DNA from: a virus | Taxonomy: Duplodnaviria > Heunggongvirae > Uroviricota > Caudoviricetes | Virus record (IMG/VR): IMGVR_UViG_2920292642_000002 | Location: 19,431 to 83,430 of that record | Length of the DNA: 64,000 nucleotides | Direction: 5' to 3' (one strand) | In this document: piece after piece, positions 1 to 64,000 of the stretch | How positions within the stretch are numbered: the stretch's first letter is position 1 | How the letters are laid out: each line of letters begins with the position of its first letter | Notes under the pieces: model-generated | Database searches by the model: none | The model's input: the letters and a program-made list of their open reading frames with translations, nothing else | Told to the model about the DNA's origin: nothing | Program-made: the position numbers and the translations under genes

Positions 1-68
1 ATCACCAGCTTGCCGTTGGCGTAGAGTCCGACCCAGTCGTCTCCGTTGACGTAGATGATATGCATTTC
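1..68 (-). CDS. hypothetical protein, 5'-partial in window (starts MHIIYVNGDDWVGLYANGKLV, continues off the left edge)
   Basis: ATG at 66-68 on minus strand follows the stop of the upstream small gene; reading frame runs off window start. Confidence 0.3.
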
Positions 69-229
69 AGTTTTCCTCAGCGTCTTCCTGCCACTCGCGC
101 AGGATGTCCATGGCGTGTTCATGACCATCCCAGTTGTCGACGCCGGCAGCCTCCAAGGCGTCCAGCTTCATTCCGTCCGCTACGAGCTTCTGGTATTCCT
201 CCAGCGTGATCGTGATCGTTTCTTTTTCC
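62..229 (-). CDS. hypothetical small protein (~56 aa, MEKETITITLEEYQKLVADGMKLDALEAAGVDNWDGHEHAMDILREWQEDAEEN)
   Basis: manual translation; ATG at 229 directly preceded by the conserved junction motif GGAGGGTTGAGTGCAG; below the 60-aa cutoff of the ORF track. Confidence 0.4.
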
Positions 230-249
230 ATCTGCACTCAACCCTCCGA

Positions 250-429
250 TTACATCCACCAGCCCCGATCACCGGACATCGTGGCCGGCTGGTAGACGTG
301 GTATTTCACGACGTGATGGTCTCCGATCACGAGGCCGCACTTCGGCTGGAATGGAAGATCAACCGTCTTCCAGACCCCATCCGCGTTGGGCTCGTTGTTC
401 GGGACAAGCTTGACCTCGTACTTCGCCAT
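250..429 (-). CDS. hypothetical small protein (start MAKYEVKLVPNNEPNADG...)
   Basis: ORF 250..435; true ATG at 429 immediately after GGTGGGTTGAGTGCAG junction motif. Confidence 0.45.
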   Translation of the reverse strand: MAKYEVKLVPNNEPNADGVWKTVDLPFQPKCGLVIGDHHVVKYHVYQPATMSGDRGWWM

Positions 430-435
430 CTGCAC

Positions 436-645
436 TCAACCCACCAAAGCCATGCCGAGAAGTACGAGACCGACGACGATCCCGGAGCCGAACATGAAGT
501 AGAACATGACCCCACCGAAGATGAGCGCGCTGAGCCCATCCCCCTTCCTGTTCAGGAAGATCGTGAACCACGTCAGCAGCATCGACACGACGTACAGTCC
601 GACAAGGTAGAGTGCAGAGGCACCGACGATTTCCAGACCAGTCAT
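436..645 (-). CDS. small hydrophobic membrane protein (69 aa)
   Basis: ORF track; two predicted TM stretches; stop TGA embedded in junction motif feeding the next gene. Confidence 0.5.
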   Translation of the reverse strand: MTGLEIVGASALYLVGLYVVSMLLTWFTIFLNRKGDGLSALIFGGVMFYFMFGSGIVVGLVLLGMALVG

Positions 646-646
646 G

Positions 647-934
647 TCAGTCTCCGATCATCTTGTCGTAGTAGTGGGGTGACGCGTACTCGGTGCGAGC
701 GTCGGCGACCTCATCCAGAGCAGCCTCGGCGAGGTATTCGCTGAGCTTCGCGCCCTCTTCCGTGATGCTCCAAGGCACCACGATCACGCCGCCCTCACGC
801 CCCTTGCGAAGCTCCTCGGGGAACATCTCCAGCATGGTGGCGATCCCGCCCATGATGCCGCGCATTTCCTTGGGCGCGACACGCATCGCCCAGAAGGACA
901 AGAGGGATGAGAGCAGAAGACGGAGCTTGGCCAT
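647..934 (-). CDS. hypothetical protein (95 aa)
   Basis: ORF track, codon usage consistent with neighbours, tight spacing in minus-strand operon. Confidence 0.45.
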   Translation of the reverse strand: MAKLRLLLSSLLSFWAMRVAPKEMRGIMGGIATMLEMFPEELRKGREGGVIVVPWSITEEGAKLSEYLAEAALDEVADARTEYASPHYYDKMIGD

Positions 935-937
935 CGC

Positions 938-1213
938 TCAACCCAGATGCTTGAGGGACAGGATGCAGTGATCACGATCCAGCACCACGGAAGACATCGC
1001 GCAGGGCGTGTCGTTCGACGTGATGTAGGTGATCTCGAAGTCAGCCGAGCGGCCGGAGTAACCACCGCCGAACGGTTCGTACTCTTCGAGGCGGATCACC
1101 TGCCCGACCTTGAAGTCGCGGTCCTTCTTACGCACGTCGTGCGTCTTCTTGCCGGCGATCATCTCGCGAAAGAACGCCGGCCACGACTTCATGGTGTGTG
1201 CTGGAATGTTCAT
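938..1213 (-). CDS. ASCH/PUA-like domain protein (91 aa)
   Basis: sequence pattern (KKTHDVRKKDRDFKVGQVIRLEEYEP) resembles ASCH-domain proteins; 4-nt overlap with upstream HNH gene. Confidence 0.4.
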   Translation of the reverse strand: MNIPAHTMKSWPAFFREMIAGKKTHDVRKKDRDFKVGQVIRLEEYEPFGGGYSGRSADFEITYITSNDTPCAMSSVVLDRDHCILSLKHLG

Positions 1214-1742
1214 CGAATTTCCTCAACAAGAAAAGGGTCGTCCGGCTCGATCAGAGGAGCAAAACAATCAAGTACGACGGTTCTGAATTTCTCGGAAAGC
1301 GCAGGCATCGCCTGTGCGTAGAAACAGATGTAATCATAGACGCCGGAGAAATCGCCAGCCTCTGCGAGTGTCGTCAATTCTGCATAGTTGAAGCCGCGAG
1401 AAGTAAGGCGAACGAATATGTGGTCCATGTGCCCTTGATAAGTTGTCTGCTTGTTAGCGAACCAACTCCAATACATGGATTTATTGTACTGCTCAGCGAG
1501 CCCTTCACTCTCAATGTGACAGGGCGCACAAAGTACATGCAGGTTGTCAGGCGAGTTGTCGCCGCCATGCCAGATTGCGACGATATGAGCGCGCTCAAGG
1601 CGCGCCCCGTCACCACACGCCGCACAGCATACGTCTCCAGAGACCTCAAACCCTTGTTCCTCCAAGATTGGAAGCCAATGATCGTGAATGGCCTGCTTCG
1701 ACGGCATCCCCTTCCGTCTCTGTTTCTGCTCCTTACTCATCA
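1210..1742 (-). CDS. HNH endonuclease (about 176 aa; start MSKEQKQRRKG at 1740, ATGA overlap with polymerase stop)
   Basis: HNH motif CAACGDGARLERAHIVAIWHGGDNSPDNLHVLCAPCH in ORF 1210..1905; upstream part of that ORF overlaps polymerase gene so internal Met chosen. Confidence 0.7.
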
Positions 1743-3842
1743 GTGCGTCTGAGCCCACGTTAGTCCAATCTTTGCTTCCGCATCGACCGGCGCGACATAG
1801 TTGAAGTGATGGCCGGCATCGGCGGCGGCGCGCTTGGCGATCTCGGCCGCGTGCTCGGCGATCTCCTTGGTCCGGCAGGCCGACTGGATTTCGTCGTGGA
1901 CCCATGCGCAGAGCGTGAAGTCACCATCCCAGCCGAAACGGTAGCCGGCGTCTTCCATGTACTCGACGTAGAGGCAGACCCACTTCTTGGCGATCAGAGC
2001 GCCGTCCGACTGGAGCAGCAAATTCAATGCCGAGTGAGGCGACTTCACCCAGAGCTTGCGCCCGTCGAGGCCGGGCATCCAGCCCTGACGCGCCTGCTTG
2101 GCGACCCAGCGCATAAGCTCGCGGTACGCCGGCACGCCCTGCTGGAACTTCGCCTTCAGTTCCTTGCCGCGCGCCGCCATGATCTTCTCAGGCGTGCCCG
2201 GAGGACAGACGATCGAGCCGATCTTGGCGTCGCCACCACCGTAGAGGGTCGCGTAGATGAAGGTCTTCGCGTTGTCGCGGGTCGGCAGACCTGCGGCCTG
2301 CTGATTGGTCGTGTGAACGTCGCCGTTGAGGACGACTTCGAGATATGATCCCTCGTCCCAGCGGGCGAGATGGTGGCCGAAGCAGCGAAGCTCGATGCCC
2401 GACAGGTCGCAACCCATGAGCCACCACTGGTGGCCGTTGAGGACCGGAGCCTGAAAGAGGTTTCGGCACTCCCATCCATAATTGCCAGCGCGGCCATAGA
2501 CGACCGCAGCCTTCTTGAGACTGCCGTCCGCCTTGTAGCACTGCGGTAGCCACTCACCATTCGCGTCGAGCAGCAGATTGTTCTTGGAGCCGTCCTTCAA
2601 GATCAGGTCGACGACCTTGACCTTCGGCACCTGCGCAATATTCGGGAACGAATGGCTGGCGCGGCCGGAGCGCGTGCCGCCTGCGTTCGTGCGAGCGTGA
2701 ATGAAGCCGTCCTCGTCGACGAGCTTCATCCATCCGTTCTGACCCTTGGCGACCTGACCGTGCAGCTTGGCTAGGAAGAACAGTTCCGCCAGCGTGTCAC
2801 AGATCGGCCAGTCGTCCGCGAGCTTGCGCAGGACCTCGTCATCAACCTGAGGATTGCCGGCCTCGGTGAAGTCGACGGGTTCCCAGTTGTAGACGACGCG
2901 CAGGCGATCGATGATCTGCGGGCGCGAGTTCGGATTGAAGTCCTTACGCTCGACCTTGCAGTACGGAGCGTCGGCGCTGAAATGGCACCAGACGCCGGCC
3001 GCGTCGCCTTCCTTCATCCGGACGCGCCGGGTCGCGCGCTTCTCGATCGTGACCTCGGCCCAGACCGAGCGGCTGTCGTCCTCGCCGAAGTGCTCGCGCG
3101 GCTCACCCTTGTACTTCTTCGACGGAGCCAGCCACCATCCAAAGTGCTCGATCGCGACCTTGGAAAGCTTTTCGTATTCGGCCGTGACCTCGTCTTCGAG
3201 CGCCTGTCCACCAATACGGTCGAACCAGAAGCCCGCCCGCTCTTGCAGCGCCATCAGGTGCGTGATCTGGTGTTCGAGGCGGATCGCCTCGTCGGACCAC
3301 TGAACACCCTTGCACTTCATCCACAGGCGGTAGGTGACCTCGATGTCGTCCTCGCAGTAGGGGACGCCCGTCTCGAAATCGAAGTCTTTCCAAGGGTCGC
3401 GGCCGAGAGCCTGCATGTCCTTGGCGTAGGAGCCCTTGTAATGACCAAGGCGCTGACCCCACGCTTCAAGTCCGTGCCGGCCGATCAACTTGCCTTCCAA
3501 CACGCCGCGTTCATGCAACTTGTAGTCTTTGTCCTTCTGGTTGGCGAAGATCATCTGCGACAAGGCTTGCGTGTCGCGGATGATCTGCCCTTCCTTCGGG
3601 TTGAAATCTTCGTAGAGCTTTTCGAGGACCAGAAGGTCGTAGCCGAGCAGGTTGTGGCCGATCGAAATGTCAGCCTCTTCGATGATGCCCACGGCGTCAT
3701 CGATCTCGTCTCCGGTGTAGGAGAAGATCGGGCTAGGCTCGTCGTTCTCGATGATCATCAGCGAGATCACCCAGATGCGGGAGACCTCAGGCAGCAGACC
3801 ATCGGTTTCGCAGTCCCAGATGACCTCACGCACGTGCGTCAC
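1740..3842 (-). CDS. family A DNA polymerase with 3'-5' exonuclease domain (700 aa)
   Basis: Exo motifs DCETDGL and HNLLGYDLLVL; polymerase motif A LMGCDLSGIELR, motif B KTFIYATLYGGG, motif C VHDEIQ. Confidence 0.9.
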   Translation of the reverse strand: MTHVREVIWDCETDGLLPEVSRIWVISLMIIENDEPSPIFSYTGDEIDDAVGIIEEADISIGHNLLGYDLLVLEKLYEDFNPKEGQIIRDTQALSQMIFANQKDKDYKLHERGVLEGKLIGRHGLEAWGQRLGHYKGSYAKDMQALGRDPWKDFDFETGVPYCEDDIEVTYRLWMKCKGVQWSDEAIRLEHQITHLMALQERAGFWFDRIGGQALEDEVTAEYEKLSKVAIEHFGWWLAPSKKYKGEPREHFGEDDSRSVWAEVTIEKRATRRVRMKEGDAAGVWCHFSADAPYCKVERKDFNPNSRPQIIDRLRVVYNWEPVDFTEAGNPQVDDEVLRKLADDWPICDTLAELFFLAKLHGQVAKGQNGWMKLVDEDGFIHARTNAGGTRSGRASHSFPNIAQVPKVKVVDLILKDGSKNNLLLDANGEWLPQCYKADGSLKKAAVVYGRAGNYGWECRNLFQAPVLNGHQWWLMGCDLSGIELRCFGHHLARWDEGSYLEVVLNGDVHTTNQQAAGLPTRDNAKTFIYATLYGGGDAKIGSIVCPPGTPEKIMAARGKELKAKFQQGVPAYRELMRWVAKQARQGWMPGLDGRKLWVKSPHSALNLLLQSDGALIAKKWVCLYVEYMEDAGYRFGWDGDFTLCAWVHDEIQSACRTKEIAEHAAEIAKRAAADAGHHFNYVAPVDAEAKIGLTWAQTH

Positions 3843-4455
3843 CTGTGACGATCGTCAGCTTCGGCTTCAGGGCGTAGTGGACCTCGGCCGCGCGATTGCC
3901 CGCGCCGGGACTCCAGATGAACCACGCGTAGTTGTGTCGGGGAGAGCCGGTGCTGTCGGCGATCCAGCGCGGACGCCAAAGCAGTGACAGCTTCGTGTCG
4001 TACTGCGCACAGTCGAGGAAGAACTTACGGCGGGTGATCGCGCTGTCGACTTCGTTGCGCATCAGCATCGCGCATGTGACGCCGTATTCGCGGGCGAACG
4101 TCACGCACTTCGCCATAAAGGCGTCAATCACGTCCCGCTTGTAGGGCGGGTTGGTGATGATGTAGTCGATCGGCTCCTCGACGCCGATCACGGCCGTGGT
4201 GAAGTCACCGACGACTGCGTTCTTCGTTTGCGGGGCGATGTCGGACTCGATCACTTGCGCGCCGTAGAGGCGACACACCTTGGAGATGTGCCCCTGACCG
4301 GCAGCCGGCTCCCAGACGAGCTTGTCGAGAACGCCGCGACCCTGCGCCTCAAGGAAGCGCAGGAGCGCATGCGTGCACTCAGCCGGCGTCGGGTAGAAAT
4401 CGTTCTCGACACGCTCGTGACCCGACGTGCCAAGCATGGCATTGTCGGAGCGCAT
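3826..4455 (-). CDS. DNA N6-adenine methyltransferase (209 aa)
   Basis: DFYPTP and NPPY motifs typical of phage-type N6-adenine MTases. Confidence 0.75.
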   Translation of the reverse strand: MRSDNAMLGTSGHERVENDFYPTPAECTHALLRFLEAQGRGVLDKLVWEPAAGQGHISKVCRLYGAQVIESDIAPQTKNAVVGDFTTAVIGVEEPIDYIITNPPYKRDVIDAFMAKCVTFAREYGVTCAMLMRNEVDSAITRRKFFLDCAQYDTKLSLLWRPRWIADSTGSPRHNYAWFIWSPGAGNRAAEVHYALKPKLTIVTGDARA

Positions 4456-5177
4456 CAGAAGTAGGTCTCACCCGAGCGAAGGAGGGCCGGAAGGGGATTT
4501 CGGTAGCTGTCATCAACCGGATTCTGGCTGAGCGGTCCGCCAGCCACGTCGTCGGTCATGACATCGATCCGACCGGCGCGTTGCATCAAGCGTATGAAGC
4601 CGGCGACCACGGCCGCAAGCCGATCGTCTTCATGGTCCCAGATGACATCATCGTTCAGAAGACGAGGCGTGTTCGGATCGACCCATTCGAACTCGGTGTC
4701 CTCCTCGGTGCCATCCGCGTGTAGGTAATAGCCGTCGATCTGGAAGCGCAGCGCCTCCTCGACGACCGCCTGCCGGTCGGCCCACTGGAGCAGATCGTCA
4801 TACTTCTCCATGAGGCCGTGCAGATCGAAGCGCTCGACTACGGCCGCGAGAACACGTGCCTCGATCTGCTTGTAGACATCACCGAGCAGTCGCTTCAGCG
4901 GCGTCGGCACGTCGACAACAGCAAACTCCGGGAAATCGTGAACGAGGCCGACGATGCCGGCCTCGGCGATCTCGACATCCGACATGCCAAGGCCGCTCGC
5001 GCGCTCCATCATCAGGTGCGCGACTTCGCAGATATGCTGCCCAACTTTCAAAGGCGAATGTCCATTGAATCTGGACACGCGGGACAAAGAGTTGGCGATG
5101 TCGAAAAGGGTAATCTGCGTGGGGTCGGGATTGAGAAAATCAATCCGCCGCCCGGTGCCGGTTTTGATCCACGACAT
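4455..5177 (-). CDS. HD-domain phosphohydrolase-like protein (240 aa)
   Basis: H...HD-type metal-binding pattern (GQHICEVAHLM ... GLVHDFPE); phage nucleotide metabolism context. Confidence 0.55.
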   Translation of the reverse strand: MSWIKTGTGRRIDFLNPDPTQITLFDIANSLSRVSRFNGHSPLKVGQHICEVAHLMMERASGLGMSDVEIAEAGIVGLVHDFPEFAVVDVPTPLKRLLGDVYKQIEARVLAAVVERFDLHGLMEKYDDLLQWADRQAVVEEALRFQIDGYYLHADGTEEDTEFEWVDPNTPRLLNDDVIWDHEDDRLAAVVAGFIRLMQRAGRIDVMTDDVAGGPLSQNPVDDSYRNPLPALLRSGETYF

Positions 5178-5270
5178 CGGCCGCTCCTGATTTTTGGTGT
5201 GTCCAGTTATTCTTTACGATTAGGTCGAGAAATGGTTAACAGTCAAGAAGATGTTAGGAACGTCGCGTTC

Positions 5271-7577
5271 CTAACCATCGAGCGCCTGATCGATAATCTC
5301 TTGTTTCCCCACGATCTTTCCGAGCAGACTGTCGTCGAGAGAACCTTGCACGACCAGATGTTGTGCTATGACGTGGTCCGTCTGTCCGAAACGGTGAGCG
5401 CGGTCTTCGGCCTGACACAACTCGTGTGGCAGCCACGTCAGTTCGGCGCAGACGACAAAGCGCGCGGCCGTCAGCGTGTAGCCGGTGCCAGCAGCGGTGT
5501 ACTGACCGATAAACGGGTTGCAGTCCGGGTCGTCCTGAAAGCGATCTGCCTCGGCCTGCCTGTGCTTCGTCGGCGTACCGCCATAGATGCAGGCTGCGGA
5601 GTTGTCCCAGCGCTTCTTCAGCGCCTCGATCACCGCCCGGTGGTAGGCAAAGACAATGACCTTCTCGCCCTGCTCCATCAGGCTCTGGACGTGCTCGATG
5701 ATCATCGGCACCTTCTCCAGCGCCAGTTCGGCGCGGGCGATCGCGAGCTTGTTCAGTGGCGTGTCCGGATCGAGGCTGCCGTCGACCGTCTTGGCGTAGT
5801 CGTCGAACATCTGCGGTCTGGCGTTCATCACCAGTTCTGCGATGTCGGCGTCTGGCATGTCCTTATGGATGCCGAGATGGGCTTCGTACTGAGCCAGCAG
5901 CGCCTTGACTGCGCTCTTCTCAGCCGCGACCTTCTTGACCAAGCCTTCGGAGGAAAGCGGGATTACCTGCCGCGTCTTCGGCGGTAGGTCCTTCAGCACG
6001 TCGGCCTTGAGATGGCGGACCATGAAGCGGTCGCGCATGAGCTTGCGCAACTCGTCGAGGTTCGTCGCGCCGTTGTCGTCGAGCCCCATTGCCGTTTCAT
6101 AGGCACCGCAATAGCGATAAGCGAAGGCGCGGTAGTTGCGGCCGAGCCCGTCCGGATCGCAGCGCCGGACCAGCGGCCAGATGTTTTTGACGCGGTTCGG
6201 GATTGGCGTCCCGGTCAGGTAAAGCTCACGCTTGGCACTGATCTCCTTGAAGCGGCGCTTCTTCTTTTCGCGCTGGTACTTGTTGTCAGCGTCTCGAAAC
6301 TCCTCGGTGACCTTGATCTCCTTGCCGTAGGAGCCCATCACGTTGACGGTGCGGCGCGCGAGTTCGTTCTGGAGGTAGTGGGCCTCGTCACAGATCAGCA
6401 CGTCCCACGTGCCGGCGCGGATTGCCTCATAGTGCCGGTGCAGGATGTCGTAGTTGATGACGACGCATTCGGTATCCGGGAAGAAGTCGCCCTCGGCGAT
6501 GCCGACGCTGAGTCCGTGGATGTCCCACTTCTCGACGGCGCGCGCCCAGTGAATTTTATGGCTGGCAAGGCAGATGATCAGCACCGACCGGACTTCCGGC
6601 AGGTTGTTGCAGAAGCCGATGCCACTCACGGTGTTATGGGTAAGGATGAACTGATCGGTCAGGTACAGTCTGTCCGGAGCCTCGACCTCGATGCAGCGGA
6701 CGAACTCCTGACCGCAGGGCAGGATTTGCGTGATCGAGCGCGGCGGGATGCCGGGCACGAAGTGTTTCCAGCGGCGATGGATGCGTGTGACGTTTGGTCG
6801 ATAACCGACCAGAGACAGCCACAGATCGTCGGGCAGATAGATGTCGACCCGATTGTGCCATGGTAGTTTCTTGACCAGCGCCAGACCGCCGAGGCTGCGC
6901 GTGATCTGCACAATCGCCTCGATCAGGTCGGCGACCGGCTCGTTGTGATGTTTGATGAACAGGCGAATGTTCATGTCGCCGCGCACGCGGCCATGATTGC
7001 GGATGATGGCCGACAGGAACGCGATGCGCTGCCCCGGCGAGCCGTCGACATAGGCGAGCGGGTCGATGACGGGATAGCCTTCGATGCACGGTCGCATCAG
7101 ATGTGCGCCGGCCAGTCTCGGCTCGATCTCGTAGGTCTTGGCCAGAAACTCGACCGGCTTGCCGACTACCGGAAGATCGAACTGATCACCCTTCAACAGC
7201 CGCGCCGCGATTTCCGTGGTGCCGATCGTCACGAAGTCGCCGGCCACGTAGTCGTAGACGGTCCACAGATGATCGCCGTCGACAACGACAGACGCGCCGT
7301 CGCTGGTCATGACGCGATAGACCGGCAGGACACCGCGCTCGTGAATTTTGATGATGCGGTTTGGAGAGCCGTCCGATCCGAAGACGTGGTCACCCTCACG
7401 CAGATCGCCGACCGGTCGGAATCCTGTCGGGGTCGGCAAAAGCTGCGTCAGGGGATGGCCCTTGCCAAGGCCCGGCTGGTCGGCAATCAGCGTCCGCTTG
7501 CGCCGAAGCGCGTAGCGGATGCTGTTATGCTGAAAGTCTAGGTAGTTCTCGCCCTCGGGGCGAATGAGGACTTGCAC
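5271..7577 (-). CDS. SNF2-family DNA helicase/translocase, interrupted by an intein in the Walker A loop
   Basis: ADQPGLGK | 276-aa insertion | TVSGIGF restores GLGKT; DEAH box LICDEAHYLQN; motif III LTGTPIPN; C-terminal helicase motif QAEDRAHRFGQ. Confidence 0.8.
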   Translation of the reverse strand: MQVLIRPEGENYLDFQHNSIRYALRRKRTLIADQPGLGKGHPLTQLLPTPTGFRPVGDLREGDHVFGSDGSPNRIIKIHERGVLPVYRVMTSDGASVVVDGDHLWTVYDYVAGDFVTIGTTEIAARLLKGDQFDLPVVGKPVEFLAKTYEIEPRLAGAHLMRPCIEGYPVIDPLAYVDGSPGQRIAFLSAIIRNHGRVRGDMNIRLFIKHHNEPVADLIEAIVQITRSLGGLALVKKLPWHNRVDIYLPDDLWLSLVGYRPNVTRIHRRWKHFVPGIPPRSITQILPCGQEFVRCIEVEAPDRLYLTDQFILTHNTVSGIGFCNNLPEVRSVLIICLASHKIHWARAVEKWDIHGLSVGIAEGDFFPDTECVVINYDILHRHYEAIRAGTWDVLICDEAHYLQNELARRTVNVMGSYGKEIKVTEEFRDADNKYQREKKKRRFKEISAKRELYLTGTPIPNRVKNIWPLVRRCDPDGLGRNYRAFAYRYCGAYETAMGLDDNGATNLDELRKLMRDRFMVRHLKADVLKDLPPKTRQVIPLSSEGLVKKVAAEKSAVKALLAQYEAHLGIHKDMPDADIAELVMNARPQMFDDYAKTVDGSLDPDTPLNKLAIARAELALEKVPMIIEHVQSLMEQGEKVIVFAYHRAVIEALKKRWDNSAACIYGGTPTKHRQAEADRFQDDPDCNPFIGQYTAAGTGYTLTAARFVVCAELTWLPHELCQAEDRAHRFGQTDHVIAQHLVVQGSLDDSLLGKIVGKQEIIDQALDG
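6633..7460 (-). other. intein (276 aa) inserted in SNF2 helicase P-loop; first residue reads Gly (GGC) instead of Cys/Ser
   Basis: Hint blocks: A-like PLTQLLPTPTG...GDHVFGSDG, B DGDHLWTV, F/G LYLTDQFILTHN followed by +1 Thr; degenerate endonuclease-like middle. Confidence 0.6.
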
Positions 7578-7578
7578 G

Positions 7579-7821
7579 TTAGGTTCCGGTGCCGGAACCC
7601 GGTGCGGTAAGCTCTTCGCCAGTCAGCATGTAGTCGAAGTCGTGGAGAGGGGCCTGCTCCTCGATCTTGGCGACGATGTTGTTGTGCATGGGATCGGAAG
7701 CGGCGAAGGCAAAGTTGCCGATGTCGGTGAACAACGCGACGCCGACACCCTCCTGCCGAACGGCAGCATATCCAAGCTGGGCCATGGGTACTCCTATGGT
7801 TAACGTCGGGCTGATAACCAC
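7579..7821 (-). CDS. hypothetical protein (80 aa or shorter from internal Met)
   Basis: ORF track; ends 2 nt before helicase start. Confidence 0.35.
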   Translation of the reverse strand: MVISPTLTIGVPMAQLGYAAVRQEGVGVALFTDIGNFAFAASDPMHNNIVAKIEEQAPLHDFDYMLTGEELTAPGSGTGT

Positions 7822-7915
7822 AAGAAGCGCGAATGTCCAGATATTCTTAACAACGGCTCATGAGCCGGAGTACGAATCGGTTCGGGATCGGAGGAATGTG
7901 TGCTATGGTTTCCGC

Positions 7916-8092
7916 ATGCGCCCAGACGATCCCGAAATGCTTGATTGCACCTGCGTCCACCGTGCGTTGACGCGCGAGGAAGTCATTGAATTTCTTTGCC
8001 CGGACGGGACAGGCTTCCGGGTCGCCAAGGACTGTCCAGTGCACGGGATGATCGATCATAAAAAAGAGGGCTCAACTCCGGAAACGTATTGA
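7916..8092 (+). CDS. hypothetical small Cys/His-rich protein (58 aa, MRPDDPEMLDCTCVH...)
   Basis: internal Met of ORF 7667..8092; upstream part of that ORF overlaps minus-strand gene; sits just upstream of recombinase. Confidence 0.3.
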   Translation: MRPDDPEMLDCTCVHRALTREEVIEFLCPDGTGFRVAKDCPVHGMIDHKKEGSTPETY

Positions 8093-8146
8093 CACGTCCA
8101 GAATTTCTGTCTAATTCTGTGCATGTCAACACAACGGAGTTAGGCC

Positions 8147-8803
8147 ATGAACATCGCAGTCCGCATCCCACCGCGCAAGAAGACCCGGCTCACCCCGGTC
8201 GTCACCAAGGTGCAGCCGTCGCATAGCGGCGCGCATGGCAAGGCCAAGATTCTCACCCCTGACCAGTTGCAGACGGCGCTCGGCAAGTGCGACGAGTCGA
8301 CGTTCCCGACGCGCGATCGCCTGATGCTGCTGCTGTCACACTATGCGGCGCTGCGTGCGCAGGAGATTGCCTATCTGGAGTATGAGGATATCTGCGACGT
8401 GGAAGGCCGGATCGTCGGCACGCTCCATGTATCGAAGAAGGCCGGCAAGTACGGCAAGGAGCGGGACATCCCGATGCATCCGGTCCTGCTCAAGGCGCTC
8501 AAGGCGTATTGCGCCGAGGCCGAGATCACCGATGGTCCGATCTTCTTCAGCCGCTTCGGTGAGCAGATGACGCCCAATGCGGTCCAGAAGCAAATCAAGG
8601 CGATCTACAAGGCCTGCAACTTCAAGGGCGCGTCGTCGCACAGCGGCCGGCGTGGTTTCATCACCCGGCTGGCAAGGTCGGCCGGTCAGGAGGAATGCTC
8701 GCTGGTCGACGTGCAGAAGTTGGCCGGTCACGCGTCTCTGACGACGACTGCGCTCTATATCGACGCCAGCCCGCAGGCCAAGCGTCTGGTGATGGCCCTG
8801 TGA
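8147..8803 (+). CDS. int: tyrosine recombinase / phage integrase family (218 aa, short form)
   Basis: catalytic region HSGRRGFITRL ... LAGHASLTTTALYID (R..H-R-Y signature); preceded by GTCAACACAACGGAG leader. Confidence 0.8.
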   Translation: MNIAVRIPPRKKTRLTPVVTKVQPSHSGAHGKAKILTPDQLQTALGKCDESTFPTRDRLMLLLSHYAALRAQEIAYLEYEDICDVEGRIVGTLHVSKKAGKYGKERDIPMHPVLLKALKAYCAEAEITDGPIFFSRFGEQMTPNAVQKQIKAIYKACNFKGASSHSGRRGFITRLARSAGQEECSLVDVQKLAGHASLTTTALYIDASPQAKRLVMAL

Positions 8804-8883
8804 TGGGCCATCGCCAAGATTCACTTTACGATTCCGTCAAGATTTGGTAGACACCGGGTTCTCCCAACGATAAAGACCCCGGA

Positions 8884-11800
8884 ATGCCCAGCGAACAGAC
8901 CTTCCTCCAGACATGGCTCGGCGGAACCTTCGGCCACGTCGACGGTGACCTCGACTTCCTGAATGCAGATGGCTCAGCCATCGTCACGACCGGCGACTAC
9001 GCCGAGATCGTCCAGTTTATCGAGGAGCAGGAAGAGGTCTTCATCGATCTGGTGGCCGGCGAACTGTTCGCCGGCTTCGCTCTCCAGTTCCCGGACGATG
9101 GAAATGTCGAGGCCGGCGTGTTCGCGCCGAGCTTCGCGATTCGAGGCAACGGCTATCGCTGGGATGTCTATCTTACCGACGCCTCGGACGGTGAGCTTCG
9201 TGGTCTGATCGACGAGCTTCAGCCGCAACAGGACGACACCTATACGGTTGAACGCCTGATCCCGCTACCCATCAACAATTTCGAGATGTCGGACGCGGAC
9301 GCCGATCGCGCGACCGAAGGTTATCGGGTCTTCACTCTGGAGGAAATCGAGGCGGTCTTCTTCGCCCCTGTCGAGGAGCCGGCCGCGCCGGCGACCGAGC
9401 CGTCCGGCCACATCAACGACGCCGAAATCTGGGGCGACGTGACGCCCGAGATGCAGGCGCTCGAAGTCGCCATCTCCACCGCCAAGAATCGAGAGGCCAA
9501 GGAGTGGACGACCCACGACCCGAAGCCGTTCATGGACATCTTCCAGACCGTCTTCTCCAAGCACGTCGCCGGTAAGAAGGACGGCAACTCCGTCGTGCTG
9601 GGCGCGCTCGGGCAGCAGACCAAGCGGCGCACAAAGACCAACGTCATCCGCAATTCGATGATGGGGCTCGACATCGACTCGGGTGCGTCCATGGAGGAGA
9701 CCTTCCAGCGCGTCCGCAAGATGGGTCTGGCCGCGATCTTCTACACCACGCACAGCCATGGCTCGACCGAGATCGAGATCGCCTACGACAAGTTCTATCG
9801 CTGGGCGCTCAAGAATGAGATCGAGCCGTCCGAGTCGACGGAACTGATCCGCCGCTACATGCGCGAGGAGACCAACTACGTCTCCGACGTGTGCGACCAT
9901 TCCGAGTTCGTGGAGAAGCGTCACGAGGACGGCATGAAGCTGATCCTGCGCACCCGGCCGATCGACAAGTTCCGCGTGATCTTCCCGCTCAAGGAAGCCT
10001 TCGTCTACGCGCAGCAGCAAGGCGCGCATAAGGACGTGATCCATCAGTGGGAATTGAAGGTCCTCGGCATGGGCCGCTCGATCGGCGTCGAGATCGACCG
10101 CGTCGCGCGCGACCCGAGCCGCCTTTTCTACCTGCCGCGCCACGGTAAGGACTCTACCAACCATCGCATCATGCTGACCTGCGGTAAGCTGGTCGCCTAT
10201 GAGGATGTCCCGGCCGCGTCCACCACCAGCCGCGTCTCTGACGATCCGTTCGATCAAGCCGCCGCGATCATGGGCGGCACCATGCGTGGCCGCACCATGT
10301 CACCGACACTCGGCCTCGATCTCGGTCAGTGGGCGAAGGACCACGCGCACGAGTTCGACATTGCCAGCGTCTTTCGCGATCATTGTTCGGATCGCATCCG
10401 CGTCGAGCAGACGCAGGACAAGCTAACGGTCGAGTGTCCGTTCGACGACGACCACTCCAATCCCGGTGATCCCGACGATCCCGGCTGCTTCATCCAGTCG
10501 GCCGGCATGGAGGCGGAGAGCTTTGCTTTCCATTGCAGCCACGCCGGCTGCGCCGGCCGCAACCGTCTGGTCATGCTCCAGAAGGCGATGCAGGAGGACT
10601 GGTTCCCCGACAACGTCCTCAACGACAAGGTCTATCTGGTCGAGAGCGAGGACGAGGAGGAGGAAAAGACCAAGGACGACGCCGGTCCGGATGCGGATGA
10701 CGACGAGGTCGAGGACAAGGCCTATTCCGACCGTCATCAGGAGGCGGTCGAGGCCATCTCCAAAATCTCGAAGGAGGCCAAGCGCTCGCAGATCAAGGAG
10801 GTCTACGAACTGGTTGCGACACTCAACCGGTCGGACCGTGGTCAGTTGGCGAAGACGCTGGCGAAGAAGCTCGGACTCGTCAAGGATGACGTGATCGCCC
10901 ACATCAACAGCCTGCGTTCCAGCGGCGCGGTCGAGGTTGATGACGAGACGCCGGACCCTGCCTCCGTGGTCAAGAATCTGAAGCGCAGGTACAAGGCGTT
11001 CAAGAACTCGAAGAAGCCGATCGTGCCGCAGATCGACGCCAACATGAAAGGCTCGATCGACTATTTCGTAGACACGGTCAGCACGGTGAACGATCAGAAG
11101 CCGATGCTCTTCCTGTACGGCTCGGAGAAAATCCGCTGCGTCCGGTCGACCAATAACGAGTTCCATCCCGAGACTCTGTCCAAGCCGGTGATGCGATCGG
11201 TGGCGATCGAGGAACTGGACGTGGTCGAGATCACGGCGGATGGGACCGTGAATCGAAAGGCCGTCAATGACGTGATGGCCGAGCAGGCTTGCATGTCGAC
11301 CCGGTTGAAGCTGCACAAGCTCGACGGCTATTCCGACCTGCCCTACTTCACCCGTGAGGGCAAGCTGGTCACCACGCCCGGCTATGATCGCGACGGCCGG
11401 CGTATCCTGCGCCTCTCCGAGAATGCGGAAAGCGCCTATGCGCCGGACAAGTTGCTCCCGGTGACGGCCGAGAACCTGCGCTTGGCCAAGGATGAAATCC
11501 GCTACGTGTTCTCCGACTTCCCGTTCAAGGATGCGGAAGTCGGCGACGGCGGCGCGTCCTCCTATTGCCACCTTCTGGCAATGATGCTCCAGCCGCTGGT
11601 CCGATCCATGTTCGACGGCAACAGTCCGTTCTACATGGTCAACAAGCCGATGGCCGGCACAGGCGCGACGCTCATGGTCACCACGGCGATGCACATCGCC
11701 ACCGGCACCAATCCTGGCACCGTGGCGATGTCGCACAATGACGAGGAGCTTCGCAAGGCGATCACGGCCCGGTTCCAGACCGGAACCAACGTCACCTTCT

Positions 11801-12633
11801 TCGACAACCTGACCCAGCCGTTGAGCAGTCCGCATCTGGCGAACCTCGCGACTTCGGCGGAATGGGAGGATCGCATCCTCGGCCAGACGACGATGACCAA
11901 GATTCCGAACCGGATGCAGGTGATCGTCGCCGGTAACAGCGTGCGGACCTCGGAGGAGAACACACGCCGCGTGCTGCCGATCTTCCTCGATACGCTCGAC
12001 GATCCGACCGAGCGTAAGGGATTCAAAATCAACGACCTCAAGGGTTATGTCGAAGAGAACCGCGAGGAGCTTTTCAAATACCTTATCTTGTTGGTCCAGT
12101 ATTGGCTCCAGAACCGCCCGGCCGGCTGGGACTATCGCAACTGGAAGGGTTTCAAGCTGCCGTCGTTCGAGCAGTATTGCGCCGTCATGGGCTCCATCAT
12201 GGAGACGATCGGTGTCGAAGGCTTTGGCGTCAATTGCAAGTACGTCCGTGCCGAGAACTCGGACCGGCAGGCGTGGAACGTCTTCCTCGGCGAGGTCGCC
12301 TCGAAGGCCAAAATTACCGCACTCGTACCGTTCGTCGAGTCGAAGCCGTTCACCCAGCACCAGATGGCCGGCTGGTTCGTCGACTGGGAGAACAAGATGG
12401 AGCTTCGCGTCAACGGACAGGCGCGACCGCTTCAAGGTATCGACGTGGACGATGTCAACCGCGATTTCTCGCGTCTCGTGCCCGGCATCCAGAACAACAT
12501 CTTCAAGATCATGTGGGAGGAAGCGCGCGACCACCATGTCGAGGTCAAGGTCCGCTTGCACGTCGGCAAGGACGCCAAAGGCGCGCCGCTCTTCACTCTG
12601 CGGCGGGTCGGCGAGAGCGCCGAGGCAGCCTAA
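8884..12633 (+). CDS. large replication protein: putative primase-polymerase (AEP-like) with zinc-ribbon and C-terminal NTPase-like region (1249 aa)
   Basis: GLDIDSG (acidic motif) and YTTHSHGSTEI resemble prim-pol motifs I/II; CPFDDDHSNPGDPDDPGCF zinc-binding primase-like motif; acidic linker; no close recall beyond family level. Confidence 0.55.
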   Translation: MPSEQTFLQTWLGGTFGHVDGDLDFLNADGSAIVTTGDYAEIVQFIEEQEEVFIDLVAGELFAGFALQFPDDGNVEAGVFAPSFAIRGNGYRWDVYLTDASDGELRGLIDELQPQQDDTYTVERLIPLPINNFEMSDADADRATEGYRVFTLEEIEAVFFAPVEEPAAPATEPSGHINDAEIWGDVTPEMQALEVAISTAKNREAKEWTTHDPKPFMDIFQTVFSKHVAGKKDGNSVVLGALGQQTKRRTKTNVIRNSMMGLDIDSGASMEETFQRVRKMGLAAIFYTTHSHGSTEIEIAYDKFYRWALKNEIEPSESTELIRRYMREETNYVSDVCDHSEFVEKRHEDGMKLILRTRPIDKFRVIFPLKEAFVYAQQQGAHKDVIHQWELKVLGMGRSIGVEIDRVARDPSRLFYLPRHGKDSTNHRIMLTCGKLVAYEDVPAASTTSRVSDDPFDQAAAIMGGTMRGRTMSPTLGLDLGQWAKDHAHEFDIASVFRDHCSDRIRVEQTQDKLTVECPFDDDHSNPGDPDDPGCFIQSAGMEAESFAFHCSHAGCAGRNRLVMLQKAMQEDWFPDNVLNDKVYLVESEDEEEEKTKDDAGPDADDDEVEDKAYSDRHQEAVEAISKISKEAKRSQIKEVYELVATLNRSDRGQLAKTLAKKLGLVKDDVIAHINSLRSSGAVEVDDETPDPASVVKNLKRRYKAFKNSKKPIVPQIDANMKGSIDYFVDTVSTVNDQKPMLFLYGSEKIRCVRSTNNEFHPETLSKPVMRSVAIEELDVVEITADGTVNRKAVNDVMAEQACMSTRLKLHKLDGYSDLPYFTREGKLVTTPGYDRDGRRILRLSENAESAYAPDKLLPVTAENLRLAKDEIRYVFSDFPFKDAEVGDGGASSYCHLLAMMLQPLVRSMFDGNSPFYMVNKPMAGTGATLMVTTAMHIATGTNPGTVAMSHNDEELRKAITARFQTGTNVTFFDNLTQPLSSPHLANLATSAEWEDRILGQTTMTKIPNRMQVIVAGNSVRTSEENTRRVLPIFLDTLDDPTERKGFKINDLKGYVEENREELFKYLILLVQYWLQNRPAGWDYRNWKGFKLPSFEQYCAVMGSIMETIGVEGFGVNCKYVRAENSDRQAWNVFLGEVASKAKITALVPFVESKPFTQHQMAGWFVDWENKMELRVNGQARPLQGIDVDDVNRDFSRLVPGIQNNIFKIMWEEARDHHVEVKVRLHVGKDAKGAPLFTLRRVGESAEAA

Positions 12634-12635
12634 AG

Positions 12636-12665
12636 AAAAGGCCCGGTCAATGCCGGGCCTTTTTG
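12636..12665. terminator. bidirectional rho-independent terminator
   Basis: GGCCCGGTCAATGCCGGGCC hairpin flanked by AAAGAAAA and TTTTTGA. Confidence 0.6.
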
Positions 12666-12667
12666 AT

Positions 12668-12865
12668 TCATTCGCTCTTGAAGAGAAAAGCGCGGACCGC
12701 CGCGTCCTTGGCTTCGAGGAGTTTTCGGAGTGCCACGGTGCGCTCGGGGTTGCGCGGCAGCGTGTCGACGATGCTCTTGGCCATCTCGCCGAACGGGCGA
12801 GAGATGTCCTGCAAGTGCGCCGGAAGATGCTCGTAGGCGAAGAACTGAAGGATTGCTTCCTGCAT
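12668..12865 (-). CDS. hypothetical small protein (65 aa)
   Basis: ORF track; flanked by hairpin terminators at 12636-12665 and 12893-12920. Confidence 0.45.
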   Translation of the reverse strand: MQEAILQFFAYEHLPAHLQDISRPFGEMAKSIVDTLPRNPERTVALRKLLEAKDAAVRAFLFKSE

Positions 12866-13299
12866 AAAGACTCCGTGCTGATGTTGAAAAGAAAAAGCCC
12901 GGCTGGAGCCGGGCTTTCTTCCCCTGTTCTGTTTACAGGCCGGGGATGCCCAGTGGGTTACGCCGCGAGGCGGTTGGCCACAGGGAAATTGTCGTTTGCG
13001 ACAGTTTCTAGGTTCGGACGATAACGGTGTACCTCACCGGGTCGCGTGTCCCCTTGCTCACAGCAGTCGATCCTATTTCGCCCCCATCATAACCACACTG
13101 AGCGCTGCCGTCTTGTGGAAGGCGCGGCCGTTGCCAGTGACGCCCACAGGCGTGATATCTAACCCCAAACGCGGGCCAGTGTGGTTATGGTGGAGGCGGC
13201 GGGTTCCGCCCCCGCGTCCTGCATGCAATCCAGTTTCCCGGATTACGACCATGCGACGTACATACTCCGAAGACCGAGGTGCTGTCAAGTGTTTCTTGC

Positions 13300-13599
13300 C
13301 TAGCCGGTCAAAATTTTCTGCGCCTGTGTGGTCAGGCCTCCATGCTCCACGATCGCCGCGAAGATGAAGTTGATGAGGTCCTGCGGATCAGTTTTTGGCT
13401 TCCGCTTCCCGAACTCCACCTGCTCGTACTCCTTCCAACGCTCATTGAGGGAGTCGGCGCAGGCCTTCGCCTTCGCCTGCGAAGCGAAGACGATCTCGAC
13501 GCCGGGGAACTCCGCATCCTTCCAGAAGAGAATCGTGCGGCCCTTGCGATGGCAGAGCCGCCACGACTTGTCGTCATGCTGTCGCGCGCCGAAGGCCAT
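13300..13599 (-). CDS. hypothetical protein (99 aa)
   Basis: ORF track; start/stop overlap with upstream 256-aa gene suggests operon. Confidence 0.5.
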   Translation of the reverse strand: MAFGARQHDDKSWRLCHRKGRTILFWKDAEFPGVEIVFASQAKAKACADSLNERWKEYEQVEFGKRKPKTDPQDLINFIFAAIVEHGGLTTQAQKILTG

Positions 13600-14369
13600 C
13601 AGCCGTCCTCCAGTCCTGCCAAGGTCTCGCGAATCGTGGCGAGGCGCGTCGTGAAACCCAACGGCTCAAGAAACTCCTCGGATTTCCGCAGGTGGGTGAC
13701 GATAGCCTCCTTCGTGATGGCTCCGTCCTTGATCCGCTTGTGGAAGTATTCGGCCGGCGTCAGGTTCTCAAGCGCGTGAGGACCCTTGGCCTGAGCGACG
13801 ATCTGGAATCGCCTGAGCTTGATGTCCGCCTCCGAGGGAGGATGGTGATCGTCGATCCGATCGACCTCGACCATTTCCGGGAAAGCAATGACTTCATTTT
13901 CGTCCGACAGGAACAGCAGGACATTCGGCACCGGTAGGCGTCCGACCGTCACCGTGGGTTGGTGGGAGCCGGAGAGGTTGGCGAACTGCTCGGCGCGGGC
14001 ACGCTTGGTCGTCCACGAGAAGCCTGTGTGGTTGAGTGCAGAGCCTCCGCGATAGACCTTCAGAGGGGCATCGCGCCGCGCCGCCCGCTTGATGAAGTCA
14101 AGCTCCTCGGCACTCATCGCCATGAACCGGGCCGGCGACTGGATGCGCGCCAGAGTCAGCATGTTCCTGATCTCAACTCCATGCAGGAAGAGAGATTCCG
14201 ATTCACGCCAGACCCTGCGGAACAGGGACCAGAACGCCTCATCGGTAAGCTCCTCATGAATATCGTGCAGGGCGGAAACCCGCTCGAATTTGTCGTGCAT
14301 CGTGAAGATGGCACGGACGAGATCGTCCAACATGTTTTTTGCCTCCCCGTAGAGTTTTGATTGACACAA
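13599..14369 (-). CDS. hypothetical protein (256 aa)
   Basis: ORF track; non-shadow composition; weak R/S-T/E pattern (YRGGSA, FSWTT, EMVEVD) noted. Confidence 0.5.
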   Translation of the reverse strand: MCQSKLYGEAKNMLDDLVRAIFTMHDKFERVSALHDIHEELTDEAFWSLFRRVWRESESLFLHGVEIRNMLTLARIQSPARFMAMSAEELDFIKRAARRDAPLKVYRGGSALNHTGFSWTTKRARAEQFANLSGSHQPTVTVGRLPVPNVLLFLSDENEVIAFPEMVEVDRIDDHHPPSEADIKLRRFQIVAQAKGPHALENLTPAEYFHKRIKDGAITKEAIVTHLRKSEEFLEPLGFTTRLATIRETLAGLEDG

Positions 14370-14450
14370 TCGGCAAGGAAATCTATACGGACTGCGATCG
14401 CGACAATCAATAGACTCTGTCGCGTTTTAACAAGGGATAAGTGGGGCAAC

Positions 14451-15680
14451 ATGTCCGATTTCGAGTTTATCGCCCAAGAGGGCAAGATGAGGTCCCATAT
14501 CAAGGCGTGGAACAGGGGCGTCGAGTTCGACGAGGGCACCTATGCCCAACTTAGAAACATCGCCAGCCTGCCATTCATCCACAAGCATGTGGCCGCTATG
14601 CCAGATGCACATGTCGGCATCGGAGCGACGGTCGGTTCGGTCATCGCCACCAAGGGCGCAGTGATCCCGGCAGCGGTCGGAGTCGACCTCGGCTGCGGAA
14701 TGATGGCGTGGCGCATCTCCCTGAAGGAGAGCGATCTGCCCGACTCGCTTGGCCACATCCGCGCCGAGATGGAGCGCGCGACGCCGCACGGTCGCACCAA
14801 CAACGGTGAGAAGGGTGATCGCGGCGCGTGGGATAACGCTCCGACCTCTGCACTCAACCGCTGGAATGGTCTCTTCGATCGTTACGAACAGATCATCGCC
14901 AAGCACCCGAAGGCCAAGAGCTACAACGGCCTCAACCATCTCGGCACGCTCGGCACCGGCAACCACTTCATCGAGCTTTGCGGTGACGAGAATCAGGACC
15001 TCTGGGTCATGCTGCATTCCGGCTCGCGTGGCATCGGCAACAAGATCGGCTCCTACTTCATTGAGCAGGCGAAGAAGGAGATGGAGCGCTACCACGTCAC
15101 CGAGTACCTGCCGAATGCGGACTGCGCCTATCTGGTCGAACACACCGAGCTTTTCCAAGACTATGTCGAGGCGGTTAGCTGGGCTCAGGACTTCGCGTGG
15201 GAGAACCGCAAGCAGATGATGCACCAGACCATTATGGCCCTGCGGAAGGTGCTGCCGCCGTTCGCTGTAACCCAAGAGGCGATCAACTGCCATCACAACT
15301 ACATCTCTCGCGAGCATCATTTCGGCGAGAACGTGATCGTCACGCGCAAGGGCGCTGTCCGGGCGCGCGAAGGTGATCTCGGGATCATCCCCGGCTCCAT
15401 GGCAACCGGCTCCTACATCGTGCGCGGCAAGGGGAATCACGATTCCTTCTGCTCGTGCTCGCATGGTGCCGGCCGGCGCATGAGCCGTGGTCAGGCCTTC
15501 AAGGCGATCAGCCTCGAAGACCACATCAAGGCGACCGAGGGGGTTGAGTGCAGAAAGGATGCCGACGTGATCGACGAGAGCCCGGCAGCCTACAAGGACC
15601 TCGGCGCGGTGCTCGCCGCCCAGTCCGATCTCGTCGAGGTCGTGCACCGGCTGCGGACGCTCGTGAACGTCAAGGGTTGA
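14451..15680 (+). CDS. rtcB: RNA-splicing ligase RtcB (3'-phosphate/5'-OH RNA ligase)
   Basis: VGVDLGCGM, GNHFIELCGDEN, HSGSRGIGNKIG, SCSHGAGRRMSRGQA metal/GTP-binding motifs; start aligned to canonical RtcB N-terminus (MSDFEFIAQEGKMRSHIKAW). Confidence 0.9.
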   Translation: MSDFEFIAQEGKMRSHIKAWNRGVEFDEGTYAQLRNIASLPFIHKHVAAMPDAHVGIGATVGSVIATKGAVIPAAVGVDLGCGMMAWRISLKESDLPDSLGHIRAEMERATPHGRTNNGEKGDRGAWDNAPTSALNRWNGLFDRYEQIIAKHPKAKSYNGLNHLGTLGTGNHFIELCGDENQDLWVMLHSGSRGIGNKIGSYFIEQAKKEMERYHVTEYLPNADCAYLVEHTELFQDYVEAVSWAQDFAWENRKQMMHQTIMALRKVLPPFAVTQEAINCHHNYISREHHFGENVIVTRKGAVRAREGDLGIIPGSMATGSYIVRGKGNHDSFCSCSHGAGRRMSRGQAFKAISLEDHIKATEGVECRKDADVIDESPAAYKDLGAVLAAQSDLVEVVHRLRTLVNVKG

Positions 15681-15686
15681 GTGCAG

Positions 15687-15860
15687 ATGGGCGACCGGCT
15701 GCTCCTTGAGTGGAGCAAGAAAGGCATCTGGTACGGTTCGACAGACCCAAAGTACGTCGAACCGTACCGTGAATGGGCTCTGGAAGCCCTATCCAAAACA
15801 TCCGAGCGCTACGTCTATCTGCACGGCAGGGCTCGGATTTCATTCTACGAGGGATGTTGA
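15687..15860 (+). CDS. hypothetical small protein (57 aa, MGDRLLLEWSKKGIWYG...)
   Basis: manual translation; ATG immediately after GGTTGAGTGCAG junction containing rtcB stop. Confidence 0.4.
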   Translation: MGDRLLLEWSKKGIWYGSTDPKYVEPYREWALEALSKTSERYVYLHGRARISFYEGC

Positions 15861-15865
15861 CGGTA

Positions 15866-16042
15866 ATGGAATCTGTTGTCGTTGAGTTCCCGACTGGGCG
15901 GCGCGAAGTCGCCGCCTATCTCGACACGTCGCGAAGGCGTGCGCTCCAGCTTCCAGTGGTCACGCCAGCACCGATTCCCGGCTATCGCTTCGAGCAGTCG
16001 ATCGCCGGAGACTGGTACGCCTTTGAAACATGGAGGGACTAA
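15866..16042 (+). CDS. hypothetical small protein (MESVVVEFPTGRREVAAYL...)
   Basis: internal Met of ORF 15773..16042; coupled TAATG to next gene. Confidence 0.35.
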   Translation: MESVVVEFPTGRREVAAYLDTSRRRALQLPVVTPAPIPGYRFEQSIAGDWYAFETWRD

Positions 16043-16452
16043 TGTCTGATCCTTCTCCGTGGGCCAACCCGCCTAAGAACGTTCCGGAACCTCGGCGTCC
16101 ACAGGCCTTCGTCGCGATCTCATCAGTCGAATATGACCGGGTCTGTGAGCACCTGATCCGGGTGGCGGCTGGTCTTAGACGCCTTGCCGGTAAGAAGGTC
16201 GCCCTTGGTTTTGGCTGGACCACCATGCCGGCGTTGAAGCTCGACGATAGTCAATTGCGGGAGCGGGTCGTCATCAACAACGACATTCCGCAGCGGTACG
16301 GACGCCTTCTCGACGATAGGGGTGAATGGGCTGAAGCACCCCTTACCAATCTCTTTCCCTCGATCGAGGACAGGTCGAAGGAAGACGATGAGGTAGGTCA
16401 GTGGACCTACTTCTTTGTGGACTGGTTCGAAAGGCCGGCGTGCCATGGGTAG
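16042..16452 (+). CDS. hypothetical protein (about 136 aa, MSDPSPWANPPKN...)
   Basis: ORF 16030..16452 from ATG 16042. Confidence 0.4.
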   Translation: MSDPSPWANPPKNVPEPRRPQAFVAISSVEYDRVCEHLIRVAAGLRRLAGKKVALGFGWTTMPALKLDDSQLRERVVINNDIPQRYGRLLDDRGEWAEAPLTNLFPSIEDRSKEDDEVGQWTYFFVDWFERPACHG

Positions 16453-16606
16453 CGCGGCCGACGACCTGTTCGACGCGGTGCTGCGTGAGCAGGAGATGCG
16501 ACATATCCTGCGCACCGCCTGCCCCTGTCACAATGAGAGCAACTGGTTCCGCAACGACGATGGCGTGATGGAATGCCGTCAATGCGGGGAAATGGTGGAT
16601 GAATAG
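16445..16606 (+). CDS. hypothetical small zinc-ribbon-like protein (CPCHNESNWF...CRQCGEM)
   Basis: ORF 16415..16606 from internal ATG 16445. Confidence 0.35.
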   Translation: MGSAADDLFDAVLREQEMRHILRTACPCHNESNWFRNDDGVMECRQCGEMVDE

Positions 16607-16607
16607 G

Positions 16608-17069
16608 ATGAGTGCAGAGCCTCAATACAAGAACATTCCAACGGTCTGCGTCACCGTCGTGCCGTTGACCACTGACAACAGGTTCAGCGGCATATTGCTG
16701 GTGAAGCGCGGTCTCAAGGACGATTGGCACGGTAAGTTGGCGCTACCGGGCGGCTATCAGGAGTTTGGCGAGACGTGGCAGGAGGCAGCCGCGCGCGAAG
16801 TTCGCGAGGAGACCGGGCACGAGGTCGAGATCGCGAGCAGGCCTTTTGCAGTCATGACGGTTCCGTCCGGCCACAACCTAATTTTCGGCGTGGCTTATCC
16901 GATCCCGTTCGACCAGCATGCCAACTACGAGCAGGTCGAGACGCTGGAGATCATGGCCGGCCGGGAGCCGTTCGAGCTTGCCTTTCCAGCGCACACCCAG
17001 ATTTACAATACGTGCCTGAGATTCCTCCGACAATCGCTGGACCTGAGCCACCTTTTCAGTAAAACTTGA
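16608..17069 (+). CDS. NUDIX hydrolase
   Basis: Nudix box GGYQEFGETWQEAAAREVREETG. Confidence 0.7.
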   Translation: MSAEPQYKNIPTVCVTVVPLTTDNRFSGILLVKRGLKDDWHGKLALPGGYQEFGETWQEAAAREVREETGHEVEIASRPFAVMTVPSGHNLIFGVAYPIPFDQHANYEQVETLEIMAGREPFELAFPAHTQIYNTCLRFLRQSLDLSHLFSKT

Positions 17070-17117
17070 CAGATACGTCCAGAATATCTAACCGAGAACG
17101 TAAATGGGAGTGTACTC

Positions 17118-17285
17118 ATGAACGCCTTCTTCGCCCTCGCCTTCTGGCTCACCATGCTCGCGTCGTGGCTGACGCACTTCTACGTCTCGATCGTCGACGA
17201 CAGGATCGCCCTCCTCTTCCTTGGGACGTTTGTCCCTCCGATCGGCTGGCTGCACGGCCTCGGCGTCTGGGTGGGTCTCTTCTGA
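17118..17285 (+). CDS. small membrane protein (55 aa)
   Basis: manual translation MNAFFALAFWLTMLASWLTHFYVSIVDDRIALLFLGTFVPPIGWLHGLGVWVGLF; GGGAG RBS upstream. Confidence 0.4.
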   Translation: MNAFFALAFWLTMLASWLTHFYVSIVDDRIALLFLGTFVPPIGWLHGLGVWVGLF

Positions 17286-17527
17286 TGGCCCAGCCGGTCG
17301 CGTTTGCCGGTCAGACGGACATCCTCGGCGCACCAAAGGGGAGTGCCGGCGTCAAGCCCCTCCCCTGCTATATGGACGGATCACAGGTGATCTCGGCGTG
17401 GCAACTTTCGCCTGAGGAGATCGAGGAGGTCCTGCGCACGGGCATCGTCTGGTGCTTCGTCATGAGCAGCAACCAGCCGCCAGTTTACCTTACCGGCACG
17501 AACCCGTTTCCCAAGACACAAAACTGA
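17285..17527 (+). CDS. hypothetical protein (80 aa)
   Basis: ATG overlapping previous stop (TGATG); tail of ORF 17066..17527. Confidence 0.4.
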   Translation: MAQPVAFAGQTDILGAPKGSAGVKPLPCYMDGSQVISAWQLSPEEIEEVLRTGIVWCFVMSSNQPPVYLTGTNPFPKTQN

Positions 17528-17561
17528 CGACAATGAGCCTCTGTCATGCTATCTCTTTGAC

Positions 17562-17768
17562 ATGACAGAGATTCAGAAGCTTGAGCGCGCAATCAACCAA
17601 GTCCTCGCCGAGGCAAAGCCCGGTGACGTATTCCTGTGTTGCGCGCAGCACGTAGGCGACTGCCCGCACTATGCCGAGCAGACCTGCGACTGTCCCATGA
17701 TCACGATCACCGAGGAGACGACGGCCGCTGAGGTCGTCGCCCTCTATCAGCAGCAGCCGAAGCACTGA
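17562..17768 (+). CDS. hypothetical Cys-rich small protein (68 aa)
   Basis: ORF track. Confidence 0.4.
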   Translation: MTEIQKLERAINQVLAEAKPGDVFLCCAQHVGDCPHYAEQTCDCPMITITEETTAAEVVALYQQQPKH

Positions 17769-18041
17769 TCATTCCGTCGTCGTGAACTTGGTGCGGTGCT
17801 TGACACAGAACGGGCACTGCCATCCGTACTTGCGCGTTCTCTTGTAGCCACGCGCTCTCGCTTCCTCGGCCGATCGCTTCATCATCCAGTCCGGCCGCTG
17901 CCCAGTCCTGAACAGGAGACCTGAGTTTTCCGCGTCTTGCGTGGCGCACGACATCATCCCATAGGGCGGAGCCTTGCGCCAAATACTGTCCGGCACATCC
18001 TCAGCCGGCGTGTCGCAGTGTATTTCAATCCAGACAGCCAT
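17769..18041 (-). CDS. hypothetical protein with C-terminal zinc-ribbon (CPFCVKH)
   Basis: internal Met (MAVWIEIHCDT) of ORF 17769..18287; upstream remainder is high-GC shadow. Confidence 0.4.
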   Translation of the reverse strand: MAVWIEIHCDTPAEDVPDSIWRKAPPYGMMSCATQDAENSGLLFRTGQRPDWMMKRSAEEARARGYKRTRKYGWQCPFCVKHRTKFTTTE

Positions 18042-18510
18042 TCCAAATCTCCTCGGTATCAATGACCGGAAAACCCTGCTGGCGCGACCGGCAGACCATG
18101 TCGGCCGTCCCGGAGCCTCCGGGCATGGCCACGACGGCATGTGGGCGCGGCTGGCTGTCCAGTATGGCTTGGTTGCGGCGAGGCCCTGCGGCCTTCCTGA
18201 AGCGCTCCCAGTCGGCCTTGGTGATCGGCAGTGCACGCTCGCCGACTGAGTTCGATCGAGCCCAGAAGCCGAGCAGCTTGTCGGCACCTGTAGCGTTCCC
18301 GTGGGTGATGAAGCTCGGGTTGAGGATGGACTTGATCGGCTGCATCGAGAGATCGAGGAACTTCAAGTTAAGGAAATTCCGTCCACCGGTCCCGGCAATG
18401 ACAATGCGTTGGAGAGGACCCCAGCGCTCGATGATCTCAGTTAGAGCGGCGCGCGCCTCGGCTATCAGCGCGCGCCGGTATCTCTCCAACACCTTATCCG
18501 TCGTCGTCAT
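18025..18510 (-). CDS. SLOG/DUF2493-like Rossmann-fold protein (161 aa)
   Basis: IVIAGTGGRNF ... HAVVAMPGGSGTADMV pattern typical of phage YspA-like SLOG proteins. Confidence 0.45.
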   Translation of the reverse strand: MTTTDKVLERYRRALIAEARAALTEIIERWGPLQRIVIAGTGGRNFLNLKFLDLSMQPIKSILNPSFITHGNATGADKLLGFWARSNSVGERALPITKADWERFRKAAGPRRNQAILDSQPRPHAVVAMPGGSGTADMVCRSRQQGFPVIDTEEIWNGCLD

Positions 18511-19189
18511 TGGACGCTTCGATCTGGAGCGGCAGCGGGCCGGACTGGAGAGCGGTGATGCCGGCGCGATTGATCACGTTCTGCATGTAGCCGTGTATTT
18601 CCTGTTTGGCCTTCTCGACGACCTCTTCCGTGTACTCGGCGAAGGATTTTGCGAGGAAAGGATAGTTGGCGGTGAGGTCCTGAATGACCATATCAAGAGC
18701 GTCCTTGATCTCAGCCGTCTTACCCTTCGGCAGGTTCATGCTGTCGATCCTCTCCTGCACCGTCTTGATGCGTCCGACCGTCCGCTTCGAGGCTTCCTTG
18801 AACTCCTCGGCAGACTGCTTCGTCCGAGCTTCCGGATCAGGAAGCGCAGGGATGATCTCTCCACCGATGTAACGGATCGTGCACTGAGTTCCGTCGCCGA
18901 CGTTAGGCGACGAGATCAGCGTCGCCCACTGCGCCTCGGACATATCGATCTCGATCAACTGTCCACGAGCATGTGGTCGATCGTGATAGAGGCTGCGGTG
19001 AAGCTCGCTGCGCGCGATCCTGAGACGGATGGTGGCATTGTGTTGGAAGTCAGAGCCATAGAGGCTGGCACGCCCTCCGGTCATACGACTGACACCAACC
19101 TGCCCGAAGGCAGGATGTGTGGTGACAGTCTCTCTGTCTCTGCCGGGTCCCACGGCCGCTACGGTCTTCGGCTCTTCAACTGGTCTCAT
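18494..19189 (-). CDS. hypothetical protein (about 231 aa)
   Basis: ORF 18494..19210 taken from Met at 19189. Confidence 0.45.
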   Translation of the reverse strand: MRPVEEPKTVAAVGPGRDRETVTTHPAFGQVGVSRMTGGRASLYGSDFQHNATIRLRIARSELHRSLYHDRPHARGQLIEIDMSEAQWATLISSPNVGDGTQCTIRYIGGEIIPALPDPEARTKQSAEEFKEASKRTVGRIKTVQERIDSMNLPKGKTAEIKDALDMVIQDLTANYPFLAKSFAEYTEEVVEKAKQEIHGYMQNVINRAGITALQSGPLPLQIEASNDDDG

Positions 19190-19599
19190 CAGAACAAAAC
19201 CTCTCCCCAATTACGCCGCGACCTGATTGCGGCTTCGTCAATCATCGACTGTTTCCACTTGACCCGGCCGACGACTACCACGTCCTCGATCGGGTAACAG
19301 CATCCGGCCACGCCGGAGCCACAGACGTACTCAGCTTGGGTCTCGTCGCACCATGCAAGGCGCGTCTTACCCTTGCCTGTATCGAACTCGCGGCACGACT
19401 CTTCGAGGATGTCTGCGATGATGGCCTCGAATCCAGTCAGTTTCGACGGCTTTCGCACATGTGCCTTCATGTAGCCCGTGACGCGCCACGTGTAGGGTCG
19501 CTGTCGCCACTTGGCATCCTCCACCGCTCTAGGATGATCCTCGCGCAGTTGGATGATATCGCCGATCCGAGGCACAAAACGAACAAGGGCGGTGCCCAT
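19189..19599 (-). CDS. hypothetical protein (136 aa)
   Basis: ORF track. Confidence 0.45.
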   Translation of the reverse strand: MGTALVRFVPRIGDIIQLREDHPRAVEDAKWRQRPYTWRVTGYMKAHVRKPSKLTGFEAIIADILEESCREFDTGKGKTRLAWCDETQAEYVCGSGVAGCCYPIEDVVVVGRVKWKQSMIDEAAIRSRRNWGEVLF

Positions 19600-19678
19600 G
19601 AATCTATCTCCGTCGTGTTGACGTTGATAGATTTACTAGACACCACCCGTCAAGTCAATCTGGACAGTTCAGGCAAGG

Positions 19679-19873
19679 TTAATGCTGGACGCCCTGAACC
19701 TGTTTTCCGCAGCCGGGGCAGACGATATACCAGACGGTGTCTCTACCGCCACCGTAGTCGGTGTAGCTGAGGGTCTGGACTTCCGACCGGGTGTAACGGA
19801 GCCGGGAGGCGCACGAGCGGCAGGTGCATTCGAACACCTGCGACTCGTCCCGACCGACAATCTGAACCATCAA
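19679..19873 (-). CDS. small zinc-ribbon protein (64 aa; CTCRSC...CPGCGK)
   Basis: ORF track; 4-nt overlap with nadV start. Confidence 0.45.
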   Translation of the reverse strand: MMVQIVGRDESQVFECTCRSCASRLRYTRSEVQTLSYTDYGGGRDTVWYIVCPGCGKQVQGVQH

Positions 19874-21288
19874 AGCCCCCTGTACTGTGCCCGCTCTCGA
19901 ACCTCGGCGAAGTTCCAGTGCTTGATCATCGGCACGGTGCTACGATCATCCATCCGGTAGACCGTCTGGAGGAGATCGCCGGGGACGGTGTATGGTCCTT
20001 CCGTGGGGATGGTTACGATGCCTTCGGTGCCGGGCATCCGGATGACATGCTGCACGCCGGCCTTTGACGCCTTCGACGGGTCGGTCTTCGGCTTCTTCTG
20101 GACGCTGTACCACGAGCCATCCGTGCGACCGATCGCCGAGGCCTTCATGGCGAAGCGCAGCGTGTCGCGGTTGACGTGCTGAAGCAGGCCGGCACCCATG
20201 CCGAAGGCGACGTTGTCGAGCGACCAGCCGTTTCCGATCATGGCGTCGACGATCTCGGTCAGGCTCTCGCGATCGATGCCGTCGCCCTGAATGAGGCGGA
20301 CCTTCGGGTGCAGGACCTTGTAGCCCTTCGAGTTGGTGGTGAAGCCCCATTCGTCGGCAAGCATCTCCAGCGACGACAAGACCAGATCAAGCGGATCGCC
20401 GCTGTCCGGGCGGATCACCAACGTCCCCTCGCGCGCATTCACGAGAGCACTCAGGTCACGACTCCAAATCTTCTGGAGTGCGTTCCAGTAGTCGTAGCTG
20501 TCGGAGACGACGGCGACGAGTCCACGCGGGAACTTCTCCAGCATGTTGCGATAGGCGTCGTTCTCGCGATCCGCACCCCACGACGTGATCGTGCTGTGCT
20601 CGGCGGCCGGGATCGAGAAGCCAGCCATGCCAGCATGGTAGTAGCGCTGGGCGAAGTACGCACCCATCATGGTGTCAGTGCCCTTGAAGTTCACCAGATG
20701 CGCCGCGCCGCCGATGCCGGCCTGCTCATTTGCACCCGTACCACGCGCGCCGAAATCATGGAGCTTGAACGGGGCCTGCCCGGCAGGATCATCGGACGAC
20801 CGCATCAGCGCGTCGACGATCACCTTCTTGATCTCGCGCGAGTTGGTGGCCACGGTCGACGGATACCAGACCGCGCGCAGCAGCGCCGTCTCGACGTAGC
20901 TGGTCAGCCACGGCAGGCGCGGATCGGTGTTGACAACCTGCACCATCGGAGTCCCGGTTGGCACCACCGTGCCCTCGGAAAGCGCCTTGATCTCTAGTGG
21001 TAGATATCCGTCGTATTCGTGAGCGATGATCTCCCAGCCGGTGCGATTGAACGGTACGCCGTGCGCCTCGCAGAAGGCCTCAGCCTCATCGATCACATTG
21101 GCGGTGACCTGCGGACCCCACAGCAGATATTCCTTGATGAACATCTGGAGGCCGAAGAAGACGACCTCGTCGTAGCCCTCCACCGGCCGCGCCTCGATGT
21201 AAGAGTTCACGAAGGCCGTCTCAGGCGGGTACTGGAGGAAGTGCGAAGTCTTGTAGCTGTCGGTATTCAGAATCGGATTGATCTTCAT
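19870..21288 (-). CDS. nadV: nicotinamide phosphoribosyltransferase (NadV/NAMPT)
   Basis: N-terminus MKINPILNTDSYKTSHFLQYP and full-length 472 aa NAMPT-like sequence. Confidence 0.9.
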   Translation of the reverse strand: MKINPILNTDSYKTSHFLQYPPETAFVNSYIEARPVEGYDEVVFFGLQMFIKEYLLWGPQVTANVIDEAEAFCEAHGVPFNRTGWEIIAHEYDGYLPLEIKALSEGTVVPTGTPMVQVVNTDPRLPWLTSYVETALLRAVWYPSTVATNSREIKKVIVDALMRSSDDPAGQAPFKLHDFGARGTGANEQAGIGGAAHLVNFKGTDTMMGAYFAQRYYHAGMAGFSIPAAEHSTITSWGADRENDAYRNMLEKFPRGLVAVVSDSYDYWNALQKIWSRDLSALVNAREGTLVIRPDSGDPLDLVLSSLEMLADEWGFTTNSKGYKVLHPKVRLIQGDGIDRESLTEIVDAMIGNGWSLDNVAFGMGAGLLQHVNRDTLRFAMKASAIGRTDGSWYSVQKKPKTDPSKASKAGVQHVIRMPGTEGIVTIPTEGPYTVPGDLLQTVYRMDDRSTVPMIKHWNFAEVRERAQYRGL

Positions 21289-21290
21289 GA

Positions 21291-22304
21291 TTACAGTCCC
21301 AACATGTCCTGAATGATGCTGAAGTGATCTTCGAAGAACTCACCGCGCTCCAGTGAGTCGACCGGGTGCCAGTTGGCACTCTCGGCGTCGTCCGCGCCGT
21401 TCACCCGCCACAACGGCTTGGCGTCCGGCAGACGGAACAGGAAGGCGTGCGTTACCGTCCGACCGCGAGTTGACCGATAGGGATTGTCGAAGACCTTGCT
21501 CTCGGTGATGTACGTGTCTAGCCGGCCGGGAGGGATGCGTCCGCGCCCGTCCGCGATCTCCGTCTCCTCGCGCAGTTCACGCACGGCCGCTGTACGGATG
21601 CGCTCGTACTGGTCGATGAAGCCGCCCGGCAGTGCGAGCAGACCCTTGCCGGGATAGTCTCCGCGCCGGATCAGGAGGATGTGGCCGGACTGGACGACGA
21701 CGGCGTCGACCGTGATGAAGGTCGGCGGGAAGGGTGCCGCCTCCCACGAGCGCCGGTAGCGCGAGATCGACTCGTGCTCGTAGTGGAGATTCCAATAGAA
21801 GTCGGAACTTACCCAGTCGTTCAGATATTGCCCGACTTCAGCAGGCATGGCCGTCGCGTCGATCTTCTTGAGGAAGGAGAAATAGGCGTTACGAATCGTG
21901 GTCGCGTCGAGCGTTCTGCGCGTCGACTGGATGTCGAGCGAGCCCCAGTCCGGGAAGAGCTTCAGATAGAAACTCGACTGATCCTTCGAGTAGCCGACCA
22001 GAACGATGTCGTCGCCATAGGCGTTTTCGTTCACGCTGTTGCGGACCTCAGCGATCCAGCGCTCATCGCTGGGATAGTCGCAGATCGGCAGGAACTCGAC
22101 CCGGCCGATCTCCTCGTCGGACAGGGTGCGGCTGATCATCTGCACCCGTTCATGGAACAGCCACGGGTTGCGCGTCGACCGCGCCGCGCCGGCCGAGCCG
22201 ACGAGGATCAGAAGTTTGTCGAGTTGGGAAAGAGATTCGCGGACGATCTGGAGATGGCCGCAGTGAAAGGGCTGGAAACGCCCTATAAAGACGCCAGTGC
22301 GCAT
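21291..22304 (-). CDS. natV: bifunctional NMN adenylyltransferase / Nudix ADP-ribose pyrophosphatase (NatV/NadM-Nudix)
   Basis: N-terminal nucleotidyltransferase GRFQPFHCGHL (HxGH) plus C-terminal Nudix box GGFIDQYERIRTAAVRELREETE. Confidence 0.85.
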   Translation of the reverse strand: MRTGVFIGRFQPFHCGHLQIVRESLSQLDKLLILVGSAGAARSTRNPWLFHERVQMISRTLSDEEIGRVEFLPICDYPSDERWIAEVRNSVNENAYGDDIVLVGYSKDQSSFYLKLFPDWGSLDIQSTRRTLDATTIRNAYFSFLKKIDATAMPAEVGQYLNDWVSSDFYWNLHYEHESISRYRRSWEAAPFPPTFITVDAVVVQSGHILLIRRGDYPGKGLLALPGGFIDQYERIRTAAVRELREETEIADGRGRIPPGRLDTYITESKVFDNPYRSTRGRTVTHAFLFRLPDAKPLWRVNGADDAESANWHPVDSLERGEFFEDHFSIIQDMLGL

Positions 22305-22392
22305 GAGACACCCTCATGATGTTGAAGAGGTCACGCCCACCGCGTGACCATGCTCTTACTACTCCGATCGGAGTCGTTTGTCAAGAATTAGT

Positions 22393-22932
22393 TTACATCG
22401 CCAGAACAGGACTGAGTTCGGCAAGCCGCTGCAACGGCATCCGCTGGTCGGCGATCATGCGGTAGAGCGGCATCTGTTCGCGACCACCTTGGAAGAAGGT
22501 CATCATGAAGAAATCGAACTCGTCGATGTGCTTGCCGGCCCAGATCGGATCGCGCGTCAGAAGGTCATGCTGGTGGTGGCAGTAGCGATCGGCGAGCTTG
22601 ACCAGCGACGCCCGTGGATCGGACGCAGCGCGCGGCAGTGAGATGGCCTTGGCTTCGCTCCGGGACAATCCCTCGGGATCGGTCACGAGGTCGACGATCC
22701 GCGCAATCTCGTTGCCGTAGGCGTAGCGGATGTCCTCGCTCTCGACATCGGTATCCTCGACGATGTCGTGCAGCCACGCCGCCGCGATGGTCTCCTGATC
22801 GGTCGTGAACAGTGCCACCATCCCGGCGACGGCCGTCAGGTGGTGCGTGTAGGGAAGATTGCCGTAGGTCTGGTTGCGGTGATGCTCGACCGCGAGCGCA
22901 CGCGCCGTATCGGCGACAGTTCGGTTTTTCAT
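22393..22932 (-). CDS. HD-domain (p)ppGpp hydrolase-like protein (small alarmone hydrolase-like)
   Basis: HHRNQTYGNLPYTHHLTAVAGMVA ... AAWLHDIVEDT resembles RelA/SpoT HD hydrolase domain; start at MKNRTV after GGAGAC RBS. Confidence 0.65.
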   Translation of the reverse strand: MKNRTVADTARALAVEHHRNQTYGNLPYTHHLTAVAGMVALFTTDQETIAAAWLHDIVEDTDVESEDIRYAYGNEIARIVDLVTDPEGLSRSEAKAISLPRAASDPRASLVKLADRYCHHQHDLLTRDPIWAGKHIDEFDFFMMTFFQGGREQMPLYRMIADQRMPLQRLAELSPVLAM

Positions 22933-23042
22933 ACAGGTCTCCTTGAGCCGGTCAGAGGTAATCCTTGACCTCCCGGACTGTCCAGAGTATCTGTCCAAGA
23001 CTGCGCGACTGTCAAGCGTATCTTTTCACTCTTATGGTTAAC

Positions 23043-23117
23043 GACGTGGTGGCGGAGTGGCTTACGCGCCGGATTGCAACCCCGGTCACGCCGGTTCAAT
23101 TCCGGCTCACGTCTCCA
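23043..23117 (+). tRNA. tRNA-Cys(GCA), CCA encoded, U73 discriminator
   Basis: manual cloverleaf: acceptor GACGTGG/TCACGTC, T-arm GCCGG-TTCAATT-CCGGC, anticodon loop TTGCAAC; A31-C39 mismatch. Confidence 0.6.
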
Positions 23118-23131
23118 ACTCCCCTGAGCAA

Positions 23132-23356
23132 ATGCGGCATTTCAAGATCATCACTCAAGACGACTGCAAATACTGTGACCGCGCGAAGGCGCTGATTCGG
23201 GAGATGGGTGATACCTTCTCCGAGATCAATCTTTCGACATTCACTGAGGAGGCGCGGGGCGCGTTCAAGAAACGCTACGGGACCGTTCCGCAGGTCTTCC
23301 TCGAAACGGTGCGCATTGGCGGCTCCGACGATCTTGCGGCATGGTACGCTACTTAG
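23132..23356 (+). CDS. glutaredoxin-like protein (NrdH/Grx family, 74 aa)
   Basis: CKYC active site and GTVPQVF...GG motif. Confidence 0.7.
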   Translation: MRHFKIITQDDCKYCDRAKALIREMGDTFSEINLSTFTEEARGAFKKRYGTVPQVFLETVRIGGSDDLAAWYAT

Positions 23357-23816
23357 CCGACTCCTTGACGTGGTAGGCGTCGCCTTCCTTGTCCTTGACC
23401 AGTATTCCCCTCTTGGCCATCTCGGACAGAGCGGCCCATACCGTCTGCTTGCGGATACCATCACCGAGCGCTGCGATGATCTCGGCGCTCGTCATCGGAC
23501 GTTCCTGACCAATTAATATGGTTGTGATTTGCTGCTTTATCGGCGGTTTTTTCTCGATAACGGCCGACATGAAATCCTTTGCGGCGCGCTTCGTAGATGG
23601 TGGGTTTACCGGGCCATTCGATTTTCGAGTCTTGGGAGCGGCGTGCGATTCCGTTTGTCGTTGCTGGTCGGCTTTCTTGAAGGAGTGGTAGGCCCCGGCC
23701 TCGATCGGCTCTCGGAGAGATTCGATCGTGTTTCTGACATCCTCCAATTTGTTTATTCTGATTTTTAATGCTTCGATCTCGCGGTCGATCTGGGCGCACA
23801 TCGCATCGATGTCCAT
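23349..23816 (-). CDS. hypothetical protein with C-terminal winged-helix DNA-binding domain
   Basis: TSAEIIAALGDGIRKQTVWAALSEMAKRGILV resembles wHTH regulators. Confidence 0.45.
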   Translation of the reverse strand: MDIDAMCAQIDREIEALKIRINKLEDVRNTIESLREPIEAGAYHSFKKADQQRQTESHAAPKTRKSNGPVNPPSTKRAAKDFMSAVIEKKPPIKQQITTILIGQERPMTSAEIIAALGDGIRKQTVWAALSEMAKRGILVKDKEGDAYHVKESAK

Positions 23817-24099
23817 TAACGACTCCCTGTCCCCTTGGTTTGTTGTTGCTGCGGTTCTCCGCAGACGATTACCTCACCCAAGGTCAGACCTTATCTGAAA
23901 TATGGCATCATGGGTATAACTCGTGCGTTAAGGAGGCTGGAAATTAACGGACGAAATCATAAGTCATTATGTCGCATAATTCGTCGGCTTTTAAGCCGGG
24001 TGGGTGCACCATCTAGGGTGCTTTCTGAAGGCGGGCAAGCGACTCATACGTGTACGCATGAAAAAGCCCCGACCGCTATCGGCCGGGGCTCTGTACTCA

Positions 24100-24417
24100 T
24101 CACATTTTGTCGAAATCGACAGCGTCATTGACCGGGATTAGAAGCTCTTCGAGATCGAGCATCACGTCCTCGTACTTCTTGATGAAGGCCTTGGTCACCT
24201 GCACGTCCGGGAGCGCGACGCTGTTGGGCTGGGCGTAGAGGGTGCCGAGCCCATCGACGTAAGCATCCTTGTTGACCTGCCTGACGCGGAGGGTCGTGTC
24301 ACCCTTCGGGCGCTCATGCTTGAACCAGTTCCAGAATGCCTTGTCGACATCCTCGGCCTTGCCCCACGAATTTCCTCCGACCACGATAAAGTGGTTGAGC
24401 GGCTGTTGCTCACTCAT
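24100..24417 (-). CDS. hypothetical protein (105 aa)
   Basis: ORF track; followed by hairpin plus U-tract at 24059-24092. Confidence 0.5.
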   Translation of the reverse strand: MSEQQPLNHFIVVGGNSWGKAEDVDKAFWNWFKHERPKGDTTLRVRQVNKDAYVDGLGTLYAQPNSVALPDVQVTKAFIKKYEDVMLDLEELLIPVNDAVDFDKM

Positions 24418-25106
24418 GTTGACACTCCTATAAGGTTTTCAAAGAACATTCCGCCTCATTGGCAGCATCTATATCATAGCATATCTGGTTGATATTGCAA
24501 CAACTTTGTTCTTTGTAAGAATACTTGCGAGACAAGACTAGGTTGAGTGCAGACTAACTTTGAATACTACTGCAAACACGAAAAAGGCCCGGTGGGAGAC
24601 GGGCCTTGATGGTTAGGGGTTGAGTGCAGAGACTAACATCGCAGGAATGATGACGATCTGGAGGAGAGCGGCTGGTCTTGATCCGCAGACCTCTCCCGAG
24701 GTCCCAACCGTTTTCGAGACGGTGCCGGCGCGCCTGTCCGGTTCACTCTCCATAACTGGTCCGAGGGGAGAGAATTTGCACTCCCACAGTCTAAGACGGC
24801 CGCTTTACAGGCGGTTAGGCTCACTCGTGCCCAGCCCTCGGATGCGCGATCGCGTATAAAGCGAGTTTATCCGGAATCGCGTATAAATGGCGGAAGGCGG
24901 TGGCCCTGATCCACTAACCCGTGCGGGTCTCATCCGTTTAGCAAACGGAGCCGGCCCGAGCCGGTTCACCTTCCAGAAATGAAATGGAGGAGACGGAGAG
25001 CAGGCCAGTATCGCTCGCGCTCGATTACGGGCGCGCCGGCCTGTCTCCTAGCCCTCTTACTCGCGCCATCCTATCGAGCCAACAGGACCGCTTCGGCAGG
25101 GCATCT

Positions 25107-25192
25107 TGGCGGAGAGCGGAGAACTCGAATCCCACACCTTGCGGTGCGCTTCGCCTTCCAAGCGGGCCGGGAACCTATCCCGTTCACTCTCC
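25107..25192 (-). tRNA. tRNA-Ser(GGA), class II
   Basis: manual fold: acceptor GGAGAGU/GCUCUCC, long variable arm, loop UUGGAAG, T-loop TTCGAGT, CCA encoded. Confidence 0.5.
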
Positions 25193-25196
25193 ATAC

Positions 25197-25272
25197 TGGT
25201 CCCAGCGGCAGGATTCGAACCTGCGACCTCTCCCTTATGAGGGGAAAGCACTACCGCCGTGCTCCACTGGGT
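25197..25272 (-). tRNA. tRNA-Met(CAT) (elongator or Ile-lysidine type)
   Basis: manual fold: T-arm GCAGG-TTCGAAT-CCTGC, anticodon loop CTCATAA, CCA encoded. Confidence 0.6.
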
Positions 25273-25748
25273 TAATCGCGTCGGACCACCTGAATGGGGC
25301 CGTCCGACAGAATGTCGTGCTTGATGCAGACCTCGACGGCGCGCTCGGCCGTCGCGCCCATCTCCAGAGCACCCACGGCGATCATGTCGCCGGAGCCGAA
25401 GACGTGCCATTCGCTCTCGACCTCGTAAGGTGGATCGTCCCCCTCGAAGCGGATGCAGACGCCGTCCGGCTTGATCACGAAGCCGGTGCAGTTGTCGTCC
25501 TTCCCAGTCGGCTCGATCCGAGGACTGCTGTACTCCAGATTCTGGAGGAACTTGGGGAAGTTGTCCGAGCGGCACCAGCGGATGAACTTGGCGACGTAGG
25601 GCGCTTCGCCGGTCCCACCGACGAGGTAGGCTTCACCATCGACATCGACGCGAGCGATCTTCTCGGCGTGGCCGAGCACGTTCCAGTTGCGTCGGATCAA
25701 CTGAGAATCCGACGCAAGGACACCGTCACGATAGACGAGGACAGTCAT
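25272..25748 (-). CDS. HslV-like N-terminal-nucleophile peptidase (proteasome beta-subunit family)
   Basis: MTVLVYRDG N-terminus (Thr2) and GSGDMIAVGALEMGATAERAVEV similar to HslV. Confidence 0.5.
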   Translation of the reverse strand: MTVLVYRDGVLASDSQLIRRNWNVLGHAEKIARVDVDGEAYLVGGTGEAPYVAKFIRWCRSDNFPKFLQNLEYSSPRIEPTGKDDNCTGFVIKPDGVCIRFEGDDPPYEVESEWHVFGSGDMIAVGALEMGATAERAVEVCIKHDILSDGPIQVVRRD

Positions 25749-26131
25749 CAGTAGCGCGCCGCGCCGAGCGAACGGGAAGGCGCAGCGCCCAGACCGGTCT
25801 CGGTGGACTTCTTGCCCTTCTTCTTGTTGTCGTCGAAGAACTTGTCGAGCGACTGGACCTGCACCGCCTTGACGATCAGGCGAACGATCGCGACCGGGTA
25901 GGTATTGGCCGAGGCCGAAACATCTCCGAAAGTGGCGATCGACGACTCGGTGTCGCCATTGCCGATCTTCCCGCCGACATCCCCCTTTCCGAGGATCGAA
26001 TTGACGGCCGCAGCCGCCTTGGTCACGTCGGTGAGGTCGGTGCCGAGGAGATTGTTCGCTGCTGCGAGCGCCGCGTCCTCGTCGTTGAGCTTGCTGATTT
26101 CGACCAGCTTCTCGAAGTCGTTTCTGTCCAT
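25748..26131 (-). CDS. hypothetical protein (127 aa)
   Basis: ORF track. Confidence 0.45.
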   Translation of the reverse strand: MDRNDFEKLVEISKLNDEDAALAAANNLLGTDLTDVTKAAAAVNSILGKGDVGGKIGNGDTESSIATFGDVSASANTYPVAIVRLIVKAVQVQSLDKFFDDNKKKGKKSTETGLGAAPSRSLGAARY

Positions 26132-26203
26132 GCCCGGAACTCCCTTGTGGTTAGGCTTGCGGGATTCCGTTTAGGGGTTCTTTACGGCAGTGTCAAGAAA
26201 AAC

Positions 26204-26277
26204 TGGATGCCCTGCCACGACTCGAACGTGGACTCATCGCTTCAAAGGCGCGCGTCCTACCTTTAGACGACAGGGCA
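26204..26277 (-). tRNA. tRNA-Gln(TTG)-like; weak anticodon stem
   Basis: manual fold: acceptor TGCCCTG/CAGGGCA, T-arm CCACG-TTCGAGT-CGTGG, loop CTTTGAA, CCA encoded. Confidence 0.5.
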
Positions 26278-26287
26278 GGAGTGAGGG

Positions 26288-26360
26288 TGGCTCGGCAGGT
26301 ACGGGTCGAACGTACATCGGCTGATTCAGAGTCAGCGTGCTTACCATTAGCGACTGCCGA
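26288..26360 (-). tRNA. tRNA-Gln(CTG)
   Basis: manual fold: anticodon arm GCTGA-CTCTGAA-TCAGC, T-arm GTACG-TTCGACC-CGTAC, CCA encoded. Confidence 0.6.
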
Positions 26361-26366
26361 ATAAAC

Positions 26367-26443
26367 TGGTGCCAAGGGGAAGTTTCGAGCTTCCGACCTC
26401 CGGGGTTTCAATCCGGCGCTCTAACCATCTGAGCTACCAAGGC
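26367..26443 (-). tRNA. tRNA-Phe(GAA)-like; U-U mismatches in acceptor stem
   Basis: manual fold: D-arm GCTC-AGATGGTTA-GAGC, loop TTGAAAC, T-loop CTCGAAA, CCA encoded. Confidence 0.5.
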
Positions 26444-26451
26444 ATAAAAAT

Positions 26452-26537
26452 TGGCTCGCGAGGGAGGGATCGAACCTCCGCCCCCTTCGGGGTCCACCGG
26501 TTAACAGCCGGGAACATTACCACTCTGCCACTCGCAA
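26452..26537 (-). tRNA. class II (long variable arm) tRNA with anticodon loop CTGTTAA (reads GTT/Asn-like; one base from Tyr GTA)
   Basis: manual fold: variable arm CCCCGAAGGGGG, T-arm GGAGG-TTCGATC-CCTCC, acceptor starts UU. Confidence 0.45.
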
Positions 26538-26546
26538 TCATAACAC

Positions 26547-26634
26547 TGGAGAACCGGGTGGGGATCGAACCCACGGTGGGCTTTCGCCATCGGATTAAAA
26601 GTCCGCGCCCTTCGACCAACTTGGATACCGGTTC
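26547..26634 (-). tRNA. class II scaffold tRNA with Lys anticodon TTT
   Basis: manual fold 88 nt: acceptor GAACCGG/CCGGTTC, variable arm GGCGAAAGCC, loop CTTTTAA, T-arm GTGGG-TTCGATC-CCCAC. Confidence 0.45.
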
Positions 26635-26640
26635 ACGATC

Positions 26641-26715
26641 TGGAGCCCTGCTCGGGGACCGCACCCGCTTCTACCGCTTACAAGGCGGCTGCTTCACTCT
26701 CAAAGCTTTCAGGGC
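26641..26715 (-). tRNA. tRNA-Thr(TGT)-like; non-canonical T-loop TGCGGTC
   Basis: manual fold: D-arm GCTT-TGAGAGTG-AAGC, anticodon arm GCCGC-CTTGTAA-GCGGT. Confidence 0.5.
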
Positions 26716-26721
26716 ATTGTC

Positions 26722-26796
26722 TGGAGCCTCGGTCGGGAACTGCACCCGCTTCTGACCGGTACGAACGGCCTGCTTCACTCGCAAAGCTTTCGAGGC
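26722..26796 (-). tRNA. tRNA-Thr(CGT)-like; non-canonical T-loop TGCAGTT
   Basis: paralog of previous unit; anticodon arm GGCCG-TTCGTAC-CGGTC. Confidence 0.5.
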
Positions 26797-26807
26797 ATAA
26801 TAAATAA

Positions 26808-26895
26808 TGGAGTACCCGGCTGGATTCGAACCAGCGGTGTGCTTTCGCAGGCGGATTAAGAGTCCGACGCCATCGACCAACTCGGCCACGGGTAC
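26808..26895 (-). tRNA. class II scaffold tRNA with Lys anticodon CTT
   Basis: manual fold 88 nt: D-arm GCC-GAGTTGGTCGAT-GGC (Ser-like), loop CTCTTAA, variable arm TGCGAAAGCA, T-arm GCTGG-TTCGAAT-CCAGC. Confidence 0.45.
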
Positions 26896-26901
26896 ATTAG
26901 C

Positions 26902-26975
26902 TGGAGCCGACACGTGGAATTGAACCACGGCTCCGTCCTTACCACGGACGGCGTCTACCACTGACATATATCGGC
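26902..26975 (-). tRNA. tRNA-Thr(GGT)
   Basis: manual fold: anticodon arm CGTCC-GTGGTAA-GGACG, T-arm CGTGG-TTCAATT-CCACG. Confidence 0.6.
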
Positions 26976-27060
26976 AAAATTTAACTGTCTCGATTAATCG
27001 AGCCGCAACTTGTCCTTGCTACAACCGCTGTGCTGATCACAACACCACGAGGCAACAGAC

Positions 27061-27243
27061 ATGATGAAACTGCTGAAGCGCTTCCAGAGCGATGAGTCTG
27101 GAGCAACTGCAATCGAATACGGCCTGATCGCTGCTTTGATCGCGCTGGCGATCGTCGTCGGCGCTGGCGCACTCGGCGAGAACCTGAACGCCAAGTTTCA
27201 GGCAATCAGTGACCAGTTGGCGGGTACGCCGGAGGGAGAATAG
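27061..27243 (+). CDS. flp: Flp/Fap-family type IVb (Tad) pilin precursor (60 aa)
   Basis: prepilin signature KRFQSDESGATAIEYGLIAALIALAIVV matching the Flp motif; own terminator follows. Confidence 0.75.
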   Translation: MMKLLKRFQSDESGATAIEYGLIAALIALAIVVGAGALGENLNAKFQAISDQLAGTPEGE

Positions 27244-27282
27244 AGTTCCTTGTCCGCGTTACAGCAACGACAAGCAACTGAC

Positions 27283-27310
27283 CGCCCTCCGGGGCGGTTT
27301 TTTTTTTTTG
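27283..27310 (+). terminator. rho-independent terminator of flp-like gene
   Basis: CCGCCCTCCGGGGCGG hairpin followed by T11. Confidence 0.65.
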
Positions 27311-27386
27311 GTGGAGACGGTGAGAATCGAACTCACAACAGCCTGCTTGCAAGGCGGGCTCGCTAACCCTTAGAACATGCGTCCCC
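27309..27386 (-). tRNA. tRNA-like, probably Ala(TGC); D-arm unclear
   Basis: T-arm GTGAG-TTCGATT-CTCAC, acceptor GGGGACG/CGTCTCC, loop CTTGCAA. Confidence 0.4.
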
Positions 27387-27563
27387 AAACTCTGAAAAAT
27401 GATCCGGCAGGCGGGCGAGTGTCCCCGCGTCATCTCCCCGGCTAGACAGCACCGAGGTTTTGCAGCCACGCCTTGTCTAAGGGCGGGTCGCTATGTCCGG
27501 AAGGTCACGTTATTCCACGCCAGACCATCCGCTGCTCGTCGCGTTCTGAGCTACTGCCGAAAC

Positions 27564-27640
27564 TGGACCTTCCGGCTGGGATCGAACCAGCGCCCTCCAG
27601 CTTCGGAGGCCGGCGCTCTTGTCCGCTGAGCTACGGAAGG
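27564..27640 (-). tRNA. tRNA-Arg(CCG)
   Basis: manual fold: anticodon arm CCGGC-CTCCGAA-GCTGG? with T-arm GCTGG-TTCGATC-CCAGC, acceptor CCTTCCG/CGGAAGG. Confidence 0.55.
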
Positions 27641-27643
27641 AAT

Positions 27644-27718
27644 TGGAGCGGGTAGCGAGGGTCGAACTCGCGCCTCTAGGCTGGCAACCTAGTGCTCTAC
27701 CAACTGAGCTATACCTGC
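27644..27718 (-). tRNA. tRNA-Gly(GCC)
   Basis: manual fold: anticodon arm CTAGG-TTGCCAG-CCTAG, D-arm GCTC-AGTTGGTA-GAGC, T-arm GCGAG-TTCGACC-CTCGC. Confidence 0.6.
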
Positions 27719-27905
27719 AATTTCGCGGGGTGGGGCTCAGGTCATCACTCCTGTCCCCTGAGCGGGTGATGATCCGGTTTGGGGCCGGTCCCTCTCCCCC
27801 TGCTCGGAGAGCCCGAAGGCTCAATCCTTGGAAACTCTCGACAGGGGTCACCTGTCGCTAGGCAAGGCTCTGAAGGTTGACGAGACCTTCGCCCTTGCGT
27901 GCCTA

Positions 27906-27983
27906 TGGCCTCCCCGGAGAGATTCGAACTCCCGACACGGGAGGTAGAAGCTCCCTGCTCTAGGTCCACTGAGCTACGGAGAG
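27906..27983 (-). tRNA. tRNA-Arg(TCT)
   Basis: manual fold: anticodon arm GGGAG-CTTCTAC-CTCCC, T-arm GGGAG-TTCGAAT-CTCTC. Confidence 0.55.
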
Positions 27984-28431
27984 GAGATCGCTTTTGGAGG
28001 GAGGCCAGCAGGCCATCGTTAGATGGAGTGTCAACACAACGGAGTCGCAAGACTTGCCGAAGCTGCCGACCTCCCGCCAAAGGCGATCTAGGTGCCGAAA
28101 GCGTGAGACTACCGCTTTCGATGACGACCTTCCCGCATTATCCGACGCCTTGCGAGCGTGGTTCTCGGGATGTCCACGCCGAGCATATTGCTATGTCTCG
28201 ACGTATTCGTCAATGCCGCCTTTTTTAGCGCGTGGCGTTTCGCGCGTCGCTGCGTGCTATTCGGCGTCTCGTCGACCGTGAGCCTTGCGGGCTCTTCGCG
28301 GCTGCTACACCGCTACGATCTCTTCCTCACCGACACCCTCCAGCTTGCGACCTTCAGGTGACCCAGTTCCCCGCAGGGCTGGGCATTAGGCATCTTTCAC
28401 ACGCAACCGGGACAGGCTTTGCGTTTTGTTA

Positions 28432-28506
28432 TCGTGAGGCCGGATTTGAACCGGCGACCGATGGCTTAGAGGGCCATTGCGCTACCAACTGCGCTACTCG
28501 CAACCC
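28432..28506 (-). tRNA. tRNA-like (anticodon loop CCTCTAA, TCT with C33; no encoded CCA) - possible pseudo-tRNA
   Basis: T-arm GCCGG-TTCAAAT-CCGGC, D-arm GCGC-AGTTGGTA-GCGC, acceptor with mismatch. Confidence 0.35.
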
Positions 28507-29061
28507 ACCGAGACGTGCTGCCCCAGTTGCTCCAAGCCCTTTTGGGACCCAGAATACAACACGCCTGCTGCTACCTTTCGCGCTGCTAACGCTACTCGAT
28601 CATGCTTCGAGATCACGGGTCATTTCAGCCCGAGACCTTGCCACATTGCCAGACGCCCTCGGCCGCTAAGCCTCGAACCTTCTGACTACCCTTCATCATC
28701 GGCCATCGATCAGTTTGCGTGCCGGGCGCGCTTTGCGAGCGCTTGAGGGCCACCATCGGCTACCCTCTTATCCAACCTTGCGGGTCGGACCCTGCCTGAT
28801 CTTCGGGCCTAGCCCACCTTCCGGTAAGCCGGGTGTCCCCGTGACTGGGCTTGCATGGCTGGACGCGGTTACCCGCGTGGAGGTTTATGGGAAACCCTCC
28901 TTTGGGCCGGTTGCCCGGCTTACCCTGACGACGCCATGCCGCCAAACTCTGCTCCGGTTCTCGTCGCCGATCGCCGTCGCCTTGTTGTCCTCTAACTACT
29001 TCACGACTGCGCCGCCCGTCAAGCATTAATTTGCAATCGTGTTAAGATTTTTTCGACATAC

Positions 29062-29141
29062 TGGAGCGCACGGCAGGGGTCGAACCTGCATCTTCCTCCA
29101 TTACCTTACTCTCGGTTCGTAGCCGAGGGGGTTACGTGCGC
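29062..29141 (-). tRNA. tRNA-Arg(ACG)-like with aberrant architecture (no recognisable D-arm, 21-nt insertion after anticodon arm)
   Basis: perfect acceptor GCGCACG/CGTGCGC, anticodon arm CTCGG-CTACGAA-CCGAG identical to E. coli tRNA-Arg ACG, T-arm GCAGG-TTCGACC-CCTGC. Confidence 0.4.
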
Positions 29142-29146
29142 ATAAA

Positions 29147-29222
29147 TGGCGAGCCATAAGGGAGTCGAACCCTCCTTCTCCGATCGACAGTCGGAGCCCT
29201 TCACCACGACGGGAAATGGCCC
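29147..29222 (-). tRNA. tRNA-Asp(GTC)
   Basis: manual fold: anticodon arm TCCGA-CTGTCGA-TCGGA, T-arm GAGGG-TTCGACT-CCCTT, CCA encoded. Confidence 0.6.
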
Positions 29223-29230
29223 ATTGAAAA

Positions 29231-29305
29231 TGGAACTGGGAGCCCGGCTCGAACGGGCGATTCCGGGGACACAACCCGGCCGGTTACCTCTACCGTCATC
29301 CCAGC
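29231..29305 (-). tRNA. tRNA-His(GTG)
   Basis: manual fold: anticodon arm CCGGG-TTGTGTC-CCCGG, T-arm GCCCG-TTCGAGC-CGGGC. Confidence 0.6.
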
Positions 29306-29313
29306 ATAGTGTT

Positions 29314-29388
29314 TGGAGCGGACTGCCGGGATCGAACCGGCCTTGGGAGATTGGAAGCCTCTTAACTCACCGAGAGCAAGCCCGCATG
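29314..29388 (-). tRNA. tRNA-like, probably Gly(TCC); short D-arm
   Basis: T-arm GCCGG-TTCGATC-CCGGC, acceptor GCGGGCT/AGTCCGC, loop CTTCCAA. Confidence 0.4.
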
Positions 29389-29400
29389 TCTGGTACGCCT

Positions 29401-29482
29401 AGCAGGACTTGAACCTGCACGCCGAAGCACGGGCATCTCAGTCCCGCGTGTCTACCTTTCCACCATAGGCGCATGTTTGTTT
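29401..29482 (-). tRNA. tRNA-Leu(GAG), class II
   Basis: loop CTGAGAT, variable hairpin TGCTTCGGCGT, T-arm GCAGG-TTCAAGT-CCTGC. Confidence 0.5.
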
Positions 29483-29621
29483 GGCGGGGCCGAACACCTG
29501 TCGACCCGATCCGGACGCGATCCCGGACCCTGCACGATTACCCTCTCGCCGATCGCGCGGCCGTTCATGACCGGCCTTTGTTCTCGGGCGATTTTGATGA
29601 AGAGAGTCGCCGTCGCCAATC

Positions 29622-29704
29622 TGGTGTCCGAGGGGAGACTTGAACTCCCACGCCGAAGCTCTGCGGTCTGAGCGCAGTGCGTCTTCCGATTCCGCCACTC
29701 GGAC
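29622..29704 (-). tRNA. tRNA-Leu(CAG), class II
   Basis: anticodon arm CTGCG-CTCAGAC-CGCAG, variable AGCTTCGGCGT, T-arm GGGAG-TTCAAGT-CTCCC. Confidence 0.6.
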
Positions 29705-29710
29705 ATGTCT

Positions 29711-29820
29711 GGTGGAGTGTGACCGGATTTTTACCGGAGCCCATAGGGACAGGTGTACGGCCTGTTCGGGATAGGCAGTCCCGCTCGCAGACCTCTAGCG
29801 GTCCGCTTAATCACAACTCC
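29711..29820 (-). ncRNA. unresolved 110-nt tRNA-like RNA (acceptor-like ends GGAGTTGTG...CACACTCCACCA, multiple internal hairpins; no canonical T-loop)
   Basis: encoded CCA tail and terminal helix but atypical internal structure. Confidence 0.3.
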
Positions 29821-29825
29821 ATAGA

Positions 29826-29904
29826 TGGTGCCTCGCCCCGGATTCGAACCGGGAGGATGTCGCCGGGTTTGAGCCGACCGCGTCTTCCGTTCCGCCAGCA
29901 AGGC
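29826..29904 (-). tRNA. tRNA-Leu(CAA)
   Basis: anticodon arm GTCGG-CTCAAAC-CCGGC, T-arm CCCGG-TTCGAAT-CCGGG. Confidence 0.55.
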
Positions 29905-29960
29905 ATTGATACGTTTAGAGGTATAGAGCGCGCGGCTCTATACGTCTAAAGGTATCAGAT

Positions 29961-30035
29961 CGTGGCAAAGGCTGAGAGATTCGAACTCCCGCCGCAGGGT
30001 TTTGGAGACCCGCATGCTACCGCTACAACAAGCCG
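29961..30035 (-). tRNA. tRNA-Trp(CCA)-like; two mismatches in acceptor stem
   Basis: anticodon loop CTCCAAA as in E. coli tRNA-Trp, T-arm GGGAG-TTCGAAT-CTCTC. Confidence 0.45.
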
Positions 30036-30556
30036 ATCCACGAGCCCCGGCCGGACGGATTCCCGGCCGGGGTTTCTGATGTCATCATTCCTACGATGTC
30101 AAAGAACGGGACCCTAACTAAGGTCCAAATGCAAGAAGGCCCCGGAGATTTCTCGCCGGGGCCTTCTGATCGATCCGAGGATGGTACTGTTAGAATACAG
30201 TACCTCCGTCGCCAGAAGACCCCATGATACCGAACAGATTGGTATCAAGCAGACGCAAGGAGGCGCGGCGCGACTGCGCCGTCCCACTCGTCATTTGATG
30301 CCAATACTGCTGTTTCACAGCGGTCTTCCTTGTTCACGTCCCTCAGGAGAGCGGATATCCGCTGGTCGACTCCGAGGGCTCATTCCGAAATTCTGTTGCG
30401 GTCCCCATACGGTGAACCTGAGAGCGGCGTCAGCCAAGCTCAGCGCGAATGATGAACAATCCTGAGACGTTTGTCAAGCAAGAAAATCATCCGTCTCAAG
30501 AAAAAGTTTACATCGGAAAAGGTTGACGATCGAGTCACGAGGGCTAGATGTCGGGC

Positions 30557-30676
30557 TGTTACGAAGTCGGAGCATGGTGCTCTGATCATTTTTGAGAGGG
30601 AGCAATCTCAAGAGTGAAAGTGGACTCTTCCCAGACTTGACCATGAGTCTAGCCCGCTTCGGCGGGCTTCTTTTTT
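30557..30676 (+). ncRNA. candidate small RNA (promoter-like TTGACG-N17-TAGATG upstream, strong terminator at 3' end)
   Basis: no credible ORF; hairpin GCCCGCTTCGGCGGGC followed by TTCTTTTTT at 30653-30676. Confidence 0.25.
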
Positions 30677-30679
30677 GGA

Positions 30680-30754
30680 TGGCAGCCCATGACGGTTTCG
30701 ATCCGTCTTCTCCTGATTGAGAATCAGGTGTCCTATCCACTAGACGAATGGGCC
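30680..30754 (-). tRNA. tRNA-Glu(CTC); T-loop ATCGAAA (A54)
   Basis: anticodon arm CCTGA-TTCTCAA-TCAGG, D-arm GTC-TAGTGGATAG-GAC, CCA encoded. Confidence 0.55.
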
Positions 30755-30758
30755 AAAT

Positions 30759-30837
30759 TGGTCGGGCGGACGGGGCTCGAACCCGCATCGCAACGCTTGA
30801 AAGGCGCGCCACCTAGTCCAGTTTAGAAGGACCGCCC
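30759..30837 (-). tRNA. tRNA-Glu(TTC)-like; weak anticodon stem
   Basis: perfect acceptor CGGGCGG/CCGCCCG, loop CTTTCAA, T-arm GCGGG-TTCGAGC-CCCGT. Confidence 0.5.
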
Positions 30838-30914
30838 GTGGTCCTCGACCGTGGTTTCGATCCACGTGCCTCCGGCGTGTCGTGCCGGCGCTCTCCCGAG
30901 TGAGCTAGTCGAGG
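30838..30914 (-). tRNA. tRNA-Val(GAC)-like with C33 (loop ACGACAC); abuts previous tRNA
   Basis: anticodon stem CCGGC/GCCGG, T-arm CGTGG-ATCGAAA-CCACG, acceptor CCTCGAC/GTCGAGG. Confidence 0.45.
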
Positions 30915-30915
30915 T

Positions 30916-30991
30916 TGGTTGACCCTGCCGGTTTCGATCCGGCTGCCTCCTGTGTGTAAGACAGGCGCTCTCCCGAGTGAGCTAAGGGTCT
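30916..30991 (-). tRNA. tRNA-Val(TAC); 1-72 mismatch
   Basis: anticodon arm CCTGT-CTTACAC-ACAGG, T-arm GCCGG-ATCGAAA-CCGGC. Confidence 0.55.
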
Positions 30992-30995
30992 GAAC

Positions 30996-31069
30996 TGGTT
31001 GTCCCACTGAGAATCGAACTCAGATCAACCGCTTATCAAGCGGACGCTCTACCGTTGAGCTATGGGACG
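30996..31069 (-). tRNA. tRNA-Ile(GAT); C1-A72 mismatch
   Basis: loop TTGATAA, D-arm GCTC-AACGGTA-GAGC, T-arm CTGAG-TTCGATT-CTCAG. Confidence 0.55.
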
Positions 31070-31110
31070 ACACCGGGCCGAGGCTTGCGCCCCGACCCGA
31101 TGGGGCTTGT

Positions 31111-31185
31111 TGGTCTGGGTGCGGAGTTCCGCCCTCCGGCATCCGGCTTCCAAGGCCGGTACTCTTCTGCACGAGCTTCACCCAG
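31111..31185 (-). tRNA. tRNA-Pro(TGG)-like with non-canonical D- and T-loops
   Basis: perfect acceptor CTGGGTG/CACCCAG, anticodon arm CCGGC-CTTGGAA-GCCGG, T-loop GGCGGAA. Confidence 0.4.
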
Positions 31186-31195
31186 TTATCAGGCA

Positions 31196-31240
31196 AAAAA
31201 GAAGGCCCGGTTTTCACCGGGCCTTTGAAGTTGCCAACAG
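31196..31240. terminator. bidirectional hairpin terminator
   Basis: GGCCCGGTTTTCACCGGGCC flanked by AAAAAAGAA and TTTGAAG. Confidence 0.5.
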
Positions 31241-31352
31241 AACTCTTGATTGGTTCAGTCGCGCAATACCTTCCGGCCCGATTCCTCGGTCGGTTCAATG
31301 ATCTCCACGACGGGGACGATCAGGTTGCGCACTGGTGTTCTCCTAACGAAAT

Positions 31353-31431
31353 TGGTTGCGGCGGCTGGATTTGAACCAGCGATCTTCTGGTTATGAACCA
31401 AACGAGATTGACCGGGCTTCTCTACACCGCA
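31353..31431 (-). tRNA. tRNA-Met(CAT) (second CAU tRNA; Met/Ile2 unresolved)
   Basis: loop TTCATAA, D-arm GAGA-AGCCCGGTCAA-TCTC, T-arm GCTGG-TTCAAAT-CCAGC, CCA encoded. Confidence 0.5.
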
Positions 31432-31515
31432 TCAGTCGGAGCGAACTCTCTCACAGGTCGGAGGTTGTGTCAACTCTTTTTTAGCGGCTCAATAAACTTT
31501 TTCTGGACACACAAA

Positions 31516-31545
31516 AGCCGGCGAGGGTGTCGCCGGCTTCTTTAG
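31516..31545 (-). terminator. rho-independent terminator of band-7 operon
   Basis: GCCGGCGACACCCTCGCCGGC hairpin then TTTTGTGTG on minus strand. Confidence 0.55.
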
Positions 31546-31562
31546 TGAGGGTTGAGTGCAGA

Positions 31563-32414
31563 TCAGTTCGGAGAGAGATTGACGAACGGCAGGGCTCCGC
31601 CCGGCACCATGGTGGCCGGAAGCTGGCCGTTCCACGTCTCCACCTTCACGAGATCGATGACAGTCGGATTGTCGCGCAGCGCCTTGCCGCGTGCCGCGAT
31701 CGCCGAGGCGTCGGCGTCGCCCTTCAGTCGGATCGCATCGGCATCGGCCTGCGCCTTCTTACGAATCGCGTCGGCATCAGCCTGCGCCTTGGCGACCGTA
31801 ATCTCGTTGCGTTCGGCCTCCTGCTTCTTCTCCTGCTTGAGGCGTTCGACCTCATTCTCGGCGAGCATGCGCTTCTCGATCGACTTCTCGTAAGCGTCGG
31901 AGAAGTTGACATCCTCGATCTGAACCGACTCGATCAGGATGGGGCCGGCGATGTTCTCGGTCATGGCCTTGGCGACTTCGACGCCGAGACGTTCGCGCTC
32001 GGTGATGGCGGTCGCGGCCGTGAACGTGCCCATGACCTCCTTCAGTTCCTTCTTCACACGTCGGTCGACGAGTCGCGTCAGGACGCCCTCCTCGCCGCCA
32101 TATTCGGAATAAATCTGCGCGATCTTGTCAGCCGCGAGCTTGTAGGTGACCGACACCGTCATCGTCGCCGCCTGTCGGTCGGCCGAATAGAAGGGCTCGT
32201 CCTGATAAAGCCGCGAGTTGGTCCGGATGGAAATCGACTTGACGCTGTCGACCAGCGGGGTGATGAAGTTCATACCCGGCTCGGCGATCGACGAGTACGC
32301 ACCGTTGCGCAGGACCACGCCGCGCTCGCCCTCATCGATCGTCTCGATACTGAGGAGCGCGCCGAACATAACGACCACTGCGATCGTCCCAATTGCTGCA
32401 AAAATTCCCTTCAT
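31563..32414 (-). CDS. SPFH/band-7 (prohibitin/HflK-like) membrane protein with C-terminal coiled-coil
   Basis: N-terminal TM, SPFH core (GVVLRNGAYSSIAEPGMNFITPLVDSV...), repeated KKAQADADAIR coiled coil. Confidence 0.8.
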   Translation of the reverse strand: MKGIFAAIGTIAVVVMFGALLSIETIDEGERGVVLRNGAYSSIAEPGMNFITPLVDSVKSISIRTNSRLYQDEPFYSADRQAATMTVSVTYKLAADKIAQIYSEYGGEEGVLTRLVDRRVKKELKEVMGTFTAATAITERERLGVEVAKAMTENIAGPILIESVQIEDVNFSDAYEKSIEKRMLAENEVERLKQEKKQEAERNEITVAKAQADADAIRKKAQADADAIRLKGDADASAIAARGKALRDNPTVIDLVKVETWNGQLPATMVPGGALPFVNLSPN

Positions 32415-32415
32415 G

Positions 32416-32520
32416 CTATTTCCTTTTTCCCTTCTTCACAGTTACGTTCTCGACGACCCAGTAGACGCCGAATGCTACGAGCGCGACGAGGACGGCCGCG
32501 CCCAGTATTTTCAGTCCCAT
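32416..32520 (-). CDS. small membrane peptide (34 aa, MGLKILGAAVLVALVAFGVYWVVENVTVKKGKRK)
   Basis: C-terminal part of ORF 32416..32715; immediately upstream of band-7 gene. Confidence 0.35.
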   Translation of the reverse strand: MGLKILGAAVLVALVAFGVYWVVENVTVKKGKRK

Positions 32521-32533
32521 GACTTGTCTCCTT

Positions 32534-32812
32534 CTATGAAAGGACTTCCATGACGCCGCCCGGAACCAGACGGAGACGGACGATATTCTCGATCCAGTTG
32601 ACGACCATCTGATCATCAAAATCCAGTCCGGGGAGGACGACGATCCGTTCGCAAGGCAGTGCTTGGAGCCCGCCGAACGTGCCGATCGTCCGCCACTCGG
32701 CTTCCGGCAGGCCAAAGGCCTTGCGGGCGCGGCGGGCGATCAGTTCGGTGCGGCCGACGATGAGTTTGAAGGTGCGGCGGCTCGGGACTTCGATGGGGCG
32801 ATCGAGCGACAT
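32534..32812 (-). CDS. hypothetical protein (92 aa)
   Basis: ORF track. Confidence 0.45.
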   Translation of the reverse strand: MSLDRPIEVPSRRTFKLIVGRTELIARRARKAFGLPEAEWRTIGTFGGLQALPCERIVVLPGLDFDDQMVVNWIENIVRLRLVPGGVMEVLS

Positions 32813-33319
32813 TCAGTCGACTCCCACCACGTCGAGGACATAGCGGACGCCCATGGCAGCGACCTGCAAGGCCTCGGTCTGGGCCATCCGCGTACGTCCT
32901 TCATCGGGCCGCACCAGTTCCCAAAGCTCGTCGACCTCCTCGGCGATGACGCCGTAGGCCTCGAAGCCGGACACCATTGGTTTGTGCTTGAGAGTAGCCT
33001 TCCGGACTTCCTGCTCGACGGCGTCGAGCGCGACCTGAAGATCATCCTCTCCCGGCAGATGGGAGAGCGTGGTGAGATCGAGGACGTAGCGGACCGCCGC
33101 GCCGGACAGGTTGAGGCCATCGTGGAGTGGCTTCGTCGAGGAAGCGGCGGGATCGGTCACGCCCTTCCAAAGCTGCTCCATGGACGCGAAGATATAGGCA
33201 TAGCCCTCATGCGGAGAGTTGAGCACCTTGGCCCGCTCGACCGCGTACGACACCTTCTTCATCACCTTGGCGAGATCGGCGTCCAGCAATTCTGGACACG
33301 CTTTATAGTCTTTGGCCAT
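32813..33319 (-). CDS. hypothetical protein (168 aa)
   Basis: ORF track. Confidence 0.5.
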   Translation of the reverse strand: MAKDYKACPELLDADLAKVMKKVSYAVERAKVLNSPHEGYAYIFASMEQLWKGVTDPAASSTKPLHDGLNLSGAAVRYVLDLTTLSHLPGEDDLQVALDAVEQEVRKATLKHKPMVSGFEAYGVIAEEVDELWELVRPDEGRTRMAQTEALQVAAMGVRYVLDVVGVD

Positions 33320-33623
33320 CCTGCCTCTTCCTCAGACCTTGAAGTTTCGCATGGCGCGATCCTCTAGCTCGCGGATGTGTCGGATCAGTTTGCGGCGCAT
33401 GCGCCACGCCTTGATCTGGCGTGACCCTTCCTGCACCGCACGGATGCAGTGGGAAACGCCTACGCCGAGGCCAAACCCGACTACCGCTGCAAAGATCACG
33501 TCTTCCATATCCGGCTCATTAACCTTACCAAGCGGAAATGTCCAGAGGTTCTTTACAAAAGTTAGGAACGTTTCTTGACAGCATCGGAGGTCAGGTATAG
33601 GTCTCAACGAAAAGGAGTCTCGG

Positions 33624-33854
33624 ATGGATTGGCCGATCGTAGTGAAGACCTTGCGCGCCAGCGCACAGAAGGATGCGTCGCGCTCCGCCGACATGCAGCG
33701 CACCGATCCGGCGTTCGCCATGGAGCTTCATCTTATGTCGCTGCTGTCGAACCGACTGGCGGAGGCTTTCGAGGCCGGGCATGTTGCGGCGGGGGTCGAG
33801 CCGGTTCCCGAGTCCGTGCCGGAAAAGCGCGGCCGGCCGCGCAAGGTCGCTTGA
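33624..33854 (+). CDS. hypothetical protein with AT-hook-like KRGRPRK tail
   Basis: ORF track. Confidence 0.4.
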   Translation: MDWPIVVKTLRASAQKDASRSADMQRTDPAFAMELHLMSLLSNRLAEAFEAGHVAAGVEPVPESVPEKRGRPRKVA

Positions 33855-33865
33855 GGAGGAGTCCG

Positions 33866-34144
33866 ATGCCTAGACATACCTACGAACAGGCACGTACCGA
33901 TCACGAATATCTCTGGGCCTATGGCCCGGCCAACGACATGACCGGTGGGTATGTCGATCAGACTGATTTGGCGAAGCTCTTGAAGAAGCCGACCAAGACG
34001 ACGGCTCGCAATTGCTACATCGACCAGATCGAATACTGGTTCCAAGTCGGTCCGGATCGTAATTTTCAGGGGATGTCGAAGGAATTAATCATCGAGACTG
34101 ATCCCGCCGTCCGCGAAATCGGCGAACGCTATGGGTGCCTCTGA
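33866..34144 (+). CDS. hypothetical protein (92 aa, MPRHTYEQARTDHEYLWAYGP...)
   Basis: internal ATG of ORF 33575..34144 with GAGGAGGAG RBS. Confidence 0.45.
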   Translation: MPRHTYEQARTDHEYLWAYGPANDMTGGYVDQTDLAKLLKKPTKTTARNCYIDQIEYWFQVGPDRNFQGMSKELIIETDPAVREIGERYGCL

Positions 34145-34395
34145 TGAATAATGAGAGACCAGCCACCACTAAGAAGCGATGCCCAAAGTGCCGCTCTCGC
34201 TCCTTCTACATTCACGAGACACAGGAAGTGCACCAGACATGGCGGGTCGAGGGCGGTAACCTCGATCGCACGCCCGGTGACACCATGTTTGGTAGCTTCG
34301 TCGGCGTCTCCGGTGAGTGTTTACACTGTGACCACCGTTGGACATTTCGCGCTCAGCAGATCGACGACTTAGTGACGGAGAACGACGATGGATGA
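34144..34395 (+). CDS. zinc-ribbon protein (CPKC...CLHC)
   Basis: ORF 34135..34395 from ATG 34144 (ATGA coupling). Confidence 0.45.
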   Translation: MNNERPATTKKRCPKCRSRSFYIHETQEVHQTWRVEGGNLDRTPGDTMFGSFVGVSGECLHCDHRWTFRAQQIDDLVTENDDG

Positions 34396-34564
34396 AGCGC
34401 TGATCAGGCTTGTGTCCCTTTGGGACGATGTCGACAACGCTGCCGCGCGCGTCGAAACGTCCTTGCCCTTTCAGATGTCAGAAGCAATCGCCCGGTTGGA
34501 GGAGACCCGCAAGGTCTTTCGGATCGCGCTTCAGAGCTATGCCATGAGCAGGAATAAGCCATGA
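34388..34564 (+). CDS. hypothetical small protein (58 aa, MDEALIRLVSLWDD...)
   Basis: manual translation; ATGA coupling to next gene. Confidence 0.35.
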   Translation: MDEALIRLVSLWDDVDNAAARVETSLPFQMSEAIARLEETRKVFRIALQSYAMSRNKP

Positions 34565-34938
34565 ACAACATGACGCTGGAAGCGATCCTCGAAGAGCTTT
34601 GCCGCTACGGCCTACCGTCTCTGCATCCGTTCATGGCGGACCCCTACGATCGAGATCAAACCAAGCCAACTAAGCCCGGTCTGTGGGACTGCCACATTCA
34701 GGTGCCCTACAACGACGCCTCCTATGAACTCAACCCGTATCGCCACGGTGAATGCTCGGGGACGCGGGCATACGCACGCAAGTTCAAGCAGCAGGTCGGC
34801 TTCAATGGACGCGGCAAGACGGCGCGGGAAGCTGCGCAGCAGTGCCTCGATCGGGTCCTGCTCTATCAGGAATATGGCTGGCACTATCTGTGGCCGGCCG
34901 AAAAGAAACCCGCAGGAGTGCCCGACATTGCCGCGTAA
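34561..34938 (+). CDS. hypothetical protein (125 aa)
   Basis: ORF track. Confidence 0.45.
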   Translation: MNNMTLEAILEELCRYGLPSLHPFMADPYDRDQTKPTKPGLWDCHIQVPYNDASYELNPYRHGECSGTRAYARKFKQQVGFNGRGKTAREAAQQCLDRVLLYQEYGWHYLWPAEKKPAGVPDIAA

Positions 34939-34966
34939 ATTGACCGTGACCGAAGCCCTTGCAGAG

Positions 34967-35131
34967 ATGAAACAGAACGTGATCGACTGTGACGGCATTG
35001 AAGTCTTCAAGGCCGATTGGCCTCTGGGTGACAAGCTCGTCGCAGCCGGGGAGTGTGAGTGGATCGGCGATCCTCGCGGTCCCTATTTAGCGTGGAAGCG
35101 CCTCGGACTAGCAGGGAGTGTCCAGTCTTGA
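34967..35131 (+). CDS. hypothetical small protein (start uncertain; MKQNVIDCDGIEVFKADWPLGDK...)
   Basis: tail of ORF 34724..35131; alternative TTG/GTG starts at 34939/34945. Confidence 0.3.
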   Translation: MKQNVIDCDGIEVFKADWPLGDKLVAAGECEWIGDPRGPYLAWKRLGLAGSVQS

Positions 35132-35394
35132 AGACCTTTGAGATCGAAGTCCGCCAGACCGTCAAGGTCACGCTCGACGAGTCCAAGTTCACTGAACCGT
35201 TCATGGAGGAGTTCCGGGCGCACTTCTTCCCGTTTTATGACGTGGAAGACCACGCCAAGCACATTGCTCAGCTTACCGCCCGCGAGGTCGCCGACTTTGG
35301 CCACAACCGGCATGAGTTCGTCGAAGGTTATGGGCCGATCGGCGACTTCGGCATCCGCGCCGAGGTCACCGACACCGAGATGGAGGTTCTGTAA
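35128..35394 (+). CDS. hypothetical protein (KTFEIEVRQTVKVTLDESKF...; non-ATG start likely)
   Basis: tail of ORF 35059..35394. Confidence 0.35.
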   Translation: MKTFEIEVRQTVKVTLDESKFTEPFMEEFRAHFFPFYDVEDHAKHIAQLTAREVADFGHNRHEFVEGYGPIGDFGIRAEVTDTEMEVL

Positions 35395-35619
35395 ATGAGT
35401 GCAGCAACCTCAGCAGCTACGGCAGCAACCACCGCGTGTCTTGCAGTGATTCTGATCGAGGAAGATCGGCGTCGCCGGGAGAAAGAGGGAGAAATACCCT
35501 ACTATCCTTATTATTCGAGCGACTACGTTGCGCCTTCACCGTGGTGGTGGCGTTTGTTTGTGCTCACGATGATCCTCTTCTGTGTTGGCGTGGCCGGCGT
35601 CGTCTGGGCCTTGTCATGA
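35395..35619 (+). CDS. small membrane protein (74 aa)
   Basis: ORF track; C-terminal TM LFVLTMILFCVGVAGVVWAL. Confidence 0.45.
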   Translation: MSAATSAATAATTACLAVILIEEDRRRREKEGEIPYYPYYSSDYVAPSPWWWRLFVLTMILFCVGVAGVVWALS

Positions 35620-35804
35620 TCGACCCCGGAGAGCACGAACTGGTCACCATCGAGCAGCCTTATGACAAGGTCGAAGAGGGGCTGCTGAGGAGGATTGAGG
35701 ACCTGCGGCAGGAGTACATGCAGCGGATACAGCCTTTGGTCGACGAGTTCGTCGCACGCAGGGCCACAAAGGTGCCGAAGTATATTTTGGTGAGGAAGGG
35801 TTGA
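35616..35804 (+). CDS. hypothetical protein (62 aa, MIDPGEHELVTIEQPYDK...)
   Basis: ATGA overlap with previous gene; tail of ORF 35436..35804. Confidence 0.4.
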   Translation: MIDPGEHELVTIEQPYDKVEEGLLRRIEDLRQEYMQRIQPLVDEFVARRATKVPKYILVRKG

Positions 35805-36035
35805 TTGATGGCATCGGTCAACGTTTCAGAAGCTGAGTTCATGGTCGTCGCACACGCTGCCTACGAGGCTCATGCGCATGGTGACACGGATTCGGCCAAG
35901 GTGTTGGATAAGCTCGCCCGCAAGATCAATGCGGCGCTGTCCAATGAGACCACGTCAAGGGCCACTCCTTTCGCCCGCGTGACAAAACCGGCGTCGTGGA
36001 AGGACATGCCGTCGACATTGGATAGGGAGGGTTGA
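35805..36035 (+). CDS. hypothetical protein (76 aa); stop embedded in GGTTGAGTGCAG junction
   Basis: ORF track. Confidence 0.45.
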   Translation: MMASVNVSEAEFMVVAHAAYEAHAHGDTDSAKVLDKLARKINAALSNETTSRATPFARVTKPASWKDMPSTLDREG

Positions 36036-36041
36036 GTGCAG

Positions 36042-36344
36042 ATGAAGTCGATCCTGAGCCCACGTGAGACCGAATTTCTCGTCGATCTCTTCCGCAAGTC
36101 GAAGGGCGAGCCGTGGGAGCCGAACAATCCCAAGCACCCGTTCTTCGACAAGGCGATCAAGGCCGGTTACCTGCGGCGTGCAGACGGACGCTGCGGCTTC
36201 GAGCGGTTCAAGGACTCCTTCGTCGCGTGGACAGAGGCCGGGCACAATGCTCTAACCCTGTCCGAGGCGGTCATGGAGCCTGTCCGTCGCCAAGAGATCA
36301 TTAGACACCGAGCAATGGGGATCGTGAATGCAGCTACCAATTGA
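36042..36344 (+). CDS. hypothetical protein (100 aa)
   Basis: ATG directly after junction motif. Confidence 0.45.
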   Translation: MKSILSPRETEFLVDLFRKSKGEPWEPNNPKHPFFDKAIKAGYLRRADGRCGFERFKDSFVAWTEAGHNALTLSEAVMEPVRRQEIIRHRAMGIVNAATN

Positions 36345-36783
36345 CGTGGCGCGGCAAGCGCCATTCAAGAAGCCAAAATACATCGACGAAGAGACGCCGA
36401 TGCTCTCGCGATGGATGGTCTTCGGCTTCCGGCCCGAGGATCAGCACAAGCCCTACGCACATCAACGCGTCGACGTGACCGATCCGAACGGCAGTGACAT
36501 CTTCACGAACGTCACCGGAAAGCAGGCAGACGCGATCCTAAAGGCGCGAAACGACTTCGTCGACGCGATCCTCAAGATCATCAATCATCGCGTTCCTGAG
36601 GCGTGGCGGGTTGGGATGCGGGTCGAGTATATCCGCCAAATCTCGTGGGGACCAAGTACCGGCGACAAGGGAACGATCGTCGAAGTCAACGGCGTGAACG
36701 ACTTCATCGTCATGCCCGACGAAAACGAGTCCCATCGGTTCTACACCACCACCGACGACGTGACGTGGTTGCCCGACGATTAA
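36328..36783 (+). CDS. hypothetical protein (151 aa)
   Basis: ORF track. Confidence 0.45.
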   Translation: MQLPIDVARQAPFKKPKYIDEETPMLSRWMVFGFRPEDQHKPYAHQRVDVTDPNGSDIFTNVTGKQADAILKARNDFVDAILKIINHRVPEAWRVGMRVEYIRQISWGPSTGDKGTIVEVNGVNDFIVMPDENESHRFYTTTDDVTWLPDD

Positions 36784-36858
36784 CCATGTCCAGTTTTTCT
36801 GTTTGATTTTGTCCAGAATCGGTGTAATTCTGTCTTCGTCAACACACGGAGATTACGC

Positions 36859-37377
36859 ATGACGGACCTGCTCAAAGAACTCGCCGACGCTGAGGCTGAA
36901 GCTGCCCAGCGCGTCAGGCTGGAGAAGCGGCCGAAGCCCCAGTTCGGATATCGCAACATGTACGCGGTCATGATCGACGGCGTGTACCGGGGCTTCGTTG
37001 CCATGCGGAACGGATGGGGCGGTCGCTGGGACTATCTGAACATCTATCAGCGGCGTCCTCAGAGCGCATTTCTTCCCTTTATCTACGACAAGGAAGGTGC
37101 GCCTCGACGCATCCTTGAAGCCTACACGAAGTATCCAAACGAATCGTTCTGGCGCAGCGTTGAGGAGATCGAGGCAGCGGAGTCCAAGAAGAAGGAAGAG
37201 GCCGAGCAGCGTGAGCAGGCTTGGAAGAAGGCTGCCGAAGAGCGGCGAGAGAAGAACGCGGCGACGCTGGAAGGTCTTATTTCCCTGCGCGACAATCACG
37301 ACAGCCGGCGCTATACCAATCAGGAGTTCGCGGCGATTGTTGCGGCGATCGACTATTTCAAGGGGCAGGTAGGGTGA
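36859..37377 (+). CDS. hypothetical protein (172 aa), own promoter/leader GTCAACACACGGAG
   Basis: ORF track. Confidence 0.5.
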   Translation: MTDLLKELADAEAEAAQRVRLEKRPKPQFGYRNMYAVMIDGVYRGFVAMRNGWGGRWDYLNIYQRRPQSAFLPFIYDKEGAPRRILEAYTKYPNESFWRSVEEIEAAESKKKEEAEQREQAWKKAAEERREKNAATLEGLISLRDNHDSRRYTNQEFAAIVAAIDYFKGQVG

Positions 37378-37616
37378 TGGCCGGCGATCAAAACTACGAG
37401 CGGTATCTGGAGGGTCGGCAGCTACGCCGCATGAAGGCCGACGATCGCTGGCTTGCCCGGCGCGAGCGGCTTGAGGCCAAGGCCGATCGGATGATCGGCG
37501 AACTCTGTCGCGACGGTAAGACCGTCCACTACGTCTTTCCAGTTGGCGGACGCTACAAGGAAGGAACGTGGGGAGAACTGGTCGACTACCTGATCCGTAA
37601 CAAGTGGGTGCACTGA
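37377..37616 (+). CDS. hypothetical protein (79 aa)
   Basis: TGATG coupling; tail of ORF 37221..37616. Confidence 0.4.
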   Translation: MAGDQNYERYLEGRQLRRMKADDRWLARRERLEAKADRMIGELCRDGKTVHYVFPVGGRYKEGTWGELVDYLIRNKWVH

Positions 37617-37801
37617 TGGGATACCCAAACGTCACCGCATTCTGCAAGGCTCTCGGGCATCATGGAGTGTGTCCCGAGGGTCTGGAGGTCATGGGTAAGG
37701 TCGCGCACTTCCTCGACGAGGAGACGCGCGAGGAATACGACCAGATCATGCGCGATCTCCGGGCGATGTTCGCGCCGGTAGGCGAGTCGTCACAGGACTG
37801 A
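37616..37801 (+). CDS. hypothetical protein (61 aa)
   Basis: ATG in ORF 37604..37801. Confidence 0.4.
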   Translation: MGYPNVTAFCKALGHHGVCPEGLEVMGKVAHFLDEETREEYDQIMRDLRAMFAPVGESSQD

Positions 37802-37881
37802 CGTTAACCACGTCCAGTTTTTCTGTTTGATTTTGTCCAGAATCACTGTAGATATGTGTACGTCAACACACGGAGAGACCA

Positions 37882-38469
37882 ATGACCAACGAACCGAACA
37901 TGCGCTCGATCGCGGACACCATCAACAAGGCGCAGGAAGGCTTGAGGGGCGTCCATGTGAATGCCGTCCCACGCATGTCAAAGCTGCCTGAAATCACGAT
38001 CAAGTGTGATTCCTTCGGATATACCTTCGAGCACGCACGATTCACCGCTAACTGGACGGAAGGGGACGCTCGTTTCCACGTCTGGATCAACAGCGACGGC
38101 GAAGTCGAAGAGACGATCCACAAGAATAGCATCGCGGACATGTGGATGGACACGCCGGACGGCCGTCGCGTGCACAATCCGGCGTATTATCCACATCGCA
38201 CGCTTGACCTCACTGCGAAGAAGAATCAGCCCATTCGCGAAGCGATCCTCGAACTCATCAAGGACGGTGAAGTTCTACGATCCCTTCACGCGGCTGCCAA
38301 GCAGAAAAAGGACGATGAGGAGGCAGCCAAGCAGTCTGCCTACGCCGAGAAGATGCGCAACGCGCTCCTGACCGAAGGCGCTACCCTCGGCGACGAGTTT
38401 GCGTCCTTGGTCAAGTCCCTGAGCGAGGAGCAGTTGCATACGCTCGCGAAGATAGTGCATTCAGCATGA
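37882..38469 (+). CDS. hypothetical protein (195 aa), own promoter/leader
   Basis: ORF track. Confidence 0.5.
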   Translation: MTNEPNMRSIADTINKAQEGLRGVHVNAVPRMSKLPEITIKCDSFGYTFEHARFTANWTEGDARFHVWINSDGEVEETIHKNSIADMWMDTPDGRRVHNPAYYPHRTLDLTAKKNQPIREAILELIKDGEVLRSLHAAAKQKKDDEEAAKQSAYAEKMRNALLTEGATLGDEFASLVKSLSEEQLHTLAKIVHSA

Positions 38470-38828
38470 GCATCAGGAACATCATCGCCGGCCTCTTCGG
38501 CTATGGCAAGGCGAGGGTGAATGTCGCCCTCGCCGACGCCTTCAAGAACTGGGAGCGGCCGGCTGATGCCGGCGAGCTTCCCGACGATCAGTTGCGCTAT
38601 ATCTACGACGCCAGCAAATGTCCCTACTGCAAGTCCAAGCATGGACTTTTCGAGGGTCCACGCGGCGGCGCGAGCGTCAACATGTTCTGCGGTGATCCGG
38701 ACTGCGACAGCCGATTCAACGTCGTCGACGGGAAGATTTGGGGCTTTATCCCGTGGGGCGAGTTCACCGGCCGCTGTCCTCCTGAGTTCATCGAGCAGCG
38801 CCGGAAGGAGATCGCCAATGTGGTATGA
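38466..38828 (+). CDS. zinc-finger protein (CPYC...CGDPDC)
   Basis: ORF track. Confidence 0.45.
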   Translation: MSIRNIIAGLFGYGKARVNVALADAFKNWERPADAGELPDDQLRYIYDASKCPYCKSKHGLFEGPRGGASVNMFCGDPDCDSRFNVVDGKIWGFIPWGEFTGRCPPEFIEQRRKEIANVV

Positions 38829-39123
38829 TCAGTACCAGAACAAGCTCGTCGGCTTCGTCGTCGAGACCCGTCGCGGCATGTTCAAGCCGCTGATCGGGAA
38901 GTGCATCGAGAGCGACGGCGATGACGATTGCTTCATCAGTGTGATTGGCAACCAGCCGCCGCAGGAGACGCTTGATCAAGCGCTCGCTTTCTTTGCACCT
39001 GATCAGGACAAGTTTGTCCGCGTCTTCACCAAGCCAAACAAGTCGGGCGGGATGATGGGGCATTGGCTGTGGGCGTTGATGTTCAATGAGGATGGCGTCA
39101 ACCCGAGGAAGATCGCGACCTGA
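38818..39123 (+). CDS. hypothetical protein (101 aa, MWYDQYQNKLVGF...)
   Basis: internal ATG of ORF 38521..39123. Confidence 0.4.
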   Translation: MWYDQYQNKLVGFVVETRRGMFKPLIGKCIESDGDDDCFISVIGNQPPQETLDQALAFFAPDQDKFVRVFTKPNKSGGMMGHWLWALMFNEDGVNPRKIAT

Positions 39124-39347
39124 TGGACGACCTCGACCGCTTGATCCACCACATCCAAGGCACCTGCCTGTCGATCGAGCAAGCCGTCGAGAGTCTTGAA
39201 CTCGATCCCTCGATCGACTGGAAAGACAAGCTCCTCGACCGCAACATTGAATTGTGCGGCGTCTGTAACTGGTGGCACGAGTCCGGGGAACTGGAGTTCG
39301 ATGAGCAGCGGAACTTCGGTGTCTGCGAACAGTGTCTCGACGATTAA
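39123..39347 (+). CDS. Cys-rich small protein (74 aa)
   Basis: ORF track. Confidence 0.4.
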   Translation: MDDLDRLIHHIQGTCLSIEQAVESLELDPSIDWKDKLLDRNIELCGVCNWWHESGELEFDEQRNFGVCEQCLDD

Positions 39348-39425
39348 CCATCGTCAAGATTTGCTTGACAAACCTCTTGCCGAGGAGGCGGGAGGCGTAT
39401 AGGTTGGCGGAAAGGTTGAGTACAG

Positions 39426-39779
39426 ATGCAAACTCCTAGCCTCATGGATATCATCAGGGCCAACAAGAATGAGCCCTCGGGTCCGGAAAAGCCACTTAGT
39501 TTCGGAACGCATCTTCTGGGTTCGAGGGGTTGGGCCATTCTCGAAATCACAAGAATGGAGCCGGATTGGGCGATGACCAAGGTGGTCGACGCCTCGCGCG
39601 CCGACTGTATTGGCAACGTCATGCACATATCGGGGAACACCGGCTTCATCAAGCGCGCCCGCGCCAGCAGACGCGAGGATTTGAGGACCTTCAAGGTCGG
39701 CACCCGGATCACGATCGCGATGACCTATCGCGATAAATTTGGTCATCGTCTGGCCGAGATCGAGAAGGTTGAGGGATGA
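39426..39779 (+). CDS. hypothetical protein (117 aa)
   Basis: ATG after junction motif variant GGTTGAGTACAG. Confidence 0.45.
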   Translation: MQTPSLMDIIRANKNEPSGPEKPLSFGTHLLGSRGWAILEITRMEPDWAMTKVVDASRADCIGNVMHISGNTGFIKRARASRREDLRTFKVGTRITIAMTYRDKFGHRLAEIEKVEG

Positions 39780-39970
39780 GCATCCAAGATGACATCTTTG
39801 ACGTTGAGCATGCCCTGCGTCGCAATCCGGCGATGAAGAAGGCATTCGAGCGCATCGTCACACACCTTGCCGCCGTCGAGCGGAGAGAAGAGCAGGCACG
39901 GACACATCTGCTCCGTCTTGCTGATGGTGCGAAGGCCTTCAAGGAACTGGTCGATCTAGGTCGGGGTTGA
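39776..39970 (+). CDS. hypothetical protein (64 aa)
   Basis: ORF track; stop in junction motif. Confidence 0.4.
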   Translation: MSIQDDIFDVEHALRRNPAMKKAFERIVTHLAAVERREEQARTHLLRLADGAKAFKELVDLGRG

Positions 39971-39977
39971 GTGCAGA

Positions 39978-40295
39978 ATGAACCGCAAGGACCGCACCAT
40001 AGCAGCCGGTCTGGCGGCGCGCTGGGAATGGGGAAGCACGAGCAGCGGTCCTGAGGCAGCGGCGAAGTATGCCTGCGCCAAGGACCTGATCGAGGAGCTT
40101 GCGATCCCGGCCGAGGACCTGTCCTTCGCGCGCGCTTGGGAGATAGCCGAGCGCATGCAGATCAAGGACGACGAAGCGCTGATGGATGTCCTGAATGACA
40201 TGGTGGACGACGACTACAAGGCCGTGGTCGACATGATCGAGGACTTTGGTTTCGACGGCCTGAAGCATGAGATCACGAAGAGGGCGACGGCATGA
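39978..40295 (+). CDS. hypothetical protein (105 aa)
   Basis: ORF track. Confidence 0.45.
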   Translation: MNRKDRTIAAGLAARWEWGSTSSGPEAAAKYACAKDLIEELAIPAEDLSFARAWEIAERMQIKDDEALMDVLNDMVDDDYKAVVDMIEDFGFDGLKHEITKRATA

Positions 40296-40699
40296 TTGTC
40301 GAGTGGGACAAGGTCGACGCCGACTACCTGCGCAAGGTTCTGGCCGAGAACGATCCGGCCGCGTTCCGCAAGCTCTATCTGTGCGAGCCGGTGCCAGAGC
40401 CTTTTCCTGAGGTCTACTGGTTCTTCGCGCCGAGCTTCCGCGTCGCCGAGGCGGTCCTGTGGTCCGACTATGACATCCACCCGAAGCTACCGATCATCAA
40501 GATCGTGACCAAGTCTATAGACAGTCTGCGTAGCCTCAAGGCCGGATCGACCGTGACGATGTTTGATGACCCTGAATTTTCAGAGCGCATCCGCATGCGA
40601 GACCGTGAAGAGTTCTGGATGCTGGGCAGATATCGCGGCTGGCGTAACTGGGACAAGCGCGACAGGGATTACCTTCGAGCTTTGACAAGACAGGGTTGA
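40292..40699 (+). CDS. hypothetical protein (135 aa)
   Basis: ORF track. Confidence 0.45.
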   Translation: MIVEWDKVDADYLRKVLAENDPAAFRKLYLCEPVPEPFPEVYWFFAPSFRVAEAVLWSDYDIHPKLPIIKIVTKSIDSLRSLKAGSTVTMFDDPEFSERIRMRDREEFWMLGRYRGWRNWDKRDRDYLRALTRQG

Positions 40700-40705
40700 G
40701 TGCAG

Positions 40706-40972
40706 ATGACGGATCAGGCTAAAAGCACGCGCCTATTTACGTTTCCAGACAAACTTCTCGTGGCGACGAGCCTTATGGAGGCACGTCGAATCAAGCGCGT
40801 GCTTGGCCTCGGCGACGATTGGCGACCGGTTGGGTTGTACCAGAACATGGCTGGATTCCGTGCTTCCAAGATCGTGGTGATCGGCGTCAAGTTCTATAGA
40901 GGACTGGAGGTCGACTTGGTCGAGCAGCTTCGGTCGCGCCTGCGGCCGGGCGGTGATTTGGAGACCATTTGA
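40706..40972 (+). CDS. hypothetical protein (88 aa)
   Basis: ATG after junction motif. Confidence 0.45.
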   Translation: MTDQAKSTRLFTFPDKLLVATSLMEARRIKRVLGLGDDWRPVGLYQNMAGFRASKIVVIGVKFYRGLEVDLVEQLRSRLRPGGDLETI

Positions 40973-40973
40973 G

Positions 40974-41144
40974 ATGACCACGGAAGAAGAGGTTGAATGG
41001 TGGGCTCCGATGCTCGCTTACCATAACGGCCGTAAGCATGCAGCTTGGGGCTGGCCTCGGCGGTATGGAGCCAACTGGCACCAGAAGCAGAAAGACGCCT
41101 ACGATCGTGGCTGGAAAGAGACGGTGAATGGCCGAGGAAGCTGA
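40974..41144 (+). CDS. hypothetical small protein (56 aa)
   Basis: manual; tail of ORF 40953..41144. Confidence 0.35.
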   Translation: MTTEEEVEWWAPMLAYHNGRKHAAWGWPRRYGANWHQKQKDAYDRGWKETVNGRGS

Positions 41145-41433
41145 AAGCGAACGCCTGCGCCGACTTGGCTGGGACTGGCTGCGAAAGACACGTCGGGACA
41201 TCAGAGCCCGCGAAGCTGCCGAGGCTTTGCAGACCGACGCCGGTCTCCTGAAAGCCCTGCCGGCGATGATCCAAGTGCACCGCACGATCGCCGAGAACAC
41301 GGACAACAACTACTATATCCGCGACCTGTCGGCGAAGACCTATCAGGTGATGGAGCACGCGGAACGGCGACTCAAGGAACTGCTCAAGGACGAGGCCCTG
41401 CGCCAGTGGGGAGAGTCCTCGAACTTCTCGTGA
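41128..41433 (+). CDS. hypothetical protein (101 aa)
   Basis: ORF track. Confidence 0.45.
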   Translation: MAEEAESERLRRLGWDWLRKTRRDIRAREAAEALQTDAGLLKALPAMIQVHRTIAENTDNNYYIRDLSAKTYQVMEHAERRLKELLKDEALRQWGESSNFS

Positions 41434-41442
41434 TGGGTTGAC

Positions 41443-41673
41443 ATGTCTAAGCTGACACAGCGCCTACTCAACAGAGCCGCAGACCTCGCCGAGCTTCAGT
41501 CGAAGGTCCAGTCCGATCTTACCGAGGCCTTCCGAGAGCGCTACGGCACCACCTACTCCGATGTCAACGCCGACGAAATCATAGATGTGCTTGACTATCA
41601 TGGCGGACATATCACACTCAGTGATGTCGACGAAATCATGACAAAGGCCGGGTATCCGCCGCGAAAGGGTTGA
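41443..41673 (+). CDS. hypothetical protein (76 aa)
   Basis: ORF track. Confidence 0.45.
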   Translation: MSKLTQRLLNRAADLAELQSKVQSDLTEAFRERYGTTYSDVNADEIIDVLDYHGGHITLSDVDEIMTKAGYPPRKG

Positions 41674-41679
41674 GTGCAG

Positions 41680-41958
41680 ATGGGTAGCTACACACTCCTC
41701 GAAAAGAACGGCCTCATGGTCGACCTCGACGAGGCGAAGAAGGACTTCACCTTGGCGATCGTCGCCGAGGAGCCAGCCATGCTCAAGGTGAGCACGCACT
41801 ATCACCACCACGTCGAGATCATCGACCCGATGCTCTCGCCGGAGGACCTGATTCAGATCGGCATGCGGCTGATCAAGGTCGCGGCCGGACGGATGTCGCC
41901 GGAGGCCATCAAGGAGGCGGCTGGTGAGTTCGAGAAGATACTAGCCGTCAAGGAGTGA
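41680..41958 (+). CDS. hypothetical protein (92 aa)
   Basis: ATG after junction motif. Confidence 0.45.
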   Translation: MGSYTLLEKNGLMVDLDEAKKDFTLAIVAEEPAMLKVSTHYHHHVEIIDPMLSPEDLIQIGMRLIKVAAGRMSPEAIKEAAGEFEKILAVKE

Positions 41959-41967
41959 TCGCCGGCC

Positions 41968-42381
41968 ATGATCGCTCACTACATCCTGCGCGATCGCGAA
42001 CCGGTCCCGGCCGAGTTGATGGAGTGGGCGCGGTGGTTCGAGACGGCCGATCGGCACGTCGCGCTCGCCGACACCCAGCTTCACACGGTCTCGACGGTCT
42101 TCCTCGGCATCGATCACAATTTCAGCCGCCACGGCCGGCCGCTGCTCTTCGAGACGATGGTGTTCGAGCGCTGGAAGGGGGAAGACCGACAGGATGAGCC
42201 CGAGCGCGACGGTTTACCAGACCGGGTCATCGACTGGATCGAGACTCTTGGCATCTGCCGGCGCTACCCGACATGGGGCGACGCCGAGGAAGGTCACCGC
42301 AAGGTCGTGGCCGAGGTCCTGCGCACTGAGATGGACGCCAATCACCAACTGTTCGAAGCGATCCGCAAGCCCGCTCGCTGA
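41968..42381 (+). CDS. hypothetical protein (137 aa)
   Basis: ORF track. Confidence 0.45.
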   Translation: MIAHYILRDREPVPAELMEWARWFETADRHVALADTQLHTVSTVFLGIDHNFSRHGRPLLFETMVFERWKGEDRQDEPERDGLPDRVIDWIETLGICRRYPTWGDAEEGHRKVVAEVLRTEMDANHQLFEAIRKPAR

Positions 42382-43848
42382 TCACCGGACCTGATATTTC
42401 CGGTTTGCCTCATCCATCTCACGCTGGCGCTTCTGCCGGCTGCGCTCCCACATCACGTCCTCGACATCCTCAGGGCAGAATAGGTCGAGCGCTTCCTGCG
42501 TCAGCCGGCGATCGTAGGTCGTGACCTTCTCGATCCACGTGCCCTTGCCGTCGCCATAGCCTTTCGTCTCCCTGTTCAGACGCATGCGCGCGTAATGCGC
42601 GTCCGGGATCGTGCCGTGGAATTTCTGCCAATCCGGATGGAAGTCCCTGATGTCCTCCATCATCCCGTTGAAGGTGAAAAAGGCATCCGGGCTGACCTGC
42701 TGGCGGAACGCCTGCCGGCGCATGAACTCGTAGAACCAGTCGACCAGATAGTTCTCCTTGACATCGTAGTCGTGGAAAGCCTGCCGGCGCGGCCGGTAGA
42801 GTCCGTAACGCACGCGCTCAATTCGCGCTTCTCGATCGGTGTCGTCCGCACCCTTGCTCTTGGTTCGCCGCCAGCGTTCGAGATGGGTATCGATCGTGTG
42901 TGGGTTGGAGGGCTCACCGAAGACCTCGGGATCGGCCGTCATCCTGACCACGGTCTCTCGATCGAAGACGGGGAAATGCTCCAGCTTGAGGAGGATGTCC
43001 TTCCACGTCCACATCCGCTCATTGCGCTTGGCCGAAAGCTTCTCGATGTTGAAGGCGGCGCGGCGCTCGCGGAACACGTCATAGACATCCGACCGGTTGA
43101 TCCTGTCCAGAATCTCCGGCTGGATCATGAACTGGCCGGTCGATTTCGGCATGCGGCCGTTCGGAAGGGTCCGATGCTTGGCGAACATCTCCGCCTCGAT
43201 CGGCGCAATCATGTGACGGGCCGACTCGATCGTATGTGGAGTGAACAGATACTTCTTGGCAACGCGTCGGAAGAATGGCTCGCTCGGGTGATAGAAGGTC
43301 CGGCTCGGGTCCACGTCCATGGCGTAACGACCCATGGGACCGACACCCAACGTCTCGATCATCTCGTCGGACCGCTCCAGCTTCTTGCGATATCCCTCGG
43401 GATCGGCGTCGAGATGGAACACGTCGGTGAAGCAGGAGGAGAAGAGCTTGCGGGTCATCCACACCGCGCCCGGCCGGAAGTCGCGCTCCTGACTGTCGCG
43501 GGTGATTGTGAACGGGTTGCCGTCACTGTCGAGCACAGGCTTGCCGTCGATCAGGTATGGCGTCTCGATCGGCGGGTGGTAGATGCCCTTGTGATCGGTG
43601 TAGCCATAATACTCGCGCCGGGTCGCGGCCGGGAAGGGTGTCGCCCGGAGATAGGCGTCGCAGACCGCGCGCATCCATATCTCCATGGCGGTGAAGACGA
43701 ACTCCTTGCCGTCCTCCTCGACCTCGAACAGATTCTGAAACCTCGGCGAGACGCGGCGCTTGCGGGCATTGCTACGAATGTTTCGGTTCTGCGACCGTCG
43801 CTCCTTCGAACGCCCGCTTCCCATCTTCAGCTTCATTCTGCACTCACT
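42382..43848 (-). CDS. hypothetical protein (~488 aa) with highly basic N-terminus
   Basis: ORF 42382..43854; ATG at 43848 follows duplicated junction motif; no family recognised. Confidence 0.5.
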   Translation of the reverse strand, partial: SECRMKLKMGSGRSKERRSQNRNIRSNARKRRVSPRFQNLFEVEEDGKEFVFTAMEIWMRAVCDAYLRATPFPAATRREYYGYTDHKGIYHPPIETPYLIDGKPVLDSDGNPFTITRDSQERDFRPGAVWMTRKLFSSCFTDVFHLDADPEGYRKKLERSDEMIETLGVGPMGRYAMDVDPSRTFYHPSEPFFRRVAKKYLFTPHTIESARHMIAPIEAEMFAKHRTLPNGRMPKSTGQFMIQPEILDRINRSDVYDVFRERRAAFNIEKLSAKRNERMWTWKDILLKLEHFPVFDRETVVRMTADPEVFGEPSNPHTIDTHLERWRRTKSKGADDTDREARIERVRYGLYRPRRQAFHDYDVKENYLVDWFYEFMRRQAFRQQVSPDAFFTFNGMMEDIRDFHPDWQKFHGTIPDAHYARMRLNRETKGYGDGKGTWIEKVTTYDRRLTQEALDLFCPEDVEDVMWERSRQKRQREMDEANRKYQVR

Positions 43849-44593
43849 CTGCACTCAACCTGTTTGGGCCGGGTTTCCCTGTGTGCGCAAGCGCAGTCGC
43901 GCGGTCTCAATAGTGGACGATCTGGGTGCACCGGTCCCAACCCCTTCCTCTCCCTTTAAGCCAAGAGAAGGCGTAGCATTTATGGTTAGCGCCTATGCTT
44001 AATCCTGTCAATCGTATCTTTACACGTTCGGACATCCGTTCTGGACGCGTCGGCTCCTCCTCTCCCCTCGACGAGGCGGTAGCCGGTCGGTCAGACAGGG
44101 CGGTAGTTAGGGATTAGAGTTATTGGCTAATCTAAAATGCTACTGCTTCTCAAGGCTTTTAGGTAGGTTAAGGGGTAAGAGAAATTTAGAGGACCAGAAA
44201 ACTAGAAGCTGAGAAAACCAGAAATCCATCAGTCGATCAGGTTGAGTTCAGAGCGTCTGCACTCAACCCGAGATCAACGGACGGGCACGCCCCTTCTCAC
44301 CGGACAGCCGCCGCGCCGGCCGCACTCGATCCAGCGCAGCACGATCCACTTGATCCAATTCTAAAAGGTTGAGTGCAGACCGGCACCATCCACGCCCAAT
44401 CCCATCCTCTCCAAATCCCTTCTCCCAGCAGGATGAGTGCAGACCGGCACCATCCAAAACTCAGACTTACAAACACCGGGTTGAGTGCAGACGCGCTTCA
44501 CAGCCCGATCGCTTTGTCAAGGTATTATAGTGAGCCACTGTCCAGAATTTCTTGACATTTAGCCTCCAGAAGTCGAGACTCCGCACATTCTCC

Positions 44594-45136
44594 AAAATGC
44601 GTGCGGTGCACATGACTCTGACCCTCAAGCGGCCACGGCCGACCTTTGCGCAAGTCTTCGCGACGACCGCACATCCCGACGTTCTCCATTGGATTTCCAA
44701 AAGCGAAGCGCGCATCGGCCCGGACGCCTATAAGGAGTTCGTCGGCTCGCTCCCCTCCGAGCACACGCAGTTCCTGCACCTGCTCGAAGTGTCACTGCGA
44801 CAGGGTCAGGGCAATCTCGACGGCTTTCGCGTCGCCTCCGATCTCAAATCCTATCTCGATTGGCCGGTCGATTCCGAACTGGTCAAGATCATCGACGACG
44901 CCGTGGACATGACCCAGCGCAAGAACCTGCGGCTGGCGACGATCGCATGGGTGATGGAGACTGGCACCCGCTTCCACGCCAAACCCTCCGAGGAAGTCCA
45001 ATATCGCGGCGAGACCTTTTCCGGCACACGCTCCGGCCGCGTCGTCGAGGTCGACAGGGTGATCGCCTCTGGCACCGTCGCCGATGCCAATGACCAGCGC
45101 TGGACCGTACTCGGCGAAAATCTGGTGGCGGCATGA
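44594..45136 (+). CDS. hypothetical protein (180 aa)
   Basis: ORF 44552..45136 from ATG 44594 preceded by GTCCAGAAT...TTGACA promoter-like region. Confidence 0.45.
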   Translation, partial: KMRAVHMTLTLKRPRPTFAQVFATTAHPDVLHWISKSEARIGPDAYKEFVGSLPSEHTQFLHLLEVSLRQGQGNLDGFRVASDLKSYLDWPVDSELVKIIDDAVDMTQRKNLRLATIAWVMETGTRFHAKPSEEVQYRGETFSGTRSGRVVEVDRVIASGTVADANDQRWTVLGENLVAA

Positions 45137-45699
45137 AGTGGTCGGACAAAACCATCCGGCCGGGACCTGTCTGCGGCATCGATCCGGGCGTCGACGGCGC
45201 ACTCGCCTTTCTCGATGTGACCGACTGGACGATCGAGATCGTCGACGTTCCGAAGATAAAGGTCATCGTCAACGGTAAGCCGCGTCATCACGTCGACCAT
45301 GTCCGCCTCGCCGAGATCATCACGGCGCGCCGGCCGTGGATGATCGTCACCGAGCATCTGTGGTCGCGGCCCGGTCAGGACGCCAAGGGCCTGTTCTCGC
45401 TCGGCCGCTACACCGGACAGGTCGAAATGGCCTCCTCCATGCTCGGCTGTGACCTCCGGCAGGTGACGCCGCAGGAGTGGAAGTCCGACCTCGCCGTCTC
45501 CTCCGACAAGAACCTCAGCCGCGAACGCGCCGCGCAACTGATGCCGTGCCTCGCGCCGACCCTCACCCGCAAGGGCGACCACGATCGCGGCGAGGCCGCG
45601 CTGCTCGCCTTCTGGGGCGCGCTCAAGCTCGGCCGCATGCCCAAGCCGATCCGCCTCATCAACCCACCCGCCCCTCCCAAGAGAAAGAAAGCAGCATGA
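45133..45699 (+). CDS. RuvC-like Holliday-junction resolvase (RNase H fold)
   Basis: N-terminal GIDPGVDGALAFLD motif and acidic residues. Confidence 0.5.
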   Translation: MKWSDKTIRPGPVCGIDPGVDGALAFLDVTDWTIEIVDVPKIKVIVNGKPRHHVDHVRLAEIITARRPWMIVTEHLWSRPGQDAKGLFSLGRYTGQVEMASSMLGCDLRQVTPQEWKSDLAVSSDKNLSRERAAQLMPCLAPTLTRKGDHDRGEAALLAFWGALKLGRMPKPIRLINPPAPPKRKKAA

Positions 45700-46091
45700 A
45701 GAAAATGAACTGGGACGACGAGATGCGTACCCACGTCCCGTCGATGTTCATCACCGAGGATGACGACGACGAGGTCGAGTTGGTCGACACCGGCCGCGTC
45801 GACAAGGACGGCGTCCCGATCATCATCGCGCTCTCTCACAAGCAGGGCTTCGCCGGCTTCCTGCCGCCCGGAATGTACGAGCGTATCCAGCAGGCGAAGG
45901 AGGAGGCCGAGGCCAAGGCTGAGCTTACCGAGATGATCGAGGAGATCGTCACCGTCACGCTGAAGAAGATCGGCATCAAGCTCCCGCCGCCCGCGCCGGG
46001 GCCGGCTCCGGCTGTGATCCCGCGCATCAAGGAGAAGACTGTCAAGGTCTCGAACAAGAAGAAGGGATCGGCCGATGCCCGTCCTGAGTAA
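45696..46091 (+). CDS. hypothetical protein (131 aa)
   Basis: tail of ORF 45477..46091 from ATG 45696. Confidence 0.4.
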   Translation: MKKMNWDDEMRTHVPSMFITEDDDDEVELVDTGRVDKDGVPIIIALSHKQGFAGFLPPGMYERIQQAKEEAEAKAELTEMIEEIVTVTLKKIGIKLPPPAPGPAPAVIPRIKEKTVKVSNKKKGSADARPE

Positions 46092-46566
46092 CCCGAAATG
46101 GGAGGTCTTCGCCACCGGTCTGGCGGACGGCCTCACCGTTCTCGATGCCTATGAGCAGGCCGGCTACCCGCGCTCGGCCTCCTCGGCGTCGCAGTTGAAG
46201 AACCGGCCTGAGCTTCAGTCGCGCGTGCAGGAACTGATCTACGAGAAGCAGAGCGCCGCCCGGCGTGAGTCCGAGAATGATCCCGACATCAACCCGCACG
46301 AACTCAACCGTGCATGGTTGATCACCACGCTGATGAAGAATGTCGAGATCGCCCAGAAGGCGCAGCAGATCGCACCGGCCAACAAGGCGGTCGAGATGCT
46401 GGCCGAGATCATCGGCTACTCGCTCAAGAACCGTGGCGGCAAGAACGCCAACGACGACGACCCCAACAAGGACGGCGAAGCGCCCGGCTTTGATTTCGAC
46501 AAGGCCAATGACGCCATCGGCCGGCTCATGGAAGTGCTGCCGGACGCACCGACCGAGGGTAGCTGA
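46075..46566 (+). CDS. terS: terminase small subunit
   Basis: N-terminal HTH-like region PKWEVFATGLADGLTVLDAYEQAGYP typical of phage small terminase family; immediately upstream of terL. Confidence 0.6.
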   Translation: MPVLSNPKWEVFATGLADGLTVLDAYEQAGYPRSASSASQLKNRPELQSRVQELIYEKQSAARRESENDPDINPHELNRAWLITTLMKNVEIAQKAQQIAPANKAVEMLAEIIGYSLKNRGGKNANDDDPNKDGEAPGFDFDKANDAIGRLMEVLPDAPTEGS

Positions 46567-49379
46567 TGGCCCGTCCCTACCCTTACGCGGATCGGGACCG
46601 GGTCTACGCGTTTCTCAAACAGGCCGAAGAGTTCGCCACTCTGGTCGAGAAGATCGCCGAAGGTCAGGCCGATCACAGTCCCGAGCTTCAGGGCGCGCTC
46701 GCCGCGCTCACCGGAGCCACCGACCTGCATCAGCAGCACAAGGCCGTCCAATACATGCTGGATCGTGCCCGCAAGGAGCACGAGCGCCGGCTGATCGAGG
46801 CCGCGCCGAACGACTTCACCGCCTATGTCGAAGTGATCAATCCGGAGGAGCCGTGCGCCTCGAAGCTGCACCGCTTCCTCGGCGAGACGCTGATGGAGAT
46901 GGAGGCCAATTCCGGCCTCAAGAAGGGCGTCTCGATGCCACCCGGCCACGCCAAGGACATGTGCGTGTCCACGCCTGTGATGTTGGCGGACGGCTCGATG
47001 AAGCCGCTCGGCGAGGTCCAGGTTGGCGACTTCGTCATCACCCACACCGGCAGCGCCCGCGAGGTTCTGGAGGTCCACGATCAGGGCAAGCGCCCGGTCA
47101 TGCGTATGCGCACCCTCTGCGGCCGTGAGCTTTTTCCACATCCCGAGCATCCGTTCCTGACGCCGGCCGGCTGGGTGCAGGCGCAATATCTGAAGCAGGG
47201 TGACGTACTGGCGCAGCAGCGCGAGTTCTCGATTCCCAACGGCTCCGGCCGGTCCCTCTACGATTTCATTCTGGCCGGCTACATGATGGCGGCTGGCATG
47301 GTGCGCGGCCGGCATTACAGCCGCGTCTTCACCGTCGACCGCACCTTCCGCACCGACGATCCCGAGATCATGGCCGATCTCATCGACACGGCCAAGCGAC
47401 TAGGATTCCGCGCGCGGATCGCCAAGAAGGGTAGCTACGGCAAGGAGATCGAGACCGCCCGGTTCGATGAGAAGTTCATCCACTGGCTGCGTGGCCAGCG
47501 CCTGAACGGCCTGCACCGCCATACCATGCGGGTCCCCGACTGGGTGTTCAAGGGTGGGCTGATCGAGATCGCCGCCTTTGTCGGCGCGATCTTCTCGATG
47601 GACGCCAGTCTGGTGCCGACCTCCCACAAGCAGAGCCTGAACGCCCGCAAGATGGTGATCCGGCTGCGCAACGCCGGATTGGTTGGTGACATGCAGCGGC
47701 TGCTCGCCCGCCTCGGCGCGCGCTCGGCACTCGATAAGCATCTGGTCAACAACTACAACTACGAGCCGACCGAGTTCTGGAGCCTGACGGTCTGGGACGC
47801 CGAGGATCAGTATTATCTCCAGCGCTCGATGCGCGTGCGTGGCGTCAACCAGCGCCTGTGGGCCGACCCGATCGTGCCGCGCGCCTTCTTCGACGGACGC
47901 TATGCCACCGACCGCATCATCGCGATCGACTATGACTGGGACGTGCGGGAGACCAAGTGCCTGACCGTCGACGAGGACCATTCCTTCCTCGCTGATGGCG
48001 TGGTGGTGCACAACTCCACCTATTGCTCGCGCCTGTTTCCGTCGTGGTGGATGGGCAAGCGCGAGAACAAGCGCTGGCTTCAGGCCGGCCACACCCAGCG
48101 TTTTGCCGAGAAGGAGTTTGGCAAGAAGACCCGCGACAACATCCTCGCCACGGCAGCCTATCAGAAGGTGTTTCCGGGCGTCGGGGTCAGCACCGCCTCG
48201 CAGGACGAGATCATCCTGACCAATGGCTGCGCCTACAACGTCAAGGGCGTCGGACAGGGCATCTCGGGTTACCGCTCGCACTTCAACAACGTCGACGACC
48301 CATACGCGACCCATGAGGACGCGATGAGCCCGACCATCCGCGAGAAGGTCTGGAACTGGTGGGCGAACGACTTCAGGACCCGTCGCCTGCCGGGCGCGGG
48401 CGAACTGATCATCGTGACGCGCTGGCACACCGACGACGTGGTCGGCCGTCTGGAGGAGATGATCAAGAAAGGCGAAATAGAACCATGGGAGTTTATTAAT
48501 CTACCCGCGTTTGCGGTAGAAGAAAACGATGTATTAAATCGCAAAATTGGTGACGTTTTGTGGCCGGAAGTATTCAAAAAAGAATTTCTTCTGGACATAA
48601 AAGGCACCAGTACGGAAGAAAACTGGTCCGCCCTGTACCAGTGTGCGCCAGTGTTGGAAAAGGGCAACATCCTCCAGCGTAACTGGATTAAATACTATAA
48701 ACAACTGCCGCAGCGTAGTATTCGCCCGGCTGGTACTGTGCAGGCCGTGAACCGGGCTCCCGTGGCCGATCCGCGCCTCGTACGGGTGGACCCTTTGAAA
48801 TTCAAAATCGGGGCCGAGGGACCCTCGGAATCGAAACCGGGGCCGGCCGATTCTGGAAATCAAAATTCGGTTTTTGCAATTCGAACCGTGGTTTCCGTCG
48901 ACACCGCCGAAACGGATTCGGCAAGGGCCGACCGCTCGGCGCTTCAGGTCTGGATTTATGGATCGGACCGCAACCACTATCTGGCGCATGCCTCGGTCGG
49001 CAAGTATCTGTTCCCCGACCTCGTCGAGGCGATCGAGACGACGGCGCTGGCATGGGGAGCCGATCTCGTGCTGATCGAGACCAAGGGCGCGGGTCTGCAA
49101 TACATTCAGGCGCGCACCGGCCACTCGCAGACGCCGATCATCGGTTTCAACCCGAAGAACATCGAGAAGTCGATGCGCTTTGACGGCACCATGGTGATGT
49201 GGCAGACCGGCACCGTGCTGCTGCCGGAGAAAGGGACATGGCTGGCCGACTATGTCGACGAGCTTCTGAAGTTCCCGTCTGGGCGTTACGACGACCAAGT
49301 CGACGCGACCAGCCAGTATTTGCACTGGCACCGGATCGACGGCGGCTGGGATCGCGGCATGAAGAAGATCAAGGGCTGA
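46566..49379 (+). CDS. terL: terminase large subunit interrupted by a 351-aa LAGLIDADG intein
   Basis: N-extein ...MPPGHAKDM | CVSTPVMLADG...VVVHN | STYCS...; C-terminal nuclease/ATPase region typical of TerL. Confidence 0.8.
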   Translation: MARPYPYADRDRVYAFLKQAEEFATLVEKIAEGQADHSPELQGALAALTGATDLHQQHKAVQYMLDRARKEHERRLIEAAPNDFTAYVEVINPEEPCASKLHRFLGETLMEMEANSGLKKGVSMPPGHAKDMCVSTPVMLADGSMKPLGEVQVGDFVITHTGSAREVLEVHDQGKRPVMRMRTLCGRELFPHPEHPFLTPAGWVQAQYLKQGDVLAQQREFSIPNGSGRSLYDFILAGYMMAAGMVRGRHYSRVFTVDRTFRTDDPEIMADLIDTAKRLGFRARIAKKGSYGKEIETARFDEKFIHWLRGQRLNGLHRHTMRVPDWVFKGGLIEIAAFVGAIFSMDASLVPTSHKQSLNARKMVIRLRNAGLVGDMQRLLARLGARSALDKHLVNNYNYEPTEFWSLTVWDAEDQYYLQRSMRVRGVNQRLWADPIVPRAFFDGRYATDRIIAIDYDWDVRETKCLTVDEDHSFLADGVVVHNSTYCSRLFPSWWMGKRENKRWLQAGHTQRFAEKEFGKKTRDNILATAAYQKVFPGVGVSTASQDEIILTNGCAYNVKGVGQGISGYRSHFNNVDDPYATHEDAMSPTIREKVWNWWANDFRTRRLPGAGELIIVTRWHTDDVVGRLEEMIKKGEIEPWEFINLPAFAVEENDVLNRKIGDVLWPEVFKKEFLLDIKGTSTEENWSALYQCAPVLEKGNILQRNWIKYYKQLPQRSIRPAGTVQAVNRAPVADPRLVRVDPLKFKIGAEGPSESKPGPADSGNQNSVFAIRTVVSVDTAETDSARADRSALQVWIYGSDRNHYLAHASVGKYLFPDLVEAIETTALAWGADLVLIETKGAGLQYIQARTGHSQTPIIGFNPKNIEKSMRFDGTMVMWQTGTVLLPEKGTWLADYVDELLKFPSGRYDDQVDATSQYLHWHRIDGGWDRGMKKIKG
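46962..48014 (+). other. intein with double LAGLIDADG homing-endonuclease domain inside terL
   Basis: block A CVSTPVMLADG, block B HPEHPFLT, LAGLIDADG-like LYDFILAGYMMAAGMV and LIEIAAFVGAIFSMDASL, block G VVVHN + Ser. Confidence 0.75.
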
Positions 49380-49688
49380 GCGGCGTTAACCTTACCTGCA
49401 CAAGGTTAACGCCCGCGCCCGGCTCTGCACTCAACCCAGTTTCCCTAATGATTTCAAGGCTTTACGCCGGACTCCTACCAACTCCTAGAATGTACGAATT
49501 AGGAGTTGGGGAAAATTTGGATGATCATGGCCTCCAGATTTTGGATGAGCATGGTTTTGCATGAGGTCTGGCATGAGCATGGTCGAATTTTTGGATGGGG
49601 GAGAATTGGAACACGCGCCTGCGCGAGCGCGCGCCCGGATCGCTCAGATTTTCGGAAAACTTGAGTAAAATTTGAAACAAGCCCGCCG

Positions 49689-49845
49689 TTAACCATGCTC
49701 AGGTAAGGTTAACGCGCCTTGTTAACCATTCTCAGGTAAGGTTAACGGCCGGCGTTAACCATGCGGGAGTAAGGTTAACGCCGACCGCCTCCACCCAGCC
49801 CGCCTCGTTAACCCTACCCGAGTAAGGTTAACAACGCCAGCCCCG
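49689..49845. promoter_or_regulatory. cluster of four tandem GTTAACC-N10-GGTTAAC palindromes plus a half-site (operator-like array)
   Basis: perfect 7-bp inverted repeats with 10-bp spacer repeated at 49692, 49727, 49762, 49812; same element precedes every downstream cassette. Confidence 0.55.
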
Positions 49846-49927
49846 GCGTTAACCTTGCTGGCGATCGCCACTTGCATTTCGTGCGCAATGCATTATTCTG
49901 TATCAGTCAACGCAACAGGAAAGAAAA

Positions 49928-50149
49928 ATGAGCAAGGAACCTCCCTTCCTCGACTGGGACGCGATCGAGACCGAGATCGCCGACACCAATCGCAAGGCGT
50001 GGGACGCCGAAAACACCCCGGAGAAGATCGCGGCGCGCAAGGCCAAGTCTGAAGCCGAGTTCGAGCGCGGAGTCCGTAACGGCTGGTGGGACAAGGACGG
50101 CAATTCCCTCCAGCCCGAGGAGCCGGACGAGGAGGAGGACGAGGAATAA
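49928..50149 (+). CDS. cassette small protein (73 aa, acidic C-terminus)
   Basis: preceded by TTGCAT...TATTCTGTATCAGTCAACGCAACAGGAAAG leader. Confidence 0.5.
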   Translation: MSKEPPFLDWDAIETEIADTNRKAWDAENTPEKIAARKAKSEAEFERGVRNGWWDKDGNSLQPEEPDEEEDEE

Positions 50150-50286
50150 GACGCCGGCCGTTAACCATTCCGGGGTAAGGTTAACGCGTGCCGGCCGCGC
50201 CCGGCGTTAACCTTGCTGTCCAGATTCGCTTTACAAATCCGGAGGCGTCGCCTAAGGTGCTCTGGTCAACGCAACCGGAGGACCCC

Positions 50287-50613
50287 ATGAGCAAGCGATC
50301 CGACAAGGCAGCGGCCAAGCTGTTCCACCAACTGTTTCCCGGCGTCGGCTGGGATTACACCGACCACAAGGCCAAGCCGCTGCTGCGCGCCGCGTTCGCC
50401 CTTTACGAATCGGAGTGGAAGACCACCCAGCCTCAGGCGTTCAGGATTGAGCGCTGGGAGTGGCCGGCTAAGGCGTTCAAGAGCGACGATCCATATGTTT
50501 TCGACGCGCATGAGCCGTGGACGGTGCTTTTCCGCGAGGTCAAGATGCTGCACGACGCTCACCGCGAGACAAGCGGATACCCGCGCACGCTGGCGGACCG
50601 GATGCCCCGGTGA
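50287..50613 (+). CDS. cassette small protein (108 aa)
   Basis: promoter TTTACA-N17-TAAGGT and leader GTCAACGCAACCGGAGG upstream. Confidence 0.5.
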   Translation: MSKRSDKAAAKLFHQLFPGVGWDYTDHKAKPLLRAAFALYESEWKTTQPQAFRIERWEWPAKAFKSDDPYVFDAHEPWTVLFREVKMLHDAHRETSGYPRTLADRMPR

Positions 50614-50726
50614 TGACCTACGAAATCACCACGGCGCTTACCTTCCTGCTGATCCTCAAAGTGCCGCTGCTGCTCTGGATCGTCCAGTTCACGATGGACG
50701 TGGACTCCGGTCGCATCAAGCTCTGA
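50613..50726 (+). CDS. hydrophobic micro-protein (37 aa, MTYEITTALTFLLILKVPLLLWIVQF...)
   Basis: TGATG coupled to previous ORF; terminator follows. Confidence 0.4.
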   Translation: MTYEITTALTFLLILKVPLLLWIVQFTMDVDSGRIKL

Positions 50727-50907
50727 AACGTCGAGGCCGGGCCAAGCGCCCGGCCTTTTTCGTGCCGGCCGGCGTTAACCATACCCGAGTAAGGTTAACG
50801 GCGAGCGCGCCGGCTGCTCCGAGGCATTAACCTTGCTGTCCAGAATCGCTTTACAAAAGCGGAGGTATGGCCTAAGGTCCTCTGGTCAACGCAACGGAGA
50901 GACCGAC

Positions 50908-51168
50908 ATGTTCAAAATGGAGTTCAGGACCGACAACGCCGCTTTCGTCGACGATCAGGCCGGCGAGATCGACCGGATTTTCCGCGAGGTCGCCGAGCGC
51001 GTCGCGGCGGCGGAAAAGGGCGGCACGATCCGCGATAGCAACGGCAACCGAGTCGGCCGCTGGGAACTGGAGGCCGAAGACGAAGAGGAGGAAAACCCCT
51101 TCGATCCCGAGAGCCCGGAGGGTCGCGCGTGGGAGCGCGGCGACCGTCACCTTGTGGGAGGCAACTGA
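50908..51168 (+). CDS. cassette small protein (86 aa)
   Basis: leader GTCAACGCAACGGAGAG. Confidence 0.5.
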   Translation: MFKMEFRTDNAAFVDDQAGEIDRIFREVAERVAAAEKGGTIRDSNGNRVGRWELEAEDEEEENPFDPESPEGRAWERGDRHLVGGN

Positions 51169-51404
51169 TGACCAAGCGAGAGAAGCGCCGTTTCATCCGC
51201 GAACTGATCAGCGCTGTCCAGAAGTCAATTCTGGATCGTGTCCCAGACATGCCGGAGGAGTGGGACGGTCACGAACTGCGCGCCTATATCGCCGAGAAGT
51301 TCGGCGAAACCGTTGTGACGGTCGGCAGGACCGGGCACTATGGCAAGCCCTACGCCAAGCGGACCCGTGACTATCGCAACACCGTTATCGAGCGCAACCT
51401 ATGA
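51168..51404 (+). CDS. cassette small protein (78 aa)
   Basis: coupled to previous. Confidence 0.45.
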   Translation: MTKREKRRFIRELISAVQKSILDRVPDMPEEWDGHELRAYIAEKFGETVVTVGRTGHYGKPYAKRTRDYRNTVIERNL

Positions 51405-51532
51405 CCCTATTCGTGGAAGGCTACGAGGCCGCGAGACGTGGCGTCAAATGGTGGCGCAATCCCTATCCCTCAGGCTCTGAGGACGCCTACACATGGGACA
51501 AGGGACACACGAGGTTCCGCACCATCGGCTGA
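51401..51532 (+). CDS. small protein (43 aa)
   Basis: ATGA coupling; manual translation. Confidence 0.35.
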   Translation: MTLFVEGYEAARRGVKWWRNPYPSGSEDAYTWDKGHTRFRTIG

Positions 51533-51843
51533 TGCTGCACCGCACAACACGATAAATCAGGAGGTCGGGCCGCGTGCCCGGCCTCTTTTGCATTGCGGTA
51601 AGAGATTGATCTGCAAGGCTGATCTGGTCCAACTCCGAAAAGGTGGAAAAGCGGAGATGTCCGAAATCTGCGGCAAAGTTCGGACCGGCCGGGCCTTAAC
51701 CCTACCCGGTCAAGGTTAACCCGTCGACAGGCTCAGGACGCCCGGCCGCGCCACCTGCCGGCGTTAACCATGGCCGAAATCTCCGCTTGCAAATCATGCG
51801 GGATGCACTATTCTGATCCTGTCAACGCAACGGAGTTTTCGAC

Positions 51844-52077
51844 ATGGCAGTGCATTCCCTCGACACCTTCGGCCAGCCGGACGGCTCGACCCAGATCAAG
51901 GATCGGACCGGCGCACTGGTCGCCACCCTCGACTGGGACGGAGAGGCCAGCGCATGGAAGGTCACCCCGGACAACGACCCGATCGGCTTCCCGCGCCCGG
52001 CACACTTCGCCAGCCGCGTCGCGGCCGAGTTCTGGGTGCTGGCCTACGCCAACGAACTGGAGGCGACCGGGCATTGA
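51844..52077 (+). CDS. cassette small protein (77 aa)
   Basis: leader GTCAACGCAACGGAG. Confidence 0.5.
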   Translation: MAVHSLDTFGQPDGSTQIKDRTGALVATLDWDGEASAWKVTPDNDPIGFPRPAHFASRVAAEFWVLAYANELEATGH

Positions 52078-52149
52078 GCCCGGTCTTTTCCTTGCCCGGC
52101 CGGCGTTAACCCTACCCGAGTAAGGTAAACGCGGCCGGCTGCGGCGTTA

Positions 52150-52225
52150 ACCTTGCTGTCCAGATTAGCTTTACAAGAGCGGAGACCACACCTATGATGC
52201 TCTGGTCAACGCAACGGAGGACGTA
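52150..52225 (+). promoter_or_regulatory. representative cassette promoter and leader: GTTAACCTTGCTGTCCAGATT - TTTACA - N17 - TATGAT - GCTCTG - GTCAACGCAACGGAGG - ATG
   Basis: -35 TTTACA at 52170-52175, -10 TATGAT at 52193-52198, SD GGAGG 7 nt before ATG 52226. Confidence 0.55.
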
Positions 52226-52477
52226 ATGACTAAAGGCCCTATCATCCATGCACCTGTCGTGGTGCGCGAAGCATTCCGCATCGGCGATGAGATCATCGAC
52301 GCCAACCCGATCAGCGGTTTCCATTTCTCCGTCGAGACGATCGGCGGCAAGGTCTACACCGGATGCCCGGAAGAGTACGCCGACAACGGCGTTCTAATTC
52401 TCGACTGCGTTGGCGGCACGCCGACGCCGATCATCGACGTTGCCAAGATCGCCGCCATCACCGTGGTTGAGGTCTGA
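52226..52477 (+). CDS. cassette small protein (83 aa)
   Basis: ORF track. Confidence 0.5.
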   Translation: MTKGPIIHAPVVVREAFRIGDEIIDANPISGFHFSVETIGGKVYTGCPEEYADNGVLILDCVGGTPTPIIDVAKIAAITVVEV

Positions 52478-52480
52478 ACT

Positions 52481-52696
52481 ATGACGCACTATCCCCTTAC
52501 CCACGTCGACGGGAGCGCCGACAAGCGCTACTCGATCGCCAAGGAGTTTTGCGGCCACGCCGATCGCCGCTGGGTGCTCCGCTTCTGCGGCGAGTTCGTC
52601 AAGTCGTCGATCAGCTTTGCCAGCGTCGCCATCCGCGCCGCTGGTCACCGCTCGGCACTCAACGGCCAAGTGATATTTGAGGAGGTCCGGGCATGA
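52481..52696 (+). CDS. cassette small protein (71 aa)
   Basis: ORF track. Confidence 0.45.
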   Translation: MTHYPLTHVDGSADKRYSIAKEFCGHADRRWVLRFCGEFVKSSISFASVAIRAAGHRSALNGQVIFEEVRA

Positions 52697-52887
52697 AGAC
52701 CCAACTGCAACATTTTTGGGAAGCGCATCGCCGCATCGCCGATCTCAATGAAGCGATGCTCGATGCACTCTTCGGACCCAACCCGATCACCGACGCCGAG
52801 CTTCGCGCCTTGATCGAGAAGCGGCCGGAGCGTTACGGCCGCTTTGCCGGCTATCTCGGCACCCGTCAGATGGAGCAGGCCGCGTGA
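52693..52887 (+). CDS. cassette small protein (64 aa)
   Basis: ORF track. Confidence 0.45.
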   Translation: MKTQLQHFWEAHRRIADLNEAMLDALFGPNPITDAELRALIEKRPERYGRFAGYLGTRQMEQAA

Positions 52888-53023
52888 GCGGCCTTTTCCT
52901 TGCCCGGCCGGCGTTAACCTAACCGAGATAAGGTTAACGCGGCGGCGCGGCCGTTAACCTTGCTGTCCAGATTTGCTTTACAGTCTCCCCGGCTCTGCTA
53001 TGGTGTTCTGGTCAACGCAACGG

Positions 53024-53274
53024 AGAGACTCATGTACGTGATCCGCACCCACACTGTCGAACTGGCCGACAAGCGCTTCCTGTCCAGCGACACGCTGACG
53101 GAGATGACGGCGAAGGAACTGCGTACCGCCGAGGCCGAGAACCGGTCCGGCATCGAATACAACATCGTCACCGCCGAGATGGCGCGCCGCTATGTCAAGC
53201 AAGGCATGGTCCATGAAACGGGACTCTGGGTCGACATGGACGGTAAGGTCCGATACGCCAAGGCCGGGGAGTGA
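53024..53274 (+). CDS. cassette small protein (83 aa)
   Basis: internal ATG of ORF 52960..53274 after leader. Confidence 0.5.
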
Positions 53275-53417
53275 TCCCGGCCAACCCTTCACGCGCGTTA
53301 ACCATTCCAAGGTAAGGTTAACGGCCGCTCCGGCGTTAACCTTGCTGTCCAGAATCACTTGCATCTGGCGCAATCTCCGCTATTGTGAGACTGTCAACGC
53401 AACAAAGGAGATCGCTG

Positions 53418-53741
53418 ATGTACATGTTCAAGGACAAGAAGCTGGAGCAGGACCAACGCAAGGTCCAGTTCGGCGACGCCGACAAGTCCACCCTCGCCAA
53501 CATCTGCATGGTCGCGGCCGAGCGCTTTCGGGAGAACGCGGCCGAGTTCCGCAAGTGTATCGACTACAAGCCGAAGGAAGGCGAGTTCCCAATCTTCCCG
53601 ACCGGCGAGGCAGCCAAGCGGCTGGTCGAGCAGTTCGAGCGGCAGGCAGCCGAGGCGGAGAAGTTCCGCGACCTGTTCGACAACGTGGTTCAAATCCCGG
53701 ACATGGTGACGTTTGTCGAGGAAGAGGAGGAGGCCGCGTAA
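53418..53741 (+). CDS. cassette small protein (107 aa, ends EEEEEAA)
   Basis: stop codon lies in loop of terminator hairpin. Confidence 0.5.
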   Translation: MYMFKDKKLEQDQRKVQFGDADKSTLANICMVAAERFRENAAEFRKCIDYKPKEGEFPIFPTGEAAKRLVEQFERQAAEAEKFRDLFDNVVQIPDMVTFVEEEEEAA

Positions 53742-53886
53742 GCGGCCTTTTTCTTCGCCCGCCATTAACCCTAACCGGTCAAGGTAAACGCGGCCGGCCC
53801 CGGCGTTAACCTTGCTGTCCAGATTCGCTTTACAGATGCCGGCGATCTGCTATGGTGCTCCTGTCAACGCAACGCAGGAGTCCTGA

Positions 53887-54436
53887 CATGGATCATCTCG
53901 CTTTCCTCATGCCCATTTTCAATCGCCCAATGGGCGAAAGCTGGATCACCATGGTGATCGATGTCGTGCAAAAGCGCGACGCCGAGGATCACCCGATCAA
54001 CGGCGCAGATGTCGTCTCTTCCTATGAGACCGACAATCCCAAGCTGATCGGACATTCGCTGCGCGATCTGATCATCTCGGCACAGGCAAGCGTCACCGGA
54101 CAAGAGGACTGGTACGCCATTCGCGTCGAATACCGCAACGCCAATACGGTCGACGCCAAGCGCGCCCGAGCCATGGTCAAGACGCTCACCGCGATCGAGA
54201 AAGCGGCCGAGAAACTGCGCGACAAGCAGGGGCTCGACTATCTCACCGCGATCCTGCTGGCCTTCGACAAGGTATTTCCGGGCATGCAACTGGCCGAGAC
54301 TTCCGAGGGCGGCACAGTGCGCGGCTTCTACAATCGCCACAAGTGGCGGTGGACGCCGATCGGCGGCGCAGTCCGGGCAATCCGATCGAGCGCCGAGGAG
54401 GCGCTTGTCAGACACAGGAAGGAGAAGGCCGCGTAA
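53887..54436 (+). CDS. cassette protein (182 aa)
   Basis: ORF 53852..54436 from ATG 53887. Confidence 0.5.
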
Positions 54437-54584
54437 GCGGCCTTTTCCTTGCCCGGCCGGCGTTAACCCTACCCGGTCAAGGTTAACGCGGCCGACTCCG
54501 GCGTTAACCTTGCTGTCCAGATACGCTTTACAAATGCGGAGGTCGTGGTATGGTGCTCCTGTCAACGCAACAAGGAGTTCTGAC

Positions 54585-54962
54585 ATGACCCACATGGAAA
54601 ACCGCATCGCCCGCGCCGAGGCGCTGCTGGCCGAGAAAGGCGTCAACGTCTCGACCAAGGCCAGCCTCAAGATCGCGATCGATCAGGCCGGCGTCGCCCG
54701 CGTCAAGCTGGCCGATGTCAAGAATCACCTCCATCTGGTCTCCATGGCGGTCGAACGTGTGCTGGAGACGGGTCATCGCCTGACCGCGCACGAGTTCAAC
54801 GACGAACGATATTCCAAGGCGGTCACGGCCTGCGCCGCGATCGGTTTTCGCGAGGCGCTGGCCGCGCTCGATCGCGCGATCGAGTTCGCCGAACGCGATC
54901 TGGTCGCGTGGCGCGACGCGTGGAAGAACATCCGCACCATGACCAAGGAACGGGCCGCGTGA
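54585..54962 (+). CDS. cassette protein (125 aa)
   Basis: ORF 54405..54962 from ATG 54585. Confidence 0.5.
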   Translation: MTHMENRIARAEALLAEKGVNVSTKASLKIAIDQAGVARVKLADVKNHLHLVSMAVERVLETGHRLTAHEFNDERYSKAVTACAAIGFREALAALDRAIEFAERDLVAWRDAWKNIRTMTKERAA

Positions 54963-54974
54963 GCGGTCCGCCCC

Positions 54975-55037
54975 ATGGTCGCAGTCTTCCAACTGATCCT
55001 TGCACTTCTACTACTTTACATCCTCTGGCCGCTCTGA
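54975..55037 (+). CDS. hydrophobic micro-protein (20 aa, MVAVFQLILALLLLYILWPL)
   Basis: sits between main ORF and terminator; paralog at 59283. Confidence 0.4.
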   Translation: MVAVFQLILALLLLYILWPL

Positions 55038-55202
55038 CGAGCGGCCTTTGGCTTGCCCGGCCGGCGTTAACCCTACCCGGTCAAGGTTAATACTACCGCA
55101 CCGGCCGCGACCTCGACGCGTTAACCTTACTACCGATCGCCGCTTGCAATTCATGCAGGATGCACTATTCTGATCCTGTCAACGCAAACGGAGGTTTTCA
55201 AA

Positions 55203-55679
55203 ATGTCTGCATGGATGGTTTCTAACGCCCACGTCACCGCAATGATTTCTTGTGCGGTCGCACTGTTCCGGGAGTCCGACTCCTTCTCCGAGTTCCGTCT
55301 TGCTAATGGCAAGACGGCCGCGCGCCACGCTTTGGCCACTGCCGATCTGACCGAGCTTGGCAAGCTCCTGCTTCAGGAGAACGCCAAGAGCCTCGACGCC
55401 CGCTATCCCGGCGATAAGGGGTCAAGCGATGGCGACATGTACCATCAAGAGGAGATCGACTCCTATGTCTACGCCCGCGACAGTCACGCGGCCGGTCAGG
55501 ATGTCGGATTCCTTGCCAAGTTGATTAGCTGTTACGCTTATCAGTCCTGCGAACATGACGGCTGGGAGACCAGCGCGGCCAAGCAATGGTGCGACTGGGC
55601 GCAGGAGGTCGGCATCTCGGTCCTGCCGAGCTACAAGCGCGCACCATGGGGCTATGACGGACCGCCCGCGCCGCGTTGA
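55203..55679 (+). CDS. cassette protein (158 aa)
   Basis: ORF track. Confidence 0.5.
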   Translation: MSAWMVSNAHVTAMISCAVALFRESDSFSEFRLANGKTAARHALATADLTELGKLLLQENAKSLDARYPGDKGSSDGDMYHQEEIDSYVYARDSHAAGQDVGFLAKLISCYAYQSCEHDGWETSAAKQWCDWAQEVGISVLPSYKRAPWGYDGPPAPR

Positions 55680-55864
55680 CACACACGCGGGCCAAAGGAG
55701 GCCGGGCCGATCGCCCGGCCTCTTTTTCGCGCCGCGCCGGCCGTTAACCCTACCCGAGTAAGGTTAACGCCGATCGCCGGCCGCGTTAACCTTTCTGTCC
55801 AGATTTGCTTGCATCTGGCACAATCTCCGCTATTGTGGAATAGTCAACGCAAACGGAGGCTCCC

Positions 55865-56263
55865 ATGCCGCTACCTTCTCACCTGTTCATCGCCGATGAC
55901 GGCGCGCTCTACGACACCCGCGAACCAAACTGGGCGGAGCGCGCCCTTCGCCCGGTCTACAGAAAGACCGCCGTAACCATCCACGATGTCGCCGAACTGA
56001 AGGCGACCCTGCGCGTCGGTTCGCATGCATGGCCGGGTGGCTATCCCCTGTACATCGTATTGCAGGATGGATCGCCGATCACCCATGACACCGCGCGCAA
56101 GAATTTCCGCGAACTGGTCGCCGCAATGTGGGACGAGAACCTGCGCAACGACTGGCGACCGGTCGCCACGGGAATCAACTGGGAAGACCCGGACCTGTAC
56201 GACGCGCACACAAATGAGCGAATCCCCTCGGCCTATGCCGAGCCGGAGGAGGAGGCGGCGTGA
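55865..56263 (+). CDS. cassette protein (132 aa)
   Basis: ORF track. Confidence 0.5.
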   Translation: MPLPSHLFIADDGALYDTREPNWAERALRPVYRKTAVTIHDVAELKATLRVGSHAWPGGYPLYIVLQDGSPITHDTARKNFRELVAAMWDENLRNDWRPVATGINWEDPDLYDAHTNERIPSAYAEPEEEAA

Positions 56264-56331
56264 TCCTGCTGGTCCGACTCTTCGGGCTGGCACTGGCGCT
56301 GCTGTTTGCCTTCATCGTCTTCCAACTATGA
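56260..56331 (+). CDS. hydrophobic micro-protein (23 aa, GTG start, ILLVRLFGLALALLFAFIVFQL)
   Basis: GTGA overlap with previous stop; followed by terminator. Confidence 0.3.
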   Translation: MILLVRLFGLALALLFAFIVFQL

Positions 56332-56514
56332 CCGGGCGCAAGCCCGGTCCTTCCCTCCCCGGCCGGCGTTAACCCTACCCGCGTAAGGTTAACGCGCCGA
56401 GCGCCGGCCGCACCTGTCGGCGTTAACCTTACCTGCCGGCCGGTCAAGTTTCCGCTTGCAATTGTCCAGAATTACTTTACAACTCAAGGAGGTCAACGCA
56501 ACGGAGTTTCCGCG

Positions 56515-57147
56515 ATGGAACGCATAAAACTTCCCAACGGCTGGTCCGCCGAAATTCATCAGGATGAGGACTGCGAACGTCCCTATCAGGACGATGACGC
56601 GGTGCGGATCGTCGTCCTGCACGGCCGTTACATCGATCCGGCCAAGGGAAACTGCGGATCGGACCCGGATGAGGTCGCGCGCTGGGTCAAGGAAAACGCC
56701 CGCGATTGGTTCGTGACCAATCTCTATCTGTACGATCATAGCGGCGTCGCCTATCGGGCCGGCGAACGCAATCCATTCTCCTGCCCATGGGATAGCGGGC
56801 AGGTTGGCATCGTCGCGCTCAAAAAGAGCGAATGGGGACGCGGCAAGGGCGAACGCAACGCCAAGCGGCTGGAATATGCCAAGTCCGTCGCCGAGGAGTA
56901 TGGCCGCTGGGCCAATGGCGAATGCTATGGCTATGTGCTGCACGATCCCGAGGGCGAGGAAAGCGACTCCTGCTGGGGACACATCGGTTACGATTGGGTA
57001 TGCGAGGCCGCGAAGGACGCGGCCGAGGCCGGCGAGAAAGCCCGGCAACGGAGATTGAAGGAGGAGCAGGAGGAACGGAGACTGGCCCGGCAATCCAGAA
57101 CCAAAGCTTACATCCGCAACCACGTGCCGCTGGACAGGCGAGTCTAG
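56515..57147 (+). CDS. cassette protein (210 aa)
   Basis: ORF track. Confidence 0.5.
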   Translation: MERIKLPNGWSAEIHQDEDCERPYQDDDAVRIVVLHGRYIDPAKGNCGSDPDEVARWVKENARDWFVTNLYLYDHSGVAYRAGERNPFSCPWDSGQVGIVALKKSEWGRGKGERNAKRLEYAKSVAEEYGRWANGECYGYVLHDPEGEESDSCWGHIGYDWVCEAAKDAAEAGEKARQRRLKEEQEERRLARQSRTKAYIRNHVPLDRRV

Positions 57148-57390
57148 GAGGTCGACAAATCCCACACATTGATTAAAAGGCCGGACAAACTGTCCGGCCT
57201 TTTTGCTTGTCCGGCCGGTGTTAACCTTACCTGATCAAGGTTAACGGCCGTCGACGAGGCCTCCGACCTCGACCTCCGCGTTAACCTTACCGTCGACATC
57301 GGAGTTCGATTTTTGAAAAATTAGCTTGCATCCGTCCAGAAAATCTGTACGGTCAGAGTTGTCAATGCAACGCGAAATGGAGATCGCACA

Positions 57391-58476
57391 ATGACCACTC
57401 TGATCAACGCCCACAACAATTGGGCGCGCCGCGCACCCGATGAACGCTTTTCGTCGGTCGCGGACCTGCACGCCGCAGCCCTCAACTACAAGAACGCTGC
57501 GCGGCAGACCTCGAACCTGCCCGCCACCCGGCTGGAGGCGAAGGCGACCGAGGACGGCGCAGTCGTCCTCAACGGGTCGATGACCGAAACTAAGCTCACT
57601 CACTGGAGCTTTGGCCAGCTTGCCAAGATCGCCGATGCGCCGGCCGGCTATCTTCAGGACCTGCCCGCGCCGCTTGCGGCCGACTGCCTGAACAACGGCC
57701 TGCGCAAGGCGGGCGGCAAGGTCAACCTGTTCTACAAGATGGATGATCCGACCGAGCCGGCCGGCATGCGCACGCTGCGCGCGCTGACCTCGAACCGCTA
57801 TACCCGAATCTGGAATAGTGACATCACCCGCCGACTTGGCGAACTGGAGGCCGAAGGGCCATGGCAGCCCGCGCCGGCTGCGTTTGACGGCAGCCGTGGG
57901 TTGTATCTCGGCGACCGCGACATGTTCGCCTTTATGGTTGACAATGATCGCCGTATCTTCGAGACTGGTCCTGCTGGAGGCCTAAGCCGTGGATTTTTCG
58001 TAGAAAACTCCGAAGTCGGCGCGGCCTCTTTCAAGTTCACCAGCTTCCTGTATGAGTTTGTATGTGGCAACCACCGCGTGTGGGGCGCTTCCGAAGTCAA
58101 GGAGGTGCGCATCCGTCACGTGGGCGCGGCCGACGACTCCGCCTTCCGTCAACTGGAGGCCGAACTGGTCGCCTATGCCAATGCATCGGCGGCAGACGAT
58201 GAACTGAAAATCCAGCGCATGCGCCGCTATACGCTGGGCAAGGACCTCGACGCCGTCATCGATACCGTTATGGGCTTGCGAGTGCCCGGACTCGGCAAGA
58301 AGATGATCGAAGCAGGCTACGATCGCGCAGAGCAGTACATTGATTGGTACGGCGCGCCTAACACCGCTTGGGCGCTGGCCGGAGGCCTGACGCAGATCGC
58401 CCGCGACATGCCGAACGCTAACGATCGGGTGGCGCTGGAGCGGGCTTCCTCGAAGGTCATGGAAATGGCCTTCTGA
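57391..58476 (+). CDS. cassette protein (361 aa; possibly DUF932-like)
   Basis: ORF track; largest cassette gene. Confidence 0.5.
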   Translation: MTTLINAHNNWARRAPDERFSSVADLHAAALNYKNAARQTSNLPATRLEAKATEDGAVVLNGSMTETKLTHWSFGQLAKIADAPAGYLQDLPAPLAADCLNNGLRKAGGKVNLFYKMDDPTEPAGMRTLRALTSNRYTRIWNSDITRRLGELEAEGPWQPAPAAFDGSRGLYLGDRDMFAFMVDNDRRIFETGPAGGLSRGFFVENSEVGAASFKFTSFLYEFVCGNHRVWGASEVKEVRIRHVGAADDSAFRQLEAELVAYANASAADDELKIQRMRRYTLGKDLDAVIDTVMGLRVPGLGKKMIEAGYDRAEQYIDWYGAPNTAWALAGGLTQIARDMPNANDRVALERASSKVMEMAF

Positions 58477-58703
58477 TCCGACCGGGCCGGGCGAAAAGCC
58501 CGGCCCTCCCCTCCCCGAACGGCCCGGTTTCGACCGGGCCGTTTTGATTCAAACTTTAATCGTCGGCCGGCCGAAATTAACCCTACACGATTAAGGTTAA
58601 CGGAAATCGGAGCCGTCGACGACCTCCGACCGTCCATATTTTCCGCTTGCATCCGTCAAGATTTCCTGTACAAATCAGGAGGTCAACGCAACGGAGATGA
58701 GAC

Positions 58704-59213
58704 ATGCCTGAGTTCATCATGGAAGGAAAGGAACTCCCTGAGTTCCGCAAACTCGATAGCTTCACACAGGGCTACATCCAAGCCCTATTCTTCACCGAAT
58801 GCGAGCCTAACACCACGGCGGACGCCGGACAGGTCGACGACTTCATTCGGCTCTGGGACCCGGAAACGCAATCGAGCCTCCCCGGCGATGTCGGTTTCGC
58901 CGATCTCGACGCCGACTCGCTGGCGCGGATCATCAAGGCCTGTCAGGAGTTCCAAGCGATCTACGAAGCGGACCTCGATACCGTCGACGGCTACGCCCAT
59001 GGCCGACGCGGTGAGACATATTGCCGGGAACACGCCGGCCATGACTTCTGGCTGACCCGCAACGGCCATGGCGCTGGCTTCTGGGACCGCTACAAGTCCT
59101 CAGACGACCAGCCCGACGTGAAGGCGGCATTCGATCGCCTCAGCGATGCGGCCAAGGCCAAGGGCGAATGCTGGGCCACCTATGGCGATGACGGCAAGGT
59201 CTACCAGTCTTGA
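58704..59213 (+). CDS. cassette protein (169 aa)
   Basis: ORF track. Confidence 0.5.
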   Translation: MPEFIMEGKELPEFRKLDSFTQGYIQALFFTECEPNTTADAGQVDDFIRLWDPETQSSLPGDVGFADLDADSLARIIKACQEFQAIYEADLDTVDGYAHGRRGETYCREHAGHDFWLTRNGHGAGFWDRYKSSDDQPDVKAAFDRLSDAAKAKGECWATYGDDGKVYQS

Positions 59214-59282
59214 CGTGATTCCGTCCCGGTGACCGGCGCGACGCCGGGCCGGGATCATGCAGAGCGCGCCGCAAGGTGTTTT

Positions 59283-59345
59283 ATGCAAGCCGTGTTTTCG
59301 CTGATCCTATCGGGTCTATTCCTTTACATTCTATGGCCCTTGTGA
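59283..59345 (+). CDS. hydrophobic micro-protein (20 aa, MQAVFSLILSGLFLYILWPL)
   Basis: paralog of 54975..55037; terminator follows. Confidence 0.4.
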   Translation: MQAVFSLILSGLFLYILWPL

Positions 59346-59518
59346 GGCCGGGCCGGGGAACCTCCCCGGCCTTTCTTTTGCGCCGCGCCGGCCGTTAACC
59401 CTACACCATTAAGGTAAACGCCGCGCCGGCCGCGCGTTAACCTTGCTGCGCGCAACGGCTTGCATCTGTCCAGCGAATCTGTACAAATCAGGAGGTCAAC
59501 GCAACGGAGTTTCACACA

Positions 59519-60103
59519 ATGACCCGCAAGGAATTTGACCTGCACGGCTTCACCGCCGCACTCGCCGCCGTCCTCGGCGGCAAAGATCAGTCCAATTCAG
59601 ACCATTCGATGACGCGGCTTAGCGTCATGACTGGAGCGGTGGAGATGAGCCTGCGCACCGGCTACGGCTCGACATGGAACAAGGTGACGATCTGCCCCTA
59701 TTTTCCATGCCAGCAAGGCTTGAACCACTATGAGCAAATCAAGGTCGACTCGATAACCGTGACCGGCGATCGTGACATAGCGGCCGTGGCCAAGGACGTT
59801 AAGCGGCGCATTCTCGACGGCATCGAACCCAAGCTGGAGGAGGCGCGCGCCCGCGTCGCCGCCCGTGAGACGCTGAAAAGCAGCGTCGCCGAACGTGCGG
59901 CCGATTGGCAAAGGCGTTTCCCCGGACTGCAAGTGAAGATCAGCAGTGATGGAACGGGCGCAGATGTTTATTACAACCGCGCCGGCCGTTATCTCAACGG
60001 CTCAATGACCCGCGATGGTACGCTGAGTCTTCAGCGGGTGTCACTCGACGGGCCTGAGACCTCTGAGGCACTGCTGGCCTTACTGACCGCCGCGCCGCGT
60101 TGA
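59519..60103 (+). CDS. cassette protein (194 aa)
   Basis: ORF track. Confidence 0.5.
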   Translation: MTRKEFDLHGFTAALAAVLGGKDQSNSDHSMTRLSVMTGAVEMSLRTGYGSTWNKVTICPYFPCQQGLNHYEQIKVDSITVTGDRDIAAVAKDVKRRILDGIEPKLEEARARVAARETLKSSVAERAADWQRRFPGLQVKISSDGTGADVYYNRAGRYLNGSMTRDGTLSLQRVSLDGPETSEALLALLTAAPR

Positions 60104-60348
60104 CATCTAAGCGCGGCAACGGCCGGGGATGAGCCAAGCTCTCCCCGGCCTTTTCACGCGTGCACCTGAGACCTGTTAACCATATCCGGGTAAGGTTAAC
60201 GCCGTCCTAACGGGCCGGGACCCTTCGGAATCAAACTCCGGGCCTTTCGAATCGCTGGTTAACTTTATCTCCGCTTTTGTACAGTTTCGCTTGACTTGTC
60301 GCACTCCGGCCCTATCCTCGACCCTGTCAACGCAATGGAGTTCATGAC

Positions 60349-60987
60349 ATGGCCAAGGAAAAGTTTTTGATCATCGCCGAAAAGATGATTCCGGACTGTT
60401 TCGGTGTCTTCTCGGAGACCGCCAATTGCGCGGCGATCGACGCCGGCACCGCTGACCCGTCCGATCCTTATAGCTGGATCGAGGCGAGCTTCGAGATCAA
60501 GCTGGTGCGCTATCGCGAGGCCACCCACATTTGCAGCCTCACCCCGTCCGCTTATTATGTCTGGCTGCAAAACCAGTTTGTCGGCGAGCCGAACGCCGCG
60601 TGGGATCGCGATGGTGATCCTGAGGGTCTGGAGTTCGAAAACGGTGGCGAATGTCACGGCTATGGCACCTATCGCGATGAGTACGATCCGCGCTTCATTT
60701 GCGAGACCTTCACAATCGACACGATGAAGGACCTCCCCGATCCGATGCGCAAGCCGACCGTGCGCAACACCCTGTCACACCGCACCGACAAGGAACAGTC
60801 GGCGCTCGATCGCTATCACCGGGCAATCTGGAAAGCTGCCGAGGAGGCCGCGCGCGAGATGATGTGCAATAGTCTCTGGTGCGACATCCTGAACGTCTAC
60901 ACCTATCGCCAGTGGGAGCGCGACAAGCTGGAGGCCACACGGCGGCGATCATTGGATGAGTCCAAGCGTGCATGGATGAGCCTGTGA
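60349..60987 (+). CDS. cassette protein (212 aa)
   Basis: ORF track. Confidence 0.5.
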   Translation: MAKEKFLIIAEKMIPDCFGVFSETANCAAIDAGTADPSDPYSWIEASFEIKLVRYREATHICSLTPSAYYVWLQNQFVGEPNAAWDRDGDPEGLEFENGGECHGYGTYRDEYDPRFICETFTIDTMKDLPDPMRKPTVRNTLSHRTDKEQSALDRYHRAIWKAAEEAAREMMCNSLWCDILNVYTYRQWERDKLEATRRRSLDESKRAWMSL

Positions 60988-61239
60988 TCAGCATGTGATG
61001 AGATCGCGGGCGCTTCATCCCTCCCCCCGGAGCCGCGCGCCTGCGAGACGCGGGGACCTCCCGCCGAGGTCCCGGCGTTTTCGTTTGCCGGCCGGCGTTA
61101 ACCATACCGAGGTAAGGTTAACGGCTACGCCTGCCCGCGTTAACCAAAGATGCCGGGGACCCTTCGGAATCAAAGATAGGGCCTTGCTATTATTGCAGAA
61201 TGCAATATTCTGATCTGGTCAACGCAACGGAGTTTTCAC

Positions 61240-61524
61240 ATGTCCATCGAAGTCGATACCGTCACTGCGCCGGCCTACTGGGCTTCAGCCCTGATCAATG
61301 GTGATGAGTCCGGCATGGAGGACCACGAGATCAAGGCAATGGAGATGTGGCTGAAAGGTCTCGGCGACTTCTACGTCGTCGACGTTGCCCGCGATGAGGC
61401 CGGGGAGTCGCAGGAGGCGCGCTTCACTTGGAGCTATGAACTGTATGGCGGCACGGCTCAAGGTGGAGACGTTCTCGACTATGTGGTGCACCGAATCGTC
61501 AAGCAGGAGGCCGGCGCGGCTTAG
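61240..61524 (+). CDS. cassette small protein (94 aa)
   Basis: ORF track. Confidence 0.5.
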   Translation: MSIEVDTVTAPAYWASALINGDESGMEDHEIKAMEMWLKGLGDFYVVDVARDEAGESQEARFTWSYELYGGTAQGGDVLDYVVHRIVKQEAGAA

Positions 61525-61751
61525 GCCGAGCCCTTTCCTATCGCTGATCTCGCTGGATGGCGGGAGCGCATGCAGAACCTGATCGAGGGCGGGCCGCGCA
61601 AGCGGCCCTTTCCTTGTGCGGCCGAGGCCGTTAACCTTGACCCGGTAAGGTAAACAAATGCACCGGCCGGCGTTAACCATGTTTCCGAATGGGCCTTGCA
61701 TTTAATGCAGGATGCAATATTCTGCACTGGTCAACGCAACGGAGTTACGAA

Positions 61752-62006
61752 ATGTCCATCACCCAGACCAAAGGCGCGATCATCGCAACCGGCGAGGGCG
61801 TCAGCGTCTTTCAGGCGATCACGATCAAGACCGCCCTGAAGCTCTACGCCAAGACAGGCATCAAGGCCAATCGGGCATACACGCCGAAGGCCATGATGAC
61901 CATGGCCGAGAAGATCACGGGCCAGAAGTTCCGGGCACGGGATTACCTCGGCGCGGTCGCCGGGCTGGAGACGTGGATCGACGAGCGCAAGGAGGCAGGG
62001 GCGTAA
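61752..62006 (+). CDS. cassette small protein (84 aa)
   Basis: ATG in ORF 61689..62006 after leader. Confidence 0.5.
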   Translation: MSITQTKGAIIATGEGVSVFQAITIKTALKLYAKTGIKANRAYTPKAMMTMAEKITGQKFRARDYLGAVAGLETWIDERKEAGA

Positions 62007-62226
62007 GCCCCTCGACCTTGCCTAAAATTTTACCGAAATTTTTTACCGACCGTTAACCATACTCAGGTAAGGTAAACGAAAAGTTAACGCGACCGGCGCA
62101 GGTCGAGGCCGCGCGCCGGCCGCGTTAACGCGCCGTTAACCATGTCCAGAATAGGTCGACAAAGGCGCTTGCAATTCATGCAGGATGCACTAATCTCCGT
62201 CATGTCAACGCAACGGAGATTTGGTC

Positions 62227-62388
62227 ATGAAAAAGAATGTTCTGCACTTCGGACTGGATAGCGGATTCAAGGCGATCGCCCGCGATCACAACGTGACTCG
62301 CCGGACTTTCAAGGGCGAATACGTCACGGTAAAGCCGAGCTTCGCCCGCGTCATCGTCGACGCGATCAAAAACATTTTCGGCCTTTAA
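62227..62388 (+). CDS. cassette small protein (53 aa)
   Basis: manual translation. Confidence 0.4.
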   Translation: MKKNVLHFGLDSGFKAIARDHNVTRRTFKGEYVTVKPSFARVIVDAIKNIFGL

Positions 62389-62400
62389 GGAGGCCGAGAA

Positions 62401-62565
62401 ATGAAGCCGATCCGCTTCGATATCATCGATCGCCACACTGGAAAGAAGGTCGGCGAGGCGACGACTCGGGCAGGGGCGAATCGCTCCGTTGATCGCCGCG
62501 ATAACGCGTATGGCGCATATCGATACTCGGCAAAACCGATCTATGCCGAGGACAAGGCCGCGTAA
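62401..62565 (+). CDS. cassette small protein (54 aa, ends EDKAA)
   Basis: manual translation; stop in terminator loop. Confidence 0.4.
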   Translation: MKPIRFDIIDRHTGKKVGEATTRAGANRSVDRRDNAYGAYRYSAKPIYAEDKAA

Positions 62566-62695
62566 GCGGCCTTTTCTTTTGCCGATCGAGGCCGTTAACC
62601 CGGCGTTAACCATGTCCAGAATGGGTTTACAATCGTCCTTGCAATTCGTGCCGAATGCAATATTCTGTCCTTGTCAACGCAACGGAGTAAGCAAA

Positions 62696-62872
62696 ATGCG
62701 CTGCAAGATTTTCAATCTCTTCGAAGGCGAAATTCTTTTCCGAGTCGGCGAGGCGTTTCACGTCCAGTTGGACAACGGAATCGAAGTCAAGGTCGACGCG
62801 GCCGATGTCGATTTCTTCGCCTACATGCCGACGATCGAACTGGTCGAAGTTGTGGAGTATGTCGCGGCTTAG
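62696..62872 (+). CDS. cassette small protein (58 aa)
   Basis: tail of ORF 62489..62872. Confidence 0.4.
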   Translation: MRCKIFNLFEGEILFRVGEAFHVQLDNGIEVKVDAADVDFFAYMPTIELVEVVEYVAA

Positions 62873-62902
62873 GCCGCGACATTTCAACCGAGGAGGTTTG
62901 AA

Positions 62903-63145
62903 ATGCAGCCTTTCACCCTTTCGATCGAAACCGATGCTGGCACCTATCGGCACGGATTCCATCTCGGCACAATCGAGCGACTCGCGCGCGAACTGGCGGA
63001 GGAGATTTGTCTAAAGCGGAGGCCGCAACGCGGCACGCGAATCGTCACTGTCGCGCTTTGCCGCTTTGAGTCGATCGTCGACGTTTTCGACGGTAAAGAC
63101 TGGTCAAATGCGCTGCTTTCCAAGTTCGCCGAGGAGGCCGCGTAA
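62903..63145 (+). CDS. cassette small protein (80 aa, ends EEAA)
   Basis: ORF track. Confidence 0.5.
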   Translation: MQPFTLSIETDAGTYRHGFHLGTIERLARELAEEICLKRRPQRGTRIVTVALCRFESIVDVFDGKDWSNALLSKFAEEAA

Positions 63146-63265
63146 GCGGCCTTTTCTTTTGTTAACTCGGCGTTAACCATGGCGAGGAGTGGTTTACAAA
63201 AGGACTTGCGGCAATTCGTGCGGCATGCAATATTCACATTGTCAACGCAACTGAGGAGTCACCAA

Positions 63266-63496
63266 ATGCGCCGCTATCATCGTCCTGAAATGCTCCGCCA
63301 AGCCGCCCGCGTCCTCGGGCTGAATCGCACGCGCGATGGCGATCTCCGCCCCATGGTTTATGCTCTCCGCATGCTGCCGCGCCTTAACACTCCTGAGGAG
63401 AATCAGCGACTCGATGCGGCCGTTTACGCAATGCGACATTGGACGGAATTTCAAAACTTGTGCGGCCGTGTTCGAACTGGTCGCGAAACACTCTAA
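63266..63496 (+). CDS. cassette small protein (76 aa)
   Basis: tail of ORF 63179..63496. Confidence 0.45.
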   Translation: MRRYHRPEMLRQAARVLGLNRTRDGDLRPMVYALRMLPRLNTPEENQRLDAAVYAMRHWTEFQNLCGRVRTGRETL

Positions 63497-63530
63497 AAGA
63501 AAGGCCGCGAAAGCGGCCTTTTTCTTTTAC

Positions 63531-63768
63531 TGCACGCGATCGGCCGTCCTGCCGTCCAGAGGCGCGCCTGCACGCGATCGGCCGTCCTGCCGTCCAGAGG
63601 CGCGCCTGCACGCGATCGGCCGTCCTGCCGTCCAGAGGCGCGCCTGCACGCGATCGGCCGTCCTGCCGTCCAGAGGCGCGCCTGCACGCGATCGGCCGTC
63701 CTGCCGTCCAGAGGCGCGCCTGCACGCGATCGGCCGTCCTGCCGTCCAGAGGCGCGCCTGCACGCGTT
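63531..63768. repeat. tandem direct repeat, about 6.3 copies of a 38-bp unit (GCACGCGATCGGCCGTCCTGCCGTCCAGAGGCGCGCCT)
   Basis: perfect head-to-tail copies; each unit carries GTCCAGAGG resembling the promoter-proximal GTCCAGAAT box. Confidence 0.8.
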
Positions 63769-63871
63769 AACCTCTTGTTAACCATGTCCAGTATTGGTTT
63801 ACAAAAGGACTTGTGCCAAATCATGCGCCATGCAATAACACTCTTGTCAACGCAACTGAGGAGTTCAAGAC

Positions 63872-64000
63872 ATGGCCAGCCAAGTTTTCACCGTCACCGC
63901 AGAGTCCGAGGACTATCGCCCCTATCGCCTGACCTTCGTTCGTAGCAACTTCGGCGCTTTCCCCAAACTAACCAAAGTAGAGCGTCAGCAGGACAATGGC
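63872..64000 (+). CDS. cassette protein, 3'-partial at window end (MASQVFTVTAESEDYRPYRLTF...)
   Basis: leader GTCAACGCAACTGAGGAG then ATG. Confidence 0.4.
   Translation, partial: MASQVFTVTAESEDYRPYRLTFVRSNFGAFPKLTKVERQQDNG

Follow-up and report, generated by a model that had tools for sequence, protein, structure and literature searches.

A phage-type SNF2 helicase with a probable functional class 3 intein beginning with Gly in its P-loop

Introduction

How can an intein that begins with Gly be excised from its host protein? The question is raised by a locus in a 64,000-nucleotide stretch of phage DNA (hereafter designated the window), which belongs to a Mesorhizobium-phage-Cp1R7A-A1-like element in Pseudaminobacter soli. 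The original prediction recognized here an intein starting with GGC (Gly) and, supposing that the first step of splicing has no nucleophile, proposed a sequencing error (TGC to GGC), a splicing-dead intein, or a non-canonical mechanism. Class 3 inteins, which are reported to be monophyletic, require a Cys at block F position 4 (F:4) for splicing through a block F thioester-branched intermediate, and their +1 residue is Thr or Ser, rarely Cys. No position-1 nucleophile is required in these inteins, the N-terminal junction being attacked by the block F Cys, and their hallmarks are a first residue that is not nucleophilic, Trp at block B position 12 (B:12), Cys F:4, and Thr at block G position 5 (G:5); SNF2 hosts and insertion at the P-loop are typical of the class (Tori et al. 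2010, PMC2807308). We report here that this insert, located at the P-loop of a SNF2 helicase of phage type, is, with a probability of about 0.9, a functional class 3 intein.

Results

Host gene and insertion site

The precursor is encoded by a single open reading frame, organized as follows (window coordinates).

5271..7577, minus strand: precursor ORF (GTG start, 768 aa), a SNF2-family helicase split by the intein
7461..7577, minus strand: N-extein, aa 1–39, ending in the Walker A sequence GLGK (Lys−1, 7461–7463)
6633..7460, minus strand: class 3 intein, 828 nt and 276 aa, assigned from sequence, homologues, and fold model
6630..6632, minus strand: Thr+1 (ACC), the first C-extein residue and Walker A Thr, the predicted second nucleophile
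5271..6632, minus strand: C-extein, comprising the remaining SNF2 ATPase core (DEAH, TGTP, motif VI) and Helicase_C

The translated ORF (5271..7577, minus strand) reads ...LIADQPGLGK/GHPLTQLLPTPTGF...DQFILTHN/TVSGIGF..., with slashes at the splice junctions. Pfam searches with the precursor matched SNF2-rel_dom (1.4e-21) and Helicase_C (3.2e-15), and the GLGKT, DEAH, TGTP, and QAEDRAHRFGQ motifs are all whole in the conceptually spliced helicase. The host is therefore assigned by sequence to the SNF2-family helicases, with an N-lobe, Helicase_C, and motifs I, II (DExH), III, and VI. Since intein-less orthologues read GLGKT(I/L)Q at the insertion site, the intein boundaries between Lys and Thr are exact; an alternative splice boundary was rejected, as the same GLGKT sets K/G...N/T. 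Thus, translation and the intein-less orthologues together bear out the predicted placement of a GGC-first intein at 6633–7460 within Walker A, ending in His-Asn and followed by Thr. The GTG start is backed by homologues with about 35 residues upstream of GLGK. Public records name the precursor 'hypothetical protein', 'SNF2-related protein', or 'DEAD/DEAH box helicase' (Pseudaminobacter soli); in those of the precursor and its phage orthologue, the intein is unannotated and the gene start is placed just before the P-loop. The window also has a second P-loop intein lacking a position-1 nucleophile, which begins with Asp and lies in the terminase.

Class 3 signature of the intein

The residues relevant to splicing are distributed over the two Hint halves of the intein.

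7173..7460, minus strand: N-terminal Hint half, intein aa 1–96, with blocks A and B (from the model secondary structure)
7458..7460, minus strand: Gly1 (GGC), the non-nucleophilic first residue, within a conserved Gly1-His2-Pro3 start
7269..7271, minus strand: His64, block B position 10 (B:10)
7263..7265, minus strand: Trp66 (B:12), the W of the Trp/Cys/Thr (WCT) triplet
6633..6755, minus strand: C-terminal Hint half, intein aa 236–276, with blocks F and G
6693..6695, minus strand: Cys256 (F:4), the putative initiating nucleophile
6639..6641, minus strand: Thr274 (G:5), the T of the WCT triplet
6633..6638, minus strand: His275-Asn276 (CAT AAC), the penultimate His and the cyclizing C-terminal Asn

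The Cys, Ser, or Thr found at position 1 of class 1 inteins is absent, being replaced by Gly1 that is conserved across the family, and the class 3 signature is complete: non-nucleophilic residue 1, Trp B:12 (in DGDHLW), Cys F:4 (in VRCIEV), Thr G:5 (in LTHN), and Thr+1, together with His B:10 and the C-terminal His-Asn. The premise that splicing has no nucleophile for its first step overlooked this triplet and is wrong; the nucleophile would be the block F residue Cys256. Class 2 (KlbA-type) inteins likewise have no position-1 nucleophile (PMC2807308), but they are reported from archaeal KlbA orthologues only, do not have the WCT triplet, carry Asp at F:4, and rely on direct attack by Cys+1 (PMC2807308, PMC3196547), whereas the insert has the WCT triplet and Thr+1 in a SNF2 host; that it belongs to class 2 is exceedingly improbable.

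Fold and nearest solved relatives

In phmmer searches of the PDB with the intein as the query, the matches 6bs8 (1.2e-12) and 6rix (1.1e-11) are both class 3 inteins, whereas the wild-type class 1 intein gp41-1 gave only 1.4e-2, as against about 1e-12 for class 3, in terms of pairwise scores. These alignments place HLW on HQW, VRCIEV on VRCVEV, and THN on THN, and the N-terminal Hint half aligns with residues 6–69 of 6bs8. The AlphaFold2 model of the intein has a pLDDT of 95.1 and a pTM of 0.92, and Foldseek searches with this model retrieved PI-SceI (1.5e-12) and 6bs8 (5.5e-8), the intein matches having a probability of 1.00 and target TM-scores of 0.76–0.83 for 6bs8/6rix. Pfam Hint_2 reached 18.1 bits on the intein, below its threshold of 28.4. 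Sequence and model together show the insert to be a real Hint-fold intein and no chance match.

Conservation, codon usage, and selection

A homologue search with the intein alone gave no matches owing to a word-index limit, and homologues were found by both full-length protein and profile searches. Among 99 homologues with an intein at the same site, residue 1 is Gly in 83 and Cys in 2, residue 2 is His in 59, and residue 3 is Pro in 85. Lys−1, His B:10, Cys F:4, Thr G:5, and the terminal His-Asn occur in all 99, Trp B:12 in 97, and Thr+1 in 96, the other three having Ser. A profile search independent of the exteins gave 17,184 cluster representatives; in a sample of about 200 copies, His B:10 (205/206), Trp B:12 (199/206), Cys F:4 (202/202), and Thr G:5 (199/202) were retained, and the terminal His-Asn was again invariant. 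The first-residue distribution of the class 3 family, derived in the present analysis, has Gly (52) second after Ala (80) and ahead of Pro (31) in this sample. As the HMMER alignments extending to profile position 1 skewed the raw counts toward Gly-His-Pro, these numbers come from offset inference of position 1, which assumes the first 12 or fewer residues to be free of indels.

These data bear on the proposal that the first codon should read TGC (Cys), the insert being a canonical class 1 intein misread through a sequencing or assembly error. TGC and GGC differ by a single substitution; however, Gly1 predominates over Cys1 in the same-site homologues, and in 38 independent viral loci it is encoded by all four Gly codons (GGG 15, GGT 8, GGC 8, and GGA 7), the closest phage orthologue having GGT. 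Moreover, the rest of the intein is of class 3 (Cys F:4, Trp B:12), not class 1, so that an error can hardly be entertained.

Comparison with the phage orthologue gave dN/dS values of 0.21 for the N-terminal and 0.20 for the C-terminal Hint half, 0.18 for the helicase extein, and 0.43 for the region between the Hint halves. Purifying selection on the two splicing halves thus matches that on the helicase in strength.

A decayed homing endonuclease between the Hint halves

The middle of the intein is occupied by the following feature.

6756..7172, minus strand: degenerate LAGLIDADG homing-endonuclease remnant, intein aa 97–235, identified with hhalign

An active LAGLIDADG endonuclease combines two helices that both carry a catalytic acidic residue with both DNA-binding beta-sheets. 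The remnant aligns with long, LAGLIDADG_3-bearing relatives at an hhalign E value of 6.5e-96, and is shorter than these by about 60 residues; both acidic motifs are gone, LlgdG being replaced by HLMRPC and LMDtDG by IIRNHG. No Pfam endonuclease domain was matched in the intein, and the remnant folds confidently in the AlphaFold2 model. Judged by its sequence, the remnant would no longer be an active LAGLIDADG homing endonuclease. An endonuclease encoded antisense or out of frame has been reported in actinophage inteins (bioRxiv 10.1101/2025.01.02.630785); such an arrangement was rejected here, because the overlapping ORFs checked (6945–7541 and 6012–6866 on the plus strand, 6634–7089 and 6659–6913 on the minus strand) have no meaningful Pfam match and the middle domain, read in frame, is modeled with confidence. 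The intein is caught partway through the loss of its homing endonuclease and, because the endonuclease is truncated and both catalytic acidic motifs are lost, looks fixed and vertically inherited. With the endonuclease decayed, the intein is therefore probably immobile now, and it would be kept since the helicase works only once the intein is spliced out.

Comparison with known inteins

Mycobacteriophage Bethlehem DnaB intein is the class 3 prototype, in which mutagenesis established the mechanism, with Cys F:4 being obligate (PMC2807308). Like the SNF2 intein, it has a first residue that is not a nucleophile, carries the WCT triplet and Thr+1, is of phage origin, and interrupts a helicase ATPase; it differs in having Pro1 and Ser B:7, in its length of 341 aa, which includes an endonuclease domain, and in its DnaB instead of SNF2 host. 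The best matches in sequence and mini-intein fold, M. smegmatis DnaBi1 (6bs8) and M. chimaera DnaB1 (6rix, 6riy), have the same P-loop context (K/...S/T) and exactly aligning blocks B, F, and G, but begin with Ala1, are about 139–146 aa long without an endonuclease remnant, and reside in DnaB.

The D. radiodurans Snf2 intein (Dra Snf2; Brace et al. 2010, cited in PMC3196547 and PMC4031507) is reported to splice efficiently via the class 3 mechanism (PMC3196547). It was compared by way of the corresponding inteins of D. frigens and D. rhizophilus, which the genome scan returned instead of D. radiodurans. These Deinococcus SNF2 inteins occupy the identical Walker A site (DDMGLGK/AQP...VTHN/T) and are likewise of class 3, with Trp B:12, Cys F:4, Thr G:5, and Thr+1. 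On the other hand, they begin with Ala1-Gln2-Pro3 instead of Gly1-His2-Pro3, the inteins at these loci are about 343–348 aa by match length as against 276 aa with a truncated, motif-less endonuclease here, identity is only about 25–36%, and they reside in a bacterial SNF2 protein far larger than a phage-type helicase of about 490 aa. Other AQP-type relatives carry Pfam LAGLIDADG_3, unlike the phage SNF2 intein.

A second suggestion of the original prediction was a splicing-dead intein, with the helicase gene inactivated or only an unspliced, perhaps regulatory, protein made. Dead class-3-like inteins do exist: Arth_1007 of Arthrobacter sp. FB24, a prophage-derived intein that begins with Gly1 and is grouped with class 3, is experimentally dead (PMC3196547). 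The decay of the endonuclease domain also favors this reading, as does the engineered A1G substitution in the split AceL NrdHF class 3 intein, which abolished splicing (PMC7891396) and shows that Gly1 is not tolerated in every class 3 scaffold. However, Arth_1007 lacks His B:10 and Cys F:4 and has exteins of 66 aa in total (PMC3196547), whereas the SNF2 insert keeps these residues. All catalytic residues are present and essentially invariant, the frame is open over 768 aa with the helicase motifs whole, the Hint halves are constrained like the extein (0.20–0.21 against 0.18), and relatives with as little as about 40% extein identity still show the helicase-plus-intein architecture, all of which makes a dead intein very unlikely. 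For Gly1 itself, conservation suggests that it is compatible with splicing in the SNF2 insert, and our literature search found no experiment on any natural Gly1 class 3 intein.

Discussion

From the class 3 assignment, we infer the following splicing chemistry. The thiol of Cys256 would directly attack the peptide bond between Lys−1 and Gly1, assisted by His64 (B:10), Trp66 (B:12), and Thr274 (G:5), to give a thioester-linked 'block F' branched intermediate. The N-extein would then move to the hydroxyl of Thr+1, forming the standard block G branched intermediate, and cyclization of Asn276 would free the intein, followed by an O-to-N acyl shift that rebuilds GLGK-T in the active 492-aa helicase. 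In such a scheme, Gly1 can do without a side chain because residue 1 of class 3 inteins is not a nucleophile. The non-canonical mechanism that had been offered as a third explanation is correct as far as it goes, but corresponds to the class 3 mechanism, which is well established (PMC2807308), and hence the Gly start is explained. Breakage or mis-sequencing of the intein is very unlikely because it is an ordinary class 3 member in which an internal Cys would initiate splicing.

With an internal thiol as the presumed initiating nucleophile, splicing could be switched by oxidation or by the binding of metal, and phage helicase activity along with it; the intein would then be functional but conditional, a view that adds to the class 3 reading without replacing it. 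Among solved structures, the closest relative is the class 3 intein of M. smegmatis DnaB (6bs8), and mycobacterial DnaB inteins are reported to sense oxidative stress and to be reversibly inhibited by zinc (PMC6195587, PMC7360933); two further cysteines, Cys125 and Cys249, are also present in the intein. These two, however, vary among close relatives, leaving Cys256 as the sole invariant Cys, and no sequence feature points specifically to regulation, so that a conditional intein is rather unlikely. Another tentative view, of similarly low probability, is that Gly1-His2-Pro3 defines a large, biochemically uncharacterized class 3 subgroup, which may strain or activate the scissile bond differently, with a redox or metal switch being possible. 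As A1G kills an Ala1 class 3 intein, the subgroup may activate the N-terminal scissile bond in another way; for example, Pro3 may rigidify the backbone and His2 may act in catalysis.

Collectively, both the mechanism and the class are already known, and the SNF2 insert is an ordinary class 3 member; the main value of the analysis lies in correcting the first reading. For a P-loop intein that does not begin with Cys or Ser, the Trp/Cys/Thr triplet should be checked before a sequencing error or a dead gene is invoked. Gly1, usually followed by His-Pro, is the second-commonest class 3 start in a very large metagenomic family, whereas the characterized class 3 inteins have Ala1, Pro1, Cys1, or Ser1, and a Gly1 representative is a reasonable target for biochemistry.

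An intein at the Walker A Lys-Thr junction of an SNF2-family helicase

The features discussed here are as follows (slashes in sequences mark intein boundaries).

5271..7577 (-), SNF2-family helicase precursor ORF, 768 aa, GTG start
6633..7460 (-), intein, 828 nt, 276 codons
6756..7172 (-), LAGLIDADG endonuclease remnant of the intein
46956..48014 (+), second P-loop intein, 353 aa, inside ORF 46566..49379, terminase large subunit (Terminase_6N/6C)

The helicase ORF reads MQVLIRPEGENYLDFQHNSIRYALRRKRTLIADQPGLGK/GHPLTQLLPTPTGFRPVGDL...EFVRCIEVEAPDRLYLTDQFILTHN/TVSGIGFCNN..., and the flanks of the insert match Pfam SNF2-rel_dom (1.4e-21) and Helicase_C (3.2e-15), the only Pfam match of the insert itself being a sub-threshold one to Hint_2. 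Since intein-less helicase orthologues read GLGKT(I/L)Q at this site, the insertion point falls precisely at the Lys-Thr junction of Walker A, and the conceptually spliced helicase (492 aa) has unbroken GLGKT, DEAH, TGTP, and QAEDRAHRFGQ motifs. The first intein codon is GGC (Gly1) and the final two are CAT AAC (His-Asn), directly followed by ACC (Thr+1); the original prediction had thus described the insert accurately, including its Walker A site. The start favoured by relatives is the GTG at 7577 (768 aa), immediately adjoining the stop codon of the upstream ORF. In public record WP_273033168 (739 aa) the helicase starts merely 6 residues ahead of the P-loop, and the CDS of the phage record begins 87 nt downstream of the homology-supported start (L001 6001..6088; window 7461..7577 (-)). 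An intein is absent from all product names returned for these helicase records.

Class 3 assignment and fold

The diagnostic positions of class 3 inteins, in which splicing is started by the block F Cys, are all occupied: block B is DGDHLW (His64, B:10; Trp66, B:12), block F is VRCIEV (Cys256, F:4), and block G is LTHN/T (Thr274, G:5, followed by His275, Asn276, and Thr+1). Blocks A, B, F, and G had been recognised in the original prediction, which missed these positions. In a phmmer search against all PDB sequences, class 3 inteins ranked first, with M. smegmatis DnaBi1 (6bs8) at 1.2e-12 and M. chimaera DnaB1 (6rix, 6riy) at about 1e-11, whereas the wild-type class 1 gp41-1 intein gave just 0.014; the alignments with the class 3 DnaB inteins placed HLW on HQW, VRCIEV on VRCVEV, and THN on THN. 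An AlphaFold2 model of the intein, built from 31 related inteins, was very confident (pLDDT 95.1, pTM 0.92). Whole-chain Foldseek matched endonuclease-bearing inteins (PI-SceI, 1.5e-12; TliVMA), and among mini-inteins the class 3 DnaB inteins were best, with target TM-scores of 0.76–0.83.

By analogy with the class 3 family, Cys256 would attack the Lys39-Gly40 peptide bond to give a thioester-branched intermediate, the N-extein would pass to Thr+1, Asn276 would cyclise, and an O-to-N shift would restore the Walker A GLGKT. The non-canonical mechanism offered as one explanation for Gly1 is indeed non-canonical, but it has been known since its description in 2010 and is widespread. Class 3 hosts include DnaB, RecG, SNF2, and terminase, with the site mostly in the ATPase P-loop (PMC2807308, PMC3196547, PMC4031507), and the present intein is an unannotated further case of a known type, its host family and insertion site being known as well. 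An intein of the same kind occupies the same site in SNF2 of Deinococcus frigens and D. rhizophilus, starting with Ala1 (DDMGLGK/AQPLDA...IVTHN/T); both are related to the Snf2 intein of D. radiodurans, for which efficient splicing via the class 3 route is reported (PMC3196547).

Gly1 among related inteins

The full-length helicase had 184 relatives in a 5.8-billion-protein set, of which 99 are interrupted by an intein in the same place. Because this sample was collected partly via extein similarity, an intein-only profile was also searched against 1.84 billion cluster representatives, giving 17,184 matches at E<=0.001 and 3,491 at E<=1e-30; residues were tallied for about 200 intein copies in 131 new top-scoring proteins.

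Residues at diagnostic positions (same-site inteins; extein-independent copies)
-1: Lys 99/99; Lys 130/199
1: Gly 83, Ala 8, Leu 3, Cys 2, Gln/Glu/Arg 1 each, of 99; Ala 80, Gly 52, Pro 31, Ser 8, Met 6, Cys 5 (inferred by offset)
2: His 59/99 (same-site)
3: Pro 85/99 (same-site)
B:10: His 99/99; His 205/206
B:12: Trp 97/99; Trp 199/206
F:4: Cys 99/99; Cys 202/202
G:5: Thr 99/99; Thr 199/202
C-terminal His-Asn: 99/99 (same-site)
+1: Thr 96, Ser 3, of 99; Thr 150, Ser 45, Cys 7

The extein-independent counts at residue 1 make Gly the second commonest first residue in class 3. Across 80 viral contigs, together with reference-genome loci, the Gly1 codons are GGG (15), GGT (8), GGC (8), and GGA (7), and this use of four different codons indicates selection on the amino acid. 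A sequencing error, put forward to explain GGC at position 1, is rejected on these grounds, and Gly1 is no anomaly. The suggested comparison of alleles in related phages points the same way, Gly1 being kept as GGT in the closest orthologue, that of Mesorhizobium phage Cp1R7A-A1 (73% protein identity). Several representatives (P0122, P0123, P0124, and others), polypeptides of 1400–1900 aa, match the class 3 profile in 4–6 separate stretches, which suggests multiple class 3 inteins in one host protein.

Constraint on the intein and decay of its endonuclease

Nei-Gojobori comparison with the phage orthologue gave dN/dS of 0.18 for the extein, 0.21 for intein residues 1–95, 0.43 for the central residues 96–235, and 0.20 for residues 236–276. 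The splicing halves are therefore under the same constraint as the helicase, contrary to the proposal of a splicing-dead intein; the dead Gly1 intein of Arthrobacter FB24 (PMC3196547) differs from the present one in lacking His B:10 and Cys F:4 and in having vestigial exteins. All homologues above about 44% identity carry the intein, the nearest intein-less relatives being about 43% identical over the C-extein, and intein identity follows extein identity (Spearman rho 0.87, p 2e-11; 35 relatives with the short intein), consistent with a fixed element inherited vertically along with its extein.

The intein exceeds a mini-intein by about 140 residues, in which Pfam endonuclease models found nothing above noise, either here or in its 30 close relatives. 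Profile-profile comparison with 52 longer relatives (325–370 aa, many carrying Pfam LAGLIDADG_3) gave a probability of 100 (E 6.5e-96). The short-intein clade lacks about 60 residues of the endonuclease's first half; PRLAGAHLMRPC stands in place of the first motif, PYllGxLlgdG, and RIAFLSAIIRNHG in place of the second, RlaLLqGLMDtDG. Both catalytic acidic residues are lost, and the remnant is nevertheless folded confidently in the AlphaFold2 model, its constraint being relaxed yet real (dN/dS 0.43). This state is common to about 35 relatives with inteins of 273–289 aa, and overlapping antisense and out-of-frame ORFs had no meaningful domain matches. The intein's own homing activity is very probably gone.

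Phage context and the terminase intein

An identical helicase protein is on record from a 391-kb contig of Pseudaminobacter soli, under the names 'hypothetical protein', 'SNF2-related protein', and 'DEAD/DEAH box helicase'. The gene neighbourhood of Cp1R7A-A1 (131 kb) is collinear with the window, sharing a protein of about 1250 aa, a tyrosine recombinase, the helicase, a YfbR-like protein, a methyltransferase, and a family A DNA polymerase, and its terminase (70% identity) matches in distance and orientation. The window thus belongs to a phage or prophage of the Cp1R7A-A1 type, and on the P. soli contig it is probably a large prophage or a co-assembled phage genome. This is consistent with the phage origin proposed for class 3 inteins (PMC3196547, PMC4031507). 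For ORF 8884..12633 (+) (1249 aa), adjoining the tyrosine recombinase, Pfam gave no domain at E<=0.01; a hypothetical protein comparable in size (3768 nt) occupies the equivalent position in Cp1R7A-A1.

The terminase intein, PPGHAK/DMCVSTPVMLADG...TKCLTVDEDHSFLADGVVVHN/STYCSRLF, also lacks a position-1 nucleophile, having Asp1 and a Cys at position 3, and matches LAGLIDADG_3 weakly. It has Cys F:4, but with Phe B:12 and Val G:5 its triplet is 'FCV', where class 3 has 'WCT'. Its Mesorhizobium phage orthologue likewise starts DMCV, and a homologous phiCbK-type TerL intein has been annotated as K/PLDVDT...VVVHN/S, with Pro1; in 50 intein-less TerL proteins the K and S are adjacent and, according to the authors, invariant (PMC3556154).

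Compatibility of class 3 splicing with Gly1

In the split AceL NrdHF class 3 intein, an engineered A1G substitution abolished splicing, a defect attributed by the authors to lost strain at the scissile bond (PMC7891396). Presumably, natural Gly1 inteins offset a defect of this type; His2-Pro3, conserved together with Gly1, suggests itself as the means. Our literature search found no biochemical study of any natural Gly1 class 3 intein, and any remaining novelty of the finding is confined to this compatibility with Gly1.

Follow-up and report, generated by a model that had tools for sequence, protein, structure and literature searches.

The RtcB gene of the 64,000-nt window (the whole stretch of viral DNA analysed here) ends inside a short word, GGTTGAGTGCAGA. 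This exact copy, at 15675..15687 on the plus strand, contains the RtcB stop codon (TGA, 15678-15680), and its final A is the first letter of the ATG (15687) of a 57-aa open reading frame (ORF). Lys-Gly-stop is the usual C-terminus of RtcB. An identical junction copy is found at 56150 (minus strand) in Mesorhizobium phage Cp1R7A-A1, to which the window is related. The initial annotation had described a near-identical 15-mer at 12 or more gene junctions; the recurrence and the placement flush with start codons stand, but the unit is a 13-mer and nine such starts were found in the window.

Alignment of the copies delimits the conserved unit sharply as the asymmetric, non-palindromic 13-mer GGTTGAGTGCAGA. 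Its final A is constant in every copy, whether or not TG follows; changes are tolerated at positions 3, 4, 8 and 9; and the 40 nt on each side are unconserved (at most 0.5-0.6 bit at -1 and -4, less than 0.3 bit elsewhere). The window contains 18 exact and five one-mismatch copies, against about 0.05-0.06 expected. Searches with the related strings GGTTGAGTGCAGATG (up to two mismatches) and TGAGTGCAG gave 20 matches against 0.06 expected, a number reached by none of the shuffles, and 22 against 0.41, respectively. Phage Cp1R7A-A1 has 36 copies (26 exact and 10 with one mismatch; about 0.05 expected), and the total per genome in this phage lineage is about 20-35. These counts exclude chance as the origin of the motif, and its presence at the coordinates first listed for it is confirmed. 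The proteins encoded after the motif are mutually unrelated, as verified by a paralogy check.

A census in relatives and an enrichment at gene boundaries had been proposed as the test of the motif. Beyond the 36 copies in Cp1R7A-A1, 18 of the 23 window copies are located at gene boundaries or in intergenic DNA, although DNA outside called coding sequences makes up only 27% of the window (binomial p = 5e-7). Nine of the 23 are flush with a start codon, as are about 10 of the 36 in Cp1R7A-A1. The start-associated share is about 40-45%. The other 60% or so of the copies fall into three groups: a cluster in a control region, antisense copies at the 3' ends of transcription units, and intragenic copies. 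About one third of all copies are opposed to the local gene.

At seven window starts the word runs directly into the start codon as CAG-ATG (231 and 429 on the minus strand, 15687, 36042, 39426 with one mismatch, 40706 and 41680), and at two it reads CAGA-ATG (39978, and 43836 on the minus strand), so that the gap is 0-1 nt in all nine. When Cp1R7A-A1 is included, about 20 copies have a start codon 0-3 nt downstream. It is ATG every time, a preference that is partly forced by the invariant final A. The upstream gene had been said always to end in the TGA of the motif. This is true of six of the nine junctions: the RtcB junction and those at 429..441 on the minus strand (ATG 429-427, gene 436-645), 36030..36042 (ATG 36042, after an upstream ORF), 39965..39977 (ATG 39978, 1 nt after), 40694..40706 (ATG 40706) and 41668..41680 (ATG 41680), the last four on the plus strand and all exact. 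It does not hold for the exact copy at 231..243 on the minus strand (ATG 231-229), where the upstream stop is a TAA at 250-252, 6 nt before the motif; for the one-mismatch copy GGTTGAGTACAGA at 39414..39426 on the plus strand (ATG 39426), where the nearest upstream stop is 79 nt away; or for the copy at 43848 on the minus strand, which has no upstream gene. The C-terminal Gly that the element was thought to force is accordingly imposed at the six junctions that use its TGA and not at other copies. The start first given as 43848 (minus strand) is the ATG at 43836: an exact copy (43848-43860) overlaps a partial one, GAGTGAGTGCAGA (43837-49), and this minus-strand block (43837..43860) precedes the ATG of a conserved 484-aa gene.

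The word itself offers two potential starts, a GTG at its positions 7-9 and an ATG from position 13. The internal GTG is the called start in contig L123 (13823, minus strand) and the probable start in contig L122 (18175, minus strand). The Shine-Dalgarno core AGGAG is absent from the motif, which has only GAG at -8 to -6. In at least five start-flush genes a Shine-Dalgarno sequence is missing and no upstream stop is near enough for coupling, so an RNA copy of the motif must at least permit initiation. Scans for sigma70 promoters and terminators found no consensus element linked to the junction copies. A second start-proximal word, GTCAACGCAACGGAG-N5-8-ATG, is conserved in 22 early leaders of the same genome.

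The first census had missed four copies, at 606, 14030 and 15542 on the plus strand and 14847 on the minus strand, the last three named intragenic (14030, 14847 and 15542). The one-mismatch copy GGTAGAGTGCAGA at 606..618 is antisense within the minus-strand gene 436-645 and has a counterpart in Cp1R7A-A1 (70986, minus strand). The exact copy at 14030..14042 is antisense within a 244-aa gene (13599-14333, minus strand), 409 nt upstream of the RtcB start; on the gene strand it reads TCT GCA CTC AAC C, or Ser-Ala-Leu-Asn (frame worked out by hand). Two further exact copies lie within RtcB: one at 14847..14859, on the minus strand and thus antisense, is 514 nt upstream of the divergent 244-aa gene and is kept in Cp1R7A-A1 at 56978 (plus strand); the other, at 15542..15554 in the 3' part and in sense orientation, is kept at 56283 (minus strand). 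The distance from the latter to the junction copy, 133 nt, is equal in the two phages. A one-mismatch copy, GGATGAGTGCAGA, is situated at 16606..16618 (plus strand), at the 5' end of a NUDIX ORF (16599-17069).

All of the copies first reported without a following ORF (24541, 24618, 31549, a pair at 44241, 44367, 44478 and 49425) were found. Four of these are intergenic, exact and opposed to the local genes. The copy at 24541..24553 (plus strand) lies between a minus-strand terminator and the sigma70-like promoter of the minus-strand gene 24100-24417, about 40 nt upstream of the -35 element, and is exact at the equivalent place in Cp1R7A-A1 (42366, minus strand). The copy at 24618..24630 (plus strand) directly precedes the terminator hairpin of a minus-strand tRNA array; its counterpart in Cp1R7A-A1 is degenerate, with two mismatches. 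The copy at 31550..31562 (plus strand) separates the stop of an HflK/C-like gene (31563-32369, minus strand) from its terminator hairpin and has no counterpart in Cp1R7A-A1. The fourth, at 49424..49436 on the minus strand, is just downstream of the TerL stop (49379) and directed back into TerL; in an alignment of the window, Cp1R7A-A1 and contig L027 it is the sole conserved block of this spacer, and it is also present in L123.

The control region is a spacer between divergent promoter-like regions, with the 484-aa gene on one side and the TerS/TerL operon on the other. It contains five to seven copies in both orientations, and this cluster occurs in five genomes: the window, Cp1R7A-A1, L123, L124 and L125. 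In the window it includes a face-to-face inverted pair, GGTTGAGTTCAGA-gcg-TCTGCACTCAACC (44240..44268; copies at 44240 and 44256, 3 nt apart), which folds at -10.2 kcal/mol (z = -3.7), and three tandem plus-strand copies (44367..44491; exact at 44367 and 44479, one mismatch at 44431), which precede TGTCCAGAAT-CTTGACA, the promoter-like region of the TerS/TerL operon. The 44431 copy is the variant GGATGAGTGCAG, described at first as placing an ATG in the stop position; its internal ATG is at 44433, not 44438. The proximal copy is about 60 nt upstream of the -35 element CTTGACA, and none of the copies runs into a recognisable -35 or -10 element. The TerS operon begins with a gene that lacks a Shine-Dalgarno sequence and whose predicted leader is very short. 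An AT-rich stretch (43.96-44.23 kb) adjoins the cluster. The corresponding inverted pair in Cp1R7A-A1 is back-to-back, the opposite geometry. Judging from the promoter signals, the control-region copies are most likely not transcribed and would therefore have to be read as DNA.

The distribution of the motif follows the modules of the genome. The Cp1R7A-A1 copies are all within 1-96 kb; there are none in the structural and lysis module (97-131 kb), nor in the intervals 95.8-100 and 100-131 kb. The early region of the window (49.9-64 kb) and the 22 early promoter cassettes are likewise free of copies. The lineage is that of a 131-kb alphaproteobacterial phage with CtrA-dependent early promoters, at least 26 tRNAs, a tmRNA and a GOLLD RNA.

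Besides Cp1R7A-A1, six further related contigs carry GGTTGAGTGCAGA. Relatives with a DNA polymerase of only 50-84% identity have the word unchanged, and it is also kept in L027, L123, L124 and L125. A scan of IMG/VR for the exact 15-mer returned 54 contigs with one copy each, a chance result; L027 was the only relative among them. The paired-motif pattern was absent from the genome collection; the two metagenome contigs that show it are satellite-like and unrelated. Protein-based searches for loci similar to those of the 484-aa protein, the primase or the DNA polymerase were mostly empty (the exceptions are L121 and L122). A link between the motif and RtcB was discarded, as 60 viral contigs with RtcB (42-79% identical) all lack the motif. 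A literature search with the sequence string yielded no relevant paper, and the papers mentioning Cp1R7A-A1 give no account of the motif. All relatives keep a large primase-helicase-like protein (1249 aa). A 391-kb contig of Pseudaminobacter sp. 19-2017 encodes a protein with 100% identity to the 484-aa protein, and the window is probably a prophage of this strain. This identity, together with the 415-aa integrase and the P22 C2-like helix-turn-helix (HTH) protein encoded by Cp1R7A-A1, suggests that the phage lineage is probably temperate.

An antisense copy within the DNA polymerase gene is exact in Cp1R7A-A1 and L121. The window polymerase has the same Ser-Ala-Leu-Asn with four synonymous differences, and the motif is absent there. 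Comparison of these sequences indicates that the antisense copies in DNA polymerase and RtcB are kept through codon choice, and that purifying selection acts on the motif. Among the intragenic copies of the window and Cp1R7A-A1 (homologous sites taken once, manual count), five are sense and 11 antisense, which is not different from the 2 : 3 ratio permitted by the TGA frame. The intergenic copies of Cp1R7A-A1 are biased, with 18 sense and four antisense (manual mapping onto the annotation); those of the window opposed to local genes are the copies at 24541, 24618, 31550 and 49424. Between 14 and 44.5 kb of the window, the plus strand carries 15 of 16 copies, whichever strand the local genes use; the copy at 49424 has the minus orientation. 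The copies of Cp1R7A-A1 likewise converge on the terminase region; its replication module (57-96 kb) has eight plus and six minus copies.

At two junctions the homology between the window and Cp1R7A-A1 breaks exactly at the 3' edge of the motif: it falls from 89% upstream to 24% downstream at the RtcB junction and from 56% to 29% at the _149 junction. The genes that follow the motif there differ between the two phages and are unrelated. For the copy at 429..441, the syntenic counterpart in Cp1R7A-A1 is at 71154 (plus strand), and homology ends at the motif. In Cp1R7A-A1 the copy at 22510 (minus strand) stands immediately before the homologue of 41968-42381, so one additional gene follows the motif at 41668..41680 in the window. 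Seven of the nine start-flush genes of the window have no homologue in Cp1R7A-A1.

About 45 proteins were scanned with Pfam or PHROGs, and no candidate for a motif-binding protein was recognized. Neither these proteins, many of which match nothing, nor the annotation of Cp1R7A-A1 include an RNA polymerase or sigma factor; the 1249-aa ORF, considered as an RNA polymerase, resembles a primase-helicase instead. The regulators found are a Ros/MucR protein, absent from the window, and the C2-like HTH protein of Cp1R7A-A1. The 484-aa protein has no relative in the PDB and only three homologues besides itself, which puts a useful structure model out of reach. The sole recombinase of the window is a 218-aa protein with a Phage_integrase domain (8147-8803), conserved in the lineage.

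Our preferred, still tentative reading is that GGTTGAGTGCAGA may be the DNA site of one sequence-specific factor, acting like the stoperators of Cluster A mycobacteriophages. These are asymmetric 13-mers, more than 20 per genome, in promoter regions and short intergenic spaces, with an orientation linked to transcription; they are read by a two-domain monomer, for example L5 gp71 or the TipsytheTRex repressor (PMC9283540). The reader here would most likely be a phage-encoded protein, a monomer contacting the asymmetric 13-bp site on double-stranded DNA. The control-region cluster, flanked by the 484-aa gene and the TerS/TerL operon, would serve as operators. Lone sites in the short gaps separating accessory genes, where transcription units end and sometimes in genes would gate passing RNA polymerase, in the mode of the Cluster A repressors on their stoperators. 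In a packed genome the sense orientation may be favoured at junctions, where the word provides the upstream TGA and abuts or holds the downstream start. As every copy is identical, we propose that the sites could double as joints for swaps of accessory genes between related phages. We infer a protein as reader, DNA rather than RNA as target and repression or a roadblock as effect. A DNA-level recognition site, one of the options initially suggested, appears to fit the copies as a whole better than an RNA-level signal.

The resemblance to stoperators comprises an asymmetric 13-bp word present in more than 20 copies per genome (23 in the window, 36 in Cp1R7A-A1), a placement in short intergenic spaces as well as in a promoter or control region, frequent contact with stop or start codons, an orientation that may correlate with transcription, and a lineage that is probably temperate. 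The sequence is unrelated, however, and the host is an alphaproteobacterium; no repressor was identified among the proteins scanned; about one third of the copies oppose the local gene; and the ATG spacing is tight (0-3 nt). In L5, stoperators are present in both genome arms, virion genes included, whereas there are no copies here in the structural module or the early promoter cassettes. Several observations count against the preferred reading. A roadblock does not need an ATG 0-3 nt after some 20 copies, and coding economy is therefore invoked. A lysogeny repressor would also need to silence the early cassettes and the structural module, which lack copies. The C2-like repressor of Cp1R7A-A1 is expected to have a palindromic site, which speaks against it as the reader, and the opposite geometries of the two inverted pairs argue against a DNA site.

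It is somewhat unlikely that the 13 nt (-12 to +1 in the mRNA) serve as a class-specific region for translation initiation, of the type of the start-associated sequences (SAS) of mycobacteriophages, for which parallels are documented (PMC3203893). A phage or host factor, or a complementary RNA, would then switch accessory genes jointly on or off, with pairing partners in the reverse complements carried by the DNA polymerase and RtcB mRNAs, the tRNA-array trailer and the TerL and HflK-like 3' UTRs. This would explain the ATG 0-3 nt after nine window and about 10 Cp1R7A-A1 copies, the in-motif GTG used in L123 and probably L122, and the five or more genes without a Shine-Dalgarno sequence or near upstream stop, in a genome that already has a start-proximal word in its early leaders. 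A perfect 13-bp duplex would be worth about -24 kcal/mol, reverse-complement copies stand directly before the terminator hairpins at 31550 and 24618, and the RtcB mRNA would hold one reverse-complement and two sense copies, all three kept in Cp1R7A-A1. Yet an RNA-level start signal, as first suggested in terms of translational coupling, accounts for the placement of some copies and cannot be the sole role, since about 60% of copies are off starts, the cluster sits in a divergent spacer and is probably in no mRNA, antisense copies are conserved and the Shine-Dalgarno core is lacking. Moreover, the tRNA-array copy before the terminator is degenerate in Cp1R7A-A1 while the one after it is exact, and an RNAduplex scan of GOLLD, tmRNA and tRNAs found no window ncRNA with an extra complementary seed. 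Pairing with 16S rRNA helix 43 was dropped (a 7-nt similarity, at chance level). It is unlikely that each copy is instead a phage-specific promoter with +1 at the final A, giving leaderless mRNAs at start-flush genes, leadered ones from the tandem copies before the terminase operon, and transcripts antisense to DNA polymerase, ThyA, RtcB, TerL and the tRNA array. Such promoters would account for ATG-only starts at a 0-3 nt spacing, for the tandem copies before the TerS/TerL operon, for intergenic copies that run with their genes and for the class-like absence from early cassettes and late module. In keeping with this reading, gene-by-gene promoters are already usual in the early region, and the TerS operon opens with a gene whose Shine-Dalgarno sequence is missing and whose predicted leader is very short. 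Short, co-oriented words absent from other temporal classes are typical of minimal promoters such as the T4 late TATAAATA or those of single-subunit RNA polymerases, conserved through +1. Against this, no cognate polymerase or sigma factor was found in the Cp1R7A-A1 annotation or the scanned proteins, and the word, being G+C-rich up to +1, with no -10-like TAnnnT, -35, AT-rich melting region or conserved flank, is unlike sigma-dependent promoters. It is also missing from the heads of the main replication operons, occurs inside operons with no preceding terminator, and the face-to-face pair at 44240/44256 cannot be two working promoters. Sigma54 and ECF promoters were rejected (wrong GG-GC spacing, no -35).

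That the 13-mers are solely linkers for accessory-gene exchange, by microhomology or a site-specific enzyme, with start association inherited along with each cassette and no regulation, is improbable. The breaks at the 3' edge at the RtcB and _149 junctions, the unrelated genes beyond them in each phage and the seven of nine start-flush genes without a homologue all point this way. The word also recalls the PeSLs of T4-type phages, about 50-nt units of an early promoter and a stem-loop, or the linkers of modular theory, in that it flanks small variable ORFs and marks differences in gene content; unlike PeSLs, it is 13 nt long, with no promoter hexamers and no hairpin. Exchange alone leaves unexplained the conserved cluster, the conserved antisense copy after TerL and the intragenic copies kept by codon choice; 13 bp is short for homologous exchange, and no second conserved site lies 3' of the swapped genes. 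Strongly doubtful, too, is a role as replication sites, in which the cluster would provide the primase-helicase (1249 aa) with the iterons of an origin, and the dispersed copies would be strand-specific loading or priming sites. The two orientations of the cluster beside the AT-rich stretch, the primase-helicase-like protein in all relatives and the convergence (15 of 16 plus copies at 14-44.5 kb, minus at 49424, and likewise in Cp1R7A-A1) would suit it, but the polarity is lost at 57-96 kb of Cp1R7A-A1, just three or four independent copies oppose local genes in the polar region, start-flush placement is unexplained and the protein has no demonstrated DNA-binding domain. Chi-like, methylase and T5-type nick sites were discarded, as none explains the start association. 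It would be far-fetched to see in the 13-mer the crossover site of a phage-borne, attC-less gene-cassette system, in which small accessory genes that start flush at the word would be gained, lost and traded among related phages through site-specific recombination, and in which the word would also drive the expression of each cassette. The enzyme might be the small tyrosine recombinase of 218 aa (8147-8803), and the inverted control-region pair, readable as 11-7-11, would be the complete site. GTTGAGT in the motif fits the integron core GTTRRRY, but in contrast to attC, a 57-141 bp imperfect palindrome recognized by IntI, the motif has no flanking palindrome or conserved flank. Plain translational coupling through a favoured stop/start sequence, or chance, is scarcely credible: TGA-N6-ATG in the same reading frame does occur at six junctions, but the counts exclude chance, coupling needs no invariant 13-nt word, and the census contradicts it with copies lacking an adjacent ORF, antisense copies and conserved non-coding copies. 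Stop read-through, or removal of an 11-nt GT...AG stretch fusing the ORFs, was rejected because removal shifts the frame.

The SAS of Cluster K mycobacteriophages, GGGATAGGAGCCC (PMC3203893, PMC12699233), is an asymmetric 13-nt word of non-structural genes that adjoins ATG starts in unrelated gene families and sometimes encloses the upstream stop (PMC3203893). It has an AGGAG Shine-Dalgarno core 3-7 nt from the start; nearly all copies are at starts in a single orientation, and about half are preceded by 17-bp inverted repeats, the ESAS (PMC3203893, PMC12699233). The resemblance initially noticed holds for length, asymmetry, restriction to non-structural genes, ATG starts of unrelated families and embedded stops; both words are also kept across diverged relatives. 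It fails for the share of copies at starts (only about 40-45% here), the AGGAG core, the gap to the start (0-3 nt) and the ESAS, as the 40 nt flanking the motif on each side hold no such partner repeat. Within the same genome, a better analogue is the early leader GTCAACGCAACGGAG-N5-8-ATG.

By analogy, then, the motif looks like a lineage-specific expression-control site, akin to two mycobacteriophage motifs that are known but partly understood. We know of no stoperator- or SAS-like system outside the actinobacteriophages, and this would be the first. If one factor reads the word, it would give a handle on the control of accessory genes and the terminase operon in a lineage that includes Cp1R7A-A1 and the Pseudaminobacter prophage. 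The function of SAS is still unproven, and here start-flush placement, absence of a Shine-Dalgarno sequence and DNA-level copies could be separated by simple mutants. The breakpoints that coincide exactly with the motif also make it a clean case for asking whether short regulatory words serve as joints in gene exchange.

The only megablast match of the window between 14 and 34 kb is Mesorhizobium phage Cp1R7A-A1 (MT188704.1, 131 kb; hereafter Cp1), with approximately 79% identity over 29% of the query. On the basis of tblastn with the window gene calls, which were made with a simple codon-usage caller and had their starts adjusted by hand, the window is syntenic with Cp1 from about 71 kb down to 1, in reversed orientation. 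The core proteins are 50–87% identical, and many small genes are unshared. The window codes for a DNA polymerase, an SNF2 helicase, a 1249-aa primase-helicase-like protein, RtcB, NAD-salvage genes, a 26-gene tRNA array, TerS/TerL and a block of small early genes. Because the 484-aa protein encoded at 42382–43836 (-) is 100% identical to KEU06_09305 on a 391,276-bp contig of Pseudaminobacter sp. 19-2017, the window is most likely a prophage within a bacterial assembly.

The tRNA array includes a GOLLD RNA with a tRNA-Arg gene (28100–28566, -; 205 bits for a gathering score of 150). Two or three more tRNA-like genes, with long variable arms and encoded CCA ends, were recognized by eye at about 24660–24860 and 25108–25195 (-); they were called by neither ARAGORN nor Rfam, and a tRNA-Tyr is annotated at the equivalent place in Cp1. 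The window also carries a permuted, alphaproteobacterial two-piece tmRNA (12958–13269, -; 101.6 bits) and a perfect tandem repeat (63530–63766; 38 bp x 6.2, 100% identity). The terminase large subunit (46566–49379, +; 937 aa) is interrupted by an intein (Hint, Intein_splicing and LAGLIDADG matches at approximately residues 135–483), as in the related contig L123.

Alignment of all window copies and part of those of Cp1 gave a sharply bounded 13-mer, GGTTGAGTGCAGA, whose flanks have no information content. Variation among the copies is mostly limited to positions 3, 4, 8 and 9; the last base is always A, also in copies without a subsequent TG. The motif seen in the initial annotation is real: GGTTGAGTGCAGATG, with up to two mismatches, has 20 matches in the window against 0.06 expected, and TGAGTGCAG has 22 against 0.41. 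Its enrichment at gene boundaries is also borne out in the window, where 18 of the 23 copies (18 exact and five with one mismatch) are intergenic or at gene boundaries, whereas only 27% of the sequence is non-CDS (p = 5e-7). Start-flush copies, with the ATG 0 or 1 nt past the 13-mer, do occur, but they number nine and not at least 12; the TGA of the motif, said to end the upstream gene in each case, does so in six of the nine and not in the other three, and some of the positions first assigned were a few bases off. The proteins encoded downstream of the copies are not related to each other.

Other copies lie away from starts. The control region, a 770-bp spacer between the divergent 484-aa gene (-) and the TerS/TerL operon (+), holds seven copies in both orientations, two of them a face-to-face inverted pair (44240/44256) and three in tandem ahead of a TGTCCAGAAT-CTTGACA promoter-like region. 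The 484-aa protein, encoded beside this cluster, is strongly basic at its N-terminus and gave no match in Pfam, PHROG or PDB searches. A further four copies are at transcription-unit ends and run against the local genes: one directly after TerL (49424, -), one after the stop of a minus-strand gene but before its terminator (31550, +) and two flanking the terminator that ends the minus-strand tRNA array (24618, + and 24541, +). Three exact copies in the window are intragenic, antisense in two divergent genes (14030, + and 14847, -) and sense in RtcB (15542, +). The thymidylate synthase gene of Cp1 contains two antisense copies 75 nt apart (81524 and 81599, -; 31524 and 31599 of L003), both part of a longer common repeat, GGTTGAG(T/C)GCAGAcgggcttc.

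Classified by hand against the deposited annotation, the Cp1 copies (26 exact and 10 with one mismatch) are all located at 0.2–96 kb; none was found in the lysis and structural module of Cp1 (97–131 kb) or in the early region of the window (49.9–64 kb). The identical word is present in a TerL fragment (L027), in two contigs with DNA polymerases 68% and 50% identical (L121 and L122) and in the related contigs L123 (a Mesorhizobium assembly), L124 and L125. Beyond these relatives, no IMG/VR contig has more than one copy, and all 60 other RtcB-bearing viral contigs checked are without it. Being kept in relatives and found elsewhere in IMG/VR in single copies at most, the word is, as far as these sequences indicate, confined to this phage lineage and unchanged while proteins diverged to 50%. 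In relatives, a Ros/MucR-family regulator is encoded beside the motif-rich accessory region (L002, 21527–21976; L123, 11879–12328; L124, 2499–2981; L125, 6782–6958); the window has no homologue.

Several comparisons indicate that the word itself is under selection. Downstream of TerL, it is the sole block of the spacer that is conserved between the window, Cp1 and L027; L123 has a copy there too. Past the terminator of the tRNA array, the window and Cp1 each have an exact copy, which precedes the -35 of the next sigma70-like promoter by about 40 nt. The DNA polymerase genes of Cp1 and L121 share TCT GCA CTC AAC C (Ser-Ala-Leu-Asn) while neighbouring synonymous sites differ; in the window the same residues are encoded with four synonymous changes, and the motif is absent. 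Each of the five genomes that cover the control region has the cluster.

The word also coincides with sites of gene turnover. At the RtcB junction, the window and Cp1 have an ungapped identity of 89% in the 90 nt that lead up to the motif, 13/13 in the motif and 24% beyond; at the junction past the _149 homologue the values are 56%, 13/13 and 29%. Beyond both junctions the two phages carry different, unrelated small genes, the second junction again with the motif, and seven of the nine start-flush genes of the window have no Cp1 homologue.

The early region has 22 gene-by-gene promoter cassettes (49850–63900, +, and also 8125, 28030, 36836 and 37860), in the order GTTAACC half-site, TGTCCAGA, -35 (CTTTACA or GCTTGCA), 17-nt spacer, -10 (CTAWKGT) and an almost invariant leader, GTCAACGCAACGGAG, 5–8 nt before the ATG. 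This leader is shared by host-type promoters inside the middle region (8125, 36810 and 37834). The cassettes are consistent with a report of CtrA-dependent promoters in Cp1R7A-A1 (PMC9437464). The stretch from TerL to the first early gene (49386–49850) has six GTTAACC-N10-12-GGTTAAC palindromes containing CtrA-type TTAACC half-sites, as reported for that phage (PMC9437464). The element TGTCCAGA(AT) has 24 sites, adjoining sigma70-like promoters or within them, throughout the window (for example, 7834, 19659(-), 31502(-), 36810, 37834 and 44539) and is over-represented in the late module of Cp1 too; its GTCCAGA core and the GTGCAGA of the 13-mer are a single base apart. At junctions, the 13-mer occurs within operons and is not preceded by a terminator; the main replication operons have no copy at their heads.

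Stoperators, the repressor sites of Cluster A mycobacteriophages, are reportedly spread over the whole genome in L5, a distribution that the 13-mer does not have. Their published description is of more than 20 asymmetric 13-mers that are found in promoter regions as well as short intergenic spaces, follow transcription in their orientation and are read by a two-domain monomer (PMC9283540); the 13-mer matches this in number, asymmetry and placement, and may share the rest. We tentatively rank first the possibility that the 13-mer is the site of a DNA-bound factor, owing to this match and because such a factor would account for every class of copy. The tight ATG spacing would then reflect coding economy alone, since the word, read in sense, provides a TGA, has an internal GTG and finishes with A; this reading does not explain why the early and late modules lack it. 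A purely RNA-level start signal, second in rank and rather doubtful, accounts for the start-flush class, in which at least five genes lack both a Shine-Dalgarno sequence and an upstream stop close by, but it covers neither the control-region copies between divergent promoter-like regions nor the exact post-terminator copy. Its model would be the start-associated sequences (SAS) of Cluster K mycobacteriophages. The likeness initially seen to these persists in appearance, but, unlike them, the 13-mer has no Shine-Dalgarno core and no ESAS partners, is not almost always at starts and is found in both orientations; the early leader GTCAACGCAACGGAG is their closer analogue. Reverse-complement copies in other transcripts might also pair with start regions: the duplex would be worth about -24 kcal/mol, and the conserved trio at RtcB comprises one reverse-complement and two sense copies, but the pre-terminator copy is degenerate in Cp1, which weakens this variant.

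A compact promoter whose transcripts would start (+1) at the final A, third in rank and unlikely, would explain the 0–3 nt spacing, the exclusive use of ATG and the tandem copies. However, G and C predominate in the word as far as +1, a -10, a -35 and flanking signals are missing, and operon heads do not carry it; no polymerase or sigma factor for it was found in the Cp1 annotation and the scanned proteins, and the face-to-face pair, 3 nt apart, cannot represent two promoters. It is improbable that the word is a recombination joint alone. Origin or priming sites are more improbable still, and plain coupling or chance hardly enters into consideration.

No description of the word was found in the searchable literature. 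By this comparison, the 13-mer appears to work most like stoperators and to look most like SAS, as a member of neither. The GTTRRRY core of integrons is present in it, but attC structure is absent. The probable temperate lifestyle of the phage supports its reading by a DNA-bound factor.

Follow-up and report, generated by a model that had tools for sequence, protein, structure and literature searches.

The window, a stretch of 64,000 nucleotides, is from a phiCbK/Lacusarx/Cp1R7A-A1-like siphophage genome, and its rtcB gene is predicted to encode a genuine and ordinary phage RtcB RNA ligase of the E. coli type with intact catalytic residues. Judged against the nearest relative, the four small ORFs (o57, o58, o136 and o53) and the NUDIX hydrolase gene that follow rtcB (Table 1) appear to be variable, lineage-specific cargo, not RtcB cofactors. 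The best overall explanation, which we hold to be somewhat more probable than its negation, is that RtcB reseals RNAs cut by metal-independent host RNases, and that the downstream genes are cargo.

Table 1. Features of the window discussed in the text
Feature	Coordinates	Strand	Basis or remark
YfbR-like 5'-deoxynucleotidase gene	4455-5177		Profile matches
Tyrosine recombinase gene	8147-8803		
Permuted (two-piece) tmRNA, alphaproteobacterial type, tag ANDNFPVANRLAA	12958..13269	-	Rfam
Candidate sigma-70-type promoter of the rtcB train (TTGACA, 17 nt, TATACG)	14361..14389	+	By eye and looser pattern
rtcB, 409 aa, E. coli type	14451..15680	+	PF01139 and phrog_1075 profile matches
o57, starts 7 nt past the rtcB stop	15687..15860	+	Boundaries refined from sequence
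o58	15866..16042	+	Boundaries refined from sequence
o136, start overlaps the o58 stop (TAATG)	16042..16452	+	Boundaries refined from sequence
o53, Cys-rich (CxC...CxxC), overlaps both neighbours (ATGGGTAG overlap)	16445..16606	+	Sequence
Stand-alone NUDIX hydrolase, 156 aa (153 aa from the ATG at 16608)	16599..17069	+	PF00293
o55, small hydrophobic protein, phrog_7319	17118..17285	+	Kept in Cp1R7A-A1 (gp130)
o80, TGATG overlap	17285..17527	+	Kept in Cp1R7A-A1 (gp129) and L027
o68, final gene of the train	17562..17768	+	Kept in Cp1R7A-A1 (gp128)
SpoT/RelA-type HD_4 domain gene	22393-22998		Profile matches
Array of 26 tRNA genes	23043..31431	- (tRNA-Cys on +)	ARAGORN, Rfam

The ligase had been recognized in a first-pass annotation of this DNA, and the identification is borne out by full-length family matches. 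PF01139 matches the ORF at E 4.3e-122 (408.8 bits; cutoff 27), spanning protein residues 33-409 and profile positions 1-426 of 426, and phrog_1075 matches the product at E 1.3e-141. Along its whole length the protein shares 55% identity with RtcB of E. coli K-12 (b3421), and it is of the same size (409 versus 408 aa); because that alignment opens at residue 3 versus residue 2, the annotated ATG is the correct start. Its bit score is 466 against the E. coli enzyme and about 94-118 against the archaeal and human enzymes. Residues D79, C82, H172, H189, H282 and H338 correspond to E. coli D75, C78, H168, H185, H281 and H337, and to P. horikoshii D95, C98, H203, H234, H329 and H404, so that the two-metal site (Asp, Cys and three His) and the nucleophilic histidine of the HGAGR motif are all kept. 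The roles of the metal-site residues and of the guanylylated histidine are established RtcB biochemistry; by that of the E. coli enzyme, His338 would be the guanylylated residue. Given the conserved residues and the 55% identity, the same chemistry is therefore expected, with no need for archease.

The first-pass annotation had noted that no archease motif was seen, and we likewise find no match to the archease family among the products of the gene train or the ten genes flanking rtcB. E. coli RtcB functions without archease and is not known to need another enzyme to heal the RNA ends. Because the window enzyme belongs to the E. coli type, the missing archease is uninformative. The enzyme scores below the RtcB2-PrfH clade model (TIGR03073, 118 bits versus a cutoff of 271.8), and profile search of the neighbours detected no release-factor-like (prfH) gene beside rtcB. 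The gene context differs from that in E. coli, where rtcA and rtcR are adjacent to rtcB (rtcBA operon): no RtcA cyclase or RtcR regulator was found among the rtcB neighbours with Pfam, PHROG and NCBIfam profiles, and rtcB instead heads a train of small ORFs in the replication and host-takeover region of the phage.

The closest relative of the window is Mesorhizobium phage Cp1R7A-A1, whose gp134 is 86.8% identical to the window RtcB; identities to the enzymes of Lacusarx, vB_EliS-L02 and phiCbK-like phages are 58-63%. The primase-like gene, tmRNA, rtcB, NAMPT, NadM, HD and the tRNA array are syntenic with Cp1R7A-A1, and the window carries hallmark phage genes for DNA Pol A, an SNF2 helicase, a primase-like protein and terminase. 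In the assembly of Pseudaminobacter sp. 19-2017, a 391-kb contig encodes proteins identical to those of the window. Because the phage DNA comes from a bacterial-assembly contig, a prophage or host-benefit role keeps some probability: RtcB could be a lysogenic-conversion-like or general stress gene that, expressed from a resident phage genome, shields bacterial tRNAs or rRNA against ribotoxins released by competitors (colicin or CDI tRNases) or against the RNases of the cell's own toxin-antitoxin systems. The tyrosine recombinase gene and the host-type promoter-like site ahead of rtcB would fit such a role. We nevertheless regard it as improbable, since rtcB lies in the replication and host-takeover region beside the DNA polymerase, helicase and primase genes, the window holds no integration junction, and published descriptions give Cp1R7A-A1, Lacusarx and phiCbK-like phages a virulent lifestyle and large terminal repeats (PMC9437464).

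Nine genes run on the same strand from rtcB to o68 with overlapping stop and start codons (TAATG, ATGGGTAG, ATGAATAG and TGATG) and gaps between genes of 5 to 48 nt. The co-directional train thus extends beyond NUDIX, where the previously proposed operon ended, to include o55, o80 and o68. A consensus scan for sigma-70 promoters and terminators yielded no significant site in the operon and detected no plus-strand terminator-like site inside 14451-17768; Rfam, searched at E <= 0.1 over 12600-18100, has no match within it. The pattern TTGACA-N16-18-TAT occurs twice in the 64 kb, upstream of rtcB and upstream of the tmRNA (13288-13262), compared to an expectation of 0.41 matches, and at least two matches were reached in 6 of 100 shuffles. 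The rtcB site is not conserved in Cp1R7A-A1. The rtcB train would be a transcription unit with a candidate promoter and putatively early timing. The proposed RtcB-NUDIX operon shows a shared strand, overlaps and close spacing, and no internal terminator-like site in the scan, and may be read as a single transcript. RtcB would be the first product of a nine-gene, translationally coupled train in which o57 to o53 and NUDIX have been swapped in behind it as cargo.

The cargo reading comes from comparison with 142 other RtcB loci, of which 62 are from phages and 80 from bacterial genomes. In Cp1R7A-A1, the annotated RtcB is followed by the unrelated gp133 (DUF7220) and gp131, whereas o57, o136, o53 and NUDIX are present in the window; homologues of these four are absent both from the Cp1R7A-A1 RtcB region and from the 142 loci. 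The slot of o57 is filled in Cp1R7A-A1 by gp133, which is unrelated; o57 itself has no match in Pfam or PHROG, no tblastn match in the 142 loci and a codon score of 0.21, the annotated frame being the best one. The only one of the four ORFs between rtcB and NUDIX that is kept in Cp1R7A-A1 is o58 (gp132, about 45% identity by tblastn). Its recurrence at RtcB loci is limited to that phage by tblastn, it has no match in Pfam or PHROG, and its codon score is weak (-0.01). The product of o136 is an ORFan: among 5.8 billion clusters it matches only itself (Pseudaminobacter KEU06_08935), and a full HMMER scan of 1.84 billion representatives returned, besides itself, just a single hit, a spurious one to a repeat protein. 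Its codon score is also weak (0.05). For o53, there is no family match in PHROG or Pfam and none in the 142 loci. Overall, the operon products match no Pfam family besides RtcB and NUDIX.

The NUDIX hydrolase had also been named previously, and it is confirmed by a PF00293 match of 50.3 bits (cutoff 21.1) and by an intact Nudix box, G52-x5-E58-x7-R66-E67-V-x-E70-E71-x-G73-H74, encoded at 16752-16820. The AF2 model has a pLDDT of 89.9 and matches many Nudix structures in Foldseek with a probability of 1.0. From sequence and model, the protein is predicted to be an active-looking NDP-X pyrophosphatase. In a profile search of the PDB with its family, the closest structures are 3cng and NudC NADH pyrophosphatases. 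The nearest comparison is with 3cng-like Zn-ribbon-Nudix proteins of about 165 aa, which are 36-48% identical; however, the window protein starts after the point where these homologues have their PF09297 zinc ribbon. The ribbon is missing from the window NUDIX and from its two closest homologues, unlike in 3cng-like and NudC proteins, and the N-terminal domain of NudC is absent as well. The possibility that o53 is a split-off ribbon found no support: hhalign against the ribbon of the Zn-ribbon-Nudix family gave a probability of 4%, and no ribbon is encoded by the gene that precedes the closest NUDIX homologue.

Neither sequence nor fold assigned a substrate to this NUDIX. It falls under every NCBIfam equivalog cutoff, including those for MutT 8-oxo-dGTPase (TIGR00586, 30.2 bits versus 97.9) and NAD(+) diphosphatase (NF001299, 19.3 bits versus 158). 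It more plausibly fits the neighbouring NAD+/ADP-ribose genes (NAMPT, NadM-Nudix and SLOG-like) than RNA ligation. Alternatively, it could set off the decay of host mRNA as an RppH/NudC-like RNA 5'-end pyrophosphohydrolase or decapper, or cleanse the nucleotide pool in the manner of MutT; in both cases it would act independently of RtcB and of NAD metabolism. The PDB sequence and fold matches do include BdRppH, NudC, MutT-type and NUDT15 enzymes, and the weak NCBIfam matches are to MutT and YtkD (RNA pyrophosphohydrolase). We consider this unlikely, because the NCBIfam scores are all far under the equivalog cutoffs, the fold matches spread evenly across Nudix subfamilies (CDP-Chase, 3cng, RppH, NudC and MutT-like enzymes), and the zinc ribbon of NudC is missing.

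The first-pass annotation had gone further and suggested that RtcB, NUDIX and the HD genes form a counter-defence RNA-repair module, with the small ORFs as possible specificity or accessory factors. As one machine, the small proteins would provide specificity or turnover, and NUDIX would prepare RNA ends or caps for ligation. The shared strand and overlapping coding regions do imply co-transcription and translational coupling, the nearest characterised relatives of the NUDIX family include NudC, which acts on NAD and NAD-capped RNA, and o58 is retained beside rtcB in Cp1R7A-A1. The comparison does not bear the proposal out, however, and we judge it very unlikely: o57, o136, o53 and NUDIX have no counterpart beside RtcB at the 142 loci or in Cp1R7A-A1, the ORFan o136 scores only weakly as coding sequence, and RtcB enzymes of the E. 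coli type are not known to depend on accessory proteins. Within 8-10 kb of RtcB, the 142 other loci have neither a stand-alone Nudix homologue nor a Nudix-box ORF; Nudix boxes were seen near RtcB only in the NadM gene of Cp1R7A-A1 and in an ORF of 392 aa in L027, both at a distance of about 6 kb. Conversely, the closest homologues of the window NUDIX travel in phage-like contigs without RtcB. The two HD genes are SpoT-like and YfbR-like, that is, alarmone and dNMP enzymes, not RNA-repair partners. The tight translational coupling of NUDIX to rtcB could reflect co-function in this lineage alone, and annotation of NUDIX and the small ORFs as RtcB cofactors is unwarranted.

RtcB homologues are present in 682 of 50,697 phage records, mostly in large tRNA-rich groups. 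At the phage RtcB loci, tRNA density is 8.4 per 100 kb, compared to 2.7 per 100 kb at bacterial-genome RtcB loci, which served as the comparison set in place of random loci; tRNAs are found within 8 kb of RtcB in 16 of the 62 phage loci and are absent there from the other 46. In the window, the nearest tRNA to the NUDIX stop is tRNA-Cys, 6 kb beyond it. Because the main array is 8-14 kb off and on the opposite strand, its closeness to rtcB, which the first-pass annotation had noted, is correct as to genome region but does not extend to a shared transcription unit. The 26 tRNAs may be substrates of repair by RtcB or may serve as a back-up to it. A GOLLD RNA is located inside the array. The tRNA-Lys(UUU), tRNA-Lys(CUU) and tRNA-Asn(GUU) genes bear an extra GNRA-capped variable arm, which is present too in phiKZ, CcrColossus, RcXuper, X1 and Lacusarx.

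The RNA gene nearest to rtcB is the tmRNA, 1.2 kb upstream (RF04321, 101.6 bits with a gathering score of 47; RF01849, 89.1 bits). It can be aligned with its counterparts in Cp1R7A-A1 and vB_EliS-L02, and each of the three cultured relatives examined has a tmRNA close to RtcB. It is conceivable, then, that RtcB serves the phage's own RNAs: once endonucleases have processed the two-piece tmRNA, the array tRNAs or the GOLLD RNA, it would mature or maintain them. Consistent with this are the nearby permuted tmRNA, here and in Cp1R7A-A1 and vB_EliS-L02, the window's only two TTGACA-N17-TAT sites, which precede the tmRNA and rtcB, and the phage contigs in which RtcB is embedded in a 22-tRNA array (L032) or abuts tRNAs (L019, L051-L054 and L060). 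On the other hand, long tRNAs in the window owe their length to extra variable arms, and none of the 26 has an intron or a split gene that would require a splicing ligase. Two-piece tmRNAs are known to function without ligation, most phage RtcB loci have no nearby RNA gene, and many bacterial genomes carry RtcB of this same clade. We therefore give this role a low probability.

The repair of RNAs cut by host nucleases is the reading we prefer, and the known chemistry of the enzyme indicates which cuts it would reverse. RtcB ligates 3'-phosphate or 2',3'-cyclic phosphate ends to 5'-OH ends. The E. coli enzyme uses GTP and Mn2+, is guanylylated on a histidine and passes the GMP to the RNA 3'-phosphate end; it opens 2',3'-cyclic phosphates first and then joins the end to the 5'-OH. 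Ends with 2',3'-cyclic phosphate and 5'-OH are left by metal-independent nucleases, among them PrrC/RloC-type HEPN anticodon nucleases, tRNases similar to colicins and toxins similar to MazF. We know of no anticodon nuclease in this host. During infection, RtcB would reseal tRNAs cut by host RNases, possibly including the phage's own tRNAs and tmRNA, and would complement the 26-tRNA array, which may replace depleted tRNAs. The repair of tRNAs cut by metal-independent host RNases is also the role given to phage RtcB in the literature (PMC7824862). The earlier description of RtcB as a tRNA-repair gene thus holds in so far as the ligase is intact, the phage is tRNA-rich and the inference is an accepted one; the joint module with the neighbours does not.

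A parallel is found in phage T4, where Pnkp and Rnl1 act on PrrC-cut tRNA-Lys by the same presumed logic, the reversal of an anticodon-loop cut (PMC10264068, PMC12409363). The cut ends in the T4 system are 2',3'-cyclic phosphate and 5'-OH, as presumed for the window RtcB. The enzymes differ in family and chemistry: RtcB is a single GTP-dependent 3'-phosphate ligase with no kinase-phosphatase step, and no Pnkp or Rnl homologue was found among the window genes examined. The AriB nuclease of PARIS leaves 3'-OH/5'-P ends (PMC12409363). PARIS, which had been suggested as a challenge system, is consequently a poor test case, because such ends are not those that RtcB joins (3'-P or cyclic phosphate, and 5'-OH). 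Cuts by metal-dependent nucleases such as AriB would be beyond RtcB repair, and phage RtcB is expected to be ineffective against PARIS-type nucleases.

We also considered a more specific scenario, in which the RtcB train is one arm of a programme against anticodon nucleases that hit AAN-codon tRNAs, with RtcB repairing the tRNAs and the GNRA-armed tRNAs evading cleavage. Its chances seem slim; if it were true, the lineage-specific small proteins and NUDIX would adapt the system to local host nucleases. Phage RtcB is already described in the literature as a tRNA-repair ligase. Phages of alphaproteobacteria that are rich in tRNAs and carry RtcB form a well-populated class, to which the window adds one member. 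No functional test of any phage RtcB was found in the literature searched. Because it is cultured (host Mesorhizobium loti) and its rtcB is 87% identical, Cp1R7A-A1 is a tractable test system.

Finally, other partners of RtcB and functions of adjacent genes were sought in three ways. The ORF o238m (18494-19210, phrog_6452), the gene immediately following RtcB in L041 and a near neighbour of it in L027, was rejected as a conserved partner: it is present in 113 phage records, many of them from groups not among the RtcB matches listed, and in Lacusarx and vB_EliS-L02 it is separated from rtcB by 20-30 kb. At 13599-14333, divergent from rtcB, is a gene whose invariant YRG, FSWTT and ExE motifs make it a tentative candidate for an ADP-ribosyltransferase, but Pfam on 8 members and a PDB profile search were both null, and the AF2 pLDDT is 45.6. 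All-against-all ORF clustering of 63 loci revealed no universal neighbours, the clusters besides RtcB being confined to single lineages. One of the clusters (cluster 11, at 14 RtcB loci) has a KxDG-type motif, PKIDGIR, and by that motif alone is a putative ATP-dependent ligase.

The rtcB and NUDIX genes named by the first-pass annotation were both borne out. The rtcB product gives a full-length match to PF01139 (E 4.3e-122, Pfam scan), and the NUDIX product matches PF00293 with 50.3 bits (cutoff 21.1). Over its whole length, the RtcB is 55% identical to E. coli K-12 RtcB; it is 86.8% identical to gp134 of Mesorhizobium phage Cp1R7A-A1, the closest cultured relative. Residues D79, C82, H172, H189, H282 and H338 align to the metal ligands and the guanylylated histidine in RtcB from E. 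coli and P. horikoshii. The PrfH-linked RtcB type was ruled out (TIGR03073, 118 bits against a cutoff of 271.8). In E. coli, rtcA and rtcR adjoin rtcB, whereas neither was found beside the window gene. Because E. coli RtcB functions alone, the missing archease is uninformative. RtcB homologues are present in 682 of 50,697 phage records, and the clade of the window protein is also frequent in bacterial genomes; the gene adds one member to an already known phage RtcB class.

A comparative study counts RtcB among the two ligase classes supplementing phage tRNAs and has it act on ends that carry a 3′-phosphate or a 2′,3′-cyclic phosphate, as left by metal-independent RNases (PMC7824862). Given its family membership and this literature, the best-supported reading is that the window RtcB would reseal RNAs after cleavage by nucleases whose products end in a cyclic phosphate; such resealing would complement the replacement of tRNAs by the array. 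PARIS, proposed earlier as a challenge for RtcB, is poorly chosen: its nuclease AriB is a two-metal Toprim enzyme that leaves 3′-OH/5′-P ends (PMC12409363), against which RtcB would therefore fail. It follows that HEPN-type systems are to be kept apart from Toprim-type systems in a challenge set.

Features of the window
Feature	Positions	Strand	Remarks
YfbR-like 5′-deoxynucleotidase	4455-5177		
Tyrosine recombinase	8147-8803		218 aa
Permuted two-piece tmRNA	12958-13269	-	alphaproteobacterial type, tag ANDNFPVANRLAA; 1.2 kb upstream of rtcB
phrog_4776 protein	13599-14333	-	244 aa; divergent from rtcB; conserved in Cp1R7A-A1
Promoter-like site	14361-14389	+	TTGACA-17 nt-TATACG; ahead of rtcB
rtcB	14451-15680	+	first gene of train; 409 aa
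o57	15687-15860	+	junctions read from sequence
o58	15866-16042	+	junctions read from sequence
o136	16042-16452	+	TAATG overlap
o53	16445-16606	+	ATGGGTAG overlap
NUDIX	16599-17069 (alternative start 16608)	+	ATGAATAG overlap; 153-156 aa
o55	17118-17285	+	junctions read from sequence
o80	17285-17527	+	TGATG overlap
o68	17562-17768	+	last gene of train
phrog_289 protein	18025-18510	-	161 aa
NAMPT and NadM	19870-21288 and 21291-22304	-	NadM: bifunctional NMN adenylyltransferase/Nudix
SpoT/RelA-type HD_4 protein	22393-22998	-	small
Array of 26 tRNA genes	23043-31431	- except tRNA-Cys	
HslV-family peptidase	25272-25748	-	embedded in tRNA array
tRNA-Asn(GUU), tRNA-Lys(UUU), tRNA-Lys(CUU)	26452-26537, 26547-26634, 26808-26895	-	86-88 nt long
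GOLLD RNA (RF02032)	28100-28566	-	full-length; inside tRNA array
tRNA-Arg(UCU)	28430-28504		enclosed by GOLLD RNA
SPFH/Band-7 protein	31563-32414	-	flanks tRNA array
Large terminase subunit	46566-49379	+	937 aa

The rtcB gene opens a train of nine same-strand genes, beyond which lie convergent minus-strand genes. No Rfam-type RNA family was found inside the train, nor any plus-strand terminator-like site interrupting it. A looser form of the promoter-like pattern, TTGACA-N16-18-TAT, has only two matches in the 64 kb, ahead of rtcB and ahead of the tmRNA gene; since 6 of 100 shuffled sequences contained at least two, the pair is suggestive but not significant. For every small ORF of the train, codon usage scores highest in the annotated frame, and the scores of o58 (-0.01) and o136 (0.05) are well under the 0.2-0.55 typical of this phage's genes.

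All train products were compared by tblastn with 142 RtcB loci, 62 from phages and 80 from bacterial genomes. Among these, o57, o136 and o53 had no match, o58 matched only Cp1R7A-A1, and NUDIX matched only the Nudix domain of the Cp1R7A-A1 NadM gene. Searched with a Nudix-box pattern, the 8-10 kb around RtcB in the 142 loci yielded no further stand-alone Nudix ORF. Cp1R7A-A1 itself carries a DUF7220 protein in the slot held by o57, and an unrelated protein, gp131, in that held by o136-o53-NUDIX. The o136 product is an ORFan that matched only itself among 5.8 billion clusters; scanning all 1.84 billion representatives with HMMER added just one spurious repeat match. The nearest homologues of NUDIX, two proteins at 62-64% identity, are both metagenomic; P0004, the one whose genomic context was examined, is carried by phage-like contigs from which RtcB is absent. 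As judged from these comparisons, the small ORFs and NUDIX are not conserved partners of RtcB, and what was called an "operon with NUDIX" is a local grouping that is not conserved. The proposed RNA-repair counter-defence module thus keeps an intact RtcB with a tRNA-repair role in the literature, but loses these neighbours. The HD genes drop out as well: one encodes a SpoT/RelA-type HD_4 protein, likely an alarmone hydrolase, the other a YfbR-like enzyme, and neither points to RNA repair.

The NUDIX protein has an intact Nudix box and a confident AF2 model (pLDDT 89.9), and its family profile is nearest to PDB 3cng and NudC. More remote homologues, with 36-48% identity and a length of about 165 aa, carry an N-terminal NADH-pyrophosphatase-type zinc ribbon, which the window protein lacks; the Cys-rich o53 product showed no detectable relationship to this ribbon. 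Its fold matches are scattered over many Nudix subfamilies, and its NCBIfam equivalog scores are all far under their cutoffs. Our preferred guess, held with modest confidence, is that it acts on NAD/ADP-ribose-type molecules, because of its gene context (NAMPT, NadM-Nudix and a SLOG-like gene) and of a published survey in which phage genes for Nudix, SLOG and NAD-salvage proteins are noted to cluster with those for host manipulation and RNA repair (PMC9503650). NAMPT and NadM form a NARP2-type NAD+ reconstitution pair, and a few unrelated phage contigs (L024, L027, L031, L033 and L047) also carry NAMPT/NadM/HD_4 homologues no more than 8 kb from RtcB. The phrog_289 protein has a weak YAcAr/SLOG-like match under cutoff (PF10686, E 3e-5); two unrelated IMG/VR contigs, L023 and L029, also have it near RtcB.

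For the gene divergent from rtcB, neither Pfam, a PDB profile search nor AF2 (pLDDT 45.6) confirmed an ADP-ribosyltransferase identity. Invariant KVYRG, NxTGFSWTT and ExE..PE motifs, reminiscent of the R-S-E triad in those enzymes, are common to the protein's eight homologues.

The tRNA array, described earlier as close to the train, is a regional neighbour outside its unit: it begins 6 kb beyond the NUDIX gene and, tRNA-Cys excepted, lies on the opposite strand. Elsewhere, tRNAs occur within 8 kb of RtcB in 16 of the 62 phage loci. The tRNA density of the phage loci is 8.4 per 100 kb, and that of RtcB surroundings in bacterial-genome contigs 2.7 per 100 kb (these being RtcB loci, not random ones). 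RtcB abuts tRNAs in contigs L019, L051-L054 and L060. The tightest linkage among the loci examined is in L032 (IMGVR_UViG_3300020383_000006), a 145-kb viral contig whose rtcB (8001-9191) is embedded in a 22-tRNA array (5695-13945), with one tRNA gene ending 56 nt before it and the next starting 6 nt after it.

The RNA gene nearest the window rtcB is the permuted tmRNA, which ARAGORN missed; it is conserved, again near rtcB, in Cp1R7A-A1 and vB_EliS-L02. A "proteasome subunit" gene adjoins the tmRNA of vB_EliS-L02, recalling the HslV-family peptidase gene within the window's tRNA array. The GOLLD RNA scores 205 bits (gathering score 150), and that of Cp1R7A-A1 (10210-10672 of its locus, L148) also encloses a tRNA. 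The two-piece tmRNA, the tRNA-enclosing GOLLD RNA and the extra-arm tRNAs described below are the window's more unusual features, and stand outside the RtcB finding.

The window is syntenic with Cp1R7A-A1 (131 kb), the common gene order being a 1249-aa primase-like protein, rtcB, NAMPT, NadM-Nudix, the SpoT-like HD protein, tRNA-Cys and the tRNA array. Published work places Cp1R7A-A1, Lacusarx and phiCbK-like phages in one group of tRNA-rich, presumably virulent siphophages, and describes the nearest relatives as virulent, with genomes of ~130 kb and terminal repeats (PMC9437464). Pseudaminobacter sp. 19-2017 encodes, on a 391,276-bp contig, proteins with 100% identity to three from the window (KEU06_08920 and KEU06_08935 among them). 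Phage DNA therefore sits in this bacterial assembly, and could be there as a prophage or episome or through an assembly join. The window also encodes DNA polymerase A, an SNF2 helicase, a tyrosine recombinase and a large terminase apparently interrupted by an intein, with Intein_splicing and Hom_end_hint matches between Terminase_6N and Terminase_6C.

Finally, the window's tRNA-Asn(GUU), tRNA-Lys(UUU) and tRNA-Lys(CUU) each have an additional variable arm, made up of a stem of 3-5 bp closed by a GNRA tetraloop. In bacteria, variable arms of this kind are known only from Leu, Ser and Tyr tRNAs, and a literature search found no published description of extra-arm phage tRNA-Lys or tRNA-Asn. Such long Lys/Asn tRNAs are also present in other phages, distant ones included: Cp1R7A-A1, RcXuper, Xanthomonas phage X1, CcrColossus, phiKZ (Asn, 89 nt) and Lacusarx. 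Their stems show covariation of the paired strands (GGC/GCC, TGC/GCA, CCC/GGG, GGAC/GTCC). The extra arm may serve in the evasion of tRNA-targeting nucleases.
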